Assembly (NCBI GenBank): GCA_045626925.1
Contig: JAZUQZ010000031.1
Coordinates: 11,087 to 75,086, forward strand
DNA from: Candidatus Aphodoplasma sp.
Lineage (GTDB): Bacteria; Bacillota; Clostridia; UBA1381; UMGS1253
Direction of reading: 5' to 3'
Length of the DNA: 64,000 nt
Shown: positions 1-64,000 of the stretch, piece after piece
How the letters are laid out: each line of letters starts with the position of its first letter
Position numbering within the stretch: the first letter of the stretch is position 1
Position numbers and translations under genes: made by a program
The notes under the pieces: model-generated
What the model saw: the letters and a program-made list of their open reading frames with translations, nothing else
The model's database searches: none
Told to the model about the DNA's origin: nothing

Positions 1-749
1 TAAACTATGAAAATATACCAAACATTGTAAATCTTGACCCACAGTATAAAAATCTTTCGTATGACCCGCAAAGTGCATACAGTGTTGCCTACCTTACAGA
101 TATGGTTGGTATACTTTATAACATAGACGAAACAGGAAGAGAAATTACAAGTATAGAGGACTTGTTTGACCCTGCATTTGCGCGCAAGGTATGTATGCTT
201 GATTCAATACGCGACACAATCGGTCTTACGCTCAAGATGCTCGGCTATTCAATGAACGATACAGACCCGGAACACATTGCACAGGCAAGAGATATACTCT
301 TAGAACAAAAACCGCGTGTGCTTGCATATGGTACAGACGAGCTTGCACCAAAGGTTATGAGCGGTGCGGCAGCTATGGCTATGGTATATCTTGGTGAAGG
401 AATTACAGCGATTGAAGAACAACCGGAGAATATGCGTTTTACAATCCCAAGCGAAGGTACAAACCGCGCTGTTGACGCGTTTGCAATCCTTAAGACAAGC
501 AAAAATAAAGAGGCAGCAGAAGCATTTATAAACTTTATGCTGCGTCCCGATATAGCACTCAAGAACAGTGTTGAAACGGGCTATTCAACACCAAATGCAA
601 AAGCAAAAGAGCTGCTAGACGATGAGATAAAAAATGATAAAAATCGTTATCCATCAAAGGAAATCCTTGATAAATGTGAAATTTTTGAGACGCTTCCTGC
701 GGACAATACAAGCTTTATCGATGCGTGGAATATGGTAAAGGCAAAATAA
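1..749 (+). CDS. potD: Polyamine (spermidine/putrescine) ABC transporter substrate-binding protein, C-terminal part; 5' end outside window
   Basis: Frame 3 is open from the window edge (NYENIPNIVNLDPQYKNLSYDPQSAYSVAYLTD precedes the listed Met at 102). The translated C-terminal half looks like PotD/PotF-type solute-binding proteins. A hairpin terminator follows. Confidence 0.65.
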   Translation, partial: NYENIPNIVNLDPQYKNLSYDPQSAYSVAYLTDMVGILYNIDETGREITSIEDLFDPAFARKVCMLDSIRDTIGLTLKMLGYSMNDTDPEHIAQARDILLEQKPRVLAYGTDELAPKVMSGAAAMAMVYLGEGITAIEEQPENMRFTIPSEGTNRAVDAFAILKTSKNKEAAEAFINFMLRPDIALKNSVETGYSTPNAKAKELLDDEIKNDKNRYPSKEILDKCEIFETLPADNTSFIDAWNMVKAK

Positions 750-761
750 TTTTTATATAAA

Positions 762-793
762 ATAAAATGGTGGGTTTTCCCCACCATTTTTTA
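762..793. terminator. Bidirectional rho-independent terminator between potD-like (+) and membrane glycosyltransferase (-)
   Basis: aaaatggtggg / cccaccatttt stem with a ttttc loop, flanked by A-run and T-run. Confidence 0.75.
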
Positions 794-808
794 TTTCTTT
801 ATCACTTT

Positions 809-2284
809 TTATTTTTCAAGCTTCTGTTCTTTTTGTTTATAAATATGTTGTTGCACTTCCTCATACACGCGCACAAGTGCACCGCTTGCAAAAATTATAA
901 AAATCGGAATTAGCATATAATTGTATCTGTTTTGTACCTCTATTAACATAAATGCTACAAAATAACTAACGACTATAAGCATTAACAGAAGCTCTCTTCG
1001 GCTTTTTGAATAAAGCGCCATCAAACCCTTTAGTAAAACAAGCAAAAGTATAACAAACATAACTCCGTTTGTCGCCGGCGTATACCATTTTTGTGCAAAT
1101 TCTCCCGTTTTATTTTCTATGCACCATGGATAATTATATGTTCCATACTGATACATAATCTTTTTTAGTGCCAAAACAGCAAGCTTTCCCTTGTCTTGGG
1201 AACGCTCTGCAATAAGTTTATCAAGGGCCTTGTTATTTTTAATAAGTGCACCATCTTCCTCGTTCCAGAGCCCATCACTTTCTGCATTTAACCCTACAGC
1301 AACCTTATATTTATAGTTTGTATTGGTTATCTTCTCGACTGCAATACCCGACTCTGTCATAATAAGGCTTGTCGCAAAACAAATCGTTATATAAACTCCA
1401 ATAAACATAACGCAGTAACCTGCTGTTTTCCTTGTTGCATCAGGAAGCTTCTTTTTATATTTGACGCTCATAATGTTTCTATATATAAAGTAAACTGTCC
1501 CAGCGACGATATATGCCGTCATCTCAGAGCGAATAATTTGTGATATTGCAGCAAATATAGATGCAATTGCAATATTTGCAAGTCTTTGTTTTAGTGGATT
1601 TGCTATCAATATATATACAGAAAGAAGAAAAAATGTCGTCGCAATATGTTGATTTGATAAAACAGAAGAATACATAAGCCCAATCGGCAACAAAGACATT
1701 ATCAGCCCCGCTGTTATGCCGGCGCGCCTTCCATAAAGATTCTTTGCTATCATAGCCGTTAAAACACAGCTAAATGCACTAAATATGTTAAAAAACACCT
1801 GGATTGGATAATATCCTTCTCCAAATAATCTCAAAATTGTTGCTTCTATTAAAATAAATGGAATATGGTCAGGCCATAATTTATAATAATATTTGAGGCT
1901 CTCACCTACCATTGACTCTCTTTCTAAAAACTCCGAACCAGACAGCTTTAACGCTACTTCATACATTGATTTAAAATCACTTGTCGGCTCTATAGGCCAC
2001 GAGTTAAGTATTATAAGTCTCAATAAAAATGCAATAATAAATATAAGCGAAAGCCACATATTATATGCATTAACCGTCTTTTCAGAAAATGCTGTTAAAA
2101 TATATAAGGACGCTGCAGTAAGTATAACCCCTATTGTCATATAAACAATACCACTGCTTGTTGCGGTAATGTTTCCCAAAATGGAAAAAATTGTAAAAAT
2201 CAATATGACGCCAATTACACCTATGCGTGCTATGTACTCTTGTATCGTTTCGCGTCTTCTTTTAATGCCAAGCTTGTTCCCCAT
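809..2284 (-). CDS. Polytopic membrane protein, GT-C type (ArnT/PMT-like) glycosyltransferase candidate
   Basis: Many predicted TM helices in the 517-aa ORF. Preferred start is MGNKLGIKRRRE at 2284, with GAAAGGA 7 nt upstream; the listed start at 2362 has no RBS. The family call rests on general architecture only. Confidence 0.45.
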   Translation of the reverse strand: MGNKLGIKRRRETIQEYIARIGVIGVILIFTIFSILGNITATSSGIVYMTIGVILTAASLYILTAFSEKTVNAYNMWLSLIFIIAFLLRLIILNSWPIEPTSDFKSMYEVALKLSGSEFLERESMVGESLKYYYKLWPDHIPFILIEATILRLFGEGYYPIQVFFNIFSAFSCVLTAMIAKNLYGRRAGITAGLIMSLLPIGLMYSSVLSNQHIATTFFLLSVYILIANPLKQRLANIAIASIFAAISQIIRSEMTAYIVAGTVYFIYRNIMSVKYKKKLPDATRKTAGYCVMFIGVYITICFATSLIMTESGIAVEKITNTNYKYKVAVGLNAESDGLWNEEDGALIKNNKALDKLIAERSQDKGKLAVLALKKIMYQYGTYNYPWCIENKTGEFAQKWYTPATNGVMFVILLLVLLKGLMALYSKSRRELLLMLIVVSYFVAFMLIEVQNRYNYMLIPIFIIFASGALVRVYEEVQQHIYKQKEQKLEK

Positions 2285-2382
2285 ATCGATTGTCCTTTCT
2301 GCCATAATACTACAAATATACATTATATCACAATCTGTTCTATGTTTCAACTTTTTTTGCAAAAAGTTTGTAGTTTTTTTTG

Positions 2383-2398
2383 TGTTTCACATGAAACA
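2383..2398. promoter_or_regulatory. parS: parS-like site 1 (TGTTTCACATGAAACA)
   Basis: 15/16 match to the Firmicute parS consensus TGTTNCACGTGAAACA (central CACGTG is CACATG). Lies just upstream of the soj/spo0J promoter. Confidence 0.75.
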
Positions 2399-2416
2399 AT
2401 TTTAAACATTTTTTTG

Positions 2417-2432
2417 TGTTTCACATGAAACA
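2417..2432. promoter_or_regulatory. parS: parS-like site 2 (TGTTTCACATGAAACA)
   Basis: Identical to site 1 and 34 bp downstream; it ends 16 bp before the putative -35 of the par promoter. Confidence 0.75.
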
Positions 2433-2447
2433 ATTCTTCTTGAACTC

Positions 2448-2476
2448 TTTACTAATCAATCTTTATGTGTTACAAT
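2448..2476 (+). promoter_or_regulatory. Putative sigma-A promoter of soj-spo0J
   Basis: TTTACT (2448-2453), 17-nt spacer, TACAAT (2471-2476). Confidence 0.5.
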
Positions 2477-2510
2477 ATATATTAAGTTATGATGGAGGGA
2501 CTGATAAGTA

Positions 2511-3275
2511 ATGGGCAAAACAATCGCCGTTGCAAACCAAAAAGGCGGCGTGGGCAAAACCACAACCTCGCTAAACCTTGCAGCAGGTCTGGCGTTCAAG
2601 GGTAAGCGTGTACTTTTGGTAGATACTGACCCACAAGGCAACGCAACAAGCGGCATCGGAATAAACCGCCAAGAGATAAAAAGCTCTATATACGACTGTC
2701 TTATAAACGAAACGCGAGCGAGTGATGCGATAACGCATACAAATCAAGAAAGACTTGATTGTTTGCCGTCAAATATCGAGCTTGCAGGGGCGGAAATCGA
2801 GCTCGTTGGCACAGAAAACAGAGAGTCGCGCCTTAAAAACTGTCTTAACGAAATTAAGGATAATTATGATTTTATAATAATAGATTGTCCGCCTTCGCTT
2901 GGGCTTATAACGCTAAATGCTTTTTGTTGTGCCGATTCAATACTGATACCCGTCCAATGTGAGTATTATGCGCTCGAGGGACTTTCCCAGCTTACAAAAA
3001 CTATAAAAATGGTCAAAAAAACATTTAACCCGGCCCTTGCAATAGAAGGAATTGTGGCTACAATGTTTGATTCAAGAACAAACCTTGCAATTCAGGTTAT
3101 GGACGAGCTTAAAAAGTTTTTCAAAGACAAGCTCTATGCAACAGCAATACCGCGAAATGTGCGACTCAGTGAAGCGCCAAGCTTTGGCGAGTCAATACTC
3201 ACATATGACATTACCTCAAAGGGTGCCGATGCATATATTGCCCTTGCAAAAGAGGTAATCGAAGCAAACGAATAA
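2511..3275 (+). CDS. soj: Chromosome partitioning ATPase ParA/Soj
   Basis: MGKTIAVANQKGGVGKTTT deviant Walker A and full-length ParA-like translation, followed directly by parB. Confidence 0.95.
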   Translation: MGKTIAVANQKGGVGKTTTSLNLAAGLAFKGKRVLLVDTDPQGNATSGIGINRQEIKSSIYDCLINETRASDAITHTNQERLDCLPSNIELAGAEIELVGTENRESRLKNCLNEIKDNYDFIIIDCPPSLGLITLNAFCCADSILIPVQCEYYALEGLSQLTKTIKMVKKTFNPALAIEGIVATMFDSRTNLAIQVMDELKKFFKDKLYATAIPRNVRLSEAPSFGESILTYDITSKGADAYIALAKEVIEANE

Positions 3276-3312
3276 AATTTGTGCTACATTTGTGGCAGAA
3301 TGGAGAAAATAT

Positions 3313-4203
3313 ATGGCAAAACGAGGACTAGGAAAAGGAATTGGAGCGTTGTTCGGTGGCGATATAGACGAAACAGGCATCATCGAACGCGATATAGACC
3401 TTATAAATGACACCGCAAAGGAAAATGTCACAATGTTAAAAATCTCAAGGGTTGAACCTAATAAGGAGCAGCCACGAAAGGTTTTTGACGAGGAAAAGCT
3501 TAATATGCTTGCCGATTCTATTAAAAAGCACGGCGTTATTCAACCAATAATCGTAAAAGATACGAAAAGCGGATTTTATCAGATTGTTGCAGGTGAAAGG
3601 CGGTGGCGCGCAAGCCGTATTGCCGGTTTAAAGGAAATCCCCGCAATAATAAGAAGCTATGACGAGCTTGCTACAATGCAGATTGCACTTATTGAAAATT
3701 TGCAACGCGAGGATTTGAATCCTATTGAAGAAGCGCTTGGATACAAGGCCTTGCTCGATGAGTTTTCATTTACACAAGAGCAAGTATCAGAACAAGTCGG
3801 CAAAAGTCGCTCTGCAATAGCAAACTCCATACGATTGCTCGCACTTCCGCAACAAGTGCGCGAAATGCTTGAAAAAAAAGAGCTTTCAAGCGGTCATGCG
3901 CGTGCAGTTCTTGCAGTAAATGACGACGAATCGAAGCTTTTGCTTGCACAAAAAATTGTAGAAAACTCATTAAATGTGCGCCAGGCAGAACAACTTGCAA
4001 AAGCATTAAATGCGCCCAAAAAAGAAAAAAGAGAAAAACCTTTGACCCAACTTGATATCCAAATTGGTGAAATTCAGAAGAGAATGAGCGAAATTCTTGG
4101 AACAAAAGTAAAAATACAAAATGGCGCAAAAAAGGGAAAGATAGAAATTGAATACTATTCTGAAAATGACCTTGAAAGACTTTTAAAGATACTTGATGTA
4201 TAA
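3313..4203 (+). CDS. spo0J: Chromosome partitioning protein ParB/Spo0J
   Basis: MAKRGLGKGIGALF N-terminus, GERRWRA ParB box and HTH region. Start at 3313 is preferred (GGAGA 7 nt upstream) over the listed 3292. Confidence 0.93.
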   Translation: MAKRGLGKGIGALFGGDIDETGIIERDIDLINDTAKENVTMLKISRVEPNKEQPRKVFDEEKLNMLADSIKKHGVIQPIIVKDTKSGFYQIVAGERRWRASRIAGLKEIPAIIRSYDELATMQIALIENLQREDLNPIEEALGYKALLDEFSFTQEQVSEQVGKSRSAIANSIRLLALPQQVREMLEKKELSSGHARAVLAVNDDESKLLLAQKIVENSLNVRQAEQLAKALNAPKKEKREKPLTQLDIQIGEIQKRMSEILGTKVKIQNGAKKGKIEIEYYSENDLERLLKILDV

Positions 4204-4400
4204 ATTTTACATAAAATACTAAAAATTGGAAAAAGTTGGAAACTTTAGTATAAAATTGCCGTTTTTACATCGAACAAACTCGACATCATCAATATGTTGA
4301 CATGTTTAAGGGCAAAAATTCAATATAGCGCATTTTAGAGGCGTTTTAGAGCGCATGACAAAATCGCACAAAAACAAACGATAAAAGGGAGGCAACTTAT

Positions 4401-4895
4401 ATGCTTTCAATTTCGAGAGCTACCGCAGAAATAATAATTTTGGTTGCTGTTGTAGTAATTGCCGTTTTAATTGCCTGTTTAGTAATGAGCATACTAAACA
4501 GTGTCCGCTTAAGGCGAATTATGACAAATTGTTCCTCTGGCAAGCTGGACGAATCTATAATTATATATTATAATAAGATAAGTGAGCTTGCACATGAGCT
4601 CGATAAAAAAACGGCTCAATTTGAACACATAGAAAAAATGATAGCCGCCGGCGTACAAAAATATGCCGTTGTGCATTACGACGCATTTAATGATATCACT
4701 AACAACCTTAGCTTTTCAATGGTGCTATTAGATGCAAACAATACCGGCTTTGTTTTGACATCTATTTATGGACGCAACGGTTCAAACTTTTACATAAAAT
4801 CGATTTTAAAAGGCAAATCGAACGCCACAATGTCCGACGAAGAGATAGATGCATACGAACGCGCTATCAGAGCATACGAAAACAAACTGAAATGA
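4401..4895 (+). CDS. N-terminally membrane-anchored protein of unknown function (DUF4446-like, family call from memory)
   Basis: Strong RBS (aaaagggagg), one N-terminal TM helix and a ~130-aa soluble domain, sitting immediately after parB. Confidence 0.5.
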   Translation: MLSISRATAEIIILVAVVVIAVLIACLVMSILNSVRLRRIMTNCSSGKLDESIIIYYNKISELAHELDKKTAQFEHIEKMIAAGVQKYAVVHYDAFNDITNNLSFSMVLLDANNTGFVLTSIYGRNGSNFYIKSILKGKSNATMSDEEIDAYERAIRAYENKLK

Positions 4896-4905
4896 GGTAA
4901 ATACA

Positions 4906-5376
4906 ATGAAAAAAGCAACAAAATCACTTTGGCTATATGCCGCAATACTGTTTATAATTGCAATTGCACTAATTTCGACCGCAACGCTTATGCAGGCACG
5001 CCTTGTAAGCTCTGACGGCAATATTGAGGTTTTGGGCACATTCACAAAAAACACCAAGCAAAGCATCGAAAATCTTACTAATGAAAACATTGAGCTTGCA
5101 AACAAACTTAATGAAATGACAAATGCTTATAACACATTAAAAACAGATTTTGAAAATGTATTCAATGATGCAGCAACGCAAAGCCGTCATAAAGAGATTA
5201 TGCGTCAGATGTATTCTGCATACGCAAATGATGATTACGATTCGCTTGATGCGCTATTTAAAAAGATTGATGAACAGTCGCTCATTACCGAGCAAGAAGC
5301 AAACCAGTTTATACCGGGCTTTTTTGCAAGAGCAAAACGCGCGCTTAATGAATATAAATCGAGCAACGACAGATAA
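4906..5376 (+). CDS. Hypothetical membrane-anchored coiled-coil protein
   Basis: RBS GAGGT, N-terminal TM helix (LWLYAAILFIIAIALISTATL), then heptad-like polar sequence. Tightly packed between the DUF4446-like gene and serS. Confidence 0.5.
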   Translation: MKKATKSLWLYAAILFIIAIALISTATLMQARLVSSDGNIEVLGTFTKNTKQSIENLTNENIELANKLNEMTNAYNTLKTDFENVFNDAATQSRHKEIMRQMYSAYANDDYDSLDALFKKIDEQSLITEQEANQFIPGFFARAKRALNEYKSSNDR

Positions 5377-5408
5377 TTTCAATATAACTATATAAAGGGG
5401 AAAGAACA

Positions 5409-6701
5409 ATGATTGACATTAAACTAATAAGAACGAATCCTGAAATTATAAAGGAAAATATTAAAAAGAAGTTTCAAGACGAAAAACTCGTGCTTGTTGA
5501 TGAGGTTATCGCCCTCGATAGTGAGTTTCGCGATGCAAAAACGCGCTGTGACTATCTTCGCAGCCAAAGAAACTCTATAAGCAAGCAGATTGGGGCATTT
5601 ATGGCACAGGGCAAAAAGGACGAAGCCGAAAATGCCAAAGCCCAGGTAAACGCTATGGCTGATGAACTTGCAGCTCTTAATGTAAAGGTGGACGAGCTGG
5701 AGACAAAAATTCGTGAAATAATGCTTGTAATACCAAACATTATTGATGATTCTGTGCCTATTGGCAAAGACGACAGCGAAAATGTTGAGTTGGAGCGTTT
5801 TGGCGATGCAACCGTGCCCGAATATGAAGTGCCATACCATGTTGATATAATGGAAAGCTTTGACGGAATAGACCTTGACAGTGCAAGAAAAACAAGCGGA
5901 AACGGATTTTACTATCTTAAAGGGGACATCGCACGCCTTCATTCTGCTATTTTGTCATATGCACGCGACTTTATGATTGACAGGGGTTTTACTTATTATG
6001 TGCCCCCATTTATGATTAGAAGCAGCGTCGTTACCGGTGTTATGAGTTTTGCTGAAATGGAAAATATGATGTATAAAATAGAGGGAGAGGACCTTTATCT
6101 TATAGGTACAAGTGAGCACTCTATGATTGGCAAATTTATTGACACAAGTCTTGATGAGGATACTTTGCCACAAACGCTTACAAGCTATTCGCCATGCTTT
6201 AGAAAAGAGGTCGGAGCACATGGCATTGAAGAGCGTGGCGTATACCGCATACATCAGTTTGAAAAGCAGGAAATGGTCGTTGTATGTAAACCAGAGGACA
6301 GTGCCGACTGGTTTACAAAGCTTTATAATAACTCGGTCGATTTCTTCCGTTCACTTGACATTCCCGTTCGTACGATAGAGTGTTGTTCGGGCGACTTGGC
6401 AGATTTAAAGGTTAAAAGTATCGATGTTGAGGCATGGTCACCACGCCAGCAAAAATATTTCGAGGTTGGCAGTTGTTCAAACCTTGGCGATGCGCAGGCG
6501 CGTCGTATGGGCATCCGCATTCGCAACAAAGAAAAAGGCAACTATTTTGCGCACACACTTAATAATACAGTTGTTGCGCCACCGCGTATGCTTATCGCAT
6601 TTTTAGAAAATAATCTTGCTGCAGACGGCTCTGTTTCAATTCCAAAACCACTTCAAATGTATATGGGTGGCAAAGAAAAGCTTGTGCCACTTGAAAAATA
6701 A
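5409..6701 (+). CDS. serS: Seryl-tRNA synthetase
   Basis: N-terminal coiled-coil arm (MIDIKLIRTNPE...) and class II core motifs across the 430-aa translation. Confidence 0.95.
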   Translation: MIDIKLIRTNPEIIKENIKKKFQDEKLVLVDEVIALDSEFRDAKTRCDYLRSQRNSISKQIGAFMAQGKKDEAENAKAQVNAMADELAALNVKVDELETKIREIMLVIPNIIDDSVPIGKDDSENVELERFGDATVPEYEVPYHVDIMESFDGIDLDSARKTSGNGFYYLKGDIARLHSAILSYARDFMIDRGFTYYVPPFMIRSSVVTGVMSFAEMENMMYKIEGEDLYLIGTSEHSMIGKFIDTSLDEDTLPQTLTSYSPCFRKEVGAHGIEERGVYRIHQFEKQEMVVVCKPEDSADWFTKLYNNSVDFFRSLDIPVRTIECCSGDLADLKVKSIDVEAWSPRQQKYFEVGSCSNLGDAQARRMGIRIRNKEKGNYFAHTLNNTVVAPPRMLIAFLENNLAADGSVSIPKPLQMYMGGKEKLVPLEK

Positions 6702-6710
6702 ACCGACAAT

Positions 6711-6747
6711 AAAAATAGCCCGAATCAACTTCGGGCTATTTTTTTAT
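6711..6747. terminator. Bidirectional terminator (serS / hisIE)
   Basis: aaatagcccgaa tcaac ttcgggctattt followed by a T-run. Confidence 0.8.
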
Positions 6748-7397
6748 TTATATCTTTTATAGAGTTCCTCATAAATATCGTGCCAATCAAGACCTCTTTC
6801 GCAAAGCATCACGGATAAATGATACATCAAATCAGCAACCTCGTATTGGATTTCATCCTTGCTTGCATTTTTTGCACCAATTATAACCTCTGCTGTTTCT
6901 TCGCCGACCTTTTTAAGTATCTTGTCGATACCTTTATCAAAAAGATAATTTGTGTATGAGCCTTCCTTTGGGTTGTCGCGTCTGTCCTCAATTACCTTAT
7001 ATACATCCGAAAAAATGCCCGCATCAGCACCATTTGCTGTTTCTACTGCAGAAAGCTCTCCATTTTCATCTGCCTTGCGATAAAAGCACGAAAAGTTTCC
7101 CGTATGACACGCCGCACCATCGGGCTTGACCTTTAAAACAAGCGTATCCCCATCACAATCAAGATATATCTGGCACACATTCATAAAATGTCCGGATGTT
7201 TCACCCTTTACCCAAATGCATTGTCTGCTTCTTGAAAAAAATGTTGCCTTTTTTGTTTCAAGTGTCATCTTCAAAGACTGCTCATTCATATACGCAACCA
7301 TAAGCACACGGTTTGTATCTATATCCTGCACAACCGCAGGTACAAGCCCTTTTTCATCAAATTTTACCTCGTTTAATAAGCTCATCTCATTCGCCAT
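6744..7397 (-). CDS. hisI: Bifunctional phosphoribosyl-AMP cyclohydrolase / phosphoribosyl-ATP pyrophosphatase HisIE
   Basis: HisI motif region ([13 protein letters not shown]...[10 protein letters not shown]...ACHTG) followed by a HisE-like C-terminal half ([23 protein letters not shown]). Confidence 0.9.
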
Positions 7398-7405
7398 CCT
7401 TTATA

Positions 7406-8131
7406 TTATATGTTTTTCGTTTTAACAATAGCTTCTTTAAGGTCAACACGCCCCGTATATAGCGCCTTGCCGACAATTACTCCGCCGACGCCCGTATCTT
7501 CAAGCGACAAAATATCATCAAGGCATCCGATGCCACCCGATGCAATAACATCAACACCGCTCACCGCCGTTGCCATTTCGCGCATCGCACAAACATTTGT
7601 CCCACCAAGCGTGCCATCCGTTGCGATATCGGTATATACGATAGTCTTTGCGCCTATATCGCGCATCTTTTTTGCAAAATCAACTGCACCAATTTTGCTG
7701 ACCTTTTCCCATCCGTGTGTAGCTACATAGCCATCCTTTGCATCAATGCCGATGACGATTCGTTTTTCGCCAAATTTTTTTATTGCTTCGCACACAAAAT
7801 CGGGGTCATCTAGCGCCACTGTACCAAGTATAACACGATTTATGCCCCATGACAAGCGTTTTTCAATATCTTCAAGGCTTCTTATGCCACCGCCCGTCTG
7901 TACGGGAACATTTACCGATGCACATATGCGTTTAATTGCCTCTGCGCTCACGCTTTCGCCTATCAATGCTCCATCAAGGTCAACAACATGAATAAATTCT
8001 CCACCAAGCGACTCCCATTTTTTTGCCATTTCGGCAGGGTCATCGCCATAAACAGTAACCTCATCAAAGCGTCCCTTGAAAAGTCTTACACATTTTCCGT
8101 CTTTTATATCAATTGCAGGATATAATCTCAT
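7406..8131 (-). CDS. hisA: ProFAR isomerase HisA
   Basis: MRLYPAIDIKDGKCVRL N-terminus and a (beta/alpha)8 HisA-like translation. Confidence 0.9.
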   Translation of the reverse strand: MRLYPAIDIKDGKCVRLFKGRFDEVTVYGDDPAEMAKKWESLGGEFIHVVDLDGALIGESVSAEAIKRICASVNVPVQTGGGIRSLEDIEKRLSWGINRVILGTVALDDPDFVCEAIKKFGEKRIVIGIDAKDGYVATHGWEKVSKIGAVDFAKKMRDIGAKTIVYTDIATDGTLGGTNVCAMREMATAVSGVDVIASGGIGCLDDILSLEDTGVGGVIVGKALYTGRVDLKEAIVKTKNI

Positions 8132-8133
8132 TA

Positions 8134-8781
8134 TCAGCTTTCCTCCACATCCATAACAGCCTTAAGACGCGACACAATATCAAGTATGCGCTCGCGTTCC
8201 ATCTTCATGCTTACGCGGTTTACAACAAAGCGCGCCGAAATATCACATATGGTTTCAAGCACACAAAGCCCGTTTTCTTCAAGCGTTTTGCCCGACTCAA
8301 CAATGTCGACAATAACCTCTGAAAGACCTACAAGCGGCGCAAGCTCGACCGAGCCGTGAAGCTTTATAATTTCAACTGTACGCCCTTTTTCACGGAAGAA
8401 ATAATTTCGTGCAATATTTGTAAATTTTGACGCTACGCGAAGATTGTTCGTCGCAGACAATTTGTCACGCATTTGCTCGGGACCACAAACGCACATACGG
8501 CATTTGCCGACGCCGAGATTTATCATTTCATAAAGATTTCTTCCCTCTTCAAGAAGGGTGTCCTTTCCCACAATTCCAATATCAGCCGCACCATATTCAA
8601 CATATGTCGGCACATCTGATGCCTTTACAAGTATAAACTTCACCTTGTTTTTTTCATCAGTAAATATAAGCTTGCGGCTCTTTTGCTTCATTTCTGAACA
8701 ATCAAGCCCGATTTGCATAAACAAATCCATAGATATTTCCGCAAGCCTGCCTTTTGCAAGTGCTATTGTAAGGTATTTCAT
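8134..8781 (-). CDS. hisG: ATP phosphoribosyltransferase, short form HisG
   Basis: 215-aa short-form HisG; its start overlaps the stop of the upstream HisZ-like gene by 4 nt. Confidence 0.9.
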
Positions 8782-10055
8782 AGTGTCATACCCTCCTTTA
8801 TGTCACAAAGCGATATAGTTTTTTCGCTTCCATCAAGTTTATAAAGCTTAATGCTTTCATTGCCCTCGGAGGCGATAACCGTACTGATTTTTCGCTCATT
8901 TGCAAACGACAACGCCTCTTTTATATCACATCCGTCGCCATAGAAGTTTTCTATCATATAGCCTTTTTTTCGAAGAACATTTGCCGCCGCCATCGCTTTT
9001 GCAAAATCGGGCTTTGTAATCATAACTGCATCAATCTTTGGTGTATCAATCTTTTTGTTTTGTCTTACAAGCGCCGACAAAACGCGGTTTACGCCGATTG
9101 CGACGCCAACGGCGCTCATATTTTTACCAAAATCAGCAATAAGCGAATCATATCTGCCGCCGCCGCACACCGAAAACCCAACATCATAGGTAACACCCTT
9201 AAAAATTACGCCAGTATAATAATCAATGCTCTGTAGCATACCAAGGTCAAGAGAAACATATTTTTCAAGTCCGCACGAACAAATAATATTATAAACATTT
9301 TTCAAATTTTCAAGTGCATCCGCAGAGCGTTTGTTAAGGTTTTTTGCGCTCGCCTCTTCAAGCACCTCCGCACCGCCAAAAAGATATGGCATACGACACA
9401 CAAGCTCTTTAATCTGTTTGTCTGCGTCATACTTTTCAACGACCTGTGCTATAGAAAACGAGTCTTTAAAATCTATCATGGTGCGAATTTTTTCAAAATC
9501 CTCATCATCAAGTCCAAGCTGTTGTGCAAGTCCTTTAAAAAACTCTACCTGACCGATATCAATTTGAAATTCATCAAGACCTGCGCTTAAAAGTGCATTG
9601 ATTGTAACGATAATCGCCTCTGCATCCGCCTCGCACGAACCATCGCCAATAAGCTCGATACCCGCTTGGGTAAACTCTGATGATAAAGACGACGCCGCTC
9701 CATCATAACGGAACGCATCTGCAACATAACAAAGCCTTGCAGGCAATGGGTCGTTATATTTTGTCCCCATTACGCGAGCAATCGATGTTGTAATGTCGCC
9801 ACGCAGTGCAAGTATACGCCCCTGTGCATCAAAAAACTTATAAAGCTTTTGTGGCGACACATCTCCTGCGCTTTGTGAATATATGTCTATATATTCAAAT
9901 GCAGGCGTCTTAATCGTTTTATATCCATACGAAGCAAAGGCAGATGCAATCTTTTTTTCAATTGATTGCTTTGCCATACATTCCTCCGGAAGATAGTCCA
10001 TAACCCCTTCAGGCGTGTGGTATTTTAAATTAAGCATATTATCACTTCCAAACAT
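8778..10055 (-). CDS. hisZ: ATP phosphoribosyltransferase regulatory subunit HisZ (HisRS paralog)
   Basis: HisRS-like translation ([12 protein letters not shown]), translationally coupled to short-form hisG. The true start is probably the Met at 10037 (GGAAGTG RBS). Confidence 0.8.
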
Positions 10056-10058
10056 TTA

Positions 10059-10113
10059 CTTTATCGCGCTAAATCGATAAAGATATTATATAACCTTTAT
10101 CGCTCATTGTCAA
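10059..10113 (-). promoter_or_regulatory. his operon sigma-A promoter embedded in a three-arm inverted repeat (candidate repressor operator)
   Basis: Minus strand reads TTGACA (10113-10108), 17 nt, TATAAT (10090-10085). The 8-mer CGATAAAG/CTTTATCG occurs three times (10095-10102, 10075-10082, 10059-10066). This forms one palindrome around the -10 and a second between the -10 and the start codon. Confidence 0.6.
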
Positions 10114-10206
10114 GCATTTATCAAAATTTTGTAAATAAAATTTGTAAATATCCCAAATTAGTGATATACTGTTAATATATCTTTATTTTTTTAGGAGGAA
10201 TTTTAT

Positions 10207-11619
10207 ATGAACAACAAAGAGCTTTTTGAAAAGCTATCATATTCACCAAAGCATATAAATGATGTGCTTACAGACGAAATAAAGGACGCGGCGTATGACT
10301 ATTGTGAAGGGTATAAGGCCTTTCTTTCAAACGCAAAGACAGAGCGCGAGGCCGTTATTGAAGCCGAAAAAATTGCAAAAGAAAATGGTTTTGTTCCCCT
10401 TTTGGAAAAAGATACTCTAAAAAGTGGCGACAAAGTTTATATGATAAACAACAAAAAGGCAATCGTTTGTATAGTTGTCGGCACAAACGATATTTTAGAT
10501 GGCGTAAACCTTGTGGGCGCACACCTTGACTCGCCACGACTTGACCTAAAATCTCGCCCACTTTTTGAGGATGAAAATATGGCGTGGTTTAAGACGCAAT
10601 ATTATGGCGGAATCAAAAAATACCAATGGCTTGCACTTCCGCTTGCAATGCATGGCACGATTTGCAAAGCCGACGGCACAAGCGTTGATATTTGTATCGG
10701 CGAAGACGATTGTGACCCGGTATTTACAATTACGGACCTTTTGCCACACCTTGCCCAAGACCAGATGCAAAAGCAACTTATGAAGGCTTTTGATGCGGAC
10801 AATTTCCACATTTTGCTCGGTTCTTTGGCAAAAGGCGATGACGAAATAAAGGAAAAAATAAAGTTTAATGTTCTTGCCCTTTTATACGAAAAATACGGCA
10901 TCGTTGAAGAAGATTTTACAAGCGCAGAAATCGAGCTTGTTCCATCGGGCAAGGCGCGCGATGTAGGCTTTGACCGAAGTTTTGTCGGCTCATATGCCCA
11001 GGACGACCGCGTTTGTGGCTATGCTTCACTTATGGCGCTTATTGATGCTTGCAAAACAAAAACACCTAAAAGAAGTGCTGTTTGTATGCTTGTTGATAAA
11101 GAGGAAATCGGCTCTATGGGACAAACAGGTATGAAATCGCGCTTTTTCGAGCTTGTGCTCGGCGACATTATAACAAAGCTCAAGGGCAGCTGTGATGCGT
11201 ATGTACTAAACCGCACATTAGCATCAAGTGACTGTCTTTCTGCCGATGTAGGCGCTGCATATGACCCACAATATCCCTCTGTTTATGATAAAAAGAACGC
11301 CGCTTTTGCGGGGTGTGGCATTTTGATATCAAAATACACAGGTGGCAGAGGAAAAAGCGACTCAAGCGATGCAAATGCAGAGTTTGTAGCTCGCATACGC
11401 AAAATATTTAATGAAAACAATGTTTTGTGGCAGAACGGCGAGCTTGGAAAAGTTGATGTCGGCGGCGGCGGCACAATTGCGCAATATGTTGCAAACCTTG
11501 GTCTGAATGTGCTTGACTGTGGCACACCAATTTTGAGCATGCATGCACCGTTTGAAATTTCGAGCAAATTTGATTGTTATATGACATACAAGGGTTATCG
11601 CGCTTTCTATGAAGCATAA
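10207..11619 (+). CDS. M18-family aminopeptidase
   Basis: 470-aa translation with VGAHLDSPRLDLK and the C-terminal metal-ligand region typical of M18 aminopeptidases; good RBS (taggagga). Confidence 0.8.
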   Translation: MNNKELFEKLSYSPKHINDVLTDEIKDAAYDYCEGYKAFLSNAKTEREAVIEAEKIAKENGFVPLLEKDTLKSGDKVYMINNKKAIVCIVVGTNDILDGVNLVGAHLDSPRLDLKSRPLFEDENMAWFKTQYYGGIKKYQWLALPLAMHGTICKADGTSVDICIGEDDCDPVFTITDLLPHLAQDQMQKQLMKAFDADNFHILLGSLAKGDDEIKEKIKFNVLALLYEKYGIVEEDFTSAEIELVPSGKARDVGFDRSFVGSYAQDDRVCGYASLMALIDACKTKTPKRSAVCMLVDKEEIGSMGQTGMKSRFFELVLGDIITKLKGSCDAYVLNRTLASSDCLSADVGAAYDPQYPSVYDKKNAAFAGCGILISKYTGGRGKSDSSDANAEFVARIRKIFNENNVLWQNGELGKVDVGGGGTIAQYVANLGLNVLDCGTPILSMHAPFEISSKFDCYMTYKGYRAFYEA

Positions 11620-11631
11620 AACGACTTTTAG

Positions 11632-11668
11632 AGCGGCATTTTATAAAAAATGCCGCTTCTGATTTTTA
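11632..11668 (+). terminator. Rho-independent terminator
   Basis: agcggca ... tgccgct stem followed by a T-rich tract. Confidence 0.65.
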
Positions 11669-11763
11669 ATATTTAATTTTACTGTTTACTTTTTAGCCTT
11701 AAATTGTTACAATATATAAAGAAAGTAAAATATAAACAATAATTACATCAGGAGGATATAAAT

Positions 11764-12636
11764 ATGAAAGTAAGAAAAGCAGTCATCCCCGCGGCAGGAC
11801 TTGGTACAAGGTTTTTGCCCGCAACAAAAGCAACACCAAAGGAAATGCTTCCGATTGTTGATACGCCTACTATACAGTATATAATAGAAGAGGCTGTAAA
11901 TAGCGGTATAGAAGATATTCTAATCGTAACAGGTCGTACAAAGCGTTGTATCGAGGACCATTTTGACAAGGCATACGAGCTTGAAACAGAGCTTGAAAAA
12001 AGTGGTAAGACAGACTTTTTAAAGGTTGTGCAGGACATATCAAACATGGCAAATATATGCTATGTTCGCCAGCAGGAAGCAAAAGGTCTTGGACACGCAA
12101 TTTATTGCGCAAAAACATTTGTAGGTGACGAACCATTTGCCGTTCTTCTTGGCGATGATGTTGTAGCAGCAGAAAAACCTTGTCTTAAACAGCTTGTTGA
12201 AATGTATGATAAATACCAGGCAACAATTCTTGGTGTTCAAACTGTTTCGCCCGATGATATTTCAAAATACGGCGCAGTAGCAGCAACGCCGGTGGGCGAA
12301 CGCATACACAAGGTTTCGGGCTTGGTTGAAAAACCTAAAAAAGAGGAAGCACCGTCAAATATGGCAATTTTGGGGCGCTATATTATTACTCCAAAGATAT
12401 TTGATTGTATTGAAAATACGGGCAAAGGTGCCGGCGGAGAAATTCAGCTTACGGACGCTTTGCGTCTTTTGAGCACATTTGAGGATATGTATGCATACGA
12501 TTTTGTAGGCCGTCGCTATGATGTTGGTAACAGAATGGGCTTTTTAGAAGCAACGGTCGAGTTTGCTCTATCACGCGATGATTTAAAGGACGAATTTATG
12601 AGCTATTTAAAAAATATTGTCAAGAATAATGCGTAA
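11764..12636 (+). CDS. galU: UTP-glucose-1-phosphate uridylyltransferase
   Basis: KAVIPAAGLGTRFLPATKATPKEMLPIVD signature at the N-terminus; 290 aa. Confidence 0.93.
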   Translation: MKVRKAVIPAAGLGTRFLPATKATPKEMLPIVDTPTIQYIIEEAVNSGIEDILIVTGRTKRCIEDHFDKAYELETELEKSGKTDFLKVVQDISNMANICYVRQQEAKGLGHAIYCAKTFVGDEPFAVLLGDDVVAAEKPCLKQLVEMYDKYQATILGVQTVSPDDISKYGAVAATPVGERIHKVSGLVEKPKKEEAPSNMAILGRYIITPKIFDCIENTGKGAGGEIQLTDALRLLSTFEDMYAYDFVGRRYDVGNRMGFLEATVEFALSRDDLKDEFMSYLKNIVKNNA

Positions 12637-12654
12637 TATCCGGAGGAACAATAA

Positions 12655-13536
12655 ATGGCAGACACTATTTTAAGAGGCGTCAGTAACGACGGAAAAATAA
12701 GAATATTTGCTTCAAACACGACCGAGCTTGTAGGCCGTGCCCAAAAAATTCATAACAGCTACCCCATTGCAACGGCGGCGCTTGGCAGACTTTTGACCGC
12801 TGCAAGTATGATGGGAAGTATGCTAAAGGGCGAAAACGACACAATAACGCTTCGTATAAAGGGCGACGGCCCTCTTGGTGGCGTGCTTGCCGTCGGAAAT
12901 TCCAAGGGCGAAGTAAAGGGCTATAGTATAAACCCCGGTGTTGTCTTGCCGGACAAAATCCCCGGCAAGCTTAATGTAGGCGGCGCAGTAGGCAAGGGCA
13001 TGCTTGCCGTTATATGCGACCTTGGTCTAAAAGAACCGCATGTCGCACAGATAGAGCTTGTTTCGGGCGAAATTGCAGAGGATTTGACGGCATATTATGC
13101 CATATCAGAACAAATCCCAACCGCTATTGCGCTTGGAGTGCTTGTTGATACGGATGGTTCTGTTATAAGGGCAGGCGGCTTTATATTGCAGCTTATGCCG
13201 GATGCCACCGACGAAGACGCCGCAATCCTTGAAAAAACGATTGCCTCGCTTCCGCCTATAACGACAATGCTTGATGAAAATATGTCCTGCGAGGATATAA
13301 TTTTCAAAGTTACCGAGGGTTTTGATATGCTCATTTATAATGATGCGGTTTTGCCGAAATATAAGTGCGATTGTAATCGCGAGCGCGTTGAGCGTGCGCT
13401 TGTAAGCATGGGCGCAGACGAGATGCAAAAGCTTATCGACGAACAAGGCAGCGCAAATTTGACATGTCAATTCTGCGATAATGTATACGATTTTTCCAAA
13501 GACGAGTTGTTTAAGCTTCTAAAGTCATGTAAATAA
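12655..13536 (+). CDS. hslO: Redox-regulated chaperone Hsp33
   Basis: Full-length Hsp33-like translation with the C-terminal zinc centre CDC...CQFC. Confidence 0.9.
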   Translation: MADTILRGVSNDGKIRIFASNTTELVGRAQKIHNSYPIATAALGRLLTAASMMGSMLKGENDTITLRIKGDGPLGGVLAVGNSKGEVKGYSINPGVVLPDKIPGKLNVGGAVGKGMLAVICDLGLKEPHVAQIELVSGEIAEDLTAYYAISEQIPTAIALGVLVDTDGSVIRAGGFILQLMPDATDEDAAILEKTIASLPPITTMLDENMSCEDIIFKVTEGFDMLIYNDAVLPKYKCDCNRERVERALVSMGADEMQKLIDEQGSANLTCQFCDNVYDFSKDELFKLLKSCK

Positions 13537-13659
13537 ATATGGTTTTGTTGAAATTTTGCGAAATGTATTAAAAAAGTTAGTAAAACAACGAAAAAATGTT
13601 ATATTTTTATATTTTCCAAAAAAACAACCTATTTTAGGCTTTTTTGGCAAAATATTCAC

Positions 13660-13688
13660 TTGACATCTTGCATCGTTTTCTGTATAAT
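13660..13688 (+). promoter_or_regulatory. Consensus sigma-A promoter of the tRNA cluster
   Basis: TTGACA (13660-13665), 17 nt, TATAAT (13683-13688), with an AT-rich UP-like region upstream. Confidence 0.8.
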
Positions 13689-13732
13689 AGTCTATGTCGC
13701 TCGCGAGGGAGCACCTTTCGAGTGACATTTGT

Positions 13733-13808
13733 GGGAGTTTAGCTCAGCTGGGAGAGCATCTGCCTTACAAGCAGAGGGTCACAGGTTCGAGCCCTGTAAC
13801 TCCCACCA
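13733..13808 (+). tRNA. tRNA-Val (TAC)
   Basis: Cloverleaf with acceptor GGGAGTT/AACTCCC, anticodon loop cTTACAa, encoded CCA. Confidence 0.9.
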
Positions 13809-13812
13809 ATTT

Positions 13813-13889
13813 GGCCCGGTAGTTCAGTTGGTTAGAACGCCAGCCTGTCACGCTGGAGGTCGAGGGTTCGAGCCCCTTCCGGGTCGCCA
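13813..13889 (+). tRNA. tRNA-Asp (GTC)
   Basis: Acceptor GGCCCGG/CCGGGTC, anticodon stem-loop ccagc CTGTCAC gctgg, encoded CCA. Confidence 0.9.
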
Positions 13890-13936
13890 TCTTTTTTTAT
13901 AAAAGAATTGTGCGTTTGGTGTTTTGTGACACAAAT

Positions 13937-14012
13937 GCCTCTGTAGCTCAGTCGGTAGAGCAGGGGACTGAAAATCCCCGTGTCGGTGGTTCGATTCCGC
14001 CCGGAGGCACCA
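13937..14012 (+). tRNA. tRNA-Phe (GAA)
   Basis: Anticodon stem-loop gggga CTGAAAA tcccc, T-arm GGTTCGATTCC, encoded CCA. Confidence 0.9.
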
Positions 14013-14017
14013 TTTAT

Positions 14018-14092
14018 GCGGGAGTGGCTCAGTGGTAGAGCGTCACCTTGCCAAGGTGAACGTCGCGAGTTCGAATCTCGTCTTCCGCTCCA
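14018..14092 (+). tRNA. tRNA-Gly (GCC)
   Basis: Anticodon stem-loop tcacc TTGCCAA ggtga, encoded CCA. Confidence 0.9.
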
Positions 14093-14101
14093 TCTAAAAA
14101 T

Positions 14102-14138
14102 AAAAGGCGCATATACTAAAATTTGCGCCTTTTATTTT
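14102..14138 (+). terminator. Terminator after the first tRNA group
   Basis: aaggcgca ... tgcgcctt stem plus T-run. Confidence 0.7.
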
Positions 14139-14191
14139 AAAAGTTAATCATTTTTGTGTTTGCTGCATATAATATTAAAGCGGCTAATCAT

Positions 14192-14265
14192 GGTACCATA
14201 GCCAAGTGGTAAGGCAGAGGTCTGCAACACCTTCATCCCCGGTTCAAATCCGGGTGGTGCCTCCA
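14192..14265 (+). tRNA. tRNA-Cys (GCA)
   Basis: Acceptor GGTACCA/TGGTGCC, anticodon loop CTGCAAC, encoded CCA. Confidence 0.85.
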
Positions 14266-14269
14266 ATAT

Positions 14270-14344
14270 GGCCCGTTGGTCAAGCGGTTAAGACACCGCC
14301 CTTTCACGGCGGTAACACGAGTTCGATTCTCGTACGGGTCACCA
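14270..14344 (+). tRNA. tRNA-Glu (TTC)
   Basis: Anticodon stem-loop ccgcc CTTTCAC ggcgg, encoded CCA. Confidence 0.9.
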
Positions 14345-14389
14345 TACTTTTAGGTTGCTGTCGGCATTGACTGACAGCATCAACCTTTT

Positions 14390-14466
14390 GGGCCTTTAGC
14401 TCAGTTGGTTAGAGCAACCGGCTCATAACCGGTTGGTCCGGGGTTCGAGTCCCTGAAGGCCCACCA
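14390..14466 (+). tRNA. tRNA with CAT anticodon: elongator Met or lysidine-dependent Ile2, not initiator
   Basis: Acceptor GGGCCTT/AAGGCCC with a paired 1-72 position, anticodon loop CTCATAA, D-arm TAGCTCAGTTGGTTAGAGC. Met versus Ile2 cannot be decided by eye. Confidence 0.85.
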
Positions 14467-14467
14467 G

Positions 14468-14512
14468 AAAAAGCGAATGATTTAGATGATATCTAAATTG
14501 TTCGCTTTTTTC
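14468..14512 (+). terminator. Terminator of the tRNA cluster
   Basis: aaagcgaa ... ttcgcttt stem with an internal small hairpin, then a T-run. Confidence 0.75.
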
Positions 14513-14526
14513 AATGGTTTGAGATT

Positions 14527-14550
14527 TGTTTCAAAATCAGTTTTGAAACA
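14527..14550. repeat. Perfect 24-bp palindrome TGTTTCAAAA-TCAG-TTTTGAAACA
   Basis: 10-bp arms are exact reverse complements. A partial third copy (ggTTTTGAAtCAGa) lies about 25 bp downstream. No flanking T-run. Confidence 0.9.
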
Positions 14551-14597
14551 AAAGGGCAGATACCAAGTGGTTTTGAATCAGACTTGAACTAGATACA

Positions 14598-14640
14598 ATA
14601 AAATAGCACCTGATTTATAAAAATAATCAGGTGCTATTCT
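14598..14640 (-). terminator. Terminator of the XRE gene
   Basis: atagcacctgatt ... aatcaggtgctat 13-bp stem starting at the stop codon, with a T-run on the minus strand. Confidence 0.75.
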
Positions 14641-14846
14641 TTTTCAAATTTAATTATATCACTTACTTCACATTCAAGAACATAGCAAAGCGCATCAAGT
14701 GTTTTTGTGGTTATTGCTTCACCTTTTTTTATACGATGGAGTGTGTTTGCAGAAAAACCCTGCTTAAAAATTAAATGGTATTCTGTTAATCCCTTTTTAA
14801 ATAAAGTATTATAAAAAGGCTTATAACTAATCATTTTCATCACCAA
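14634..14846 (-). CDS. Small XRE-family helix-turn-helix transcriptional regulator
   Basis: About 66-70 aa. The HTH core (LTEYHLIFKQGFSANTLHRIKKGEAITTKTLDALCYVLECEVSDII) is typical of single-domain Cro/C1-type regulators. The true start may be the Met at 14834. Confidence 0.8.
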   Translation of the reverse strand: MVMKMISYKPFYNTLFKKGLTEYHLIFKQGFSANTLHRIKKGEAITTKTLDALCYVLECEVSDIIKFEKE

Positions 14847-14870
14847 ATTAATTTTATCATACTTAAAATA

Positions 14871-14899
14871 TTGACAACACTCAATAAATTAAGTATAAT
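14871..14899 (+). promoter_or_regulatory. Consensus sigma-A promoter of the GGDEF gene
   Basis: TTGACA (14871-14876), 17 nt, TATAAT (14894-14899). Confidence 0.75.
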
Positions 14900-14974
14900 T
14901 AATTAAATAATAGCAAGCATTGTGCAGATAAACGATAGCCATATACGGCATAGCAAAAATCCAAGGAGAAAAAA

Positions 14975-15568
14975 ATGACCACATCATTAGTTTTGACAAC
15001 AATTATAATAATATTACTTATAGTTATATTAATGCTTTTAACAATAATATACTCTCTTAACAAAAAAAATAAATATGTTGATGAAGCAAATATGTGGCAC
15101 AAACTTGCTGTTACAGATGATTTAACTGGTATTTATAACAGAAATGCATACAACTTATATGTTGAAGAAAACAAAGCAAATACAAAAAAAGAATCCAGGT
15201 GGATAATTCTTTTTGATGTTGACGATTTTAAAATAATTAACGATACAAAAGGTCATTTGTCAGGAGACCTTGTGCTTAAAAATGTAGCTAAATTGCTTTT
15301 AGAAATTTTTTCTTCATGTCAATATAGAGTTTTTCGCATAGGCGGGGATGAGTTTTTGGTTTTGGCAGAAAATATTTCTGAAGATGAAATAGTTGAGCAT
15401 TTGATTTTGGTAAAAAGGCGTTTTGAGAGGAATGGTGAGATAAATTTATCAAAAGGATATTCATTGATTAAAGATACTCCAGAAAAAGCTTTTAGATATG
15501 CAGATGAGATGCTTTATGCTGATAAATTGTCTAAAAAAAGGCGAAACTGCTCCGCAGAGAACATCTAA
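14975..15568 (+). CDS. Minimal membrane-anchored diguanylate cyclase (single TM + GGDEF domain)
   Basis: N-terminal TM helix, then LTGIYNRNAY ... FDVDDFKIINDTKGHLSGD ... RIGGDEFLVL with an intact GGDEF motif. No RxxD I-site is seen 5 residues upstream. Confidence 0.85.
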   Translation: MTTSLVLTTIIIILLIVILMLLTIIYSLNKKNKYVDEANMWHKLAVTDDLTGIYNRNAYNLYVEENKANTKKESRWIILFDVDDFKIINDTKGHLSGDLVLKNVAKLLLEIFSSCQYRVFRIGGDEFLVLAENISEDEIVEHLILVKRRFERNGEINLSKGYSLIKDTPEKAFRYADEMLYADKLSKKRRNCSAENI

Positions 15569-15726
15569 ATTTTCAAATGGTAGATTTATCAAAGGAGTCA
15601 TCTAAACCACTCGGCTTTTCCACAATTCGCGCTCAAACACTACACCCTGTTTTGACCACATTTTTATGCGTTTTTTAGCAAATTATAGTATAAAATTGTT
15701 TTTTATAAGAATTTTTTAAAAAAGTA

Positions 15727-15755
15727 TTGACAAGAGAAAAACAAAGGTGTATAAT
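15727..15755 (+). promoter_or_regulatory. Consensus sigma-A promoter driving the T-box leader
   Basis: TTGACA (15727-15732), 17 nt, TATAAT (15750-15755). Confidence 0.8.
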
Positions 15756-15782
15756 CAACTCAAATTTGAATATCACAAAGAA

Positions 15783-16041
15783 CGACTGTGACGAGGACGG
15801 TCGGATTGTGAAGCCTGGAGAGAGTTGCCGGTTGGTGCGAGGCAATGGTGAAACCTTCCAATGACTTATCACCTCTGAGTCGAAGGACCGAAAAGTTAAA
15901 CTTAGTAGACTCCTTCCGTAATGCTGCGTAAAGGCAAAGGGCTTGTTAGAGCTCGGTAAGTGACGGATTTGTATTCCGTAATTTGAGTGGTACCGCGGGT
16001 ATATATGCTCGTCTCAAAGTTATCTTTGGGGCGAGTTTTTT
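15783..16041 (+). promoter_or_regulatory. T-box riboswitch leader (tRNA-sensing transcription attenuator); specifier probably AUC (Ile), alternative CUU (Leu)
   Basis: The Stem I base CGAC/GUCG is followed by a K-turn (3-nt bulge UGU, tandem G.A pairs). An AG bulge (GGAGAGAG, 15817-15824) and a distal loop (GGUUGGUGCGA) follow. The specifier-loop 3' side reads GACUUAUCA, with AUC-A abutting the closing CCUC helix. The T-box sequence is AATTTGAGTGGTACCGCGGGT (15980-16000). The terminator stem ctcgtctcaaag/ctttggggcgag precedes TTTTTT. Confidence 0.85.
16008..16041 (+). terminator. Intrinsic terminator of the T-box leader
   Basis: 12-bp stem (16008-16019 / 16024-16035), ttat loop and T6 run. 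Its 5' arm can alternatively pair with the T-box sequence to form the antiterminator. Confidence 0.85.
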
Positions 16042-16100
16042 GTTTTATTCAGATTTGTAACCAATTATCGAATTTGTCAAAAATGAAAGGAGACAAAACA

Positions 16101-18401
16101 ATGGATTACAGTTTGAAAGAAGTAGCAGGCAGAATCAAAGACCTGCGTGAAGCAAAAGGATATACACAAGAGGAACTTGCAAAGCTTTGCGGTGTGTCGA
16201 CAGAAGATTACAAAATTTTAGAGATGGGCGAAACAGATTTCAGCTTCACATTCATCTACAAGTGTGCAAAAGCGTGTGGTGTTGAGGTTGTTGATTTGCT
16301 TGAAGGAACAAGCAGTACCCTTACCTCTTTCACTATCACAAGAAAAGGCGAAGGTCTTAAAATCGTAAAGAAGCATGGTGTGGAATATAATAACCTTGCG
16401 CCAAAGTTCAGAGAAAAACTCGCTGAACCTTTTCTCGTTAAATTTCCGTATCTTGAAGAGGAACAGAACGCTCCGATGCAGTTAAACTCACATAACGGTC
16501 AGGAATTTGATGTTATCGTTAAGGGTTCACTCAAGGTTCAGGTTGGAAATCATGTAGATATACTTCACGAAGGCGACTCTATCTTCTATAACAGCCTTAT
16601 CCCTCACGGAATGGTTGCAGTATCAGAAGGCGGATGCGAATTCCATGCGGTTGTATTAAATCCGCATGAAGGAACAGTTAGTGAAGAATACCCTGAAGCA
16701 CCTATGATCGTTGCAAAGGTGGCTGCTAAAAAGAAAAAATCAGAAACAGTTGCAGATAAATTTATTGAATCATCCTATGATGAAAACGGTGTATTTAGCG
16801 GTATCAAATTCAAGAACGCAGATTCATTCAACTTTGCATTTGACTGTGTGGATGCTATCGCTGAAAATAATCCTGATAAACTTGCTATGATGTGGGTTGC
16901 AAATGATAAGACCGACAGACGCTTTACTTTCAGCGATATGAAAAAGTATTCTGCAAAGACTGCAAACTACTTTGAATCACTCGGCATCAAAAAGGGCGAT
17001 ACAGTAATGCTTGTATTAAAGCGCCATTATCAGTTCTGGTTCTGTATGCTTGCACTTCATAAAATCGGTGCAATCGCAATTCCTGCAACAAATCAGCTTG
17101 TAGAACACGATTTTGATTACAGATACAAAGCGGCAAGAGTAAAAGCAGTTGTATGTACTGCTGATGGAGATGTATCTAACGAGGCAGAAAAGGCAGCAGT
17201 AAACTATCCCGGTATGGTTAAGGTTTTGGTTGGCGGAGAAAAAGAAGGCTGGCACAATTTCAATGTTGAAATGGAACGCTTCAGTACACATTTTGATCGC
17301 ACAGAAAACACTCCTTGCGGTAACGATCCGATGCTGATGCTCTTCACATCAGGAACAACAGGATATCCGAGAATTGCAACACATTCATACAAATATGCTC
17401 TGGGTCATTACCCGACTGCTAAGCATTGGCATAATGTAAACCCTGATGGACTTCACTTTACAATTTCTGATACCGGCTGGGGCAAGGCTCTTTGGGGTAA
17501 ACTTTACGGACAATGGCTCTGTGAAGCAGGCATATTTACTTACGATTTTGACCGTTTCCATTCCGAAGATATTTTGCCGATGTTTGCAAAATACAATATC
17601 ACAACCTTCTGTGCACCGCCCACAATGTATCGTTTCTTCATCAAAGAAGATTTGTCAAAATATGACCTTTCTTCTATCGAGTATGCGACAACCGCAGGCG
17701 AGGCATTAAATCCGGAAGTATTTAATCAATTTAAAAAAGCGACCGGTCTTACAATTATGGAGGGCTTTGGGCAGACAGAAACAACACTTTCCATCGCAAA
17801 CTTTGTTGGTTCTACACCAAGAATCGGCTCTATGGGCAAAGCAAGTCCTCTTTACGATGTTGTTGTTTTGGATCCAGATGGCAACGAATGTAAAATCGGC
17901 GATACGGGCGAAATCTGTATCAGAGTAAAGGACAATGCCCCTTGTGGACTCTTTATCGGATACTATCTTGATGAAGAAAAGACAAACGAAGTATGGCATG
18001 ATGGTTATTATCACACAGGCGATCAGGCAACAATGGACGAAGACGGATACCTTTGGTATGTTGGTCGTATCGACGATGTTATCAAATCATCAGGTTATCG
18101 CATAGGTCCTTTCGAGATTGAAAGTGTTATCATGGAACTTCCTTATGTTCTTGAATGTGCAATCACTCCTGTACCCGACGAAGTGCGTGGCCAGATTGTT
18201 AAGGCAACTATCGTGCTTGTAAAAGGAACACAAGCGACAGACGAGCTCAAAAAAGAAATCCAGGAATATGTTAAAACACATACTGCTCCATATAAATACC
18301 CAAGAATTGTTGAATTTGTGGATGAACTGCCAAAGACAATCAGCGGCAAGGTAAGAAGAGTTGAAATCCGTAAAAACGATATGGAGAAAATGAAAAAATA
18401 A
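16101..18401 (+). CDS. Fusion protein: XRE-type HTH + cupin domain (N-terminal ~190 aa) joined to an AMP-forming medium-chain-type acyl-CoA synthetase
   Basis: Start at 16101 (aaaggaga RBS); the listed start at 15987 runs through the leader terminator. The N-terminus MDYSLKEVAGRIKDLREAKGYTQEELAKLCGVS is an HTH, followed by a cupin barrel (GQEFDVIVKGSLKVQVGNHVDILHEGDSIFYNSLIPHG). The C-terminal ~530 aa carry adenylate-forming motifs: LFTSGTTGYPR, FGQTET, YHTGD, SSGYRIGPFEIES, PKTISGKVRR. Confidence 0.85.
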   Translation: MDYSLKEVAGRIKDLREAKGYTQEELAKLCGVSTEDYKILEMGETDFSFTFIYKCAKACGVEVVDLLEGTSSTLTSFTITRKGEGLKIVKKHGVEYNNLAPKFREKLAEPFLVKFPYLEEEQNAPMQLNSHNGQEFDVIVKGSLKVQVGNHVDILHEGDSIFYNSLIPHGMVAVSEGGCEFHAVVLNPHEGTVSEEYPEAPMIVAKVAAKKKKSETVADKFIESSYDENGVFSGIKFKNADSFNFAFDCVDAIAENNPDKLAMMWVANDKTDRRFTFSDMKKYSAKTANYFESLGIKKGDTVMLVLKRHYQFWFCMLALHKIGAIAIPATNQLVEHDFDYRYKAARVKAVVCTADGDVSNEAEKAAVNYPGMVKVLVGGEKEGWHNFNVEMERFSTHFDRTENTPCGNDPMLMLFTSGTTGYPRIATHSYKYALGHYPTAKHWHNVNPDGLHFTISDTGWGKALWGKLYGQWLCEAGIFTYDFDRFHSEDILPMFAKYNITTFCAPPTMYRFFIKEDLSKYDLSSIEYATTAGEALNPEVFNQFKKATGLTIMEGFGQTETTLSIANFVGSTPRIGSMGKASPLYDVVVLDPDGNECKIGDTGEICIRVKDNAPCGLFIGYYLDEEKTNEVWHDGYYHTGDQATMDEDGYLWYVGRIDDVIKSSGYRIGPFEIESVIMELPYVLECAITPVPDEVRGQIVKATIVLVKGTQATDELKKEIQEYVKTHTAPYKYPRIVEFVDELPKTISGKVRRVEIRKNDMEKMKK

Positions 18402-18426
18402 TCATTCAAAGCATATAAACAAGGCG

Positions 18427-18909
18427 ATGCAGCTGAAAATGCAGAAAGACGGTAAATGGTATATGTATTTTGAAGATATAAAAATCGGAACACAAATCGA
18501 AATAGCACCTGCAATTATTGAAAAAGAAAAGATGCTTTCCTTTGCAAAAGATTATGACAATATCCCGCTTCATACCGATGAAGAATATGCAAAGAAAAGT
18601 CCTTTCGGCAAGTTAATTGCACCGGGGGTTATGTCCTTTATGTCTGTATGGGCAAAGTTTTTGGAAGTAGACATTTTTGGCGAGGAGCTTCTTGCCGGAA
18701 AGTCTACCAAAATTGAATGGCATAAGCCTGTTTTTGCGGAAGATGTACTAACCGGAAAGGCAGTTATAACAAATTGTATAGAGCGAAATGCCAAAAACGG
18801 ACTTGTGGAAATAACCATCTATGCCTATAATCAAAACGGTGCTCTTGTCCTTACTGATGTAACTGAAGCGATTGTGAAAAAAAGATATGATTCTTCTTTG
18901 TGTAATTAG
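18427..18909 (+). CDS. MaoC-like hotdog-fold (enoyl-CoA hydratase/dehydratase family) protein
   Basis: FAKDYDNIPLHTDEEYAKKSPFGKLIAPGVMSF matches the MaoC-dehydratase signature region. The true start may be the Met at 18463. Confidence 0.75.
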   Translation: MQLKMQKDGKWYMYFEDIKIGTQIEIAPAIIEKEKMLSFAKDYDNIPLHTDEEYAKKSPFGKLIAPGVMSFMSVWAKFLEVDIFGEELLAGKSTKIEWHKPVFAEDVLTGKAVITNCIERNAKNGLVEITIYAYNQNGALVLTDVTEAIVKKRYDSSLCN

Positions 18910-18991
18910 TGATTAAAAAAATTATATCTTTGATTGAAAAGTGCTCTTTTGTGTGTTATTATAATATCAAACAACAAAAAGAGGTGCTGTT

Positions 18992-19282
18992 ATGTATACA
19001 ATATATGTAATTCAAAAAACAAAGGACAATACGCGTGAACAGTTTGTTCAAGAGCTATATGCTGCCGGCGTTGTCGACGCAGTGCGTAACGAAGACGGTT
19101 GCTATCGTTATGACTACTATTTTTCGGAAAAGGATAAAAACGAAATCCTTCTTATAGAGGAATGGGAAAGTGCCGCACACCAAAAAACACACCTTGCCCA
19201 ACCTCATATGGATACCTTGCGCGAAATAAAGTCAAAGTATGTCCTTGACACAAAGCTTGGAGAATTTGAAATAAAAAGCTGA
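18992..19282 (+). CDS. ABM (antibiotic biosynthesis monooxygenase-like) domain protein
   Basis: 96-aa ferredoxin-like alpha+beta protein; LLIEEWESAAHQKTHLAQPHM is typical of ABM/YgiN-like proteins. Confidence 0.7.
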   Translation: MYTIYVIQKTKDNTREQFVQELYAAGVVDAVRNEDGCYRYDYYFSEKDKNEILLIEEWESAAHQKTHLAQPHMDTLREIKSKYVLDTKLGEFEIKS

Positions 19283-19293
19283 TAATTCAAAAG

Positions 19294-19321
19294 AAAAACC
19301 GCTGATGAACAGCGGTTTTTT
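19294..19321. terminator. Bidirectional terminator (ABM gene / SleB-like gene)
   Basis: aaaaaccgctg atgaa cagcggttttt. Confidence 0.85.
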
Positions 19322-19322
19322 A

Positions 19323-20159
19323 TTATAAATAAAAGTCATGATTGTTAATCGTTTTATAAAAGGTCCTATTTTTTTCTATCCAGCTACTCGTCGCAATTTT
19401 CGGATTAAAAAAGTATAAACACTCACCAACGGTATTTTCCCCACGAAGTGTACGCTTTGCGCTTATAACACTCTCGCTTGTGGGCGTATTATAAATCGTA
19501 CCATTTATCACGGGTTCAAACTGGACCCCGTCTTTTTTGTCAAAAATCACATTATAAATAGTATTCGGAAAGTTTTTGCTCCGCACCCTGTTAAGCACTA
19601 CATTTCCTACACCAATTTTGCCGTTTGCCGGCTCGCTTGCGCTTTCAGCACTGATAATTCTCGCAAGCCATAATACTTCATCGTTTGTATACCTTTTATC
19701 AATATTTGACGAATCAACATTTATACCGTTTTTGTTTATAACTACATTATAATATTCGCTGTCCCATTTAACTGTTGCCCCAAAGCTTTCCGCAATAAAC
19801 CTTGCAGGGACAAAAAGTCTTGAGTCTAAAATTTTTGCACTTGCACTAAGTATAACTTTCTTTCCGTTTACATATGCATCATTTCTGCCCTCATACAAAA
19901 CAATAGTATCTGTGCCGTTTTGGACTGTTGCTTGTGACAAAGCTTCGTCCCAGATGACTTTTTCTGCACCAAGAGCATCGCTTACAAATCGTATCGGAAC
20001 ATATACGGTATCATATTCTATAAACGCCGGCTCTTGCGCTTTTATAAAACTTCCATTTACCAAGATATCAATCGGTATGTTTTCGTCTGCCGTTTTATAT
20101 GCAAACGCACTAGTCATGCTCATTAACATAATACATAAAAATAATATAAATTTCTTCAC
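19323..20159 (-). CDS. Secreted cell-wall hydrolase: copper-amine-oxidase-N-like stalk domain + SleB/CwlJ (Hydrolase_2) catalytic domain
   Basis: GTG start with GGTGAG RBS, then a signal peptide. The stalk-like region reads VYVPIRFVSDALGAE ... LFVPARFIAESFGA. The C-terminal domain (GVGNVVLNRVRSKNFPNTIYNVIFDKKDGVQFEPV) is typical of SleB-type spore cortex lytic enzymes. Confidence 0.8.
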   Translation of the reverse strand: MKKFILFLCIMLMSMTSAFAYKTADENIPIDILVNGSFIKAQEPAFIEYDTVYVPIRFVSDALGAEKVIWDEALSQATVQNGTDTIVLYEGRNDAYVNGKKVILSASAKILDSRLFVPARFIAESFGATVKWDSEYYNVVINKNGINVDSSNIDKRYTNDEVLWLARIISAESASEPANGKIGVGNVVLNRVRSKNFPNTIYNVIFDKKDGVQFEPVINGTIYNTPTSESVISAKRTLRGENTVGECLYFFNPKIATSSWIEKNRTFYKTINNHDFYL

Positions 20160-20309
20160 AACTGCTCACCTCACATTTTATGTCACATCTTTTTGCAAAG
20201 ACTTATGTTAATGATATCATATTATGTAAACCAATTCAACTTAAAATTCTTTCTAAAACTGTAAAAAAATACTGTTTTTTAATAAATTTAATAAATATTA
20301 CGATTTTTC

Positions 20310-20338
20310 TTGCAAGAATGTTTAAAATTTGGTACAAT
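20310..20338 (+). promoter_or_regulatory. Putative sigma-A promoter of the response regulator / kinase operon
   Basis: TTGCAA (20310-20315), 17 nt, TACAAT (20333-20338) with upstream TG. Confidence 0.6.
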
Positions 20339-20381
20339 ATTCATATATTAAGGTTTATTTTTATAAGCGGAGGTATCTATT

Positions 20382-21092
20382 ATGGACAGACTTGTATTGA
20401 TAGTAGATGACGAAAGACCTATTGTTGACATATTAAAGTACAATCTTGAAAAAGACGGATATACTACAATCGAGGCTTATGATGGTGCACAAGCGCTTGA
20501 GCTTGCAATATCGCAAAACCCGGACATTATTTTGCTTGATGTTATGCTTCCGAAAATGGACGGTTTTGAGGTATGTCGCAAAGTGCGTGAAAAGCGCCCG
20601 TCTGTGCCGATATTGATGCTTACAGCCCGCGAAGAAGAGGTTGATAAGGTTTTGGGGCTTGAGCTTGGGGCAGATGATTATATAACAAAGCCATTTTCTG
20701 TGCGCGAGCTTATGGCAAGAGTTAAAGCAAACCTTCGTCGTTCGAATGCAGAGCAACCCGAGGTGTCAAACGAGGTCTCGAGCTCTATAAACGCAGGTCG
20801 TATTGTTATAAATCTCGACAGATATGAGGTAAGTCGCGACAACAAGGTTGTAGACCTTACGCTTCGCGAATTTGAACTTTTAAAATTTCTTGCAACCCAG
20901 CCTGATAAAGTATTTACACGAGAAATGCTTTTAGAAAAGGTGTGGGGATATGAATATTACGGCGATGTAAGAACGGTCGATGTTACTATCAGGCGTCTTC
21001 GTGAAAAAATCGAAGACGACCCAAGTATGCCAAACTTTATCGTTACAAAGCGCGGCGTTGGGTATTGCTTTAACAAAGACAACATAAAATAA
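20382..21092 (+). CDS. walR: OmpR-family response regulator, WalR/YycF-like
   Basis: The receiver domain is close to B. subtilis WalR as I remember it (LVDDE.PI.DIL..NL.K.GY ... GADDYITKPFS.REL.ARVKANLRR). A winged-helix C-terminus follows. Confidence 0.75.
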   Translation: MDRLVLIVDDERPIVDILKYNLEKDGYTTIEAYDGAQALELAISQNPDIILLDVMLPKMDGFEVCRKVREKRPSVPILMLTAREEEVDKVLGLELGADDYITKPFSVRELMARVKANLRRSNAEQPEVSNEVSSSINAGRIVINLDRYEVSRDNKVVDLTLREFELLKFLATQPDKVFTREMLLEKVWGYEYYGDVRTVDVTIRRLREKIEDDPSMPNFIVTKRGVGYCFNKDNIK

Positions 21093-21157
21093 AGTTTAAC
21101 TCTTTGGGGCGGACCTATATGGCCGCCCATAATTATATGTATTGTATGGTGAGGAAA

Positions 21158-22954
21158 ATGTTTAAAAGCTTACAATGGAAAATCGTAATAATGTTTTTGC
21201 TCCTTGTGTTGTCGGTGCTTATTATCGCAGGTACGGTACTTATTACAAAGGTCGGAGAGTTTTATTTTCAGCGCTTTTCAAACGATATGGAGGTCGTTTT
21301 TACAGACCAACAAATAACAAGCCAGCTCACAAGCGCAGCAAGTTCAGACAACTCGCTTAAAAAAATATCTGAAATAATAGTCACCTATTCCGACGCAGGG
21401 CGCCTTGGGATAAATCAAAACAGAAACTACTACATTCTTGATGCAAAAACAGCAGGATATCAAGATGGCTCAGACCCGCAAACAGGTGATTTGCTTGAAA
21501 AAACGCCGAATATAATTGCAGCGATGAATGGCGAAATCGGCAACAGCATCAACACCCAGAGCAAATTTATGGACTATGCATATCCTGTAATTGCAAACGG
21601 AAGTGTGCGATATGTTATTTATATTAAAGACAACAAAGATGAAGTCGCAGGAATTATTGAAAGTATTTTTCTTATAATTTTACAGGCGATTGGCTGGGGT
21701 GTATTTATTTCGTTAATTCTTGGATATTTTCTTTCAAAAAATATTACAAAACCGATAATTACACTTACAAAAAGGGCAGAAAAGCTTGCAAGCTTTGAAG
21801 AGCCGGAAAGCTATACAAGCGCAAAAAAATCCGATGATGAAATCGGCATTTTGGCAGATACATTCAGTTTTATGTCAAAGGAGCTTTTTAAAACACTCGA
21901 GCAAATTGAAGGCGAAAAAACAAAGATGGAAACTATTCTTGTAAATCTTACAGATGGTGTAATCGCTTTTGATTTGAACGGAAAAATTATTCATATAAAT
22001 CCGGCTGCAAAGCGTATGCTTTCGATTTTTAACCCCGATATTGTTGAATTTAATCAGCTTTTTAATGACATCGGTGTAAAAATAAATCTGGGCGATATTG
22101 TATATCTTGGGAAAAATAAAACATTTGAGCGCAGCATAAATCTTAATTATCAGATTATAAAGGCGTTTTTTGCGGCATTTATGTCGGATAAAGACAAAGA
22201 AACAGAAAAAATCGGCGGCGTCGTTGTTGCGCTGCAGGATATTACAAAGCAACAAAAGCTTGATAATTCAAGACGCGAATTTGTTGCAAATGTATCACAC
22301 GAGCTTCGTACACCGCTTACAACAGTAAAATCGTACACAGAGACACTTCTTGATACAACAAAAGAAGACGGTATGGAAAAACATTTTTTAGAGGTAATAA
22401 ATTCCGAGGTCGACCGAATGACACGAATTGTAAAAGACCTGCTCACGCTTTCAAGGCTCGACCATAGCAAAGAAACACTAAAAAAAGATGAGATAGATTT
22501 GCGTGTTTTAATTGACGGTGTTGTGGAAAAGCTTTCATTTAGTGCAAAAGAGCGCAAACAATCGCTTGTACACTCATTTACAACAAATATCCCGCCATAT
22601 ATAGGTGATAGGGACAAAATTGAACAAGTTCTTATAAACATAGTTTCAAATGCAATAAAATATACACCTGACGGTGGAAATATTGATGTTTTTGCAGGAA
22701 AAATATATAACGAAATTTATATAAAGGTCAAAGATAACGGCATAGGTATTCCAAAGTCAGATATAAAAAGAATTTTTGAAAGATTTTACAGAGTTGATAA
22801 AGCAAGAACGAGAAAAGCCGGTGGTACAGGGCTTGGGCTTGCAATTGCAAAAGAGATTATTGAGGCGCATGGCGGAAAAATATCAATCCAATCCGATACA
22901 GGCAAAGGGTGCGAGGTTATGATTACCCTGCCTATAACAAATAAGAAAAAATAA
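21158..22954 (+). CDS. walK: Sensor histidine kinase, WalK/VicK-like (2 TM, HAMP, PAS, HisKA, HATPase)
   Basis: Start at 21158 (GGTGAGGAAA RBS). H-box FVANVSHELRTPLT, with N, G1 and G2 boxes (NAIKYTP, DNGIGI, GGTGLGLAI). No yycH/yycI/walJ homologs follow. Confidence 0.75.
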   Translation: MFKSLQWKIVIMFLLLVLSVLIIAGTVLITKVGEFYFQRFSNDMEVVFTDQQITSQLTSAASSDNSLKKISEIIVTYSDAGRLGINQNRNYYILDAKTAGYQDGSDPQTGDLLEKTPNIIAAMNGEIGNSINTQSKFMDYAYPVIANGSVRYVIYIKDNKDEVAGIIESIFLIILQAIGWGVFISLILGYFLSKNITKPIITLTKRAEKLASFEEPESYTSAKKSDDEIGILADTFSFMSKELFKTLEQIEGEKTKMETILVNLTDGVIAFDLNGKIIHINPAAKRMLSIFNPDIVEFNQLFNDIGVKINLGDIVYLGKNKTFERSINLNYQIIKAFFAAFMSDKDKETEKIGGVVVALQDITKQQKLDNSRREFVANVSHELRTPLTTVKSYTETLLDTTKEDGMEKHFLEVINSEVDRMTRIVKDLLTLSRLDHSKETLKKDEIDLRVLIDGVVEKLSFSAKERKQSLVHSFTTNIPPYIGDRDKIEQVLINIVSNAIKYTPDGGNIDVFAGKIYNEIYIKVKDNGIGIPKSDIKRIFERFYRVDKARTRKAGGTGLGLAIAKEIIEAHGGKISIQSDTGKGCEVMITLPITNKKK

Positions 22955-23143
22955 TATTTAAGGGGATATTAAATAAAACAAAAAATTGTTCTTATTTTGT
23001 TTAATAATTATTTTTTGTTTGTTCATACCAAATTCATATTTATGCTTTATAATATGTATTACAACAAAGAAGTCTTCTTCATATATTTCCCCTTAAAATA
23101 TAAGGACGCTGTCATAAAAAACAGCGTCTTTATATTTTTATTA

Positions 23144-23449
23144 TTAAAATTCGTAATCAACAATAGTTCGTGACAAGCAGACCTCTCTTACAAATCCGGA
23201 TACAGCTTTGTGATCGGGGTTTACTTGGTAACGACCAAGCGCCTGCATATCATCAAACTCTGTTATAAGACATAAATCAGAAGCAAAAGCTTCCTCTTCG
23301 TTGATATTTATGCCAACCTCGAGCGATTTTATTTCGTCTATAAGCCCGACAAGCGCTTCAAGTTTTTGCTTTATAATTTTTGCATTTTCAAGCTTTGACG
23401 CACCGTTTGCTTCATCTTTAAGTTTCCATACAACTATGTGCTTTATCAT
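23144..23449 (-). CDS. Dabb (stress-responsive alpha/beta barrel) domain protein
   Basis: MIKHIVVWKLKDE start and about 100 aa, typical of Dabb family proteins. Confidence 0.7.
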   Translation of the reverse strand: MIKHIVVWKLKDEANGASKLENAKIIKQKLEALVGLIDEIKSLEVGININEEEAFASDLCLITEFDDMQALGRYQVNPDHKAVSGFVREVCLSRTIVDYEF

Positions 23450-23499
23450 ATATTACAGCTCCTTTTTTATTATTTACAACACCTATTATAATACAAAAC

Positions 23500-23885
23500 T
23501 TTTTATATATCAATAGGCAAATAATATTGATTTTAACTCTTGCTTATTTACTATTTATTTGTTATAATATATAAGTAGATTTGTCTTTATCAGAAATTGA
23601 TTTTGTTGTTTTTATATCGTTTTTTGTTTAATATAATTTTATTATTTTTACAAGCAAAAAACATAAATACAATATATTGATTTTTAAAAATTTTATAATT
23701 TATTTTACCACAATTTTATCCACAATAGAAAATATATAAAAATGCGTATTTATCGACATTTTTTTAAATTACAAAATATTTATCCACAAATGTTTATAAC
23801 TATGTGGATAACTTATATATTTTTCACTATACAATACTTTGTTTTTATAAAATTGATTATTATTTTTTAAGGAGTTTTTTGAAAG
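23500..23885. other. oriC: oriC, upstream (dnaA-promoter-proximal) half: very AT-rich region with a DnaA-box cluster
   Basis: Perfect DnaA boxes TTATCCACA at 23716-23724 and 23780-23788. An inverted perfect box TGTGGATAA lies at 23803-23811, and a one-mismatch box TTATCGACA at 23750-23758. The motif ATTGATTTT recurs at about 23527, 23596 and 23676. Confidence 0.85.
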
Positions 23886-25220
23886 ATGCAAGTAACACAA
23901 ATTTGGAGTAATGTATTAAAATTGATAGAACCTGAAGTTACAGATATTGCCTTTTCAACATGGTTTAAAGATATAAATCCTGTTGCAATTGATGGCAAGA
24001 CTCTTATACTTTCTGTTTCAAATGACCTTATATTATCTGCATTGAAAAGAAGATATTTTGACCTTATACAAAATGCAGCAAACTCTGTATTTGGAGAAGA
24101 TTATAATATAAATCTTGTCATAGGTGACGATTATAAACCTGAAAACCAAATAAATGAATCAAATAATATGAATATGGCTTCTGCTGATGGATTCTTTTTA
24201 AATCCAAAATATACTTTTGAAACATTTGTCGTTGGTAATTCAAATCATTTTGCACATGCGGCTGCAGTTGCTGTTGCAGAAGCGCCGGCACAGACATATA
24301 ACCCGCTTTTCTTATATGGCGATTCCGGTCTTGGTAAAACACATCTTATACAAGCAATTGCAAACTATGCAAAACAAATAAATCCTGATTCAAAAATTGT
24401 ATATATTTCTTCTGAAAAATTTACAACAGAGCTTATAAATGCAATATCTACAAGAACAACAGAACAATTTCGTTCAAAGTTTAGAAATGCAGATATTCTT
24501 TTAATTGATGATATACAATTTCTTGCCGGAAAGGAAATGGCCCAAGAAGAATTTTTCCATACATTTAATGAACTTTATAACGCAAATAAACAAATAGTAC
24601 TTACAAGTGACCGTCTCCCGCGAGAAATAAATACATTAGAGGACAGACTTCGTACACGATTTGAGGGTGGACTTATGGGCGATATAAAACCGCCCGATTA
24701 TGAAACAAGAATTGCTATATTACAAAAAAAGGCATCACAAGATAATGTTGAGGTTCCATATGATGTATATTGTTATATGGCAGACAGTATAAAATCAAAT
24801 ATACGCGAGCTTGAAGGAGCTCTTACAAGAATAATATCTTATTCAAAAATTACCGGCAGAAAGCTTGATTTACAGCTTGCAGAGGAGGCACTTTCGACTG
24901 TTATAGAACAAAAAGGTGTTATAAGAATTACTGCAAAATCTATAAATGAAACAGTATCAAAATATTATAATATTCCGATTGAAGATATTAAAGGTAAAAG
25001 AAAAACACAGGATATTTCTGATGCAAGACAAGTTGCAATGTATTTGTGCAGAACACTTACAGATATGTCATTTGTAGTTATAGGAAAAGAATATGGCGGA
25101 AGACATTATACAACCGTAATGCATGCAGTAGATAATATCGAAGAAAGTATAAAAAATAATAGTGAGGTTGCATCTGCAATAGAAACAATGACAAAACAAT
25201 TAAAGACAATTTTGGGATAA
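23886..25220 (+). CDS. dnaA: Chromosomal replication initiator protein DnaA
   Basis: 444-aa full-length DnaA: Walker A GDSGLGKTHL, sensor motifs, and a C-terminal DNA-binding domain (RQVAMYLCR...GGRHYTTVMHA). Confidence 0.97.
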   Translation: MQVTQIWSNVLKLIEPEVTDIAFSTWFKDINPVAIDGKTLILSVSNDLILSALKRRYFDLIQNAANSVFGEDYNINLVIGDDYKPENQINESNNMNMASADGFFLNPKYTFETFVVGNSNHFAHAAAVAVAEAPAQTYNPLFLYGDSGLGKTHLIQAIANYAKQINPDSKIVYISSEKFTTELINAISTRTTEQFRSKFRNADILLIDDIQFLAGKEMAQEEFFHTFNELYNANKQIVLTSDRLPREINTLEDRLRTRFEGGLMGDIKPPDYETRIAILQKKASQDNVEVPYDVYCYMADSIKSNIRELEGALTRIISYSKITGRKLDLQLAEEALSTVIEQKGVIRITAKSINETVSKYYNIPIEDIKGKRKTQDISDARQVAMYLCRTLTDMSFVVIGKEYGGRHYTTVMHAVDNIEESIKNNSEVASAIETMTKQLKTILG

Positions 25221-25284
25221 TTATTAACATTTTTATATGAATATGTGAAAATGTTAATGTGGACGAATGTGTATTTGTGATTTG

Positions 25285-25293
25285 TGTGGATAA
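25285..25293. promoter_or_regulatory. DnaA box (TGTGGATAA) in the dnaA-dnaN spacer
   Basis: Perfect consensus in inverted orientation. A two-mismatch box TGTGGACGA lies at 25258-25266. Confidence 0.8.
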
Positions 25294-25357
25294 TTTTTAA
25301 TAGTTTTCCTTGTTTTTTGCTAATAAAAAAACACTATTATATCGCAGAAAAACAGAC

Positions 25358-25430
25358 TTTTCCATAAAATCCATATACACTACTAATACTACTTCTATAA
25401 TTATATTATTATATATTATTTTTTAAAAAG
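25358..25430. other. oriC: oriC, downstream half: two tandem degenerate DnaA boxes followed by a TAN-trinucleotide array and an AT-rich candidate unwinding element
   Basis: TTTTCCATA (25358-25366) and AAATCCATA (25367-25375) are adjacent 9-mers. From 25381 the sequence reads TAC TAA TAC TAC TTC TAT AAT TAT ATT ATT ATA TAT TAT TTT. This resembles the DnaA-trio plus DUE arrangement described for B. subtilis incC. Confidence 0.55.
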
Positions 25431-25442
25431 GAATGATGAAAT

Positions 25443-26549
25443 ATGAAATTTATATGTGACAAATCAAAATTGATAGAAGCTATAAATACTGTTCAAAAAG
25501 CTGTCAGTGCAAAATCGACACTTCCTATTTTAGAAGGTATTTTATTAGAATGTTTAGATAATAAAATTATTCTTACAGGAAATGACCTTGAAATTGGTAT
25601 AAAGTATGAAATTGAAGCAAGTGTTTCTCAAAATGGAAGTATAGTATTAAATTCAAGAATGTTTGGTGATATAATAAGAAAGCTTCCTGATGCTCCTGTT
25701 ATGATTGAAAGTGATGAAAATAATATTACAAATATAAAATGTGTTAATGTAGATTTTAATATTTCCGGCCTTTTAGCATCAGAATTTCCAAAAATTACAG
25801 AGGTTTTAAGAGATAATTTTATAAAAATAGAAGCAAATAAACTTAAAAAAATGATTAGACAGACAATTTTTGCAGTATCAATTCGTGAAAACAAGCCTGT
25901 TTTAACCGGTGCATTATTTGAAATAGAAAATGATAAATTTACAATGGTTGCAAGTGATGGATATAGACTTGCAATAAGAAAAGAAACAATAAAAGACAGT
26001 GAAAAAACAATAAATGCAATTGTTCCGGGTAAAACATTAAATGAACTTTTAAAAATTATAAAAGATGACAATACTTTTATAAATATATATTTTACAGACA
26101 AGAATGTATTGTTTGAATTTGATGATTTTATAGTAACATCTCGTCTTCGTGATGGAGAATATATAAAATACAAGTCTGCAATACCGTCTGAATATAATAT
26201 TGAAATAAATGCAAATGTTATGTCATTTTGTGACTCTATTGACAGAGCATCGCTTATAATAAATACAGATAATTCAAAAAGTCCTCTAAAGCTTGATATA
26301 AAAGACGATACAATAACAATTAGTTGCAGTTCGCATATGGGAAAGGTATCTGATATTATAAATGTTGATTCAAGTGGTGGAGAGCTTGTTATAGGTTTTA
26401 ATCACAGATATTTATGGGATGCATTTAAAAATTGTGATGATGAAGAAGTAAAAATGAAATTTATTTCTGAAAGATATCCACTTATTGTTACACCTACAAA
26501 CAGTGATGAATTTTTGTATATGATACTTCCAATTATTATTCAGTCATAA
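25443..26549 (+). CDS. dnaN: DNA polymerase III beta sliding clamp
   Basis: 368-aa three-domain clamp translation, starting MKFICDKSKLIEAINTVQKAVSAKSTLPILEGILLE. Confidence 0.95.
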   Translation: MKFICDKSKLIEAINTVQKAVSAKSTLPILEGILLECLDNKIILTGNDLEIGIKYEIEASVSQNGSIVLNSRMFGDIIRKLPDAPVMIESDENNITNIKCVNVDFNISGLLASEFPKITEVLRDNFIKIEANKLKKMIRQTIFAVSIRENKPVLTGALFEIENDKFTMVASDGYRLAIRKETIKDSEKTINAIVPGKTLNELLKIIKDDNTFINIYFTDKNVLFEFDDFIVTSRLRDGEYIKYKSAIPSEYNIEINANVMSFCDSIDRASLIINTDNSKSPLKLDIKDDTITISCSSHMGKVSDIINVDSSGGELVIGFNHRYLWDAFKNCDDEEVKMKFISERYPLIVTPTNSDEFLYMILPIIIQS

Positions 26550-26576
26550 AAATATATAAAATTAACGGAGAATATT

Positions 26577-26801
26577 ATGGAAAAAGTAGAGGTTAGTATA
26601 AATACAGAGTATATAAAACTTGACCAACTTTTAAAATACAGCGGTATTGCAGAGAGCGGTAGCGATGCAAAGGATATGATTTTGGACGAAATTGTAAAAT
26701 TTAATGGCGAAGTGTGTACTATGCGCGGTAAAAAAGTACGCAAAGGCGATAATGTTGAGATTGAATTTGAAGATGAAACTGTTTTAATTGTGGTAGGGTA
26801 G
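26577..26801 (+). CDS. yaaA: S4-domain RNA-binding protein YaaA
   Basis: 74-aa S4-like protein in the conserved dnaN-yaaA-recF position. Confidence 0.85.
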   Translation: MEKVEVSINTEYIKLDQLLKYSGIAESGSDAKDMILDEIVKFNGEVCTMRGKKVRKGDNVEIEFEDETVLIVVG

Positions 26802-26802
26802 T

Positions 26803-27900
26803 ATGTATATAACAAATTTAAAACTTAAAGATTTTCGTAATTATGAAAGTGCTGACATAAATTTTATAAATGGTACTAATATAATTTATGGAAACAATGC
26901 CCAAGGAAAAACAAATATACTTGAAGCAATATTTCTTTTTTGCACTGCGCGCTCGCACAGACGCGCCACAGACAGAGAAATTATAAAAAAAGACTGTGAG
27001 CAAAGCATTATTGATATAAAATTCAGTGATGATGTGAGAGATTATGTTGGCAGGATGAAAATTCTTGATGGAAAAAAGAAATTTGTAAATATAAACAATG
27101 TAAATATTAAAAAAATAAGTCATATTGCTGATTATATAAATGTTGTAATGTTTTCGCCGGAGGATTTATTTATAATAAAAGACTCCCCGTCTGTAAGACG
27201 GCGATTTATTGATATGTCTATAAGTCAGATTTCGCCTGTTTATGTTTCATTTCTTAATGATTATTTAAAAATTATAAATCAAAGAAATAATCTTTTAAAA
27301 GAAATAAAACGATATAATAAAAGCGATGAAACACTTGATATATGGGACGAGTATCTTGTTGATTTATCATGTAAAATAATTAAATATCGTCGTGAGTTTA
27401 TAAAAAAGCTTCAAGAATTTTCTAAAAAAATTCACTATGAAATATCAACAGAAAATCTTTTAATAAAGTACATATCAAATTGTAATGAAAATATTTATGA
27501 TGATGAGAAATTATATACAGAGCTTTGTGAAAAAATAAAAAAATCGAGAAAGCGCGATATTGAAACCGGCATGACTAACATTGGCGCACACAGGGATGAT
27601 TTTGTTTTTTATATAAACGAAAACGATGCAAAAATTTATGGTTCACAGGGACAACAAAGAAGTGTTGTATTGAGTTTAAAGCTTGCACTCACGGAAATTA
27701 TAAAAAATGAAAAAGGAAGCTATCCGATAATTTTATTAGATGATATTATGAGCGAGCTTGATGAGTCGAGAAGACAGTACTTGTCGGGCAAAATTGAGGA
27801 CAAGCAGGTCATTATTACTTGTACCGATAAAGAACAAAAAGCAAATTATTCAAATGTAAAATATTTTAATGTATCAAATAATAGTGTAAAAGAAGAGTAA
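26803..27900 (+). CDS. recF: DNA replication and repair protein RecF
   Basis: MYITNLKLKDFRNYE start, Walker A GNNAQGKTNILEAI, signature GSQGQQRS, Walker B ILLDDIMSELD. Confidence 0.95.
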   Translation: MYITNLKLKDFRNYESADINFINGTNIIYGNNAQGKTNILEAIFLFCTARSHRRATDREIIKKDCEQSIIDIKFSDDVRDYVGRMKILDGKKKFVNINNVNIKKISHIADYINVVMFSPEDLFIIKDSPSVRRRFIDMSISQISPVYVSFLNDYLKIINQRNNLLKEIKRYNKSDETLDIWDEYLVDLSCKIIKYRREFIKKLQEFSKKIHYEISTENLLIKYISNCNENIYDDEKLYTELCEKIKKSRKRDIETGMTNIGAHRDDFVFYINENDAKIYGSQGQQRSVVLSLKLALTEIIKNEKGSYPIILLDDIMSELDESRRQYLSGKIEDKQVIITCTDKEQKANYSNVKYFNVSNNSVKEE

Positions 27901-27911
27901 GAGGTGAGAAG

Positions 27912-28178
27912 ATGTATCTTCATTTAGGCTCTGATGTTGTTGTTTCACAAAGTGAAATTATTGCAATTTTTGACCTTGATACAACATCTATTTCGAAGAT
28001 TACAAGAGATTTTTTAAACACCACACAAAAAGCAAATAAGGTAATAGATGTGAGCAGTCACGATTTGCCGAAAAGTTATGTATTATGTGGTAAAAAAGAT
28101 AGATTTAATATTTATATTTCTCCTTTGTCATCACAAACACTCTACAAGCGTGCTTCTGGTAAATTCAGGATTGAATAA
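27912..28178 (+). CDS. remB: DUF370 / RemB-like small protein
   Basis: 88 aa in the recF-gyrB position occupied by remB (yaaB) in B. subtilis; the N-terminus (LGSDVVVSQSEIIAIFDLD) is typical of DUF370. Confidence 0.7.
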   Translation: MYLHLGSDVVVSQSEIIAIFDLDTTSISKITRDFLNTTQKANKVIDVSSHDLPKSYVLCGKKDRFNIYISPLSSQTLYKRASGKFRIE

Positions 28179-28219
28179 ATTTATTATATTACCCTTGATA
28201 CAGAAAGGAAATGTAAAAA

Positions 28220-30133
28220 ATGATTGAAAACAATATTACAAACAATTATGATGAAAATCAAATACAAGTGCTTGAGGGACTTGAAGCAGTAAGAAAGCGT
28301 CCCGGCATGTATATCGGTTCGACATCGATTCGTGGCTTGCACCACCTTGTGTATGAAATTGTGGACAATGCTATTGATGAAGCGCTTGCAGGTTTTTGTA
28401 AAAATATTACTGTTACTATAGACAAGGGTAATATTATCACAGTAACTGATGATGGTAGAGGTATACCTGTTGGTATTCATCCAAAAATGGGTATATCGAC
28501 ACTTGAGGTTGTATTTACAATTCTTCACGCAGGTGGCAAGTTTGGCGGTGGAGGATATAAGGTGTCGGGCGGTTTGCACGGTGTTGGTTCGTCTGTTGTA
28601 AACGCACTTTCACAATGGCTTGAGGTTGAAGTATCAACCGGAGAAGATATATATTTCCAAAGATTTGAGCGTGGTAAAAGCTGTGGCAGTGCAAAAGTAA
28701 TTGGAAAGACCGACAAAACGGGCACAAAGGTTTCATTTTTGGCAGATGATACAATTTTTGAAACATTAGAATATGAATATGAGACACTACTTACTCGTCT
28801 TCGTGAGCAGGCATTTTTGAATGCAGGTATAAATATTGTATTTACTGACAATCGTACAGAAGAGCCTGTTATAAATACAATGCATTATGAGGGCGGTATT
28901 CGTGAATTTGTAAAGCATGTAAATCGTAAAAAGGTTGCAATACATGATGATGTTATATATTTTGAGGCACAAAAAAATGATGCCCAGGTAGAAATTGCAA
29001 TGCAATATACTGATAATTATAACGAAAATCTTATCAGCTTTGCAAACAATATAAACACAACCGAGGGTGGTACACATGAAATGGGCTTTAAGGCCGCTCT
29101 TACGAGAGTGTTTAACGACTATGCAAGAAAGTATAATATATTAAAAGAAAAAGACCAAAATTTATCCGGCGAGGATGTAAGAGAAGGACTTACTGCAATT
29201 ATAAGCGTAAAGGTTGTTGAGGCACAGTTTGAAGGACAAACAAAGACAAAGCTTGGTAATTCAGAAATAAGAGGCCTTGTTGATAAGGCTGTAAGTGACA
29301 AATTTACAGATTTTCTTGAAGAAAACCCACCAATAGCACGAATGATACTTGAAAAGTCGCTTACTGCAGCTCGTGCACGAGAGGCTGCACGAAAAGCGCG
29401 TGAAGCAACAAGAAAATCAAATTCGTTTGGCGATACTTCACTGCTTGGCAAGCTTGCGCGTTGCTCTGGCGATGACCCGGAAAAGAATGAAATTTATATC
29501 GTAGAGGGTGACTCGGCAGGTGGCTCGGCAAAACAAGGCCGTGACAGAAGCTTTCAGGCGATACTTCCTTTGTGGGGCAAGATGCTTAATGTTGAAAAAT
29601 CAAGAATCGACAAAGTATATGGAAATGAAAAGCTTTTGCCGATTATAATGTCGCTTGGTACAGGCATTGGTGATGATTTTGATATTACAAAGCTAAAATA
29701 TCACAAAATTATTATAATGGCCGATGCCGATGTCGATGGCTCACATATTCGTACGCTCTTGTTGACATTTTTCTTCAGACATATGCGTCCTCTTGTAGAT
29801 GCGGGGCATATATATCTTGCACAACCACCTCTGTTTAAAATTACAAAGGGTAAAACGGTAAAATATGTGTATAATGATGCTGACCTTTCAAAAGCGACAG
29901 AGGAGCTTGGTGGAAAGTGTGATGTGCAGCGTTATAAAGGTCTTGGTGAAATGACAGCGACACAGCTTTGGGAAACAACAATGAACCCGGAAACAAGAAC
30001 AATGCTTCGTGTAAATGTTGATGACGCAGTTTTGGCAGATGAGATGTTTACAGTGCTTATGGGCGACAATGTTGAGCCAAGACGCGAATTTATTGAAAAG
30101 AATGCAAGTCTTGTTACAAATCTTGATATTTAA
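28220..30133 (+). CDS. gyrB: DNA gyrase subunit B
   Basis: 637-aa GHKL ATPase plus Toprim translation ([42 protein letters not shown]). No gyrA follows. Confidence 0.97.
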
Positions 30134-30142
30134 TCAATAAAC

Positions 30143-30177
30143 AAAAAAGAACCATACAGATGTATGGTTCTTTTTTG
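30143..30177. terminator. Bidirectional terminator (gyrB / TPM gene)
   Basis: aaaaaagaaccataca ga tgtatggttctttttt. Confidence 0.85.
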
Positions 30178-30186
30178 TTTATAAAA

Positions 30187-30936
30187 CTAAAATCCTCTCG
30201 AACTACCGCCGCCGCCAAAGCTGCCCCCGCCGCCGCCAAATCCGCCGCCAAACTTGCTACCACCATAGTGTGAGCTTGTGCCTTTGCCGAGAAGATATCC
30301 GCCCAAGAATGCGCCGCCACTGCCACCGCCTTTGTTTGATGTATTGATGAGAGAAACTATTATAAGTGCAGCAAATATTATAGTAACTATAATCGAGGCG
30401 ATATCTATATCGTCTTCTTCGTCCAAAACTGACAAATCAACGCTTTCGGGCACTTCAAGTCCGTACTCGTTATAAACTTCGGCCAAAACTGCTTTATATA
30501 AGTTTAAAATACCAGTGTCAAAGTCGTTATTTCTAAGGTGCGGCAAGGCATAATTATCCATAAGACGACCGGTTTTTGCATCGTTTAGTGCGCCTTCGAG
30601 TCCATAGCCTACCTCGATAGAGATTTTTCGTTCATCAAGCGCAACAAGTATGAGCACACCATTATCATCCTCGCCGCCGATTTTCCACTCACGAGCAAGC
30701 TCTATCCCATATTCGCGTTCGTTTTTGCCGCCCATATCGTTTACTGTTGCAACAACGATTTGCGCCTTTGTCTTTTCACACAATGTATTTGAATGGTTTA
30801 TTATATAGCCTTCTGTTTCATCAGACAAAAGATTTGCAAAATCGGCGGCATAAAACATATTGGTCGGTGCGGGAAGTGCACACACAAGAGTGCTTATGCA
30901 TAAAAGTATAGCTATAAGAAAAACAAGTTTTTTCAT
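30187..30936 (-). CDS. TPM-domain protein (YgcG-like) with a TM helix and glycine-rich C-terminal tail
   Basis: Signal/anchor sequence, then a TPM-like domain (FYAADFANLLSDETEGYI ... AQIVVATV ... DNGVLILVALDERKISIEVGYGLEG). A TM helix and a GGGSFGGGG tail follow. It sits downstream of lemA as in the common LemA-TPM pair. Confidence 0.75.
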   Translation of the reverse strand: MKKLVFLIAILLCISTLVCALPAPTNMFYAADFANLLSDETEGYIINHSNTLCEKTKAQIVVATVNDMGGKNEREYGIELAREWKIGGEDDNGVLILVALDERKISIEVGYGLEGALNDAKTGRLMDNYALPHLRNNDFDTGILNLYKAVLAEVYNEYGLEVPESVDLSVLDEEDDIDIASIIVTIIFAALIIVSLINTSNKGGGSGGAFLGGYLLGKGTSSHYGGSKFGGGFGGGGGSFGGGGSSRGF

Positions 30937-30969
30937 TTAAAATCCTCTCAATGTCGGTACAACTACTTA

Positions 30970-31533
30970 TTAGAAGTTTACCTGTGGAACGGTTTCGGCG
31001 CCTTCTGCCGCCTGGAAATAGTCTACAGGTGTAAAGCCAAACAAATTTGCAAAAATTACTCGCGGGAAAGTTTTAATCATTGTATTGTACGAATTTGCTG
31101 TGTCGTTATAGTCTTTTCGCGCAACGGCGATACGGTTTTCTGTGCCGGCAAGCTCATCTGTAAGAGCACTAAACTGTGTATCGGCCTTAAGTGCAGGATA
31201 ATTTTCTACAACAACTAACAATCTGCTGATTGCACTTGACAGTGCACTATCTGCCTCTGCTATATCTTTTGTTGAACTTGCACCACTGAGGCGTGCTCTT
31301 GCGTCAGCGATTTGCCCAAGAATTTCGCTTTCGTGGCTTGTATAGCCCTTTACAGTGTTTACAAGATTTGGTATAAGGTCATTTCTGCGTTGGAGCTGGG
31401 TATCTATAACTGAAAGCTGCTTGTTTACAGCTTCGCGTGCAGATACAAGCGAGTTGTAGCTCCCTGCAACAGAAAAACCGACAATAGCGACAACAACAAT
31501 TACTGCAATTAAAACAATAGTACCTTTTTTCAT
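30970..31533 (-). CDS. lemA: LemA family protein
   Basis: Start at 31533 (GAAAGGAAG RBS). N-terminal TM helix and LemA-typical sequence (YNSLVSAREAVNKQLSVIDTQLQRRNDLIPNLV). Confidence 0.85.
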   Translation of the reverse strand: MKKGTIVLIAVIVVVAIVGFSVAGSYNSLVSAREAVNKQLSVIDTQLQRRNDLIPNLVNTVKGYTSHESEILGQIADARARLSGASSTKDIAEADSALSSAISRLLVVVENYPALKADTQFSALTDELAGTENRIAVARKDYNDTANSYNTMIKTFPRVIFANLFGFTPVDYFQAAEGAETVPQVNF

Positions 31534-31640
31534 TTTATTACTTCCTTTCACGGCAAAACGCCAAAAAAATTTATGTATGCTATTTTATATATACCCAATT
31601 TTTAAACAAAAAAACAAAAATAAAAGAATATTTATAATTT

Positions 31641-31676
31641 GAAACGGACGGCATTATTATCTGCCATCCGCTTCTG
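31641..31676 (-). terminator. Probable terminator of the clpC operon
   Basis: Minus-strand hairpin gcggatggc ... gccgtccgt (contains G.U pairs) with a weak T tract. Confidence 0.45.
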
Positions 31677-31680
31677 TCTG

Positions 31681-34140
31681 TTATTTTATAACAAGCTCGC
31701 CATCTACAACATCTATTGTGATACTATCGCCTGATTTTATGTTGTTTTCAAGCATTTTCTCCGCAAGCAAATCTTCAATCCTTGACTGTATAGCGCGGCG
31801 GAGCGGTCTTGCACCGTATACGGGGTCAAAGCCTTCTTTTGCAATCTGTGTTATCGCCTCATCACTAAATTCTGCCGTGATGCCGTTTTCTGCAAGACGG
31901 TTTTTAAGTGTATCAAGCATAAGTGATGCGATTTTTTTGATTTCGTCCTCTCCAAGCTGATGAAATACTATTGTATCATCAATTCTGTTCAAAAACTCGG
32001 GTCTAAAATGTTTTTTAAGTTCGCCTAAAACATCATTTTTTATTTGTTCATATGTTTTGTTATCGCTATCGCTTGATGTCGAAAAACCAAGCTTTTGTCC
32101 TTTTTGTGCAGTAATAAGCCTTGCGCCGATGTTTGATGTCATAATAATAATTGTATTTCTAAAATCTACGCGCCTACCTTGCGAATCGGTCAAAATGCCA
32201 TCCTCAAGAATTTGTAAAAGAATATTAAACACATCGGGATGTGCCTTTTCAATTTCGTCAAAAAGTATTACACTATACGGTTTGCGACGCACTTTTTCAG
32301 TAAGCTGACCGGCGTCATCATAGCCCACATATCCCGGAGGCGAACCAACAAGTCGCGATACGGAGTGCTTTTCCATATATTCGCTCATATCGACGCGTAT
32401 CATATCGTCTTCAGAACCAAACATTGACTGTGCAAGCGCTTTTGAAAGCTCTGTCTTGCCGACGCCAGTCGGTCCAAGGAATATAAACGAGCCTATTGGG
32501 CGTTTCGGGTCCTTTAAACCAACGCGCCCGCGCCGTATTGCTTTTGCAACGGCTTGCACGGCTTCGCTTTGACCTATTACACGCTTGTGGAGTGTCTCTT
32601 CCATATTAAGAAGCTTTACCGATTCGTCGTTTGTAAGCTTTGATACGGGTATATTTGTCCACTCGGACACGATTGTTGCAATTTGCTCATAATCAACAGC
32701 CGTTTTTTCTGTTGCGTGCTCATCTTTCCATGCGTCCTGCTCTTTTTTAAGTGCCTCTTCCACTTGTTTTTCATCATCACGCAGCTTTGCAGCACGCTCG
32801 AAATCCTGCACGGCTACTGCGCTTTCTTTTTCAGCACATATCTTTTCAAGCTTTTCCTCAAGCTCTTTTATAGCAGGCGGAGCGGTAAGAGTACCAAGAC
32901 GCACCTTTGACGCCGCCTCGTCTATAAGGTCAATTGCCTTATCGGGCAAAAATCTGTCCGTAATATATCTTGTTGAAAGCTCGACTGCGGCTTTTATTGC
33001 TTCGTCGGTGATTTTTACGCCGTGATGTGCCTCGTACTTGTCGCGTATACCCATAAGAATTTGGACGCTTTCTTCTTGGGTGGGTTCGCCGACGGTAATC
33101 GGCTGGAAACGACGCTCGAGCGCAGAGTCTTTTTCGATATGTTTTCTGTATTCTTCAAGTGTTGTAGCACCAATCATCTGTATTTCGCCACGCGCAAGCG
33201 ATGGCTTTAAGATGTTTGAGGCGTCGATTGCGCCCTCTGCTGCACCTGCACCAATTATTGTATGCATTTCATCGATAAATAAAATCACATTCCCTGATTT
33301 TGCGACCTCTGTCATGGCGGTCTTAAGTCTTTCTTCAAACTCGCCTCTGTATTTTGCGCCGGCAATCATAGACGAAAGGTCAAGCGTAAACAAACGCTTA
33401 TCACGAAGCACCTCCGGCACATCGCCTGCGACTATTTTTTGTGCAAGACCTTCGATTACTGCTGTTTTGCCGACGCCAGGTTCGCCAATAAGGCAGGGGT
33501 TGTTTTTTGTTCGTCTTGATAAAATCTGAATAACGCGACTGATTTCCTTGTCACGCCCAATTACAGGGTCAAACTTACCCTCGGTTGCCATTTTTGTAAA
33601 ATCGCGCCCAAACTGGTCAAGTGTTGGCGTGTTTGTTTTTTTGTTTGGTGCGCCACCTTGTGACGAGGAGGGCATATCTGCTGAGCCGTTGCCTTGATAA
33701 TTTGACAGAGTTGCCATAATTTCTGCATAAAATGTTGCAAGCTCAAGCCCAAGCTCGCTCAAAATCTTTACTGCAACATTTTCTCCCTCGCGAATAATTG
33801 CTAAAAGCATATGCTCGGTACCGATATAATTGTGTGCCATTTTGCGTGCCTCGGCAAAGCTTAGCTCGATTATTCTTTTTGTGCGTGGCGTCATCATAAG
33901 CTGGGTCGATTTTGCAATTTCTTCCTTTTTGCCCATAAACTCAATGATTTTTTCCTTTACAATATCGTAGGTTATATCCTTTTGTGACAAAAGCTTGCCC
34001 GCAAGGGCGCTCTCATCACTACAAAGACCTGCAAGAATATGCTCTGTTCCAATATATCCGTGTCCGAGTTCGCACGCGGTTGCATGTGCACTGCGCAGCG
34101 CTTCCTGGGCTTTTTGTGTAAAACGATTTTCAAATGTCAT
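31681..34140 (-). CDS. clpC: ATP-dependent Clp protease ATP-binding subunit ClpC
   Basis: 819 aa with Clp_N repeats, two AAA+ modules ([16 protein letters not shown]) and a UVR-like linker. Last gene of ctsR-mcsA-mcsB-clpC. Confidence 0.97.
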
Positions 34141-34142
34141 AT

Positions 34143-35159
34143 TTATTCTCTCCCTTCAACCAAAACATTTCGAATCATGTCTGCACGCGCCTTGTCGCGC
34201 TCGACTGCATCAAGAGCCTTGCCGTTTTCAAGGCTTATATGTGCCGGCTCTGATTTTATCATAAGCTCTGTTATTGTTTGGTCATCTATACCTTTTATTA
34301 TACTCAAATTTATCCCAAGTTTTACCTGTGAAAGCAAATCTTCACATTCTGCGGACGAAAGCTTGCGCGCATATGTGAGCGTGCCAAGTGCGCGCCACAA
34401 AGAATCTGACAAATCATCGGGGTTATTTTCAAAAAGCTTTTTTCGAAGCTCTCGCTCTGTTTTTATAATTTGCGCAGCAACGCTTTTTAGCTTTTCACAA
34501 GTTTTTTCCTCGTTTATGCCAAGGGTAATTTGATTAGAAAGCTGATACAAATCGCCTTTTGAACCACTGCCCTCGCCATATATGCCACGGATTGTAAGCC
34601 CAAGCTTGCCCACTTCGCCAACAAGCGCATTCATTCTTTTTGTAATACGAAGCGCCGGCAAATGCAACATCACCGATGCCCGAAGTCCCGTTCCGACATT
34701 TGTCGGACAATGTGTAAGGTATCCAAATTGTGCATCAAAAGCAAAATCAAGTGATGAAGACAACTTGTCATCGAGTGCGTTTGCTTTTTCATAAGCCGCA
34801 TCTATATCAAAGCCAGGCATAATTACTTGGAGTCGGATATGGTCCTCCTCTCCAATCATAATGCTTGCATCATCACTTTGCGATATAAGAAGAGATTTGT
34901 TTTTGCCGTTTAGCATTTCGCGACTTATAATATGCTCCTCAACAAGAGCAACCTTATTAAGCTCGGGCGCATTATCGAGATTTAAAAACTCAAAACCGCT
35001 GCCGGCTGCAGCTTTTACTTTTTCTGTGACTTCTTTTGCGTTGTCATCACTCCATCGAGACGGAAACGGTATATCTGCAATATTTCTTGCAAGACGAATA
35101 CGAGTGCTTACGACGATGTCGCTGTCGCGTCCTTTTTTATTAAACCAATTATTCATCAC
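34143..35159 (-). CDS. mcsB: Protein arginine kinase McsB
   Basis: 338-aa guanidino-kinase-like translation ([20 protein letters not shown]) in the conserved operon position. Confidence 0.93.
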
Positions 35160-35160
35160 A

Positions 35161-35535
35161 TTACGCCTCCTTTGCTTTAAGTGCGTTTATTTTGTCACGA
35201 AGGATTGCTGCGTTTTCAAAATCCTGACTTTCAATGGATTTTTTGAGCTCTTGCTCAAGCAATTCAAGCTCGCGCTTAATTTTAATTTTTTTATCTGCAT
35301 TTTTTGACACTTTGCCCGTATGCTCGGCGTTGCCGTGTGTGTTTTTTAACGCTTGGGCAAGATATGGTCTGAAAGCGTCATAGCACTTTGGGCACCCAAG
35401 CTTGCCCGTTTGTGAAAACTCTGCAAGGCTCATATGACATGCAGGGCAAACCTCGTTTGGAACAGTTTTGTGCGTTTTTGATACATAAACGGGAAAGCTG
35501 TCATCAAAAAAATCGGAAAACAAATCATACAACAT
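35161..35535 (-). CDS. mcsA: McsA (zinc-finger plus UVR domain activator of McsB)
   Basis: Start at 35535 (AAAGGAG RBS). CPACHMSLAEF...CPKCYDAF zinc fingers and a C-terminal UVR motif (LKKSIESQDFENAAILRDKINALK). Confidence 0.85.
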   Translation of the reverse strand: MLYDLFSDFFDDSFPVYVSKTHKTVPNEVCPACHMSLAEFSQTGKLGCPKCYDAFRPYLAQALKNTHGNAEHTGKVSKNADKKIKIKRELELLEQELKKSIESQDFENAAILRDKINALKAKEA

Positions 35536-35560
35536 AACAAAAACTCCTTTCAACCAAAGC

Positions 35561-36007
35561 CTATCTTACAAGGCTCATAAGCATATTCTTAAATGCAGCA
35601 GCGCGGTATGTGTCGCTTTCGGGGCGGCTAAAAGGAATCGCCCTGTCAGAAAGCACACTCTCCATCAAACCAAGCTCGCGTGCACTAATCACATCGGCCT
35701 GCACCATATTTACAAGCATCGCATGTACGCTTGCAAAGCTTATTGCATCGCCAATCGAGTTTACAACATGCATAAGATAGCTGCTGCCTGATACCTCGAC
35801 GCGCCTTATGCGTATAAATCCGCCGCCGCCACGCTGGCTTTCAACAATATATCCACGCTGGCCGGTAAAGCGCGTGTCGATAACATAGTTTATCTGTGAC
35901 GGTGCACATGAAAAGTGCGACGCAAGCTCATTTCTTTTTAGTGTGACATCGCTTTGCGTATCGAGCATGTCTAAAAGAAATCTTTCTATAATATCACTCA
36001 TCTTCAT
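35561..36007 (-). CDS. ctsR: Class III stress gene repressor CtsR
   Basis: Start at 36007 (GGTGG RBS). MKMSDIIERFLLDML ... VIESQRGGGGFIRI is typical CtsR. Confidence 0.93.
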   Translation of the reverse strand: MKMSDIIERFLLDMLDTQSDVTLKRNELASHFSCAPSQINYVIDTRFTGQRGYIVESQRGGGGFIRIRRVEVSGSSYLMHVVNSIGDAISFASVHAMLVNMVQADVISARELGLMESVLSDRAIPFSRPESDTYRAAAFKNMLMSLVR

Positions 36008-36045
36008 AAACATAACCACCTATTCCTGACAAAAATCGTCATTAT

Positions 36046-36069
36046 TTTTGACTTTGACTTTCTTTGACC
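36046..36069 (-). promoter_or_regulatory. CtsR operator (three heptad repeats)
   Basis: The minus strand reads GGTCAAA-gaa-AGTCAAA-GTCAAAA, matching the CtsR direct-repeat consensus (A/GGTCAAA N3 A/GGTCAAA). It lies just downstream of the -10. Confidence 0.9.
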
Positions 36070-36083
36070 TTTGGTTCAAATAC

Positions 36084-36112
36084 AGTATAGCACCATTATT
36101 TTTGCTTGTCAA
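36084..36112 (-). promoter_or_regulatory. sigma-A promoter of the ctsR operon
   Basis: Minus strand TTGACA (36112-36107), 17 nt, TATACT (36089-36084). Confidence 0.8.
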
Positions 36113-36243
36113 TACATAAATTTTAAATTTTTATATATTTTTTTAAAATTATGTGCTACAATGTATTTATTGTCTATAATATATGAAAAACAAAGGTGTT
36201 CTATAATGTAAAATAGTAAAAGCACCGATTTTGCATGTTTTTC

Positions 36244-36272
36244 TTGCATTTTTATGCAACATGTTGTATAAT
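36244..36272 (+). promoter_or_regulatory. argD-argF promoter with overlapping ARG-box-like palindrome
   Basis: The palindrome TTGCATTTTTATGCAA (36244-36259) has the TGNAT-W4-ATNCA architecture of ArgR/AhrC boxes. Its left arm doubles as the -35 (TTGCAT), followed by a 17-nt spacer and TATAAT (36267-36272). A half-site TTGCAT also lies at 36230-36235. Confidence 0.6.
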
Positions 36273-36294
36273 TATAAAACAAGGAGTGAATAAA

Positions 36295-37488
36295 ATGTTT
36301 AATGAAATTGTTGGATTTGATAAAAGCTATTATATGAATACCTTTGGGGACAGGCTTCCGGTATGTTTTGACAAAGGAAAAGGGATAGAGCTTTTTGATG
36401 TTAATGGTCAAAAATATACAGATTTTTTTGCAGGTATTGCAGTAAATGCACTGGGCTATTGTCACCCAAAATATGTAAACACAATATGTGACCAGGCGAA
36501 TAAACTTATGCACACATCTAGCCTGTATTATATAGAGCCACAGGCACGCCTTGCAAAAAAACTTGTAGAGCTTTCATGTGCAGACAGAGTATTTTTGGCA
36601 AATTCGGGCGCAGAAGCAAATGAAGGTGCGATAAAGCTTGCAAAAATTTATTTTTATAAAAAAGGGAAAACAGAAAAGACAGAGGTTATAACGCTTGTCG
36701 ATTCGTTCCATGGGCGCACACTTGCAACGGTTGCAGCAACAGGCCAAACAAAGTATCAAAAACCGTACAAACCACTTGCGCCGGGCTTTTCGCATGTACA
36801 GATAAACGATTTTGATGCGCTTTATAATGCAGTAAACGATAAAACAGCAGCGATTATGCTTGAGCTTATTCAGGGCGAAAGCGGCGTGCACGAATGTGAT
36901 ATGGAATACATAAAAAAGGTACGCAAACTCTGTGATGAAAAAGACATTATACTTATCGTAGATGAGGTTCAGACCGGAATAGGCCGTAGCGGCAAGATGT
37001 TTGCTTATGAAAACTTTGATATAGAGCCTGATATATTTACACTTGCAAAGGCGCTTGGTGGCGGTGTGCCGATTGGTGCAGTGTGTGCAAAGGAAAAGTT
37101 TTGCGCATTTGAGCCGGGCGACCATGGCTCGACTTTTGGAGGCAATCCGTTTTGTTCAGCGGCAGCGCTTGCGGTGCTTGATATTATAGAGGAAGAGGCG
37201 GTTGTTGAAAACGCCGACAAGGTCGGCACCTATTTTAAAGAAAAGCTTGATATGCTTGCAAAAAAATATCCAAGCACAATAAAGCAAGTGCGCGGACGCG
37301 GGCTTATGCTTGGCGTTGAGTATGCAGAGGGACTTTCTAAAAAGGTTAATGCGATGCTTTTTGAAAAACATATACTTTGTGGAAGCACAACAACAACTCT
37401 TCGAATTTTGCCGCCACTTATTATAACAAAAGCTGATGTTGATAAATTTATAGTTGCGCTTGATGAAGTGACTGCGCAGCTTTGCTAA
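36295..37488 (+). CDS. argD: Acetylornithine aminotransferase
   Basis: Start at 36295 (AAGGAG RBS). Class III PLP aminotransferase translation (SGAEANEGAIKLA, DEVQTGIGRSGKMFA, TFGGNP), adjacent to argF. Confidence 0.88.
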   Translation: MFNEIVGFDKSYYMNTFGDRLPVCFDKGKGIELFDVNGQKYTDFFAGIAVNALGYCHPKYVNTICDQANKLMHTSSLYYIEPQARLAKKLVELSCADRVFLANSGAEANEGAIKLAKIYFYKKGKTEKTEVITLVDSFHGRTLATVAATGQTKYQKPYKPLAPGFSHVQINDFDALYNAVNDKTAAIMLELIQGESGVHECDMEYIKKVRKLCDEKDIILIVDEVQTGIGRSGKMFAYENFDIEPDIFTLAKALGGGVPIGAVCAKEKFCAFEPGDHGSTFGGNPFCSAAALAVLDIIEEEAVVENADKVGTYFKEKLDMLAKKYPSTIKQVRGRGLMLGVEYAEGLSKKVNAMLFEKHILCGSTTTTLRILPPLIITKADVDKFIVALDEVTAQLC

Positions 37489-37512
37489 TAAAAATGACAA
37501 GGAGATATAATA

Positions 37513-38430
37513 ATGAAAGATTTTATAAGCTTGCATGATTGCACAAAAGAGCAAATCGAAAATATGTTAAAGCTTGCGCTAAAGCTTAAAGCCGAATTAA
37601 AAAGTGGCATAGCGCACCCGATATTGAGGGGCAAAACACTTGGTATGATTTTTACAAAATCATCAACACGCACACGCGTGTCGTTTGAGGTTGGCATGAC
37701 ACAGCTTGGTGGATATCCGCTGTTTCTGAGCTCTGCCGATATCCAGCTTGGCCGTGGCGAAAGTATATATGATACTGCAAATGTGCTTTCGAGATATCTT
37801 GATGGAATTATGATACGAACATATGCACATTCTGATGTTTTAGACCTTGCAAAATATTCAACGATACCGATTATCAACGGTTTAACAGACTTACTACATC
37901 CGTGCCAGGTGCTTGCAGATTTGCAAACTACATATGAGCACAAGGGTAAGCTTGAGGGGTTAAAGCTTGCATACCTTGGAGACGGAAACAATATGGCACA
38001 TTCGCTTTTGTATGGATGTGCAAAGGTTGGTATGGATGTTGCAGTTGCAACACCGACGGGATATATGTGTGATGCTGAAGTTGTAGAAAATGCAAAATCA
38101 GATGCAAAAAAGAGTGGTAGCAGCGTAATCATAACAAACGACCCGACAGAAGCTATTTCAAATGCTGATGTCGTTTATACAGACACATGGGTAAGCATGG
38201 GACAGGAAAGCGAAAAAGAAGAAAGGCTTAAAATATTTACGCCATATCAGGTTAATAAGGAGCTTTTTGCAAAAGCGAAAAGCGATGCGATATTCATGCA
38301 TTGTTTGCCTGCATATCGTGGCTTTGAGGTAACAGAAGATGTAATCGATGGCAAAAACTCTGTGATATTCGACGAAGCAGAAAACAGACTTCATGCACAA
38401 AAGGCAGTATTGGCAACATTTATGGCATAA
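37513..38430 (+). CDS. argF: Ornithine carbamoyltransferase
   Basis: STRTRVSFE, HPCQVLADL and HCLPAYRG motifs; 305 aa. Confidence 0.93.
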   Translation: MKDFISLHDCTKEQIENMLKLALKLKAELKSGIAHPILRGKTLGMIFTKSSTRTRVSFEVGMTQLGGYPLFLSSADIQLGRGESIYDTANVLSRYLDGIMIRTYAHSDVLDLAKYSTIPIINGLTDLLHPCQVLADLQTTYEHKGKLEGLKLAYLGDGNNMAHSLLYGCAKVGMDVAVATPTGYMCDAEVVENAKSDAKKSGSSVIITNDPTEAISNADVVYTDTWVSMGQESEKEERLKIFTPYQVNKELFAKAKSDAIFMHCLPAYRGFEVTEDVIDGKNSVIFDEAENRLHAQKAVLATFMA

Positions 38431-38444
38431 TATGGAGGAAAAAA

Positions 38445-38924
38445 ATGACAAACATGGGATTTGAGGTTCGCGTTGCGGTATATGATGATATTGATGCGAT
38501 TGAACAGATTACAAATGAGGCGTTTCATAAATATGCTGCAATGGTAGGAAATGATAACATACAGGCACTTCAAGAAACAAAAGAAGATATAAAAAACGAT
38601 ATTGACAATTCGCTTGTGCTTGTTGCTTTTATGGATGGCACTCCTGTTGGAAGTGTGCGCGTAAAGATAAATTATGAAGACAAAACGGCATACCTTTCTC
38701 GTTTTGGTGTAAAGATAAACTCCCAAAACAATGGTGTTGGAAAGTCACTCATGAATCTTGTTGACATAAAAATGCGCGAAATGGGTATAAAAAAGATTAT
38801 GCTCCATACAGGTGCAAAGGTAAGCTCTCTTGTAAAGTTTTATTATGGCAGAGGCTTTTACATTGACTCTACTACAAAGGATAGAGGATATATTCGTGCG
38901 CTGCTTTGTAAAGAATACGATTGA
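38445..38924 (+). CDS. GNAT-family N-acetyltransferase
   Basis: 159 aa with the acetyl-CoA-binding region RFGVKINSQNNGVGKSLM. Substrate unknown. Confidence 0.75.
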   Translation: MTNMGFEVRVAVYDDIDAIEQITNEAFHKYAAMVGNDNIQALQETKEDIKNDIDNSLVLVAFMDGTPVGSVRVKINYEDKTAYLSRFGVKINSQNNGVGKSLMNLVDIKMREMGIKKIMLHTGAKVSSLVKFYYGRGFYIDSTTKDRGYIRALLCKEYD

Positions 38925-39135
38925 TTGTAACATAAAGTTAATCAAAAAACAATATGTAGTTATAAAGTTAATTTTGTATCTATATATTGTGTTTTAATTT
39001 GATATTATTCACACACAAAAACAACACAACATATTGTTAATAATTTCCATATATGATACAATAAATACAAGATAAGTTGAAAAAGAAAAGCTTTTCAAAA
39101 CAAATAAGAAAACAAGCTTGGGGAGGATATGGAAA

Positions 39136-39315
39136 TTGTCAAACATAAAAGAAATTTTTGATGTGCAAAATCGCATAAAAGAAAAAATAGACAAAATTAT
39201 AGAGCATAAACAAAAACATAAAATAGAGCAAAGAGATGTTGTTTTTGAAGATATTTGTGCATGCTTTGATATTTTATGCTTACTTACAGAAAAATGTATA
39301 GACAGTAAAGAATAA
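39136..39315 (+). CDS. Small hypothetical protein (about 59 aa) with its own promoter
   Basis: GGAGG at 39122-39126 with TTG at 39136 (the track starts at TTG 39118). Candidate promoter TTGTTA-17-TACAAT near 39035-39063; a strong terminator follows. No recognisable family. Confidence 0.3.
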   Translation: MSNIKEIFDVQNRIKEKIDKIIEHKQKHKIEQRDVVFEDICACFDILCLLTEKCIDSKE

Positions 39316-39321
39316 ACACAT

Positions 39322-39355
39322 AAAAAGGGAGCTCAAAAACTGAGCTCCCTTTTTA
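39322..39355. terminator. Bidirectional terminator
   Basis: aaaagggagctca aaaac tgagctccctttt. Confidence 0.85.
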
Positions 39356-39363
39356 TATATAAA

Positions 39364-40728
39364 TCATACTTTCAATATTCCAAAACCTTCAAGAACGGAT
39401 GTTATAAGAATTGCAAGTATGCATACAGGCGCGATGTATTTAACCATCACCTTATACATTGCTTCGCGTTTAAATTGTGAAGAGAGTTTTATCTCATCTG
39501 CAACAACATCTACCCCGACAATGTATCCTACAAAAATACAAGTCAAAAATGCACCTGCAGGCATCAACAACGCGTTTGCAACAAAGTCAAAAAATGAAAG
39601 AAAATCCATCCCTAATATTTTAAAGGATGCCCATGCACCGTTTCCTAATGATGACGGAATTCCAAGAAGAAAGGCGCTTGCCGCCACAATGCTTGCTACG
39701 GCAAACCGACCGGTTTTATATCGGTCGCAAAGCGTGGAGACAACGCTTTCCATAAGTGATATTGTAGATGTAAATGCCGCAAAAAACACCAACAGAAAGA
39801 ACGCTCCGCCAATTATATTGCCACCAACCATGGAAGAAAAAACCCTTGGCAGTGTTTCAAACATAAGTCCGGGCCCTTTGTTTAAATTTGCTGCAAGAAC
39901 CGTGCTATCGCCCGCAGAAAAAGAAAAGATTGCAGGAATAATCATAACAGCAGCCAAAATCGCAATGCCTGTATCAAAGATTTCGATTCGCTTAACGCTT
40001 TTTGATATGTCGTTTTCCTTTTTTAAATATGAGCCATATGTTATCATAATGCCCATTGCAAGAGACATTGAATAAAACATCTGGCCGAGAGCGGACAAAA
40101 GTGTCATCGGTGAAAACTGGTCAAAGTTTGGTATAAACAGATATTTTACGCCCTCAATTGCGTTTGGGAGTGTCAAACAATATATTGCAATGCCTATTGA
40201 TAAAATAACGAGAATCGGCATCAAAACTTTGCTTGTTGCTTCTATTCCCTTTTCGACACCCTTTATAACAACGAGATATGATACAAGCATAAACACAAAA
40301 AACCAAACAAGCGGTTGCCATGGATGAGCGATAAAAGATGTAAAAAAGCCTGTAGATGCCATAGCTTGTGAATTGCCGATTAGATATTCTACAAAATATT
40401 TTACTATCCAACCACCGATTACGCCATAATAGGAAAGAATTATAAACGCCGCAAATACCGCCATAGCACCGATAAATTTATATTTTTTGGCAAGCGCGCC
40501 ATAAGCGCCTATCGGGCTAAGACCTGTTTTGCGTCCGATTGCAATTTCAGAGAGCATAATTGTATAGCCAAAAGTAACAACAAGCAGTATATAAATAAGT
40601 ATAAATATACCGCCACCGTACATCGCTGCAAGATATGGAAATCGCCATATATTCCCAAGACCGACGGCACTTCCTGCCGCGGCTAAAACAAAGCCTAATC
40701 CACCTGAAAAGTTTGCTCGTTTTTGCAT
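39364..40728 (-). CDS. Sodium-dependent transporter, SNF (neurotransmitter:sodium symporter) family
   Basis: GLGNIWRFPYLA signature near the N-terminus and about 11-12 TM helices; 454 aa. Confidence 0.9.
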   Translation of the reverse strand: MQKRANFSGGLGFVLAAAGSAVGLGNIWRFPYLAAMYGGGIFILIYILLVVTFGYTIMLSEIAIGRKTGLSPIGAYGALAKKYKFIGAMAVFAAFIILSYYGVIGGWIVKYFVEYLIGNSQAMASTGFFTSFIAHPWQPLVWFFVFMLVSYLVVIKGVEKGIEATSKVLMPILVILSIGIAIYCLTLPNAIEGVKYLFIPNFDQFSPMTLLSALGQMFYSMSLAMGIMITYGSYLKKENDISKSVKRIEIFDTGIAILAAVMIIPAIFSFSAGDSTVLAANLNKGPGLMFETLPRVFSSMVGGNIIGGAFFLLVFFAAFTSTISLMESVVSTLCDRYKTGRFAVASIVAASAFLLGIPSSLGNGAWASFKILGMDFLSFFDFVANALLMPAGAFLTCIFVGYIVGVDVVADEIKLSSQFKREAMYKVMVKYIAPVCILAILITSVLEGFGILKV

Positions 40729-41012
40729 AAAAAAGTTTCGTCCTTTCTTTGATAAAATATAAAGGATTTATTTTATAGTGCTCAATAAGTGGCAAAGTTA
40801 TGTATGCAACACAAAACAGCTGTTGTATAAAAAAATATCCGCGTCCATGGACACGAATATTTTTATGGGGAAATACCCCCTTGCTCCAAAACAATTATTT
40901 TGACTATTCTGAAAAGCAGAAAATTCCGCCCAAAAAGCATCTTTAAAACCGGATAAAAATTATGTCTGTGTTATAAAGAAAATCTTTTTATATTAAAAAA
41001 ATCAGATGCCAA

Positions 41013-41213
41013 TTAAAGTTTTGATACATTAGCGGCCTGTGGGCCCTTTGCGCCATCAATAACTTCAAATTCTACTGCGGCACCCTCTTCAAGTGTCTTG
41101 TAGCCTTCGCCTTGGATTGCTGAAAAATGCACGAAAATATCCTCGCCGTTTTCGCTCTGGATAAAGCCATAACCTTTTTCACTGTTGAACCATTTTACTG
41201 TACCTTTTTGCAT
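41013..41213 (-). CDS. cspA: Cold-shock protein (CspA family)
   Basis: [19 protein letters not shown]...DIFVHFSAI carries RNP1/RNP2 motifs. Start at 41213 (GGAGGAA RBS); the listed longer ORF is an artefactual extension. Confidence 0.93.
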
Positions 41214-41325
41214 TACTTGTTCCTCCAAAAATTTTTTGCACAGACATTTTCTGTGCTTTAAATATGATATCATATCTTACCATTATTGTCAACAAAAACT
41301 TTAGGAAAAATACATCAAAACAAAA

Positions 41326-41360
41326 AAAGCATCATTCTTTTTAACAAAGAACGATGCTTT
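41326..41360 (-). terminator. Terminator of trmK-nif3 operon
   Basis: aaagcatcattcttt ttaac aaagaacgatgcttt, with a T-run on the minus strand. Confidence 0.8.
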
Positions 41361-41364
41361 ATTA

Positions 41365-42162
41365 TTACATAAACTGCATTACATTTTTGTTTGTTTTTGT
41401 TACTACAAGTTCAAGTGCATCAGCAAACTGTTTTGAAAGATAATCTTTAAACAACTCACAAACAATAATCTCTGTATCGTAGTGTCCTACATCAATTATC
41501 TTCATTCCGTTTTCAACACAATGACGAACCTGGGAATATTTATAATCGCCGGTAACAAAAACATCTGCATTTGCATCAAGAGCTGCCCCAATAAGCGCGG
41601 TACCGCCACCTGTGTTTATGGCGATGCGACTTACGCTCGCCTCTGCGTCGCCGCTATAACGAATATATTCAACACCAAGTGCCCGCTTTATCCTTTGAGC
41701 AAGCGCACCAAGCGTAATTGGCGAATCAATGTCACCTATACGCCCAATCCCTTCGCCGTTATCATCTGTATATTCTAATATTTTTACATTTTTAAGTCCA
41801 ACCTTTTTTGCAAGCAAATCATTAAGCCCGCCCTTTGCAACATCAAGATTTGTATGGGCGGCATAATAAGAAATGTTATTTTGAATAAGTGCACGCAAAA
41901 GCTTGCCCTCTGGTGTTTGTGCAGTAATTTTGTTTAGCGGTTCAAACATAATTGGGTGATGCGCTACAATCATTTGTGCCCCCTCGCGCACAGCCTCCTC
42001 AACAACACCAATATCAAGGTCAAGCGTCAAAAGCACCTTTGAGACCTCTTGTTCATAGTCGCCACACAAAAGGCCGACATTGTCCCATTCATATGCGAGC
42101 TGTGTGGGAGCAAGTCTTTCTATAACTGAAGCAATATCCTTGCATTTTAGTTTTGTGTTCAT
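41365..42162 (-). CDS. Nif3-like dinuclear metal centre protein (YqfO homolog)
   Basis: Start at 42162 (AAGGAG RBS). NIF3 family translation (WDNVGLLCGD, IVAHHPIMF, AAHTNLD, GHYDTE). Follows trmK as in B. subtilis yqfN-yqfO. Confidence 0.88.
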   Translation of the reverse strand: MNTKLKCKDIASVIERLAPTQLAYEWDNVGLLCGDYEQEVSKVLLTLDLDIGVVEEAVREGAQMIVAHHPIMFEPLNKITAQTPEGKLLRALIQNNISYYAAHTNLDVAKGGLNDLLAKKVGLKNVKILEYTDDNGEGIGRIGDIDSPITLGALAQRIKRALGVEYIRYSGDAEASVSRIAINTGGGTALIGAALDANADVFVTGDYKYSQVRHCVENGMKIIDVGHYDTEIIVCELFKDYLSKQFADALELVVTKTNKNVMQFM

Positions 42163-42205
42163 AACAGTCTCCTTGTCTGCCGTTGTTGGCAATGTATTTT
42201 GTATA

Positions 42206-42931
42206 TTAAAAATTTTCTTCAATGCGTGAAAGAGCGTCTATAAGTTTTTCATAGTAATTTATATCAACTTTTTTGTTTTTTGCGCGTCGCATACCACCAA
42301 GTGCTCGCACAAGACGCTTTTTTTGGTTTTTTAAATATTCATCAAAAAGCACATCTTTGCTTTTTAAAAGTGCGTCGCTTATGTAACAGTCGACATCACA
42401 AAAACCTGCGCTATCGCCGCTTTTTGCAAGAATAATCGTGTATATGCGCCTATCCTCGCGCACAAGAATTTCATTATTTATTACATAGCCGTTTTCATAA
42501 AGAAAGCGCCGAAGCTCGTGTGCGCTTGTCATAGGCTGGAGCACGAGCAGCTCTGCATTTTTGGCGACACGCTCGCCCTTTGACAAAATGTTGCAGATAA
42601 CATTTGCACCCATTCCCGCAATGACAATCGCCTGTGTTTCGCCCACGCAAAGAGTATCAAGTCCGTCCCCAAGACGAAGCTCTATTCTATTTGCAAGGCC
42701 AAAACGCTCGACATTGTTTTTTGCACGCGAAAGAGGTCCTGTGCCAATGTCTGATGCAATTATTTTCTTTTCTGTATCTGCTTTTGCAAGCAATATTGGC
42801 AGATATGCGTGGTCAGAGCCGATGTCGGCGACCGAGTCTGTATTATTCAGGATTTTTATAAGTGCATCAAGGCGTGGTGTCGTATGACATGCCATATTGC
42901 GACTAAAATTTTTCATAAAAGCTATCACCAT
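42206..42931 (-). CDS. trmK: tRNA (adenine22-N1)-methyltransferase TrmK
   Basis: SAM-MTase N-terminal half with VADIGSDHAYLPILL and a C-terminal coiled-coil domain. The start codon choice is uncertain. Confidence 0.85.
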   Translation of the reverse strand: MVIAFMKNFSRNMACHTTPRLDALIKILNNTDSVADIGSDHAYLPILLAKADTEKKIIASDIGTGPLSRAKNNVERFGLANRIELRLGDGLDTLCVGETQAIVIAGMGANVICNILSKGERVAKNAELLVLQPMTSAHELRRFLYENGYVINNEILVREDRRIYTIILAKSGDSAGFCDVDCYISDALLKSKDVLFDEYLKNQKKRLVRALGGMRRAKNKKVDINYYEKLIDALSRIEENF

Positions 42932-43023
42932 TTAAGTGCAAGTTTTATTATTTTACATATTTATATAATATACAAAAATGACAAAAATTACAATAGAAAA
43001 AATGAAAATATAATATAAAAATT

Positions 43024-43060
43024 TAAAAAATTGGTCACCTCAAAAGAAGTGACCAAAAAT
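43024..43060 (-). terminator. Terminator after mnmE
   Basis: ttggtcac ... gtgaccaa stem with a T-run on the minus strand. Confidence 0.75.
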
Positions 43061-43065
43061 TATCT

Positions 43066-44445
43066 TTATTTTCCGACACAAAATTCTGCAAAAATTTTAT
43101 CGACTATATCGCTGCTTACAGTTGTGCCGCTAATAAGCCCAAGGCTTTCAAGCGCGGCAGAAATATCAATTGTACACATATCCATCGGCATCCTTGATTT
43201 TAGCGTATCAAGCGCACTGATAAGAGAGGCGCGCGCATCGCCAAGAGCTTGAAGATGACGCATATTTGAAACAAGTGCGCCGCCACTGCCACTGCTGCCA
43301 AGCGAGCACATATCGCTGATTGCGCTTTTAAGCTCATCAAGTCCAAGACCCGTCTTTGTGCTTATATGTACAAGCGTATCACCCATTGTCATTTTTGTAA
43401 GAGCATCCATATCAAGCGCAGGCACAAGGTCAGATTTGTTTATTACAACGATGCGTTTTTTGTCTTTTGTAAGCGCAAGAGTTTCGATGTCTTCATCCGT
43501 GAGCGCACTGCCGACATCGAACAGGACAAGCACGATATCGGCATCTTTTATACAATCCTTGCTCCTGTCCACACCGATTTTTTCTACTGTGTCGTCTGCA
43601 TCGCGTATACCAGCAGTATCAAAAAACCGCACCATAACACCATTTATAATTGTGCTTTGCTCTATAACATCGCGGGTGGTGCCCTCTATATCGGTCACAA
43701 TCGCGCGCTGCGAATTTGTAAGTTCGTTTAAAAGTGACGATTTGCCGACATTTGGTCTGCCCGCAATAACACAAACTATACCCTCTTTTACAATCCGGCC
43801 GGCCGAGCCGCTTGCTATAAGCGTATCACACTGGGCTATGGCGTCACACAGCGTTTTTAGAAGACTTTCCTCGCTTAAATCAGCAATATCATCATCGGGA
43901 TAGTCTACCTCTGCGGCAAATTGTGCCGATACATATAAAAGCGGTTGGCGTATTTTTTCGATTTCGTTAAGCAATCCGCCCTCGAGTTGATTTATGGCGT
44001 TTTTGAGCGACAAATCGCTATCAGCGTGGATTACATCTATTATCGCCTCAGCACGAGAAAGGTCGATGCGACCATTTAAAAATGCGCGCCGCGTAAACTC
44101 GCCTGCGCTCGCCATTCTTGCACCTGCATCAAGTGCGAGCGAAAGCACCTTTTGCAACACAAGCGGCGAGCCATGAGTCGAAATTTCGACCGTGTCTTCT
44201 GCTGTGAATGTTCGTGGTGCGCGCATTACACTTACCATAACTTCATCGATTACTTCGCCATCAGATGAATCAATAATGTGACCATAGTGAAGCGTGTGTG
44301 ATGTCATATCTGAGATATGCGTGCCGTTTGGCGAGATGAAAATCTTGTCCGCGATATCAAACGCGTCATCACCGCTTATTCGTATAACGCCTATACCACC
44401 AACACCTACCGGTGTAGCGATTGCAGCGATTGTATCTGTTTTCAT
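43066..44445 (-). CDS. mnmE: tRNA modification GTPase MnmE (TrmE/ThdF)
   Basis: MKTDTIAAIATP start, G-domain GRPNVGKSSLLN, C-terminal CVGK. Confidence 0.96.
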   Translation of the reverse strand: MKTDTIAAIATPVGVGGIGVIRISGDDAFDIADKIFISPNGTHISDMTSHTLHYGHIIDSSDGEVIDEVMVSVMRAPRTFTAEDTVEISTHGSPLVLQKVLSLALDAGARMASAGEFTRRAFLNGRIDLSRAEAIIDVIHADSDLSLKNAINQLEGGLLNEIEKIRQPLLYVSAQFAAEVDYPDDDIADLSEESLLKTLCDAIAQCDTLIASGSAGRIVKEGIVCVIAGRPNVGKSSLLNELTNSQRAIVTDIEGTTRDVIEQSTIINGVMVRFFDTAGIRDADDTVEKIGVDRSKDCIKDADIVLVLFDVGSALTDEDIETLALTKDKKRIVVINKSDLVPALDMDALTKMTMGDTLVHISTKTGLGLDELKSAISDMCSLGSSGSGGALVSNMRHLQALGDARASLISALDTLKSRMPMDMCTIDISAALESLGLISGTTVSSDIVDKIFAEFCVGK

Positions 44446-44512
44446 ATCAAAGTCCTCCGTTTTACTTTGCGATTAAAATACCCGCACCACTTGGGCACGG
44501 GTATGGACTGTC

Positions 44513-45169
44513 TTAGTGTTTATAGGTTTTTGTATCACTCTTTAGTGCAACGACAACCTTGCGGTTTGGCTCTTCGCCGATAGAATAAGTATGAACTATC
44601 TCGTGGTCCTGGAGTGATGCGTGAATTACGCGTCTTTCGTATGGGTTCATTGGCTCAAATGTGTGGCGTCTGCCCGTTTTTGAAACCTTGTCCGCAATAC
44701 GATTCGATAACGCACAAAGAGCTGCCTTGCGCTTTTCGCGATAATTTTCTGTATCTATCGAAATCTTTGTATAACTGCCGTCGATACGATTTACAACAAG
44801 GCTTGTTAAATATTGTATTGCGTCAAGAGTGTCACCTCTTTTGCCTATTATTATGCCCATATTGTCGCCTGAAAGGTTAATGTTTAGTATGTCATCCTGT
44901 TCGGTGATGTCCACATCCACCTTCATACCCATTGAGAAAAATAAATCATTTAAAAAATCTAAAGCGACTGATGCTGGTGTTTGCTTCATAGTAACAATAA
45001 CCTTTGCCTCTTTTGAACCTAAAAGGCCGAACAAACCCTTTGTCCCCTCATCAACAACCTCAACATCTATCATATCTTTTGTCGCGCCAAGCTCATTTAA
45101 TGCAAGCTCAATAGCCTCATCTATGCTTTTTGCGGTCTTTTCTATTCTTTTTGATTGTGTCGACAACAA
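44513..45169 (-). CDS. jag: Jag/KhpB RNA-binding protein (Jag_N, KH, R3H)
   Basis: TTG start at 45169 preceded by GGAGGAG (9-nt spacing). Overlaps the 3' end of yidC by 53 nt. C-terminal R3H region: FEPMNPYERRVIHASL. Confidence 0.88.
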   Translation of the reverse strand: MLSTQSKRIEKTAKSIDEAIELALNELGATKDMIDVEVVDEGTKGLFGLLGSKEAKVIVTMKQTPASVALDFLNDLFFSMGMKVDVDITEQDDILNINLSGDNMGIIIGKRGDTLDAIQYLTSLVVNRIDGSYTKISIDTENYREKRKAALCALSNRIADKVSKTGRRHTFEPMNPYERRVIHASLQDHEIVHTYSIGEEPNRKVVVALKSDTKTYKH

Positions 45170-46112
45170 CTGCGTTCTCCTCCTTCTTTTTAAAGTACTG
45201 CACAGTAAAGTACTGTTGACCTAACTGAAAAACATTTGATATTATCCAATAAAGACCAACACCTGATGGCAATGTAAATGTAAAGAACACCGACATTATA
45301 GGCATCATAAGTGTCATAGACTTGCTCATTGATGCTGCCGTATCATCTGCATTTGGTGAAGTGGCCTGCTGTGGTGTGTTCATCGAAGTCATTTTTCCAA
45401 GCAACCACGATGTAAGACCTGATAAAACAGGAATAATCAATAGCGGAAGCGTCGTCCAAAGTGCCGGCGAAATCTGCCCCGCCAAAAGCGAACTAAACGG
45501 ACCCCACACTTCGCTTGGATATCTTGACAAATCAAGTCCGAGGAAGTTAAAGTTAATAACCCATTCACTAAAGCCTTCAACACTTGTAGCAAAATTGCTC
45601 ATTGCAATTTGAAAATTGTTTGCAAGAGTTTCCATCGATAGTGTTGTAAATCCGTTCGGAGCAATAGCAGCAAGGTCCGGATTGTTTATTACTGCTTGTT
45701 GCAAACTAATAACCTTGTTTATGTTTTCCGGCAGGTTAAAGTTTATACCAAGTATATACGAAAGCGGTCTTTGTATAACCTGAAACAGACCGATAATAAT
45801 CGGAAATTGTAATAATAATGGCAAACATCCACTTGCCGGATTTGCATCATTTGCTTTATAAAGCTCCATCATTTCTTTGTTGAGCTTTTCTTTGTCGTTT
45901 CCATATTTTCTTTGAAGTTCTTGTAACTGTGGTGCAAGCTTTTGTTGTTTTACCATCGATTTTTGCGATTTAAGATTAAGCGGCAAAATCAAAAGCTTTA
46001 TTATAATTGTAAAAAGTATAAGCGCAACACCATAATTTGGAATAAGCTTATAAATGAGCTCTACTATAAAGCCCATCGGCCTAACTATAAGCCACATAAA
46101 AAGATTGCCCAT
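45117..46112 (-). CDS. yidC: Membrane protein insertase YidC/SpoIIIJ
   Basis: YidC core sequence (KSQKSMVKQQKLAPQLQELQRKYGNDKEKLNKEMMELYK, GCLPLLLQFPI) and a basic C-terminal tail. Start taken at MGNLFMW (46112). Confidence 0.9.
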   Translation of the reverse strand: MGNLFMWLIVRPMGFIVELIYKLIPNYGVALILFTIIIKLLILPLNLKSQKSMVKQQKLAPQLQELQRKYGNDKEKLNKEMMELYKANDANPASGCLPLLLQFPIIIGLFQVIQRPLSYILGINFNLPENINKVISLQQAVINNPDLAAIAPNGFTTLSMETLANNFQIAMSNFATSVEGFSEWVINFNFLGLDLSRYPSEVWGPFSSLLAGQISPALWTTLPLLIIPVLSGLTSWLLGKMTSMNTPQQATSPNADDTAASMSKSMTLMMPIMSVFFTFTLPSGVGLYWIISNVFQLGQQYFTVQYFKKKEENAVVVDTIKKNRKDRKKHR

Positions 46113-46162
46113 ATTTATTATCTCCTTATAAGCAAAATCAAGCGTGAATAAGATCAAACGCG

Positions 46163-46375
46163 CTATTTGAGCGGGTCATAACCACCGCGACAAAACGGAT
46201 TACATCTGATTATTCGCCAAAGAGCAAGCGCTCCGCCGCGAAAAACGCCATATTTACTTATGGCTTCATAGGCGTATTGTGAGCATGTAGGCACAAACCT
46301 ACATGTGCTTTTGCGCTTTAATGGCGAAATACGCCTTTGATAAAAGCGTATGGCGCGCAAAACTATCGACTTCAT
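46163..46375 (-). CDS. yidD: Membrane protein insertion efficiency factor YidD
   Basis: [29 protein letters not shown] is the YidD signature. Start taken at MKSIVLRA. Confidence 0.9.
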
Positions 46376-46406
46376 AAAATCACACTTTTCTGTTTTGGAC
46401 GAAAAA

Positions 46407-46760
46407 TTATTTGTCAGCATCCTTTTGCGGAATTATCCCGCTTTTTTTCAAAAGATAACCCATGTCGGCACGAATGGACGAAAAATCGGCGTCGGCGGCT
46501 CTTGTACGAGCGACAATGACAATATTATACCCAAGAGTCATTTCGCTCTCTTGCAAACGATAACATTCTCTTATCAGACGCCTTATCCTGTTGCGCACAA
46601 CCGCGTTCCCAAGCTTTTTTGTGACGGTTATGCCAAGCGTATTTTCTTTTTTTGCGGTTTTCTTATAATATATTACAAGATAACCTGCCACGATTGAGTT
46701 GCCTCTTTTATAAAGATAACGAAAATCGCGGTTATACTTCATAGACGAAGTGTTATTCAA
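46407..46760 (-). CDS. rnpA: Ribonuclease P protein component
   Basis: 117-aa basic protein with [23 protein letters not shown] (RNR motif), located downstream of rpmH. Confidence 0.93.
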
Positions 46761-46834
46761 TCAAAATCACCGTCCACACCGTCTGCTGCCAACACGATAA
46801 AATTTTCTAAAAGAAAAGACCACCAAGTGGCCTT

Positions 46835-46969
46835 TTATGCTGACAGCTTTTTTCTACCCTTTAGTCTTCTTCTAGCCAGAACCTTTCTGCCGTTAGCAGT
46901 ACTCATTCTTTTTCTAAAGCCATGCACCTTGCTTCTTTGCCTTTTTTTAGGCTGGTATGTTCTAAGCAT
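46835..46969 (-). CDS. rpmH: 50S ribosomal protein L34 (below the ORF-track length cutoff)
   Basis: My translation of the minus strand gives [44 protein letters not shown], 44 aa. RBS GGAGGTG. Confidence 0.95.
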
Positions 46970-47066
46970 TCTCTACACCTCCTGCAAAATGTTTGAAAAG
47001 CAATACCGCTTGCGCGTTTGCCAATACACAAATTAAATCGTATCCGCATAAGTGGACACGGTAAAT

Positions 47067-47095
47067 ATTATACATACATTTTCACAAAATGTCAA
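47067..47095 (-). promoter_or_regulatory. Consensus sigma-A promoter of rpmH-rnpA operon
   Basis: Minus strand TTGACA (47095-47090), 17 nt, TATAAT (47072-47067). Confidence 0.8.
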
Positions 47096-47156
47096 GCTTT
47101 TTTTGCTTTATAATTTCATTTTTACATACCGTTACTACATATAGGAAGAAAAATTT

Positions 47157-47507
47157 TTATAGCACAATATGCAGTGGCGCAGAGTATGCAAAATCTGATT
47201 TTTCAAAAGTGTTTTTCTTCTCACAAACAAGCTCACACACTACATCGCAAAGAGCTATAGGCGTTACCGCGCCATAAGCGAGGCGCCAGATGAAGCTTAA
47301 AACTTTTTGCTTGTCACAGCTTATTGAAAGAGCCTGTTGACTTTCGCTTGTATCTTCTTGTGTTTTGACGATTTCGATTCCATATGTACAAAGGCCGACG
47401 CTGTTTTCAAACGAAGTGTCCTCTTCCACAAGCAAGTATTTAAGCAAAAAGCCTGTCCGGCTTGCGTCGCCGATACACTTTATAGTGTGTATAACTTCCT
47501 TTTTCAT
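47157..47507 (-). CDS. Hypothetical protein (116 aa)
   Basis: Start at 47507 (AAAGGAG RBS), with an extended -10 promoter (TGgTATAAT) upstream. No family recognised with confidence. Confidence 0.5.
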   Translation of the reverse strand: MKKEVIHTIKCIGDASRTGFLLKYLLVEEDTSFENSVGLCTYGIEIVKTQEDTSESQQALSISCDKQKVLSFIWRLAYGAVTPIALCDVVCELVCEKKNTFEKSDFAYSAPLHIVL

Positions 47508-47659
47508 AAACAAAACTCCTTTCTGCAAAGCATAGCTTTTGTGTAAAACATTATACCAGCACAAATGTTGTATGAAAAGAAAATTACATCGCAGAATGTG
47601 ACACATATCGACAAAAATGATAGCCAAAAATCAAATAGCTAAAAATAAAAAATAAAAAC

Positions 47660-47676
47660 TGTCGAAATATGTCGAA
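47660..47676 (+). promoter_or_regulatory. Two tandem perfect Spo0A-box heptamers (TGTCGAA) with 10-bp phasing
   Basis: TGTCGAA at 47660-47666 and 47670-47676. A third one-mismatch box (TGTCGAT, minus strand) lies at 47607-47613. Confidence 0.5.
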
Positions 47677-47755
47677 AATCAGATAAAAATGTAGCACAAA
47701 AGTTTTATAAATTATCAAAGACGCAAACAATGTGGTGCGTTTTTACATAAAGCGC

Positions 47756-47784
47756 TTGAAAAAAATGCAAAAAAGGTGTATAAT
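47756..47784 (+). promoter_or_regulatory. sigma-A promoter of ACT / UPF0210 operon
   Basis: TTGAAA (47756-47761), 17 nt, TATAAT (47779-47784). Confidence 0.7.
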
Positions 47785-47830
47785 AATGCGCAGATGAAAT
47801 TATTTAATTTATAAAACGAGGAGAGATTTT

Positions 47831-48100
47831 ATGAAAGCGGTTATAACGGTTATAGGACATGACAAAGTAGGAATTATTGCTACAGTATCGAATATTTTGG
47901 CAGATGCAAAAATAAATATTTTAGACATATCACAAACGATTATGCAAAATATGTTTACAATGATAATGCTCGTAAACATTGAAAAATGCACAGAAAACTT
48001 TGATGAAATTGCAAAAAAGCTTGAAAATGCGGGCGAACAGATGGGCCTTTCGATTAGAATACAACACGAGGATGTTTTTAACTCTATGCACCGTATCTGA
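47831..48100 (+). CDS. ACT-domain protein (UPF0237 family)
   Basis: The 89-aa translation MKAVITVIGHDKVGIIATVSNILA... is a stand-alone ACT domain. It is paired with the UPF0210 gene, as is common in Firmicutes. Confidence 0.85.
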   Translation: MKAVITVIGHDKVGIIATVSNILADAKINILDISQTIMQNMFTMIMLVNIEKCTENFDEIAKKLENAGEQMGLSIRIQHEDVFNSMHRI

Positions 48101-48146
48101 TGTGCTTTATAAAAAGCAAATATAACTACTAAAGGGTGATTTTTTA

Positions 48147-49511
48147 ATGCTTAATAAGTTTGAAATAATAGAAACAATAAAAATGTTTGAAGAAGAGCAC
48201 CTTGATGTACGCACAATCACGATGGGCATTTCTTTAAAGGATTGCAGTGACCCCGATGTCGACAAAATGTGTGACAAGGTGTATAAAAAAATTACGACAC
48301 TTGCAAAGGACCTTGTAAAAACAGGCGAGGATATTGAGCGTGAATATGGCATTCCGATTATAAACAAGCGCATTTCTGTTACGCCGGCATCATATTTGTG
48401 TGAGCACGCAAAATCAATAGACGATTGTGTAAAAATTGCAAAGACGCTTGATGCTGCTGCAAAGACAACCGGCGTAAACTTTATAGGCGGTTACAGTGCG
48501 CTTGTGCACAAAAGCTATACAAAGGGCGACAAAATGCTTATAGAGTCTATACCTGAGGCGCTTGCGCAGACAGAGCGCGTATGTTCAAGCGTAAATGTGG
48601 CGACTACACGAGCAGGAATCAATATGGACGCGGTTCGCCAGATGGGAATTGTTGTCAAACAGGCAGCGGAACGCACCGCTTCGTCAGGTGGCTTTGCATG
48701 CGCAAAGCTTGTTGTATTTGCAAATGCAGTCGAGGATAATCCGTTTATGGCGGGGGCTTTTCATGGCAGTGGTGAGGGCGAATGTGTTATAAATGTTGGC
48801 GTAAGTGGCCCCGGCGTTGTAAAATGTGCTCTTGAAAAAATCGGAAAAGATGCAGATTTTGAACAGGTTGCAGAAACAGTTAAGAAGACGGCATTTAAAA
48901 TTACGCGTATGGGTCAGCTTGTTGCAAAAGAAGCGTCAAAAAGGCTTGGCGTTCCATATGGTATAGTAGATTTGTCGCTTGCTCCGACGCCTGCCGTTGG
49001 GGATAGCGTAGCATACATATTGGAAGAAATGGGACTTGAAAAGTGTGGAACACATGGCACAACCGCGGCACTTGCATTGCTTAATGACGCGGTCAAAAAG
49101 GGTGGCGTAATGGCGTCGAGCTATGTGGGCGGTCTTTCGGGCGCATTTATTCCCGTTAGCGAGGACGCAGGCATGATTGCGGCGGCAAAATGTGGAGCAC
49201 TTACTCTTGAAAAGCTTGAGGCGATGACATGCGTGTGCTCGGTGGGCCTTGATATGATTGTTGTCCCCGGCGACACAAGCGCATCAACAATTTCTGCAAT
49301 TATAGCAGATGAGGCAGCGATTGGTATGGTTAATACAAAGACAACGGCCGTGCGTATAATTCCTGCACCGGGCAAAAAAATAGGCGATACGGTGGAGTTT
49401 GGCGGACTTTTGGGTAGCGGACCTGTTATGAGCGTTAACAAATATAGCGCCGAAACCTTTATAAATCGTGGCGGAAGGATTCCCGCACCGCTTCATAGCT
49501 TAAAAAACTGA
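48147..49511 (+). CDS. UPF0210 / DUF711 family protein
   Basis: 454 aa. The N-terminus ([24 protein letters not shown]) and overall length are typical of the UPF0210 family. Function unknown. Confidence 0.8.
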
Positions 49512-49551
49512 TTGCGTTAAAATGAAACAAAAATGGAAGAGATGATATAAA

Positions 49552-50172
49552 ATGAGCGATATATTTGTATATACTTATAGCGTCGAGGCAGAACACGAGC
49601 AATATTTGTATGTAAATCTTACAAACAGATGCACAAACAGATGCACATTTTGCATTCGCACAAACAAAGAGGGTGTTGGCAGTGGCACACATTTGTGGCT
49701 TTCGCACGAGCCAAGCGTAAGTGAGGTAATTGATGCACTAAAAGAGTATGATATTAACAGTTATAAAGAAGTAGTTTTTTGTGGCTATGGCGAGCCGACA
49801 ATGAGAATTGATGAGCTTGTTGAGGTGGCAAAGTGGATTAAGCAAAATTATAAGGTAAAAACGCGCATAAACACAAACGGACACGCGAACGAGTATAATA
49901 AAAAAGATGTTACACCGCTTTTTGACGGGGTGATTGACTCTGTGTCGATAAGTCTTAACGCGTCAAACAAAAAGGCGTATGACGAATGTTGCAAATCGAT
50001 TTATGGCGAAGAAGCGTTTGACATTATGCTTGACTTTGCAAAAAAAGCAAAAGAGCACACAAAGGTTGCCTTGAGTGTAGTCGATATAATTGGCGAAGAT
50101 GAGGTAAAAGCATGCAAAAAGCTTGCTGACAAAATCGGGGTAGAGCTTCGCGTAAGAGAGTATGTAGAATAA
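49552..50172 (+). CDS. Small radical SAM protein (TatD-associated type, family call from memory)
   Basis: CTNRCTFC is the CX3CX2C cluster motif. 206 aa with a GYGEPT glycine-rich SAM motif. Confidence 0.7.
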   Translation: MSDIFVYTYSVEAEHEQYLYVNLTNRCTNRCTFCIRTNKEGVGSGTHLWLSHEPSVSEVIDALKEYDINSYKEVVFCGYGEPTMRIDELVEVAKWIKQNYKVKTRINTNGHANEYNKKDVTPLFDGVIDSVSISLNASNKKAYDECCKSIYGEEAFDIMLDFAKKAKEHTKVALSVVDIIGEDEVKACKKLADKIGVELRVREYVE

Positions 50173-50184
50173 AGAAATAAAATC

Positions 50185-50222
50185 AAAAAAACGGCACTTT
50201 GTTTAAAGTGCCGTTTAATTTT
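50185..50222. terminator. Bidirectional terminator
   Basis: aaacggcacttt gttt aaagtgccgttt. Confidence 0.85.
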
Positions 50223-51980
50223 TTATAAACCTTCAGGGAATGGAATATCAGGCGTTATATCGCCGGATACGGGCGCCGATGAAGGAGATGGAGATGGCGT
50301 TTGTCCGTCCGGGAGCGGCGACGATGAAGGTGCCGGCCCGTCGGTTTTTTCTGCCTCGCCCGTTCCAATTCGCACAACTTTGTTAACCATTGTATATGTG
50401 CTCTTGTGGAGGAATTTGTTTTCCACTTCTTTTCCGTTTTCATATATAATCTTATATGTGTTTACAACATGGCCCTTAAAGCCCGGTGCATCGACAACCG
50501 TTTTGCCAACAGGAAGTGTAGCATCCTTTATTTCGGTTGTTCCGTATGGCTTTGTGCTTACTGTTTGGGTAGTTATTTTTACAGTTTTATTTTTATTCTC
50601 CTGTGTTCCAAGAATTTTTACAGAAACTGTGCCGCCACCCCAAGAGGATACAATTTTGAGCGGAGACGATGTATTGTTTTTAAACCTGAAGTCGAGCGAG
50701 CCATATGCAACAGTTGCGTCCATACCAAGCGGTGCATAACTTACTTCGAGTGAGTGCTCGTGACGCTCCACAACCTCAAGGTCTGCATAAAGAACAGCTG
50801 CATAAAGCGTCGAGCTTGTTTGACATATGCCGCCGCCAAGTCCGTCAACCATTTTGTTATTTTCATATACAGATGCGGGCTTAAAGCCTCTCTCTGCGGT
50901 TCTTTTGCCGACTGTTGTATTATATGAAAACTCATCTCCGGGCAGGAGTATTTTTCCGTTTATATATTTTGCTGCAAGTTCAACATTTGCCGAACGCGGA
51001 ACATTTGATGTCATATATTTTGTTGAAAAACTGCCGAGCACATCATTAAAAAGTGCCATGCTGAGCGCGTCCGCCTTTACTTGTGCTTCTTGCACTATAA
51101 AGGGTATCGAAACATCTGCGGAGCCGGGCTTGAAGTCTTTCAAAAGCCTTTTTGCACCATCGATGTCAAAATATCTTCCATCAACTTCTGCTTCAATTAC
51201 AATATCGTTATCGCGCAAAACATATTTTGCATCCTGTACATCGCGCTTTGTTACATCGTATAGCTCCTGCACATCAATCGCTGCAGGTGTTGTATTTACT
51301 TTTCCAACCACAATTGTTTCATTTGAGCCGGGCAATAACGAATCAAGCACGCGTTTGCGCAATTTTGCCACATCAACACCAAGACCTTCACGCCCTGCGT
51401 GGATCATGATTTCTTTTTCGAGAATATTGATTTCGTGTTGTGTAAGTGTGCCGCCTGCCTCTTTTGCAAAATTATTTAAAACGGCATCAAGCTTTAAATG
51501 GTCATATGACGGCGCATATCCTATGTCTTTTTTTACAAGTTTTGCACCAATCGCGGCAAAAGCGTTATATTTTCCGTACAAAAGCGCTCTGTCAGCCGTT
51601 TTCGCAACATCTACAGACAGCATAATATCCTTTGAATTTATTATTGCTTTGTTGCTTGCACCATCAAGCTTTATTGTTATAGATGTACTTTTGTATGGGT
51701 TATCAATCGCCGAAAGCTGTTCTATGACCTCATCGCGCGTCAAGCCGCTCATGTCGCGCCCATCTATCAAAACACCATCAGCGACAACCGTTTTATCGCT
51801 TGTGAGCGCACCTGTAAGCAAAAATACCAATATACCGATTAAAACAGCGCCAACAACGCACAAGGATATAAGTGTGTTTTTGCTCATTTTTTTTGTTTTT
51901 TTCTTGCGTCGCGCAGCAGCAGACCTTTGAGAGACTTTGTCGGACGGGTCTGTCGCCTTTTTGTTAACATTTTGCCTCAT
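50223..51980 (-). CDS. VanW/YoaR-family protein with N-terminal TM anchor, G5 domain and Pro/Ser-rich C-terminus
   Basis: Start at 51980 (AAGGGG RBS). VanW core GGGICQTSSTLYAAVLYADLEVVERHEHS, then a G5-like segment (TTEIKDATLPVGKTVVDAPGFKGHVVNTYKIIYENGKEV) and a PAPSSSPLPDGQTPSPSPSS tail. Confidence 0.85.
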   Translation of the reverse strand: MRQNVNKKATDPSDKVSQRSAAARRKKKTKKMSKNTLISLCVVGAVLIGILVFLLTGALTSDKTVVADGVLIDGRDMSGLTRDEVIEQLSAIDNPYKSTSITIKLDGASNKAIINSKDIMLSVDVAKTADRALLYGKYNAFAAIGAKLVKKDIGYAPSYDHLKLDAVLNNFAKEAGGTLTQHEINILEKEIMIHAGREGLGVDVAKLRKRVLDSLLPGSNETIVVGKVNTTPAAIDVQELYDVTKRDVQDAKYVLRDNDIVIEAEVDGRYFDIDGAKRLLKDFKPGSADVSIPFIVQEAQVKADALSMALFNDVLGSFSTKYMTSNVPRSANVELAAKYINGKILLPGDEFSYNTTVGKRTAERGFKPASVYENNKMVDGLGGGICQTSSTLYAAVLYADLEVVERHEHSLEVSYAPLGMDATVAYGSLDFRFKNNTSSPLKIVSSWGGGTVSVKILGTQENKNKTVKITTQTVSTKPYGTTEIKDATLPVGKTVVDAPGFKGHVVNTYKIIYENGKEVENKFLHKSTYTMVNKVVRIGTGEAEKTDGPAPSSSPLPDGQTPSPSPSSAPVSGDITPDIPFPEGL

Positions 51981-52238
51981 ACTGAAAAACCCCTTCATAT
52001 ATAATAGCTTATTGTTTATGTATCAAATATAACTTATTTTTTCAAAATTTATATAAAAATATACACAAAATCACATTTACATTTTACTACAAAATATGCA
52101 TAAAGTAAAGAAAAAACGGACTTTTTTAATATTTCATTTGTGTTTCACGATTCCTATAAAACGCCATGTTTTTATAACAGGTATATTTTGGATAGAAAAA
52201 GGATAGAATTATATTAACATTTCGTAACATTTTAATGC

Positions 52239-52323
52239 TTCGGGCACAAAAACTACGAAAATTTTAAATGGAAAAAACCCTGCTGTTATGCGGTTTTCGG
52301 GACACAAACCTCTGAAAATATTA
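52239..52323. repeat. Imperfect direct repeat (about 28 nt, period 57 bp) upstream of the yabE-like promoter
   Basis: TTCGGGCACAAAAACTACGAAAATTTTA (52239-52266) versus TTCGGGACACAAACCTCTGAAAATATTA (52296-52323). Each unit has internal TTTCG...CGAAA-type dyad symmetry. Confidence 0.7.
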
Positions 52324-52342
52324 CAAAAATGTTAAAAAAAGC

Positions 52343-52371
52343 TTGACAAAAGTGTTAATGTGTTGTAGAAT
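52343..52371 (+). promoter_or_regulatory. sigma-A promoter of the yabE-like gene with an embedded WalR-box-like direct repeat
   Basis: TTGACA (52343-52348), 17 nt, TAGAAT (52366-52371). The spacer contains TGTTAA-tgtgt-TGTAGA (52353-52369), compared with WalR consensus TGTWAH-N5-TGTWAH (one mismatch). Confidence 0.6.
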
Positions 52372-52493
52372 GAATGTACCCAAAATCAAAAAATGGTAAA
52401 CTCGCAACAGTAAGCAAGACGATTTTTGTGTAAAAGACAAAATATTATCGATTGGCTTTTATATCGGATTGCTTTGCGAAGAACGGAGGAATT

Positions 52494-53552
52494 ATGAAAC
52501 TTTTAGGCAAATGGCAAAATTCGCATTTGTCACCTCGCAAACTTTTGATAAGTGGTGTAGCAATTACATTGATGATAGTCGTTACTTTTGTTACATTGAT
52601 TGCAGCGGCAAAGTGGGATGTTACATTAAACGACAATGGAAATATTATATCTATTAGCACTACAAAATCTACAGTCGGTGCTATGTTAGCGCAGGAAGGC
52701 ATTGTGCTTGCTGACGATGATTATGTAGTTCCGTCATTAGATACACCTATTAGCGAAGCAAGAGAAGTAACAATCAGACGAGCTTTTGATATAGTGGTTT
52801 GTGATGCAAATGGCGAAAAGGTTTTAAAAACGGCGCGGCCTACAGTTGGGGAGGCGCTTTTGGCATGTGGCATTATATTTGATGAGAATGATGAGATAAT
52901 GCCGTCTGTTGATACACAGACAGTGGAAAACATGAAAATAAGCATAGCGCGCATAGAAGTATGTGAAGTTTCAGAAGAACAAGAAATAAATTATGAAATT
53001 ATCGAAGAAGCATCAGACAAACTTCAAAAAGGTGCTAAAAAGCTTGTAACAAGCGGTAAAAACGGACTTGCGAATGTTAAGTATCGCATTGTTATGCGTG
53101 ATGGCGCCGAGTACTCAAGAGAAGAAATTTCAAGAGAAATTTTGCAAGAGCCTATAAACAAGATTGTTGCAGTCGGCACAAAGGAAAATGCAGTTGCTGT
53201 GGCAAAGCTTGCATCAAGAGGTGGCTCTGTATCAGGAAAGTCAGTATCAAAAGTTATTATTTGTCGTGCGACGGCGTATGACGGTTCATATGAAACACTT
53301 GGTAAAACGAACCCTAAAACATGCCTTGGTCGTACACCTACAGTAGGTACGGTTGCGGTTGACCCAAGAGTTATTCCGCTTGGGACAAGGATGTATATTG
53401 AAACGGTAGATGGCTCGTATGTATATGGTGAATGCTTTGCAGGTGATACGGGTGGCGCGATAAAGGGCAACAGAGTAGATTTGTTTATGGCTTCAAGAGC
53501 GCAGGCACTTTCATTTGGCTCACGCCAGGTTAGAGTTTATATTTTAGATTAG
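52494..53552 (+). CDS. yabE: YabE-like cell-wall protein (TM anchor, 2x DUF348, G5, C-terminal 3D domain)
   Basis: Start at 52494 (GGAGG RBS). Two DUF348-like repeats, a G5-like segment (GAKKLVTSGKNGLANVKYRIVMRDGAEYSREEISREILQEPINKIVAVGTKE) and a 3D domain (ATAYDGS...VAVDPRVIPLGTRMYIE...GDTGGAIKGNRVDLF). Confidence 0.85.
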   Translation: MKLLGKWQNSHLSPRKLLISGVAITLMIVVTFVTLIAAAKWDVTLNDNGNIISISTTKSTVGAMLAQEGIVLADDDYVVPSLDTPISEAREVTIRRAFDIVVCDANGEKVLKTARPTVGEALLACGIIFDENDEIMPSVDTQTVENMKISIARIEVCEVSEEQEINYEIIEEASDKLQKGAKKLVTSGKNGLANVKYRIVMRDGAEYSREEISREILQEPINKIVAVGTKENAVAVAKLASRGGSVSGKSVSKVIICRATAYDGSYETLGKTNPKTCLGRTPTVGTVAVDPRVIPLGTRMYIETVDGSYVYGECFAGDTGGAIKGNRVDLFMASRAQALSFGSRQVRVYILD

Positions 53553-53562
53553 TTATAAAATA

Positions 53563-53626
53563 AATAATCCCCTTAGAATAGAAATGAAACATTTGCTTCA
53601 TCTCTGCTCTAAGGGGATTATTTTAT
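53563..53626. terminator. Bidirectional terminator (yabE-like / mreB-like), long-loop hairpin
   Basis: The 14-bp stem aataatccccttag / ctaaggggattatt encloses a ~32-nt loop, with T-rich flanks. Confidence 0.6.
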
Positions 53627-53638
53627 TGTTTTGTTTGG

Positions 53639-54709
53639 TTATGCACGCACAGAACCGTCAGCAGAATCCATATCATACATATATGAAGATTTGTCGCGCA
53701 ATATGTTTATATTATCAAGTGATGCCCCTGTTCCTTTAACGACGCACGATAATGGGTCATCAGCAAGGAAGACATCGATTCCCGTCTTCTGCGCCAAAAG
53801 CTTATCAAGACCATAAATCATCGCACCACCGCCCGTAAGTATAATTCCGTTTTCAGAAATATCACCGACAAGCTCTGGCGGTGTACGCTCAAGAACCGAG
53901 TGAACAGTGTCAACAATCTGTGACGAAACCTCTTCAAGAGCTTCACGCACTTCTTCGGAAGACACAATAATGCTCTGCGGCAATCCTGTAACAAGACTGC
54001 GTCCACGGATTTCCATTGTTTTTTCTTCTTCCATAGGATATACACTGCCAATTACTTTTTTCATTTCTTCGGCGGTTCTGTCACCGATTATAGCATTGTG
54101 CTTTTTTCTTATATGTCTAATAATTGCATCGTCAAACTTGTCGCCGGCAACCTTTATAGAATTACTTACAACAATACCACCAAGAGATATTACAGCAACA
54201 TCTGTTGTACCACCGCCGATATCAACAACCATGCGTCCGCATGCACGCGCAATATCAAGCCCCGCACCAATTGCAGCCGCAATCGGCTCCTCGATAAGAA
54301 ATACCTGTCTGCCGCCTGCTTGCATCGCAGCATCGATTACTGCTCTCTCTTCAACCTCCGTTACACCACTTGGAACACAAATCATAATCCGTGGCTTGAA
54401 CAAACGGTTTTTTGTAACCTTGCGGATAAAATATTTAAGCATCATTTCGGTCGTCGAATAGTCCGAAATTACACCCTCACGCATGGGGCGTATAGCGACA
54501 ATATTGCCCGGTGTACGACCAAGCATTTTTTGCGCTTCTGCACCAACGGCATACGGTTTTCCCGTTCCTTTGTCAATAGCAACAACGGAAGGCTCGCACA
54601 AAATGATACCTTTATCTTTTACATGCACCAAAACCGATGCAGTACCAAGGTCGATACCGATGTCTTGTGACGAAGCGAACATATTTTTTATTCTTTTAAA
54701 TAGACCCAT
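53639..54709 (-). CDS. mreB: Rod-shape-determining actin homolog MreB/Mbl
   Basis: DIGIDLGTASVLV phosphate-1 motif, DIGGGTTDVAV, and full-length MreB-like translation (356 aa). Confidence 0.92.
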   Translation of the reverse strand: MGLFKRIKNMFASSQDIGIDLGTASVLVHVKDKGIILCEPSVVAIDKGTGKPYAVGAEAQKMLGRTPGNIVAIRPMREGVISDYSTTEMMLKYFIRKVTKNRLFKPRIMICVPSGVTEVEERAVIDAAMQAGGRQVFLIEEPIAAAIGAGLDIARACGRMVVDIGGGTTDVAVISLGGIVVSNSIKVAGDKFDDAIIRHIRKKHNAIIGDRTAEEMKKVIGSVYPMEEEKTMEIRGRSLVTGLPQSIIVSSEEVREALEEVSSQIVDTVHSVLERTPPELVGDISENGIILTGGGAMIYGLDKLLAQKTGIDVFLADDPLSCVVKGTGASLDNINILRDKSSYMYDMDSADGSVRA

Positions 54710-54930
54710 TTTTCAAATTAGCCCCCTTAAAGTAGGTTTTATCAAAAAAGTATTGCTCTAAAAAAGAGCATATGCCATCTTTTATTATATACTATTTATA
54801 AATTTTGTCAATAGTGTGTGATGCACGCGAGGCAAAGTTTTTATAGCTTTTTTTATATATGCTTGCATAAAGGGCTCAAATAATGTAAAATAAAGGTGCG
54901 TTATATAAGCTGTTGTAGGAGCGGATATAG

Positions 54931-55530
54931 ATGTTAAAAATAAAAGAGGCGCTCATTGTTGAGGGCAGATATGACAAAATAAAGCTTTCCTCCATTGTGG
55001 ATACGCTTATTATTACGACGGACGGATTTAGGATTTTTTCTGATAAGCAGAAGCGTGAGTTTATACGCACCATTGCACAAAAGACGGGCATTATTATTCT
55101 TACGGATTCCGATGCGGCGGGTTTTTCGATACGAAATTATATAAAGCAGGGTATTGATAAAAACGCTATCAAGCACGCGTATGTTCCGGATATATTCGGC
55201 AAAGAAAAGCGAAAATCTGCGATGTCAAAAGAGGGCAAGCTTGGTGTTGAGGGAATAGATAAAAAAATAATAATCGATGCGCTTGTTGCTGCGGGGGCAA
55301 GCATAATAGGCGAAGAAAGGGCCGCCAACATAAAAGAAAACGGTCAAAAAATTACAAAGCTTGATTTATATAATGATGGGGTTGTAGGCGGAAAGGAAAG
55401 TGCACAAAAGCGCCGCTTGTTATTAAAGCGTTTGCACTTGCCCGAGAGAATGTCCTCAAATATGCTTATAGATGCGATAAATTCTCTTATAAGTTATGAA
55501 GAATACAAAGAAGTAATAGAAAATCTTTAA
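54931..55530 (+). CDS. rnmV: Toprim-domain protein, ribonuclease M5 (RnmV)-like
   Basis: IKEALIVEGRYDKIKL ... IIILTDSDAAGFSIRNYIK matches the RNase M5 Toprim pattern (E...DxD). yabE and rnmV are neighbours in B. subtilis. Confidence 0.6.
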   Translation: MLKIKEALIVEGRYDKIKLSSIVDTLIITTDGFRIFSDKQKREFIRTIAQKTGIIILTDSDAAGFSIRNYIKQGIDKNAIKHAYVPDIFGKEKRKSAMSKEGKLGVEGIDKKIIIDALVAAGASIIGEERAANIKENGQKITKLDLYNDGVVGGKESAQKRRLLLKRLHLPERMSSNMLIDAINSLISYEEYKEVIENL

Positions 55531-55533
55531 AAA

Positions 55534-55568
55534 GTGTCGGTGCAAAGCTGCATCGGCACAATTTTTTT
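55534..55568 (+). terminator. Rho-independent terminator
   Basis: gtgtcggtgca aagc tgcatcggcac followed by T7. Confidence 0.8.
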
Positions 55569-55654
55569 GTGCTTTGTAATAAAAAGTAAAATAGCTCAAT
55601 ATAATGTAGTAACCTGTACATCTTTGAGTAAAATTATATTGAGGAGGATAATAA

Positions 55655-57133
55655 ATGACCGGAGCAGAAATTTATAAAGATATTGCCACAAGGACCGATG
55701 GCGATATTTACATTGGTGTTGTAGGACCTGTACGCACGGGAAAATCTACATTTATAAAGCGTTTTATGGACTCGCTTGTAATCCCAAATATTGATAGTGA
55801 GTACAAGGCCGCGCGTGCGCGTGACGAGCTTCCGCAAAGTGCGGCGGGACGCACAATAATGACCACCGAACCAAAATTTATTCCAAATGAGGCAGTTGAT
55901 ATCGCACTTGATGAAAATGCGCATATGAATGTGCGTATGATAGATTGTGTCGGTTACATAGTCGACTCTGCTATGGGATACATGGAGGATGGCGAGCCGC
56001 GCATGGTACAGACACCATGGTTTGAGCATCAAATCCCGTTCAATGAGGCGGCAGAGCTTGGTACAAAAAAGGTTATATGTGACCACTCTACGATAGGGCT
56101 TGTTGTTACAACAGATGGCACTATAACCGATATTGCGCGAGAGGATTATGCCGATGCAGAGATGCGCGTTATAAACGAGCTTAAAAGTATTGGAAAGCCG
56201 TTCGTTGTGCTTATAAATTCAACAAATCCAAACGGCGATGCAGCCCAAGCGCTCAAAGAGGAGCTTGGAGAAAAATATGGCGTTGCTACTATGGCAGTAA
56301 ACTGTGCCGAGCTTTCAGCAAAGGATATTCACGATATAATGGAGAGCGTCTTGTTCGAATTTCCTCTCTGTGAAATAACAATAAACACTCCGCGATGGAT
56401 TGATGGGCTTGATATGTCGCATGCGCTCAAACAAGGTGTATATGATGCGATTATTTGTGCAACCCAAAACGCGCACACAATAAAAGATGCAAAATTCGTT
56501 GCCGAGGCTCTTGGGGAATACGATTTTGTAAAATCCGCAAAGATTGATGCGGTAAATCTTGGAAACGGAAGTGTATCAATCGATTTTTATATGCCTGATG
56601 AGCTGTTTTATAATGTTTTAAGCGAGCTGTCGGGGCTCGAAATTGAGGGTGAAGAGGCGCTTATACGATTGATATGCGAGCTTTCTGAAACAAAAAAGCG
56701 CTATGACAAGATTGCATATGCATTGCACGAGGTGTCACAAAAGGGCTATGGCATAGTTTCGCCCACGATTGATGAGCTTACACTTGAGGAGCCGCAAATC
56801 GTCCGCCAGGGCAATCGCTTTGGTGTAAAATTAAAGGCTTCGGCGCCGAGCATACATATGATTCGTGCAGATATTGAAACAGAAGTTTCGCCAATTGTTG
56901 GTTCTGAAAAGCAATCAGAGGAGCTTGTGGAGTATCTTTTGGCCGAATTTGACTCCGACCCAAAGAAAATATGGGAGTCAAATATATTTGGCAAATCGCT
57001 TCACGAGCTTGTAAACGAGGGCCTTCACAACAAGCTTGTGCGCATGCCGGACGAGGCACAGTTAAAGCTTCAGGAAACACTTACAAGAATTATTAACGAA
57101 GGCTCCGGCGGGCTTATTTGTATAATACTTTAA
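55655..57133 (+). CDS. spoIVA: Stage IV sporulation protein A (spore coat morphogenetic ATPase)
   Basis: IYKDIATRTDGDIYIGVVGPVRTGKSTFIKRFMD (Walker A) and a 492-aa length identical to typical SpoIVA. C-terminus GGLICIIL. Confidence 0.95.
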   Translation: MTGAEIYKDIATRTDGDIYIGVVGPVRTGKSTFIKRFMDSLVIPNIDSEYKAARARDELPQSAAGRTIMTTEPKFIPNEAVDIALDENAHMNVRMIDCVGYIVDSAMGYMEDGEPRMVQTPWFEHQIPFNEAAELGTKKVICDHSTIGLVVTTDGTITDIAREDYADAEMRVINELKSIGKPFVVLINSTNPNGDAAQALKEELGEKYGVATMAVNCAELSAKDIHDIMESVLFEFPLCEITINTPRWIDGLDMSHALKQGVYDAIICATQNAHTIKDAKFVAEALGEYDFVKSAKIDAVNLGNGSVSIDFYMPDELFYNVLSELSGLEIEGEEALIRLICELSETKKRYDKIAYALHEVSQKGYGIVSPTIDELTLEEPQIVRQGNRFGVKLKASAPSIHMIRADIETEVSPIVGSEKQSEELVEYLLAEFDSDPKKIWESNIFGKSLHELVNEGLHNKLVRMPDEAQLKLQETLTRIINEGSGGLICIIL

Positions 57134-57142
57134 ATATAAATA

Positions 57143-57175
57143 AAAAAGCACAGAGTGTAAGGCTCTGTGCTTTAA
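57143..57175 (+). terminator. Rho-independent terminator after spoIVA
   Basis: aaagcacagag tgtaagg ctctgtgcttt. Confidence 0.8.
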
Positions 57176-57288
57176 TAAATATGACAAAAAACGCGAAACT
57201 TTCTGTTGCCAATTCGTTTTAAATAACATATGCAGTTGTTAATGGGAAAGAAAATATATGTAAATATATGCAAAAAGACGAAAATCCG

Positions 57289-57317
57289 TTGACAAAACTA
57301 TAAAATATTGATAGAAT
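57289..57317 (+). promoter_or_regulatory. sigma-A promoter of the polysaccharide locus
   Basis: TTGACA (57289-57294), 17 nt, TAGAAT (57312-57317). The ~90-nt leader contains the hairpin gtccat-ttttcg-atggac. Confidence 0.7.
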
Positions 57318-57410
57318 TTAACAAGGTGGGTCCATTTTTCGATGGACACAGTTAAAAGGATGTAAAAAGCACGGTTAAAAAATATTCAAGCGTGAAATAA
57401 GGGGTATAAT

Positions 57411-58907
57411 ATGTCTTTAAAATTAATGTACATAACAAATAATCCGCAAGTTGCACGAATTGCTGAAGAAAATGGCGTTGATAGGATATGGATTGATTTA
57501 GAGAAAAACGGAAAAGAAGAGCGACAAAAGGGGTTAAATTCCGTTAAATCAAAACACAGTCAAGAAGATATAAGCGCTATAAGAAAAGCAATTGGCAAGC
57601 GCGCTGAGCTTATGGTAAGAGTCAACCCGATTTTTGAAGGCTCAAAGGCTGAAATTGATGATGCGATATCACGAGGCGCTGACATTTTGATGCTTCCTAT
57701 GTTTAAAACCATGCAGGAAGTAAAATGCTTTATAGATTTGGTTGGCGGAAGAGCAAAGACGATGCTTTTGGTCGAAACAAAAGAGGCAGCGCAAAACATT
57801 GAGGAGATTGTAGAGATTGAGGGTATAGATGAAATACATATTGGACTTAATGATTTACACTTGTCATATGGGTTGAGCTTTATGTTTGAACTTTTGTCAA
57901 ACGGATGCGTTGAAAGACTTTGCTCGGTTATAGCAAAGGCTGGCATACCATATGGCTTTGGAGGGGTGGCACGGCTTGATAGCGGAATGATTGCCGGCAG
58001 ACAGATAATAATGGAGCACTATCGACTTGGTTCAAGCATGGCCATTTTATCGCGAAGCTTTTGCAACACAGAAGATGTTGATAATATAGACGAAATAGAG
58101 AAGATTTTTTCACAAAACATGAAGGAATTCAGGGAATATGAGTCATATTGTCAGATGGCCGAGAGTGCAGAGTTTAATAAAAACAAGAAAGAAGTTAAAA
58201 AAGGGGTTAAAAAAGTTGTGAAGGAATTGGAGCTGAAAAACAAAAAAAGTAAAAGCTTTAGATTTTATAAAGATATAATAAAAAGGACGGGAGATATTTT
58301 GTGTGCTTCTATAGCGTTTGTTGTGGCCTCCCCCATTTTACTCATTGTAGCGCTTTTAGTAAAAATTGATTCAAAGGGGCCGGCAATATTTGTCCAGGAA
58401 AGACTTACTCTAAACGGAAGAGTGTTTAAAATGTATAAGTTCAGGACAATGTGCGTAAATGCAGAGAATCAGGGGACGGGCGCATATTCTTTTGATGATG
58501 ATCCACGCATAACGCGCGTTGGTGCAATTCTTCGAAAGCTGAGTCTTGATGAATTGCCACAACTTGTGAACATTATAAAGGGCGATATGTCTTTTATAGG
58601 GCCAAGGCCTATTTTGACATATCATCCGTGCAAATATGAAGAATACACAGAAGAAGAAAAAACTGTATTTACCGTTCGTCCGGGCATCACAGGTTGGGCA
58701 CAGGTTAATGGTAGAAACAATGTAGATTGGATACAGCGTTTTGAGCTTAATAAATGGTATGTAAAAAATGTTTCTCTTCTGCTTGATATAAAAATTGTGT
58801 TTATGACAATTTTTCAAGTTTTTTCAACAAAGGAGACTGTCATACAAGAAAAAACAGCAGAAAATTTTGCACAAAGAATACAAAAAGAGAATGCAGAGGT
58901 TAAATAA
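57411..58907 (+). CDS. Fusion protein: N-terminal HpcH/HpaI aldolase / citrate-lyase-beta-like TIM-barrel domain + C-terminal monotopic phosphoglycosyl transferase (bacterial sugar transferase, PglC/WbaP-C type)
   Basis: Residues ~290-498 read [42 protein letters not shown] ... [37 protein letters not shown]. Residues 1-~250 ([41 protein letters not shown]) look like the HpcH/HpaI fold. That N-terminal call is by eye only. Confidence 0.7.
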
Positions 58908-59827
58908 TGGCTAAAAGCAAAGCGAACATCTTATTAACAGGTGCATTTAACTATAGTGAAAAACAAATCAAGGCTATTTCGGAATTGGGATTTGAAACGA
59001 CTTTTCTGCAAAATGAAAAAGATGAAATAACAGATTATGAAAAGTTTAACGCTGTTATAGCTAACGGATTGTTTTTGCACCATGATATTTCGGAATTTAA
59101 AAACTTAAAATACATACAGCTCACAAGCGCAGGGTTTGACAGAGTTGCAATGGATTATATTAAAAAAAATGATATTATAATACATAATGCACGGGGAGTT
59201 TATAGTATACCTATGGCCGAGCATGCGGTTTTGAAAATATTGGAGCTTTATAAAAAAAGCTGGACTTTTTATACAAATCAACAAAAAGGCGAATGGTACA
59301 AGCAACGCGACATATTGGAGCTATATGGCAAAACCGTTGCGATTTTTGGGTGTGGAAGCGTAGGGCTTGAAATTGCAAAAAGGCTTAAGGCTTTTGGTAC
59401 ACATATCATAGGCGTAGATATTTTAAAAAGCGACAGCGACTATATCGAAGAATATGCCGACATTTCGCAAATTTATGATATTTTACCGAAAGCGGATATT
59501 GTAATATTAACGCTTCCGCTAAATGATGAAACAAGAGGTTTGTTTGATAAAACAAGCTTTGGTTGTATGAAGGAAAGTGCAATATTTATAAATATTGCTA
59601 GAGGACAAATAGTGTGTGAAAACGATTTGATTGATGCGCTGAAAGAGCAAAAAATCATGGGTGCAGCACTGGATGTTTTTGAACAAGAACCGCTCGACAA
59701 AGAAAGTGAGCTGTGGGAGTTGGAAAATGTAATAATTACTCCGCACAATTCTTTTGTGGGCGAGGGCAATAATAAAAGAATGTTTGAAGTAATATATAAA
59801 AATTTAGGGGTATTTATAAATGGCTGA
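58907..59827 (+). CDS. D-isomer-specific 2-hydroxyacid dehydrogenase family protein (NAD-binding)
   Basis: GCGSVGLEIAKRL Rossmann motif, ARG..V and ITPH catalytic-region motifs. Its start overlaps the upstream stop (TAATG). Confidence 0.8.
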   Translation: MAKSKANILLTGAFNYSEKQIKAISELGFETTFLQNEKDEITDYEKFNAVIANGLFLHHDISEFKNLKYIQLTSAGFDRVAMDYIKKNDIIIHNARGVYSIPMAEHAVLKILELYKKSWTFYTNQQKGEWYKQRDILELYGKTVAIFGCGSVGLEIAKRLKAFGTHIIGVDILKSDSDYIEEYADISQIYDILPKADIVILTLPLNDETRGLFDKTSFGCMKESAIFINIARGQIVCENDLIDALKEQKIMGAALDVFEQEPLDKESELWELENVIITPHNSFVGEGNNKRMFEVIYKNLGVFING

Positions 59828-60929
59828 AAAAATAATGGTAATTTCGCCCAAAAACAAAACTGTTTTTAATTTTCGCGGCGATTTGATAAAAGAATTTATA
59901 AACAAAGGTTATGAGGTAGTCGTAACAGGGCCGAACGACGATTTTGTTGATGACATCAAAGCACTTGGGGCTGAGTTTGTGAAGGTGCCGTGCGTTAAAG
60001 ATAATACGAGTATCCTAAACGATTTATCATATTGTAAAAATCTTTACAAGGTTATAAGAAAATATAAACCGAACAAGATTTTTTCGTACACAATAAAGCC
60101 TGTTATATATGGTTCAATTGCCGGCGGCCTTGCCGGAGTGAAAGAAATATATCCTATGATGACAGGGCTTGGAAGAGTGTATGGAATAGACAGCTTAAAG
60201 ACCAGGATAATAAGACTTATTACCGGCATACTATACAAAATCGGTTTTGCTTTTTGCAAAAAAGTTATTTTTCAAAACTGGGATGACTTAGAGCTTTTTG
60301 TAAAGTCGAGGTATCTTCCGAGGACGAAGTGTGAAAAAATAGATGGTTCCGGCGTTAATATGAATCGCTTTGAGTTTTGTGAGCTTCCTGATAAACCTGT
60401 ATTTCTTATGATTTCAAGGATTATAAAAGAAAAGGGTGTGTTTGAGTTTTGTGAGGCGGCAAAAACAGTCAAAGAAAAATACCCCGAAGCAGAGTTTGTG
60501 CTCTTGGGTGGATATGATGAGTCATTTGGTGCGATAAAGCCTGAGCAGATGGAGACTTATACAACTGCGGGCATAGTAAAAATACCCGGGGAGGTAAAAG
60601 ATGTATCCCCTGTATTAAAAGATGCATTCTGCTTTGTGCTTCCTACATATTACAGAGAAGGAATTCCAAGAACTATCCTTGAGGCAATGGCTACAGGAAA
60701 GCCCATTCTTACTACGGATTGGGTTGGTACAAGGGAAGCTGTTGAAGATGGAGAAAATGGCTTCTTAGTTCCCATAAAGGATAGCAAGGCTCTTGGCGAA
60801 AAGATGATATATATGATTGAAAATAAAGAGCAGACAAAACTTATGGGCAAAGCAAGTTATAAAATATGTCAAGAAAAATTTGATGTAAATATTATAAACG
60901 AAAAGATGCTCGAATTTATGGAAATATAA
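59820..60929 (+). CDS. Glycosyltransferase, GT4 (GT-B) family
   Basis: The C-terminal EX7E region reads EGIPRTILEAMATGKPILTTDWVGTREAVEDGENGFLV. 8-nt overlap with the upstream gene. Confidence 0.85.
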   Translation: MAEKIMVISPKNKTVFNFRGDLIKEFINKGYEVVVTGPNDDFVDDIKALGAEFVKVPCVKDNTSILNDLSYCKNLYKVIRKYKPNKIFSYTIKPVIYGSIAGGLAGVKEIYPMMTGLGRVYGIDSLKTRIIRLITGILYKIGFAFCKKVIFQNWDDLELFVKSRYLPRTKCEKIDGSGVNMNRFEFCELPDKPVFLMISRIIKEKGVFEFCEAAKTVKEKYPEAEFVLLGGYDESFGAIKPEQMETYTTAGIVKIPGEVKDVSPVLKDAFCFVLPTYYREGIPRTILEAMATGKPILTTDWVGTREAVEDGENGFLVPIKDSKALGEKMIYMIENKEQTKLMGKASYKICQEKFDVNIINEKMLEFMEI

Positions 60930-60943
60930 AAGAGGGTTATGCA

Positions 60944-61129
60944 ATGAATTTTTATAAAAAAATAATTAGCAGCAAAAAACTGCGATTCAAGATTTTGTCC
61001 TTCTTAAGTATTATTCCGGATAAGCAAATGTTACAGCTACAATATTTCATTAAGCACGGAAGAATATTAAACCTTAGTAATCCCAAAAGGTATACCGAAA
61101 AAATACGAACACGAATGTATATGCATTGA
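60944..61129 (+). pseudogene. Truncated remnant of a TupA-like ATP-grasp (amidoligase) gene
   Basis: The 61-aa ORF keeps only the family's N-terminal region (KKLRFKILSFLSIIPDKQMLQLQYFIKHGRILNLSNPKRYTEKI). It then diverges and stops, and the next gene starts 15 nt later. Confidence 0.55.
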
Positions 61130-61143
61130 AAAGAGGAATTAAG

Positions 61144-62097
61144 ATGGAGAATAAAAACCCAAAAGTATCTATTGTAATACCTGTATATAATGGCTCGGAT
61201 TATCTGGGCGAAGCTATAGATGGGGCGCTTGCACAAACCTATAAAAATTTAGAGGTTATAGTTGTAAATGACGGCTCGACGGATGATGGTGCAACGGAGC
61301 AAGTTGCACTATCATATGGTGACAAAATACGCTACTATTCAAAACCGAATGGCGGTGTTTCGTCTGCGCTAAATTTTGGAATTAAAAAAATGACGGGCGA
61401 GTATTTTTCGTGGCTATCGCATGACGATAACTATGCCCCGAGCAAGATTTTCGATGCTGTTTGTCTGATAAACAAGTACGGAAATGACAAAAAGATTATA
61501 GCTTGTACAGGCGGAATGTACATAGATGATAAATCGCTCCCCGTTAAAGCGTTTACGAAGCGGTTTGAAGATGACCATCTATATGAAGGCATCGAAGTGC
61601 TTATGAATATATTAAAAAGAACATTGAATATGTGCTGTTTGCTTATTCCACGCGAGGTGTTTGATGAATGTGGAATATTTGATGAAAGATTGCGATATTC
61701 TCAAGATGCCCTGATTTGTTATAAAATCTTTTGCAATGGGTATAAGCTTGTTTCAGACAACAAACCAAATGTGATGTACAGACGACACAGGGCGCAAGCG
61801 TCAAATACAAGGAAGGATCTATTTTATCATGACATATCTTTAATATGCAAAGAAATTGCTCCGGCATTTGCAAGCGTTTCAACACAGGAGTGCAATGTTT
61901 TATTAAAACATTCTATTAAAATTGCAAAATTTAGATGTGTTGATGCTATAAAAGAAAATATAAGGATAGGAAAAGAAACAAAAATATTATCCAAAATGGA
62001 CATCTTAAAAATAAAAGCAGTTTTAGAGTATGGGAAAATAAGAGAAGTTCTTAAACATATATATTGCAGGTATGTCTTGCGTATAAAAATAAAATGA
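61144..62097 (+). CDS. Glycosyltransferase family 2
   Basis: Start at 61144 (MENKNPKVSIVIPVYNGSDYLGEAIDGALAQTY). DDG and HDD (DXD-type) motifs. Confidence 0.88.
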   Translation: MENKNPKVSIVIPVYNGSDYLGEAIDGALAQTYKNLEVIVVNDGSTDDGATEQVALSYGDKIRYYSKPNGGVSSALNFGIKKMTGEYFSWLSHDDNYAPSKIFDAVCLINKYGNDKKIIACTGGMYIDDKSLPVKAFTKRFEDDHLYEGIEVLMNILKRTLNMCCLLIPREVFDECGIFDERLRYSQDALICYKIFCNGYKLVSDNKPNVMYRRHRAQASNTRKDLFYHDISLICKEIAPAFASVSTQECNVLLKHSIKIAKFRCVDAIKENIRIGKETKILSKMDILKIKAVLEYGKIREVLKHIYCRYVLRIKIK

Positions 62098-62121
62098 CTA
62101 TAAAAAACATGAGGGAAACAA

Positions 62122-63189
62122 ATGGTTATCTATGTAACAAATATTATATTGATGTTGTTTTGGCATGAGGTGCTTAATGTGCAGCGCTCAATGATTGGAG
62201 TGAAAAATCCGAAGAAAACATTTTGTGTCATTGCAGCACTTCAATGGATATTGATTTCGGGCTTAAGAGGCTTGTCCGTAGGCGCGGACACAATAAGTTA
62301 TAAAGACGACTTTGATATGGTTAGTGGCAGGACATGGAGCTCGCTTATAAAGTCGTTTAATGCTATTGTTTTTGAGGGTGCTCAAGGTAAGGACCCGGGA
62401 TATAAACTGCTTGAAAAAGCGTTTCAGATTTTTTCTGATAATTACCAAATGTGGCTTATATTTATAGCTGTTATTTTTATGGTGCCTATGGCAATTTGGA
62501 TATACAAACGCTCAGAGGATGCTCTTATGAGCTTTTTGATATATTCGTGCTTATTTGCATCGTTTTTTTCGATAACCGGGCACAGACAAACGGTTGCGAC
62601 AGCATTTGTTGTTTTTGTAGGAGATTTTCTTATAAAAAAGAGAAAATTTGTTCCGTTTTTATTGATTGTGCTTGTGATGAGTACGATTCATAAATCATGT
62701 TTGGTTTTTCTGCCATTCTATTTTTTGTACAATAAAAAAATAACGACACCATATATTATATTTGTTATTATAGCGGCGGTGTTGACCTTTATATTCCAAG
62801 ATTCGTTTATGGAGTTTTTGGCGGAATCATCAGGCTATGAGGATTATTCAAGAATGGAAGGAGCTGGTGCATACACCTTCTCAATTATGATTTTGCTTAT
62901 TATGATTGCGGCGCTTTGGCGCATGAGAATTATATTAGAAGAACATCCCGAAGCCAGTGCCTCATATAATGCTTTGATGCTTGCACTGGTATTTCTTCCG
63001 CTTACATTTGTTAACACAAATATGATGCGAGTTGTACAGTATTTTTCGATATATCTGATGATTGTGGTTCCTTATATATTACATTCGTTTAAGGGTAGAC
63101 AAAGGGCGTATATCACACTTGCTGTTATAGCTATATTGTTGTTTTTACATTTTAAAACACCAAGATATTATGAGTTCTTTTGGCAATAA
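62122..63189 (+). CDS. EpsG-family polytopic membrane protein (putative polysaccharide polymerase, Wzy-like)
   Basis: About 10 TM helices and a conserved periplasmic-loop region (GLSVGADTISYKDDF) typical of EpsG family. Confidence 0.75.
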   Translation: MVIYVTNIILMLFWHEVLNVQRSMIGVKNPKKTFCVIAALQWILISGLRGLSVGADTISYKDDFDMVSGRTWSSLIKSFNAIVFEGAQGKDPGYKLLEKAFQIFSDNYQMWLIFIAVIFMVPMAIWIYKRSEDALMSFLIYSCLFASFFSITGHRQTVATAFVVFVGDFLIKKRKFVPFLLIVLVMSTIHKSCLVFLPFYFLYNKKITTPYIIFVIIAAVLTFIFQDSFMEFLAESSGYEDYSRMEGAGAYTFSIMILLIMIAALWRMRIILEEHPEASASYNALMLALVFLPLTFVNTNMMRVVQYFSIYLMIVVPYILHSFKGRQRAYITLAVIAILLFLHFKTPRYYEFFWQ

Positions 63190-63203
63190 GGAGAAGGCAT
63201 AAA

Positions 63204-64000
63204 ATGAAAATACTTCAAATAAATTCTGTTTATAATGAGGGCAGCACGGGAAAGCTTGTGCAGTATATTCATAGCGGCTTAAAACAACGAGGCATTGAGA
63301 CGGTTGTTTGTTATGGGAATGGCGCTGTGGCACATGAGAAAAACATATACCGTATTTCAAACAAATTTAATCAAAAAATACAGGCGATAATTTCGAGAGT
63401 TACGGGAATTATGTATGGAGGGTGCATTTTTTCAACAAACAAAGCAATAAATATAATAAAAAAAGAAAAGCCGGATGTTGTACATCTGCAATGCATAAAC
63501 GGACATATTGTAAACATTTATCGTCTTGTAAAATGGTTAAAAAAGAATGATATAAAAACTGTTTTAACTCTTCATGCAGAGATAATGCATACGGGTGGCT
63601 GTGACCACGCATATGACTGTACAAAATGGCAAAACAAAGTGGGGTGCGGAAAGTGCCCGCGCTGGAGAGAAAAAACAACCTCGTGGTTTTTTGATAGAAC
63701 AGCGAGCATGTGGAAAAAAATGTATGGCGCTTTCGAGGGCTTTGACGAAAACTTGATTGTCGTATCTGTTTCGCCATGGCTTATGGAAAGAGCAAAGCTT
63801 TCGCCGATTTTGAAAAACAAAGAACACTTTACAATATTAAACGGAATAGACACTGGAGTGTTTTGCTTGTGCGCCGCTGATGAGCTTGTAAAAAAGTATA
63901 ATCCTGACAAAAAGAAGGTTGTTTTTCACGCCACACCAAAATTTGACGATAAAGAACAAAGCCTTAAAGGCGGGCGTTATGTTATAGAGCTTGCAAGAAG
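63204..64000 (+). CDS. Glycosyltransferase (GT4-like), N-terminal part; 3' end outside window; absent from the ORF track
   Basis: ATG at 63204 (AAGGAGAAGG RBS). I translated the frame to the window edge without a stop: MKILQINSVYNEGSTGKLVQYIHSGLKQRGIETVVCYG ... TLHAEIMHTGGCDHAYDCTKWQNKVGCGKCP ... The minus-strand ORFs listed here are shadows. Confidence 0.75.
   Translation, partial: MKILQINSVYNEGSTGKLVQYIHSGLKQRGIETVVCYGNGAVAHEKNIYRISNKFNQKIQAIISRVTGIMYGGCIFSTNKAINIIKKEKPDVVHLQCINGHIVNIYRLVKWLKKNDIKTVLTLHAEIMHTGGCDHAYDCTKWQNKVGCGKCPRWREKTTSWFFDRTASMWKKMYGAFEGFDENLIVVSVSPWLMERAKLSPILKNKEHFTILNGIDTGVFCLCAADELVKKYNPDKKKVVFHATPKFDDKEQSLKGGRYVIELAR

Follow-up and report, generated by a model that had tools for sequence, protein, structure and literature searches.

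Why would an acyl-CoA synthetase carry, within one polypeptide, the two domains of an XRE-cupin regulator, and what would such a module do in a gene that is already read through a T-box? The question is raised by a single 766-aa protein of gut or rumen Clostridia, encoded at positions 16101-18401 (+ strand, as are all the features given here; stop codon counted in) of the window, as we call the whole 64-kb stretch of DNA that was analysed. In this protein an XRE-type HTH and a cupin (together, the N-module) are followed by a disordered linker and a complete acyl-CoA synthetase.

That these parts belong to one protein is clear from Pfam, which places HTH_3 (aa 12-65, 1.2e-9), Cupin_2 (aa 128-184, 1.8e-8), AMP-binding (aa 252-621, 1.3e-56) and AMP-binding_C (aa 672-750, 7e-22) in the same reading frame, each above its gathering score, in agreement with the order of domains that the original prediction had proposed. 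With the AlphaFold2 model, they delimit an XRE-type five-helix HTH domain (aa 5-68; 16113-16304), with helices at residues 5-19, 23-30, 34-41, 49-59 and 63-68, and a cupin beta-barrel (aa 106-186; 16416-16658) in which H131, E135 and H169 are invariant columns of the alignments. The linker (aa 190-213; 16668-16739) contains the KKKK that had been noticed in it (aa 210-213), is predicted by AlphaFold2 to be disordered (pLDDT ~27), and evolves rapidly, with an identity of 54% in the close clade and 13% in the distant clade, compared with ~90% and 47-77%, respectively, for the domains. No contact between the N-module and the ligase was found with confidence in the full-length model (pTM 0.61, linker disordered). 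The rest of the protein (16743-18398) consists of the N-domain (aa 215-655) and C-domain (aa 656-766) of an ANL superfamily synthetase, whose adenylation motifs are indeed all intact, as had been claimed: TSGTTGYPR (416-424), GFGQTET (555-561), YHTGD (637-641), GRIDDVIKSSGYRIGPFEIE (655-674) and PKTISGKVRR (744-753); together with the two AMP-binding domains, core motifs A3, A5, A7 and A8 and the A10 lysine characterize it as an ANL acyl-CoA synthetase.

The true start of the gene is concealed by a longer open reading frame (15987-18401), the 5′ portion of which runs over the T-box terminator. The in-frame GTG at 15987 was ruled out as the start, because it overlaps this terminator and because the 766-aa homologues all begin at the Met corresponding to 16101 (MDYSLKE); it is these homologues, and the ribosome-binding site AAAGGAG at 16086-16092, 8 nt 5′ of the start and kept in the close clade, that make 16101 the right start, the one that had been predicted beneath the upstream extension. 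Neither is the fusion an artefact, since full-length fused homologues exist in thousands, with no fewer than 592 species genomes among their sources. As independent assemblies encode this four-domain protein without interruption, a frameshift, a stop or an assembly error that would have joined two genes is excluded, which was one of the outcomes by which the original prediction proposed to be refuted. A supposed second copy in the window, at 31681-34140, was rejected, as this ORF encodes a ClpC-type ATPase and no paralogue. In related genera, split versions are found in which an HTH-cupin gene lies directly upstream of an unfused ligase: these stand-alone relatives of the N-module are ~185 aa long, and five of six are positioned 3-38 nt upstream of an unfused ligase gene. 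One such pair is that of Hydrogenoanaerobacterium saccharovorans (L081), while Neglectibacter timonensis SN17 (L058) carries the family in culture. The HTH-cupin module goes obligately with the ligase, either in one fused protein or, in other genomes, as the product of a translationally coupled separate gene. Literature searches for an HTH-cupin-ligase fusion, or for a link between T-boxes and CoA ligases, returned nothing, no family for the N-module was found in NCBIfam, and the architecture of HTH_3, cupin and acyl-CoA synthetase appears to be uncharacterised, as had been suspected.

The control region offers the first indication of what the enzyme is for. Transcription would start from a sigma-70 promoter, TTGACA-17 nt-TATAAT (15727-15755), which matches the consensus at 12/12 positions and has both boxes conserved across loci. 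Adjoining its -35 box on the 5′ side is an A/T-rich, UP-element-like T-run/A-run (15706-15724), which is enriched upstream of the -35 box in these loci, and which we consider a generic feature of strong promoters and not a specific operator because it also occurs at Leu and Phe T-box promoters; for the same reason, the A/T palindrome at this position was rejected as a specific operator or CodY box. The promoter is followed by the T-box that had been predicted (RF00230, 15779-16019), of the transcription-attenuation type, with 94.4 bits (E = 2e-19), a small margin over the gathering score of 93 (full model 1-219), while orthologous leaders score 93-105 bits and ~70/73 orthologous genes have an upstream T-box. 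Its features are those of the class, with a codon in the specifier loop and, as the alternative to the terminator, an antiterminator that bears a UGGN bulge. The specifier is the isoleucine codon AUC (15868-15870, in the Rfam alignment register), invariant in ~68 aligned orthologous leaders, that is, in every readable orthologue, among neighbouring bases that vary, and ATC is also the specifier in four split lineages. The bulge UGGU (15988-15991), complementary to the ACCA at the 3′ end of the tRNA (discriminator A), belongs to the invariant motif GAGTGGTACCGCG, and the intrinsic terminator (16007-16036, or 16007-16046 in its longer extent) is made up of a 13-pair stem and a T-run. Tandem paralogues of the gene have Val specifiers, GTA in four loci (L070, L071, L077 and L080) and GTC for P0140. 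Further acid-activating ligases in these genomes are likewise under T-boxes, with specifiers to match (Leu and probably Phe).

Which acid would a ligase under isoleucine control activate? Its sequence is 54% identical to that of MacsMa (PDB 3ETC) over 528 residues (E = 5e-201); GWGKALW is aligned with GWGKCVW, FGQTET is present in both, and the pocket Trp and the Gly that replaces the Trp of Acs are conserved. This Trp is equivalent to what we take to be Trp259 of MacsMa, a position presumed from the Lys256-Cys298 link named in the title of the PDB entry. The preferred substrate of MacsMa is 2-methylbutyrate, although propionate is also adenylated. The best NCBIfam model is MbcS (NF047394), an enzyme selective for 2-methylbutyrate and isobutyrate, at 452 bits, below the equivalog cutoff of 850, and by this score the fusion ligase is a relative of MbcS and no equivalog.

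The genomic context, in those loci where it is informative, points in the same direction. In two of them (L065, L075), the fusion gene is followed by genes for the alpha, beta and gamma subunits of an oxidoreductase and for a class-IV aminotransferase, and in L070, L077 and L080 the same cluster comes after both copies, Ile and Val. A conserved neighbourhood is mostly lacking, so that context is informative in a subset of loci only, and no oxidoreductase or aminotransferase was found within the 64-kb window. What does follow the gene in the window is a MaoC-like hot-dog protein (18427-18909; Pfam MaoC_dehydratas), which is not separated from it by any terminator and is probably co-transcribed with it; a homologue is found near the fusion gene in six loci, among which the window, L014 and L061 have it immediately 3′ of that gene, but its membership of the system is uncertain.

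From the AUC and Val specifiers, the identity to MacsMa, and the oxidoreductase and aminotransferase of some genomes, we consider it likely that the enzyme activates 2-methylbutyrate for the salvage of isoleucine by reductive carboxylation, the substrate and the direction of the pathway being deduced from sequence. This is the best-supported part of our analysis, and it had no place in the original prediction. That ruminococci build branched-chain acids into amino acids is long established in their physiology, and the steps could be as follows: (i) uncharged tRNA-Ile would permit the AUC-specifier T-box to be read through from the strong constitutive promoter; (ii) the ligase would convert exogenous 2-methylbutyrate into 2-methylbutyryl-CoA; (iii) a 2-oxoacid:ferredoxin oxidoreductase would carboxylate this reductively to 2-keto-3-methylvalerate; (iv) and finally, a branched-chain aminotransferase would produce isoleucine, the last two enzymes being presumably encoded elsewhere in the genome to which the window belongs.

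There remains the N-module, which in both sequence and fold is a true homologue of the XRE-cupin repressors. It matches PuuR in BLAST (E = 7e-5 over 174 aa), although the NCBIfam PuuR model recognizes it only at E = 5e-4, far below the cutoff; the H...E...PH pattern of its cupin is also that of PuuR, and in Foldseek it matches 1Y9Q, the closest solved regulator-like structure, the cupin pocket of which is occupied by an amino acid (E = 7e-14, TM 0.53/0.59). Every XRE-cupin protein that has been characterised experimentally is a DNA-binding repressor of neighbouring genes. At the same time, most proteins of this two-domain fold with a solved structure are enzymes, in which the HTH-like domain has no DNA-binding role, and the top Foldseek matches are of this kind: HppE, Psf4, HEPD and MPnS, with E down to 5e-15 and a TM to HppE of ~0.47. 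Purifying selection acts on the HTH as strongly as on the enzyme, both N-subdomains being conserved, and the HTH retains the canonical XRE motifs of helix 1 and helix 2 (TQEELA in the latter). Its recognition helix, GVS-TEDYKILEMGE, is conserved family-wide without the usual polar or basic contact residues, with T, E, D, I, M and E where R, S, T, Q or K are usual. The argument that an acidic HTH does not bind DNA is weakened, since the HTH region of PuuR is also net negative, and only that of the recognition helix survives.

Tentatively, and at somewhat less than even probability, we favour a metabolite sensor that acts on the ligase over an autoregulator that binds DNA. The reasons are several: (i) five of the six stand-alone homologues adjoin a ligase gene; (ii) the linker is disordered and changes rapidly, while the two subdomains of the N-module are conserved; (iii) the pocket of the 1Y9Q cupin holds an amino acid; (iv) the N-modules of Ile and Val paralogues are far less alike (44-54% identity) than their ligases (68-96%); (v) no operator is common to the family, and the recognition helix lacks the usual contacts; (vi) and HppE, HEPD and MPnS illustrate how this fold can work without binding DNA. 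Isoleucine or a keto-acid of the pathway in the cupin pocket could, for example, feed back on the first committed step. Against such a sensor, it may be said that a regulator gene directly upstream of its target fits the repressor paradigm equally well, and that the purifying selection on the HTH, with its canonical helix-1 and helix-2 motifs, is not obviously explained by a role directed at the enzyme.

The original prediction had instead placed in the foreground a protein that is both catalyst and transcription factor, for which the term trigger enzyme is in use (PMC8249747); a catalytic and a DNA-binding-type domain are indeed present in one protein, by domain architecture only. The HTH would then bind an operator, either in the promoter or leader of its own gene or at promoters elsewhere, the cupin would sense 2-methylbutyrate or the acyl-adenylate or acyl-CoA made by the enzyme, as in BirA, and with the T-box an AND gate would be formed, with transcription only if isoleucine is short and the substrate is present. 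This fused local repressor seems to us possible but doubtful. In its favour, XRE-cupins are dimeric local repressors of neighbouring metabolic genes that release DNA upon sensing a precursor, and to the homology of the N-module with them can be added the conservation of the HTH, equal to that of the enzyme, and the stand-alone versions directly upstream of the ligase. Despite the family-wide conservation of the recognition helix, however, no operator motif common to the clades was found at the promoters and leaders of the family, the only enriched palindrome being the A/T one shared with unrelated T-box promoters, and in many distant leaders just 10-20 nt separate the -10 box from the T-box. 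The residues of the recognition helix are atypical, the type-specific signatures of the Ile and Val paralogues fall outside it, chiefly in helices 1 and 4 and the cupin, and for a repressor of a single operator it would be strange to be fused, and so made in equal number, to an enzyme with strong expression.

Candidate operators nearer to the gene were also considered. A TTTGRAA word is unsupported as a family-wide operator, as its matches are mostly at the UP-like position and a 5′/3′ pair is present in 3/42 distant loci; one split pair without a T-box (L087) does have inverted TTCCAAA/TTTGGAA words flanking its promoter, which would suit a repressor. The palindrome TCAAATTTGA at 15760-15769 was rejected, as its left half is not conserved. 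In the promoter region named by the original prediction for DNA-binding tests (15650-15780), the sole conserved element is CAAATTTGAATATCACAAAGAA (15761-15782), almost invariant among 36 close-clade leaders in which the promoter spacer varies. Its position at ~+1, its outer dyad arms (TTTG-N7-CAAA, albeit weak) and a second, inverted copy past the terminator, TTTTTTGTTTTATTCAGATTTG (16036-16057), would make it a candidate operator. Yet the element is confined to one clade, and from its pairing it behaves like one strand of a putative long-range RNA helix, of which the post-terminator copy would be the 3′ strand: 89.6% of cells are paired, compared with at most 61% in slid registers, the covariation score exceeds those of 500/500 shuffles, the duplex has z = -3.8, and the changes in the 3′ strand are A<->G opposite U of the 5′ strand, compatible with RNA wobble and expected for RNA pairing. 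The trigger-enzyme proposal is partly supported: the homology with XRE-cupin repressors and the purifying selection on the HTH speak for the double role, and the atypical recognition helix and the failure to find an operator across clades speak against it; the alternative originally offered, of a cupin as allosteric ligand sensor, is at least as likely. The fullest form of the trigger-enzyme proposal would be a new class of trigger enzyme, in which the fusion reads through its cupin its own substrate or the acyl-adenylate or CoA product, DNA is bound, possibly at the +1 and post-terminator sites, looping out the T-box, protein and RNA form an AND gate with the Ile T-box, and the Ile and Val paralogues are insulated by the divergence of their N-modules; this we think rather unlikely.

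A further alternative keeps the ligase but changes its purpose. In it, 2-methylbutyryl-CoA (and isobutyryl-CoA from the Val copy) would mainly be an anteiso or iso fatty-acid primer for when primers derived from amino acids are short, as with MbcS of S. aureus, or the real substrate would be propionate, leading to 2-oxobutyrate. Primer supply is the established role of MbcS, the best-scoring family, an Ile T-box would respond as well if the primer derived from Ile ran short, most loci, including that of the window, have no adjacent oxidoreductase or aminotransferase, and MacsMa does adenylate propionate. Nonetheless, in the loci with informative context the ligase stands in line with an oxidoreductase and a branched-chain aminotransferase, enzymes that convert acyl-CoA, keto-acid and amino acid into one another; T-boxes monitor the charging of tRNA, for which the synthesis of the amino acid is the direct remedy; the propionate route has no counterpart for the Val-wired paralogue; and the other acid-activating ligases under T-box control carry specifiers that match, so that we consider this purpose improbable. 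Least probable is that the HTH-cupin is a second catalytic domain, an HppE-like metal-dependent cupin with an HTH-like part for oligomerisation that would act on what the ligase uses or makes, for although the top Foldseek matches are enzymes, to occur both as one fused gene and as a split pair is usual for enzyme subunits, and the H131-x3-E135...H169 pattern, invariant in fused and stand-alone members alike, resembles the 2-His-1-Glu triad of HppE, this triad is a family trait that PuuR shares and was rejected as a discriminator, 1Y9Q is a better structural match than HppE, the salvage route requires no extra chemistry, oxygenase chemistry is unlikely in strict anaerobes, and the achiral isobutyrate of the Val paralogue speaks against an epimerase.

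The best explanation of the whole, to which we would give an even chance, is that of a 2-methylbutyrate-CoA ligase that starts the salvage of isoleucine, with the N-module as its sensor. The need of cellulolytic ruminococci and of many gut Clostridia for branched-chain volatile fatty acids, which they carboxylate into branched-chain amino acids, was recognized in the 1960s, and in the literature searched the activating enzyme of this route was not tied to any gene. As the T-box specifiers of the family label its copies as "Ile" or "Val", they place a testable gene assignment on the classical pathway from branched acid to isoleucine, and a family of this extent, with thousands of metagenomic sequences, could serve as a trait marker for rumen and gut metagenomes. 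The T-box regulon would be widened from tRNA synthetases, biosynthesis genes and transporters to CoA ligases that scavenge acids, with Leu- and Phe-wired examples nearby. The HTH-cupin partner, an abundant architecture, would be new for the XRE-cupin family either way, whether as a transcription factor joined to the very enzyme that it targets or as an HTH-cupin repurposed to sense for an enzyme.

Compared with known systems, the fusion shares something with each. The medium-chain acyl-CoA synthetase MacsMa, from Methanosarcina acetivorans, shares with it the acyl-pocket Trp (GWGKxxW) and likewise has Gly where Acs has Trp, but MacsMa is archaeal, has neither HTH-cupin nor T-box, and is not linked in its physiology to a lack of isoleucine. 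MbcS of Staphylococcus aureus is likewise an ANL ligase, selective for branched C4/C5 acids and the closest curated family, although the fusion scores far below its cutoff, and it differs in being unfused, in supplying fatty-acid primers, and in that T-box control has not been reported for it. The XRE-cupin factors (PuuR of E. coli; PauR, PsdR and ErfA of P. aeruginosa; 1Y9Q of V. cholerae) resemble the N-module in their HTH_3 and Cupin_2 domains, their size, their H...E...PH pattern and their position beside an associated metabolic gene; the N-module departs from them in being fused or translationally coupled to the neighbouring enzyme, in its atypical recognition helix, in that no palindromic operator was found, and in that a T-box already controls transcription. 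HppE, HEPD and MPnS, non-haem-iron enzymes of phosphonate metabolism, also combine an HTH-like alpha-domain, which in them binds no DNA, with a cupin, but their identity to the N-module is only 22-24%, and phosphonate and O2-dependent chemistry are absent here. Finally, BirA, NadR and PutA each unite an HTH-type domain and an enzyme in one polypeptide, and BirA is itself an adenylate-forming ligase whose adenylate is the corepressor. The fusion belongs to unrelated folds and families, its DNA binding is only a candidate property, and in its case an RNA switch already senses the end product.

The open reading frame that carries the fusion gene runs in a single frame from 15987 to 18401 on the forward strand, its first 38 codons overlapping the T-box terminator. 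All the 766-aa homologues compared begin at the Met encoded at 16101 and a ribosome-binding site, AAAGGAG, lies 8 nt upstream, so that the start codon is 16101, as the original prediction had placed it. Read from there, every Pfam domain of the proposed architecture scores above its gathering threshold and in one frame: HTH_3 (aa 12–65), Cupin_2 (aa 128–184), AMP-binding (aa 252–621) and AMP-binding_C (aa 672–750). The adenylation motifs A3, A5, A7, A8 and A10 are all intact, as claimed, and the KKKK run of the linker is located at aa 210–213. The proposed control at the RNA level also has its elements in place: a perfect promoter, TTGACA-17-TATAAT (15727–15755), a T-box leader (15779–16019; 94.4 bits, just over the gathering score of 93) with its terminator (16007–16046). 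As an observation on the sequence, the one-frame HTH-cupin-ligase fusion behind a T-box is confirmed in all particulars.

Between a seven-tRNA cluster (Val, Asp, Phe, Gly, Cys, Glu, Met; 13733–14466) and the promoter, at 14634–15568, lie genes for a small, basic Cro/C1-type HTH protein (70 aa, minus strand, pI 8.9) and a short GGDEF protein (197 aa), neither of which is conserved beside the fusion gene in other loci. The window also contains the chromosomal origin region with dnaA, dnaN, recF and gyrB (23886–30133) and SpoIVA (55655–57133), which marks a spore-former.

The fusion is real, old, abundant and widespread. Of 5.8 billion proteins searched, 8000 came back as candidate homologues; the best 120 are all 756–776 aa long with the same four domains, and their annotations go no further than “AMP-binding protein,” “helix-turn-helix domain-containing protein” or “acetyl-CoA synthetase.” When a 55%-identical member served as the query instead, the candidates again numbered 8000, every one fused, and the four-domain architecture is kept even where identity in the N-terminal HTH-cupin module (N-module) is 35–46%. 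With one genome scanned for each species, relatives turned up in at least 592 species, all gut or rumen Clostridia (Oscillospiraceae, Acutalibacteraceae, Ruminococcus), among them the cultured Neglectibacter timonensis SN17. As far as could be found in the literature searched, the architecture is apparently uncharacterised. In a divergent lineage, the 758-aa fused homologue P0166 has a degenerate P-loop (QSYSYGMAK replacing TSGTTGxPK), no longer has the A10 lysine (PKDANGV) and gives no HTH match in a Pfam search; this lineage may have given up catalysis while retaining the cupin.

Of 73 loci, about 70 carry a T-box motif upstream of the gene, and the specifier triplet is ATC in all readable aligned leaders; since it is invariant at that position while the flanking bases vary, the leader reads as an isoleucine T-box. 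In L070, L071, L077, L080 and L090 (loci of homologues in other genomes) a second HTH-cupin-ligase paralogue follows the first behind a T-box of its own, whose specifier is GTA or GTC, a valine codon. Between the Ile- and Val-wired paralogues of one genome the ligase is far less diverged (68–74% and 92–96% identity) than the N-module (HTH 44–53%, cupin 49–54%), whose signature is type-specific, constant across genomes, and lies mainly in helices 1 and 4 and the cupin, not in the recognition helix. Other acid-activating ligases nearby are controlled by T-boxes with a Leu (CUC) or a probable Phe (UUC) specifier. The Leu T-box operon, outside the window (L054:574–5576; also L009, L011, L020, L065 and L090) and frequently adjoining the Ile ligase gene, has three genes: a LeuA-like synthase (HMGL-like + LeuA_dimer), a second uncharacterised fusion of about 830 aa (xylose-isomerase-like TIM barrel AP_endonuc_2 + acyl-CoA synthetase) and an Amidohydro_2 protein. 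The probable Phe T-box, of ambiguous register (L054:12439–14083, L009:11572–13227, L029:~12774–14216), precedes a PaaK-like ligase of 435–460 aa, whose resemblance to phenylacetate-CoA ligases is judged from its sequence; together they suggest a T-box-gated phenylalanine salvage from phenylacetate.

Over 528 residues the catalytic part shares 54% identity with MacsMa of Methanosarcina acetivorans (PDB 3ETC), an enzyme that prefers 2-methylbutyrate and has its pocket Trp and Gly (PMC10455477) conserved here. The best NCBIfam model, with a score far under its equivalog cutoff, is MbcS, the 2-methylbutyrate/isobutyrate ligase of S. aureus. Among the loci compared there is little conservation of gene neighbourhood, but in L065 and L075 the fusion gene is followed by genes for a CbiA-like P-loop protein, a 2-oxoacid:ferredoxin oxidoreductase (alpha, beta and gamma subunits) and a class-IV aminotransferase. 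The 220-aa CbiA/MinD-like protein (L065:8318–8980; L070:10942–11607; also L075, L077 and L080) always lies between the ligase gene or genes and those of the oxidoreductase. Rumen bacteria are classically known to incorporate branched-chain acids, and also phenylacetate, into amino acids (Allison et al., 1962; Allison, 1965, as cited in PMC7356843), and the T-box surveys and other literature searched make no mention of such ligases. Taken together, the specifiers, the similarity to MacsMa and MbcS, the gene context, the Val paralogues and this physiology support with good confidence an enzymatic half devoted to T-box-gated salvage of isoleucine, and through the paralogues of valine, from branched-chain acids: very probably, the cell starved of isoleucine would make the ligase, which would activate 2-methylbutyrate for reductive carboxylation to the isoleucine keto-acid. 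The main alternative is that the same ligase would supply primers for branched-chain fatty acids, as with MbcS. A MaoC-like hot-dog protein (18427–18909), with homologues near the fusion gene in six loci, starts 25 nt past the stop codon of the ligase with no intervening terminator, its candidate pathway roles being hydratase or thioesterase.

The N-module is confidently modelled (pLDDT 85) as five helices and a cupin barrel. The linker between it and the ligase (aa 190–213), predicted to be disordered, is free to vary (54% identity in the close clade, 13% in the distant one). Within the close clade the HTH is conserved about as well (88%) as the cupin (92%) and the ligase (91%), which argues that it is functional and not a relic. 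Its stand-alone homologues (about 190 aa, 48–51% identical; Hydrogenoanaerobacterium, Ligaoa, Zongyangia and others) sit, in five of six examined, 3–38 nt upstream of an unfused ligase of 550–553 aa, 58–60% identical to that of the window, and in four lineages the split pair lies behind an ATC T-box. HTH-cupin and ligase thus appear as a conserved pair, fused or split, the regulator-like half being an obligate partner. An exception is L088:4001–5308, where the stand-alone P0343 precedes an RsmE-like RNA methyltransferase.

The original prediction that the protein could be both catalyst and transcription factor stands as regards ancestry, the N-module being truly homologous to the XRE-cupin regulators (PuuR, E = 7e-5; 1Y9Q, Foldseek E = 7e-14), which, in the cases tested, repress neighbouring metabolic genes as dimers bound to palindromes and let go of DNA on sensing the pathway precursor (PMC7901475). 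The DNA-binding part fared less well: in 24 distant promoters no words are enriched beyond the -35 box, the start of the T-box and, upstream of -35, an A/T T-run/A-run, which looks like a generic UP-type element since it is common to unrelated Leu and Phe T-box promoters; just 10–20 nt separate the -10 box from the T-box in many leaders; and the recognition helix, with a family-wide GV-x-x-E-E/D-Y, reads GVS-TEDYKILEMGE at positions that in typical XRE proteins hold R, S, T, Q or K. Neither the overall acidity nor the invariant H131/E135/H169 triad can serve as an argument, PuuR sharing both.

The sole candidate operator is a pair of elements. The first, CAAATTTGAATATCACAAAGAA (15761–15782, from about +1), is nearly invariant in the close clade (≥81% protein identity) while the promoter spacer varies; the second, TTTTTTGTTTTATTCAGATTTG (16036–16057), is conserved, begins in the terminator U-tract and is its reverse complement. 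In 36 leaders the 20-pair helix between them has 89.6% of cells paired, where slid registers reach 61% at most, its changes are mainly U-A to U-G, and its covariation score exceeds all 500 shuffles; the predicted duplexes are far stabler than shuffled controls (median z = -3.8), whereas the distant clades, which lack the element, give a median of -0.4, and the distant L055 has an independent 5′/3′ pair of different sequence. The simplest reading would be a clade-specific RNA helix in the read-through transcript: putative, long-range, 20 bp in length, it would enclose the entire T-box, include the terminator U-tract and perhaps serve in transcript stabilisation or RNase III processing. Because the core never varies, the elements may instead be a pair of DNA sites. 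In L087:3700–6251, a split HTH-cupin and ligase pair without a T-box, inverted TTCCAAA/TTTGGAA words flank a sigma-70 promoter, and this is the best locus for finding a protein operator, if any.

The N-module is, we conclude by inference, a metabolite sensor. The cupin pocket of 1Y9Q holds an amino acid, which makes the sensing of isoleucine or a related metabolite plausible under either model. That the N-module would be a DNA-binding autoregulator is somewhat less likely; favoured over it, if still tentatively, is a sensor that would act on the ligase itself, as feedback on the first committed step. Against DNA binding, too, enzymes make up the majority of the solved structures that share this two-domain fold (HppE, Psf4, HEPD and MPnS), and in these the HTH-like domain is not a DNA binder.

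Follow-up and report, generated by a model that had tools for sequence, protein, structure and literature searches.

The opening gene of a Clostridia surface-sugar locus encodes, in a single reading frame, a divergent HpcH/HpaI-like (beta/alpha)8 barrel, here called Hpl, and a small monotopic phosphoglycosyl transferase (PGT), and comparison of sequences across genomes identifies the Hpl module as a conserved partner of small PGTs. We propose, with a probability of roughly 0.4, that Hpl adds a pyruvate-derived 2-oxo acid to the nucleotide-activated first sugar, that the dehydrogenase encoded by the next gene (HADH) reduces the product, and that the PGT domain loads the sugar onto undecaprenyl phosphate. 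Just as tentatively, the fusion gene product would serve a Wzx/Wzy-type polysaccharide pathway as its bifunctional initiating enzyme.

A two-domain gene and its neighbors

The fusion gene (57411..58907, + strand) is an uninterrupted open reading frame of 498 aa within the window, by which we mean the whole 64-kb stretch of DNA analyzed. Its Pfam matches are HpcH_HpaI (aa 9-155; E 1.2e-12, with 48 bits where the cut-off is 25) and Bac_transf (aa 291-471; E 4.6e-66, with 222 bits); the Hpl domain occupies aa 1-270 (57411..58220, + strand) and the PGT domain aa 291-498 (58281..58904, + strand), with a Lys-rich helical linker between them (aa 271-290, 58221..58280, + strand) that is read from an A-rich coding stretch. 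The next gene encodes a D-isomer-specific 2-hydroxyacid dehydrogenase of 306 aa (HADH, 58907..59827, + strand; 2-Hacid_dh_C, PF02826, 188 bits; 2-Hacid_dh, PF00389, 43.5 bits), and the E-values of the domain matches lie well past chance. Fusion gene and HADH gene have one base in common (junction ...GTTAAATAATGGCT), so that the stop (TAA) and the start (ATG) merge into TAATG, an arrangement that indicates translational coupling. The preliminary description had recognized an HpcH/HpaI-type TIM barrel in the N-terminal ~250 aa, a small monotopic PGT in the C-terminal ~210 aa and a D-2-hydroxyacid dehydrogenase overlapping by 1 nt, and these assignments all hold.

The A-rich junction (58190-58260), with its in-frame GTG (58219) and TTG codons, and the occurrence of separate Hpl and PGT genes in most relatives could suggest that two genes were joined here by a sequencing or assembly error, but no in-frame stop separates the halves anywhere in 57411-58907, and a 498-aa protein that is 99.6% identical in both halves (P0121) gives an independent sighting of the fusion in Logan assemblies. 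Three further clusters have the complete Hpl-PGT order, including P0157 from a different cassette type, and 101 clusters have the reverse order. An artefact is thereby refuted in practice, its residual probability being negligible, and the two halves are one gene, as first described.

Two predicted signals upstream indicate that the fusion gene starts a new transcription unit. (i) A terminator-like hairpin after spoIVA (57145..57173, listed without a strand) delimits the polysaccharide operon on its upstream side; the scan places it on the - strand, with an 11-bp stem followed by a T-rich run, and the same palindrome read on the + strand lies directly past the spoIVA stop at 57133, making spoIVA the gene to which it probably belongs. 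(ii) A putative promoter, TTGACA-17 nt-TAGAAT with a TG extension (57289..57317, + strand), lies ~94 nt 5' of the start codon and agrees with 11 of 12 consensus positions, a consensus match only. The sequence AAGGGG stands before the ATG, and a search for riboswitches or leaders 5' of the gene returned only a sub-threshold match to the trpB motif (22 bits versus 59).

Downstream, all on the + strand, follow a GT4 glycosyltransferase that is likely the second-sugar transferase (59820..60929; Glyco_trans_4_2 and Glycos_transf_1), a GT2 glycosyltransferase (61126..62097; PF00535, 94.8 bits) and an EpsG-family membrane protein, a candidate Wzy-type polymerase (62122..63189; PF14897, 159 bits). Elsewhere GT4 adjoins Hpl or is fused to it (P0253, P0269, L081, L031, L055), and locus L031, whose layout is most like that of the window, repeats this gene order.

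By sequence and structure prediction, the PGT domain is intact and PglC-like. The PF02397 match spans model positions 1-178 of 179, the PglC structure 8g1n matches with an E-value of 1e-48, and the domain contains the catalytic dyad D380-E381 within LDELPQL and the PRP motif P398-R-P400, while a hydrophobic, predicted helical stretch (aa 296-318) with S307-P308 suggests a re-entrant membrane helix. A GLLLP loop and an aromatic box have been described as markers of UDP-diNAcBac specificity (PMC10186338); the window PGT differs in the loop, and in alignment to PglC it appears to have kept the Tyr, Tyr, Trp and Phe of the box. Stand-alone PGTs share 70-78% identity with it, and among the three nearest ones sampled (75-77%) all three lie beside Ldh_2 and two beside Hpl. 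AF2 draws one continuous helix (aa 252-321) in which the final helix of Hpl runs on into the membrane helix of the PGT, in a full-length model whose pTM of 0.62 makes the inter-domain geometry unreliable.

HADH is likewise predicted to be an intact NAD-type enzyme, with the NAD site GCGSVG at 148-153 and the catalytic residues R232, E261 and H280 all present. It falls below the cut-offs of all HADH equivalogs compared (LdhD, GhrA/B, SerA, PdxB and VanH; best 192 bits versus 400), and is judged orthologous by sequence to the HADHs of all other cassettes: each of the nine other HADH-type Hpl cassettes encodes an HADH 49-57% identical to it over the full length, and the HADH half of an Hpl-HADH fusion (P0262) is 42% identical to it.

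Fold, active site and spread of the Hpl family

In Pfam terms Hpl is a divergent member of PF03328, and its match takes in no more than model positions 8-160 of 221. Its AF2 model (pLDDT 93.4, pTM 0.91) finds YfaU, HpaI and HpcH as the best Foldseek matches in the PDB (E 6e-11 to 1e-9, TM 0.58-0.67). Across 121 diverse representatives, invariance reaches 97% or more at 19 positions, among them all catalytic-type residues; D29, E31, G34, K35, R38, Q39, R70, E122, N147 and D148 belong to this set. The metal-binding residues of YfaU and HpaI line up with E122 and D148, and HpaI R70, at lower confidence, with R70 of the window protein. Model and alignment thus point to an intact 2-oxo-acid/Mg2+ site as in the class II pyruvate aldolases HpaI/HpcH, YfaU (RhmA) and GarL, with which Hpl shares the (beta/alpha)8 fold and whose Arg70/Glu149/Asp175 correspond to R70/E122/D148. 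Unlike these enzymes, Hpl carries 18 inserted residues, among which G34, K35, R38 and Q39 (and H49) are invariant, and an additional C-terminal helical hairpin (aa 226-274) after the barrel, and its genes lie in glycan loci, whereas those of class II aldolases lie in catabolic operons.

The likeness has limits, some of which count against the aldolase assignment in our main reading. The position of HpaI His45, after the D29-L-E31 motif, is Lys in the window protein and Thr in the consensus; H49, invariant among close relatives, sits in a low-confidence inserted loop and is aligned by HMMER to the EH of AbHpaI. The window protein scores 16-27 bits against the NCBIfam equivalogs HpaI, RhmA and GarL (cut-offs 369-441), and a stand-alone homologue has zero NCBIfam matches. 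Because the resemblance to known aldolases is only moderate (TM about 0.6, 15-20% identity), the scaffold could be serving a different reaction.

A rival reading makes Hpl act like a PEP mutase, in a cryptic phosphonate pathway where Hpl makes phosphonopyruvate and HADH pulls it to phosphonolactate or, in other cassettes, an aminotransferase and a decarboxylase lead to 2-aminoethylphosphonate. Phosphonopyruvate can be trapped by a 2-HADH-type reductase, as in the valinophos pathway, or by transamination. Weak PF13714 (PEP_mutase) matches in some relatives (P0142, E 9e-4; P0154) and LicD genes in two loci (L094, L095) would agree with this idea, but PF13714 has no match in the window protein at E <= 0.01, and PEP mutase and isocitrate lyase structures are missing from the top 50 Foldseek matches. 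PEP mutases carry the signature EDKxxxxxNS; this is absent from the window protein, where the residues around E122 read ETKEAAQN, an HpcH-type motif. Since the cassettes also lack a conserved nucleotidyltransferase and a phosphonate gives no account of the link to PGTs, we regard this pathway as very improbable.

The Hpl family is present in at least 538 species genomes, almost always as a neighbor of a small PGT or in fusion with one, and mostly as a stand-alone gene. Blautia schinkii DSM 10518, Anaerovibrio lipolyticus LB2005 and B. cereus AFS016912 are among its cultured carriers, and Selenomonas caprae is another carrier. Counts of genome loci refer here to 74 Hpl loci and the 10 kb on either side, and the 80 best loci listed come from genomes other than the source of the window. 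A PGT lies within this distance in 57 of the 74, usually adjacent. Among 106 clusters of two-domain proteins, 101 have the order PGT-Hpl and five the order Hpl-PGT, and therefore PGT and Hpl have been fused independently. The family also includes PGT-GT4-Hpl triple fusions and fusions of Hpl to HADH (P0262, P0290), to Ldh_2 (P0233), to an Orn/DAP-type (PLP) decarboxylase (P0228, P0237) and, in some proteins, to the N-terminal domain of PglF.

These associations also bear on the thought that Hpl is a regulatory domain, one that would hold pyruvate, PEP or some other 2-oxo acid without converting it and would gate the PGT by carbon status. PGTs are known control points, a regulator acting on one has been described (PMC12802240), and the ligand-binding triad is conserved. 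Yet Hpl is mostly stand-alone, has four different soluble enzymes as fusion partners, travels with enzymes that convert 2-oxo acids, and keeps all its catalytic-type residues among the 19 nearly invariant positions, and we consider a purely regulatory role quite improbable.

In the full-text literature searched we found neither biochemistry nor a description of the Hpl family, nor of an HpcH/HpaI-like PGT partner, though an earlier catalogue of PGT fusions might list it; O'Toole et al. reportedly published such a catalogue in 2021 (PNAS). The genes are annotated merely as "aldolase/citrate lyase family protein" or "sugar transferase". The partner had at first seemed simply unfamiliar, but it is no one-off: Hpl is a large family, usually stand-alone beside a PGT.

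Tailoring cassettes and a proposed route to the priming sugar

Beside Hpl, the enzymes predicted to act on 2-oxo acids alternate between HADH, Ldh_2, or an IlvE-like aminotransferase with a LysA-like decarboxylase. In the census, cassette A has the order Hpl, decarboxylase, PGT, aminotransferase; cassette B Hpl/PGT, Acyl_transf_3, HADH, GT4; and cassette C Hpl, PGT, Ldh_2, Acyl_transf_3. A PALP enzyme beside a PGT-Hpl gene (L008), considered as a fourth partner, was rejected as a bona fide CysK (364 bits versus 351). The fusions in both orders, those of Hpl to HADH, Ldh_2, the PLP decarboxylase and GT4, and the conserved cassettes back the original suggestion that 2-oxo- or 2-hydroxy-acid chemistry is physically coupled to initiation of the repeat unit. 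An acidic decoration, also suggested there, fits the HADH variant of the window and is limited to it, because most relatives have the amine-type tailoring of the aminotransferase and decarboxylase.

A full PglF-like UDP-GlcNAc 4,6-dehydratase is present in 22 of the 74 loci, usually directly upstream of Hpl, and in 14 of these 22 neither a DegT aminotransferase nor a stand-alone SDR for the 4-keto product lies within 10 kb on either side. In a complete cps locus (L048), Hpl-decarboxylase and aminotransferase stand alone between PglF and PGT. Across 49 loci, PGT identity is 45.1% between amine-type and reductase-type cassettes as against 69.4% and 60.7% within the types, whereas Hpl identity in the same loci is 58.4% between types and 61.4% and 58.0% within them, and Hpl sequences cluster only loosely by cassette type. 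Of the two proteins, it would thus seem, only the PGT "sees" the tailoring. With PglF upstream in 22 loci and PGT clades tracking the tailoring enzyme, the context fits modification of the first nucleotide sugar better than the attached lactate- or glycerate-type substituent of the preliminary description, a part of it that we do not retain.

We propose the following route. Hpl would form a metal-stabilized pyruvate enolate and add it to the nucleotide-activated first sugar at one of its carbonyls, in an aldol reaction that makes a C-C bond and yields a sugar with a 2-oxo-acid side chain. The acceptor, whose identity we purely infer, would most likely be the 4-keto group of the UDP-4-keto-6-deoxy-HexNAc made by the PglF-like dehydratase. 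HADH would then turn the 2-oxo group into a D-2-hydroxy acid, while in other cassettes Ldh_2 would reduce it, or the IlvE-like aminotransferase and LysA-like decarboxylase would convert it to an amine. The PGT domain would move the finished sugar-1-phosphate to undecaprenyl phosphate, and the repeat would be built and polymerized by GT4, GT2 and EpsG. The fusion would keep the soluble aldolase-like Hpl at the membrane, close to the PGT active site. It is a further, rather doubtful step to suppose that Hpl founds a family of pyruvate aldolases that branch or extend the carbon chain of sugar nucleotides, with UDP-4-keto-6-deoxy-HexNAc as target and interchangeable modules leading to a hydroxy-acid or an aminoethyl arm.

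Several observations count against this route. Neither a PglF-like dehydratase nor DegT nor PglD is found anywhere in the 64-kb window, a PglF-like dehydratase was not found within 10 kb in L031 either, and the full gene accompanies Hpl in only the 22 loci noted above. The Hpl loci of B. cereus and Paenibacillus are an exception to the cassette pattern, combining Hpl with a full PglF/DegT/PglD set and no 2-oxo-acid enzyme. The cassette-A aminotransferase passes the NCBIfam IlvE cut-off (292.5 versus 279), a score more in keeping with small, unattached 2-oxo acids than with a UDP-linked one, and the trio of aminotransferase, Hpl and decarboxylase occurs in some loci (L004, L035, L043, L044, L068) without an adjacent PGT.

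The last two points are what one would expect if Hpl, as an ordinary pyruvate aldolase, condensed pyruvate with a small aldehyde to a free 4-hydroxy-2-oxo acid that some other enzyme attaches to the glycan later as a substituent, after reduction by HADH to a 2,4-dihydroxy acid or, elsewhere, after conversion by aminotransferase and decarboxylase to a gamma-hydroxy amine. In vitro, gamma-hydroxy amino acids can be made by pairing HpcH-family aldolases such as YfaU with branched-chain aminotransferases. Any free acid would call for a ligase or activating enzyme; ATP-grasp or AsnB-like genes occur in some loci (L048, L010), but none conserved across the Hpl cassettes was seen. As free metabolites would also leave unaccounted for the fusions to PGT (in either domain order), to GT4 and to the N-terminal domain of PglF, together with the PGT clades that track the tailoring enzyme, we hold them to be unlikely.

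The same fusions, to PGT and to GT4 and in PGT-GT4-Hpl triples, could also mean that the PGT first loads the keto sugar onto undecaprenyl phosphate and that Hpl and HADH modify the lipid-linked monosaccharide before GT4 acts, and the continuous helix predicted from Hpl into the membrane would put Hpl at the membrane surface. Co-variation of PGT sequence with tailoring type, however, is expected only if tailoring comes before the PGT and so counts against this order; moreover, most Hpl proteins are soluble and stand-alone, and soluble IlvE-like and LysA-like enzymes are unlikely to work on a polyprenyl substrate. We think modification after priming improbable.

Significance and relation to known glycan pathways

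With the PGT step a cell commits itself to one particular surface glycan, and which sugar comes first is a main determinant of PGT specificity. A conserved, predicted C-C-bond-forming enzyme by or in the PGT of at least 538 species, many of them abundant gut commensals, implies a set of priming sugars that present glycan chemistry and genome annotation may have missed. If Hpl does found a family of sugar-nucleotide aldolases, a new class of charged, C-branched priming sugars would exist in capsules and in the glycans of the cell wall, across hundreds of species of gut Clostridia, Negativicutes, Bacteroidales and Fibrobacter, and some Bacillus and Paenibacillus species. Swappable tailoring would provide acidic or cationic side arms, which bears on zwitterionic, immunomodulatory polysaccharides, and Hpl modules would furnish new biocatalysts for branched or extended sugars.

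A class of bifunctional monotopic PGTs, defined by a small PGT core joined to another pathway enzyme, has been established (PMC10186338). The window protein belongs with it as one open reading frame with two Pfam domains, Hpl being predicted to be catalytic, and it resembles members such as the Neisseria PglB acetyltransferase-PGT in its PglC-like core, re-entrant helix, Asp-Glu dyad and PRP motif, and in the fusion of a second catalytic domain of the same pathway at a cytoplasmic terminus. It differs in that its type of partner is an HpcH/HpaI-like TIM barrel, found at either terminus.

Known C-branched sugars include yersiniose, made by the ThDP-dependent YerE, and shewanellose, a 4-C-branched 6-deoxy-HexNAc; we know of no biosynthetic route to the latter. 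As in such branching, the reaction proposed for Hpl would bring a carbon nucleophile onto a nucleotide-activated 6-deoxy sugar at its 4-keto group, but YerE uses ThDP and is of another enzyme family than Hpl, the proposed metal-enolate aldolase, and no member of the Hpl family is tied to any known branched sugar. The nonulosonic-acid synthases NeuB, PseI and LegI likewise lengthen a sugar that derives from the same dehydratase pathway by a three-carbon unit of pyruvate type; unlike Hpl, they are of the NeuB family and use PEP, a free hydrolyzed sugar and CMP activation, none of which was seen here.

The PglF-PglE-PglD-PglC route to Und-PP-diNAcBac (EpsC/N/M/L of B. subtilis) shares with the Hpl loci a membrane-anchored 4,6-dehydratase, modification at the 4-keto position, a small PGT and a GT4. 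Unlike that route, 14 of the 22 PglF-containing Hpl loci have Hpl and 2-oxo-acid enzymes in place of the DegT aminotransferase and the acetyltransferase, while one B. cereus locus (L081) carries a complete PglF-PglE-PglD-PglC-type set together with Hpl.

Fusion gene and operon

The fusion gene is an uninterrupted ORF on the forward strand (57411-58907, 498 aa). Its product matches two Pfam families: HpcH_HpaI over aa 9-155, scoring 48 bits against a gathering score of 25, and Bac_transf over aa 291-471, at 222 bits. The gene is preceded by spoIVA; in between come a hairpin resembling a terminator, a promoter-like site close to consensus (57289-57317) and a good ribosome-binding site. The stop codon shares one base with the start codon of the D-2-hydroxyacid dehydrogenase gene (TAATG), whose 306-aa product (HADH, 58907-59827) carries both Pfam domains of the D-isomer-specific family, and GT4, GT2 and EpsG-type polymerase genes (Pfam) follow. 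Based on these flanks, the fusion gene opens a Wzy-type polysaccharide operon of a spore-forming Firmicute, and the preliminary description was right both in placing it first in the locus and in naming the next gene a dehydrogenase with a 1-nt overlap. The upstream flank (53639-57133) holds sporulation and housekeeping genes, including those for a Toprim/DUF4093 protein and SpoIVA and a 356-aa minus-strand ORF that looks MreB/Mbl-like, at a G+C content of ~0.42-0.44 compared to ~0.35-0.36 over the polysaccharide genes; such a drop is common in horizontally exchanged glycan loci.

The two halves belong to one gene: P0121, a homologue from independent Logan assemblies, is likewise a 498-aa fusion, with both halves 99.6% identical to the window protein. 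Both the HpcH/HpaI-like module (Hpl, aa 1-270) and the phosphoglycosyl transferase (PGT) occur in 106 of the 120 best matches to the whole protein, ordered PGT-Hpl in 101 of these and Hpl-PGT in five by domain-wise BLAST. Because both orders exist, and P0157 (Hpl-PGT) belongs to a cassette type other than the window's, the domains were joined at least three separate times; triple PGT-GT4-Hpl fusions also occur (P0223, P0225, P0269). Both termini of monotopic PGTs are cytoplasmic, as in the PglC structure, so either order leaves the partner in the cytoplasm. The domain junction (58190-58260) is very A-rich and Lys-rich; here AAAAGGGG precedes an in-frame GTG (58219), a TTG comes shortly after, and a separate PGT could possibly be translated additionally from an internal start.

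The C-terminal half is the small monotopic PGT it had been called, with PglC as best solved relative (E 1e-48), a hydrophobic helix with S307-P308, a D380-E381 dyad and a PRP motif. Its closest relatives are stand-alone ~214-aa PGTs of Firmicutes and Bacteroidales (70-78% identity), and the PGT half of a 563-aa Acyl_transf_3-PGT fusion (P0226) is 74% identical. The PGT half of the fusion lacks the GLLLP loop that marks diNAcBac-specific PGTs (PMC10186338), so that diNAcBac is not an obvious donor sugar. The fusion fits the PMC10186338 definition of a bifunctional monoPGT; the literature searched, which did not include the main catalogue of PGT fusions, contained no description of an Hpl-type partner.

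Predicted fold and active site of Hpl

AlphaFold2 predicts Hpl as a confident (beta/alpha)8 barrel with a C-terminal helical hairpin (pLDDT 93.4). In Foldseek searches of the PDB, the class II pyruvate aldolases YfaU, HpaI and HpcH ranked first (E 6e-11 to 1e-9, TM 0.58-0.67, 15-20% identity), followed by pyruvate kinases, SbnG and CitE/CLYBL, in agreement with the HpcH/HpaI-type assignment made earlier. No PEP mutase appeared among the top 50 matches and Hpl is not a member of that family; a phosphonate route with a PEP-mutase-like Hpl seems very unlikely. Sequence alignments match E122 and D148 with the metal ligands, and R70 with the pyruvate-binding Arg, of HpaI and YfaU. These are among the residues at least 97% invariant in 121 diverse representatives (D29, E31, G34, K35, R38, Q39, R70, M94-L95-P96, E122, G145, N147, D148, G182, G184, G185, L213, F217). 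That Hpl is instead a regulatory domain seems very unlikely. Unlike characterised aldolases, Hpl has Lys or Thr at the position of HpaI His45, and an 18-residue loop after strand 2, a putative anion-binding site, with an invariant GK..RQ motif. Since no NCBIfam equivalog reached its cut-off on the window protein (16-27 bits against 369-441), Hpl belongs to the HpcH/HpaI superfamily but lies outside every characterised aldolase family, HpaI, RhmA and GarL included. Some homologues (P0142, P0144, P0154, P0237) match Pfam DUF7916 (PF25509) and PEP_mutase (PF13714) weakly over strands 3-5.

Partner enzymes, proposed carrier and order of steps

We surveyed partners by ORF prediction and BLAST over 74 genome loci, annotating representative neighbours by Pfam and NCBIfam, and found a PGT in 57, a decarboxylase (LysA-like) in 44, a class IV aminotransferase in 42, HADH in nine and Ldh_2 (closest to sulfolactate dehydrogenase) in seven. 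Three cassettes recur: Hpl/decarboxylase/PGT/aminotransferase/TuaG-like GT2 (A); PGT/Hpl, Acyl_transf_3, HADH and GT4 (B, the window's type); and Hpl/PGT/Ldh_2/Acyl_transf_3 (C). Acyl_transf_3, the usual neighbour of the reductases in B and C, is absent from the window locus. Hpl is also fused to an Orn/DAP-type PLP decarboxylase (P0228, P0237), Ldh_2 (P0233), 2-Hacid_dh (P0262, P0290), GT4 (P0253) and the N-terminal CoA_binding_3 region of PglF-like proteins (P0230, P0232). In the last, ~600 aa long, Hpl follows the membrane and CoA_binding_3 part in place of the dehydratase domain; further such ORFs (~597-607 aa, at ~9026-10837) occur in loci L020, L054, L071, L073 and L087. The window HADH shares 49-57% identity with its counterparts in all other type-B loci and 42% with the HADH part of one Hpl-HADH fusion, marking it as a dedicated Hpl partner. 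All alternative partners are 2-oxo-acid converters, as expected if Hpl makes a 2-oxo acid, and we consider it likely that Hpl catalyses the formation of a 2-oxo acid and is functionally coupled to PGT and HADH.

The fold, the intact sites, the fusion and the gene associations are observed; beyond them we propose, with a probability of roughly 0.4 for the mechanism as a whole, that Hpl would add a Mg2+-stabilised pyruvate enolate to a carbonyl on the UDP-linked first sugar, C4 of a UDP-4-keto-6-deoxy-HexNAc being the most likely site, that HADH would reduce the resulting 2-oxo group, giving a D-2-hydroxy acid, and that the PGT domain would then transfer the sugar phosphate to undecaprenyl phosphate before GT4 adds the second sugar. 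This would resemble a cross between the PglF-E-D-C pathway and the C-branching of 4-keto sugars, exemplified by YerE and the branched sugar shewanellose, with a class II aldolase scaffold as catalyst instead; we know of no route to shewanellose. A full-length PglF/CapD/EpsC-like UDP-GlcNAc 4,6-dehydratase occurs in 22 of the 74 loci, mostly immediately 5' of Hpl, and 14 of the 22 lack both a DegT aminotransferase and a stand-alone SDR that could use the 4-keto product within 10 kb on either side. L048 is a complete cps locus with the gene order Wzz, kinase, phosphatase, PglF-like, Hpl-decarboxylase, PGT, aminotransferase, GTs, Wzy, and no other gene in it could process the keto sugar.

The strongest test of the carrier sets PGT against Hpl divergence by cassette type over the same 49 loci. 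PGT identity is 69.4% within amine-type cassettes (aminotransferase and decarboxylase), 60.7% within reductase-type cassettes (HADH or Ldh_2) and 45.1% (sd 3.5) between them, whereas Hpl identity shows no split (61.4%, 58.0% and 58.4%). This suggests that the Hpl substrate is constant and that PGT meets the tailored product, the pattern expected if the nucleotide sugar is tailored before priming; the same chemistry after priming, on the lipid-linked sugar, appears improbable. Three sampled stand-alone PGTs from Firmicutes and Bacteroidales (75-77% identical to the window's) all adjoin Ldh_2 and two adjoin Hpl, consistent with PGT meeting a tailored product.

An unlikely but somewhat stronger contender is that Hpl and the tailoring enzymes act on small free 2-oxo acids, which would suit the IlvE-grade cassette aminotransferase (over its NCBIfam cut-off); no acid-activating enzyme is conserved across the cassettes. 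The 64-kb window contains no PglF-like, DegT, PglD, Acyl_transf_3, aminotransferase or decarboxylase gene, and no dehydratase was found within 10 kb in L031, the locus most similar to it, implying a keto sugar from elsewhere in the genome or a different acceptor. In B. cereus and Paenibacillus loci, Hpl accompanies the full set of PglF, DegT and PglD, and the 2-oxo-acid enzymes are missing. These loci, the dehydratase-free window, the aminotransferase grade and PGT-less trios leave all four alternatives to the proposed mechanism with some probability. The trios (aminotransferase/Hpl/decarboxylase; L004-L006 12455-16837, L035, L043, L044) adjoin CTP_transf_3, a 523-aa HMGL-like protein and a KdsC-like phosphatase, an arrangement suggestive of a distinct and unusual activation pathway of the ulosonic-acid type.

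Distribution of the family

In a search of 1.84 billion representative proteins, 1509 clusters match Hpl at E <= 1e-3, falling to 454 at E <= 1e-30, and a scan of one genome per species found at least 538 carriers. The matches listed include Christensenellales, Lachnospiraceae, Oscillospirales, Selenomonadales, Erysipelotrichia, Fibrobacter, Bacteroidota and Spirochaetia, with Blautia schinkii, Selenomonas caprae, Anaerovibrio lipolyticus, a Paenibacillus and a Bacillus cereus as cultured carriers. The commonest form is a ~276-aa stand-alone protein, 56-63% identical to the window domain over its full length.

The PGT-Hpl fusion P0166 (L008 8001-9455, L009 1772-3226) is isolated, flanked by metA (HTS) on one side and a genuine cysK on the other and without glycan genes within 8 kb, and in L002 and L003 an HTS gene lies directly 5' of a stand-alone Hpl cassette; this could reflect an insertion hotspot or a link to sulfur/homoserine metabolism. 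In L091/L092, a PGT/Ldh_2/Acyl_transf_3 cassette (7001-9724) whose PGT shares 77% identity with the window's lacks an Hpl gene within 7 kb, so either the reductase can do without Hpl or the gene lies at another place in the genome. In the Bacteroidales loci L094/L095 (3475-13751), an Hpl, PGT, Ldh_2 cassette is embedded in a CPS locus that also encodes a NusG/UpxY-like regulator, DegT, an FGE-sulfatase-like protein and two LicD phosphotransferases; this cassette has clearly crossed phylum boundaries.
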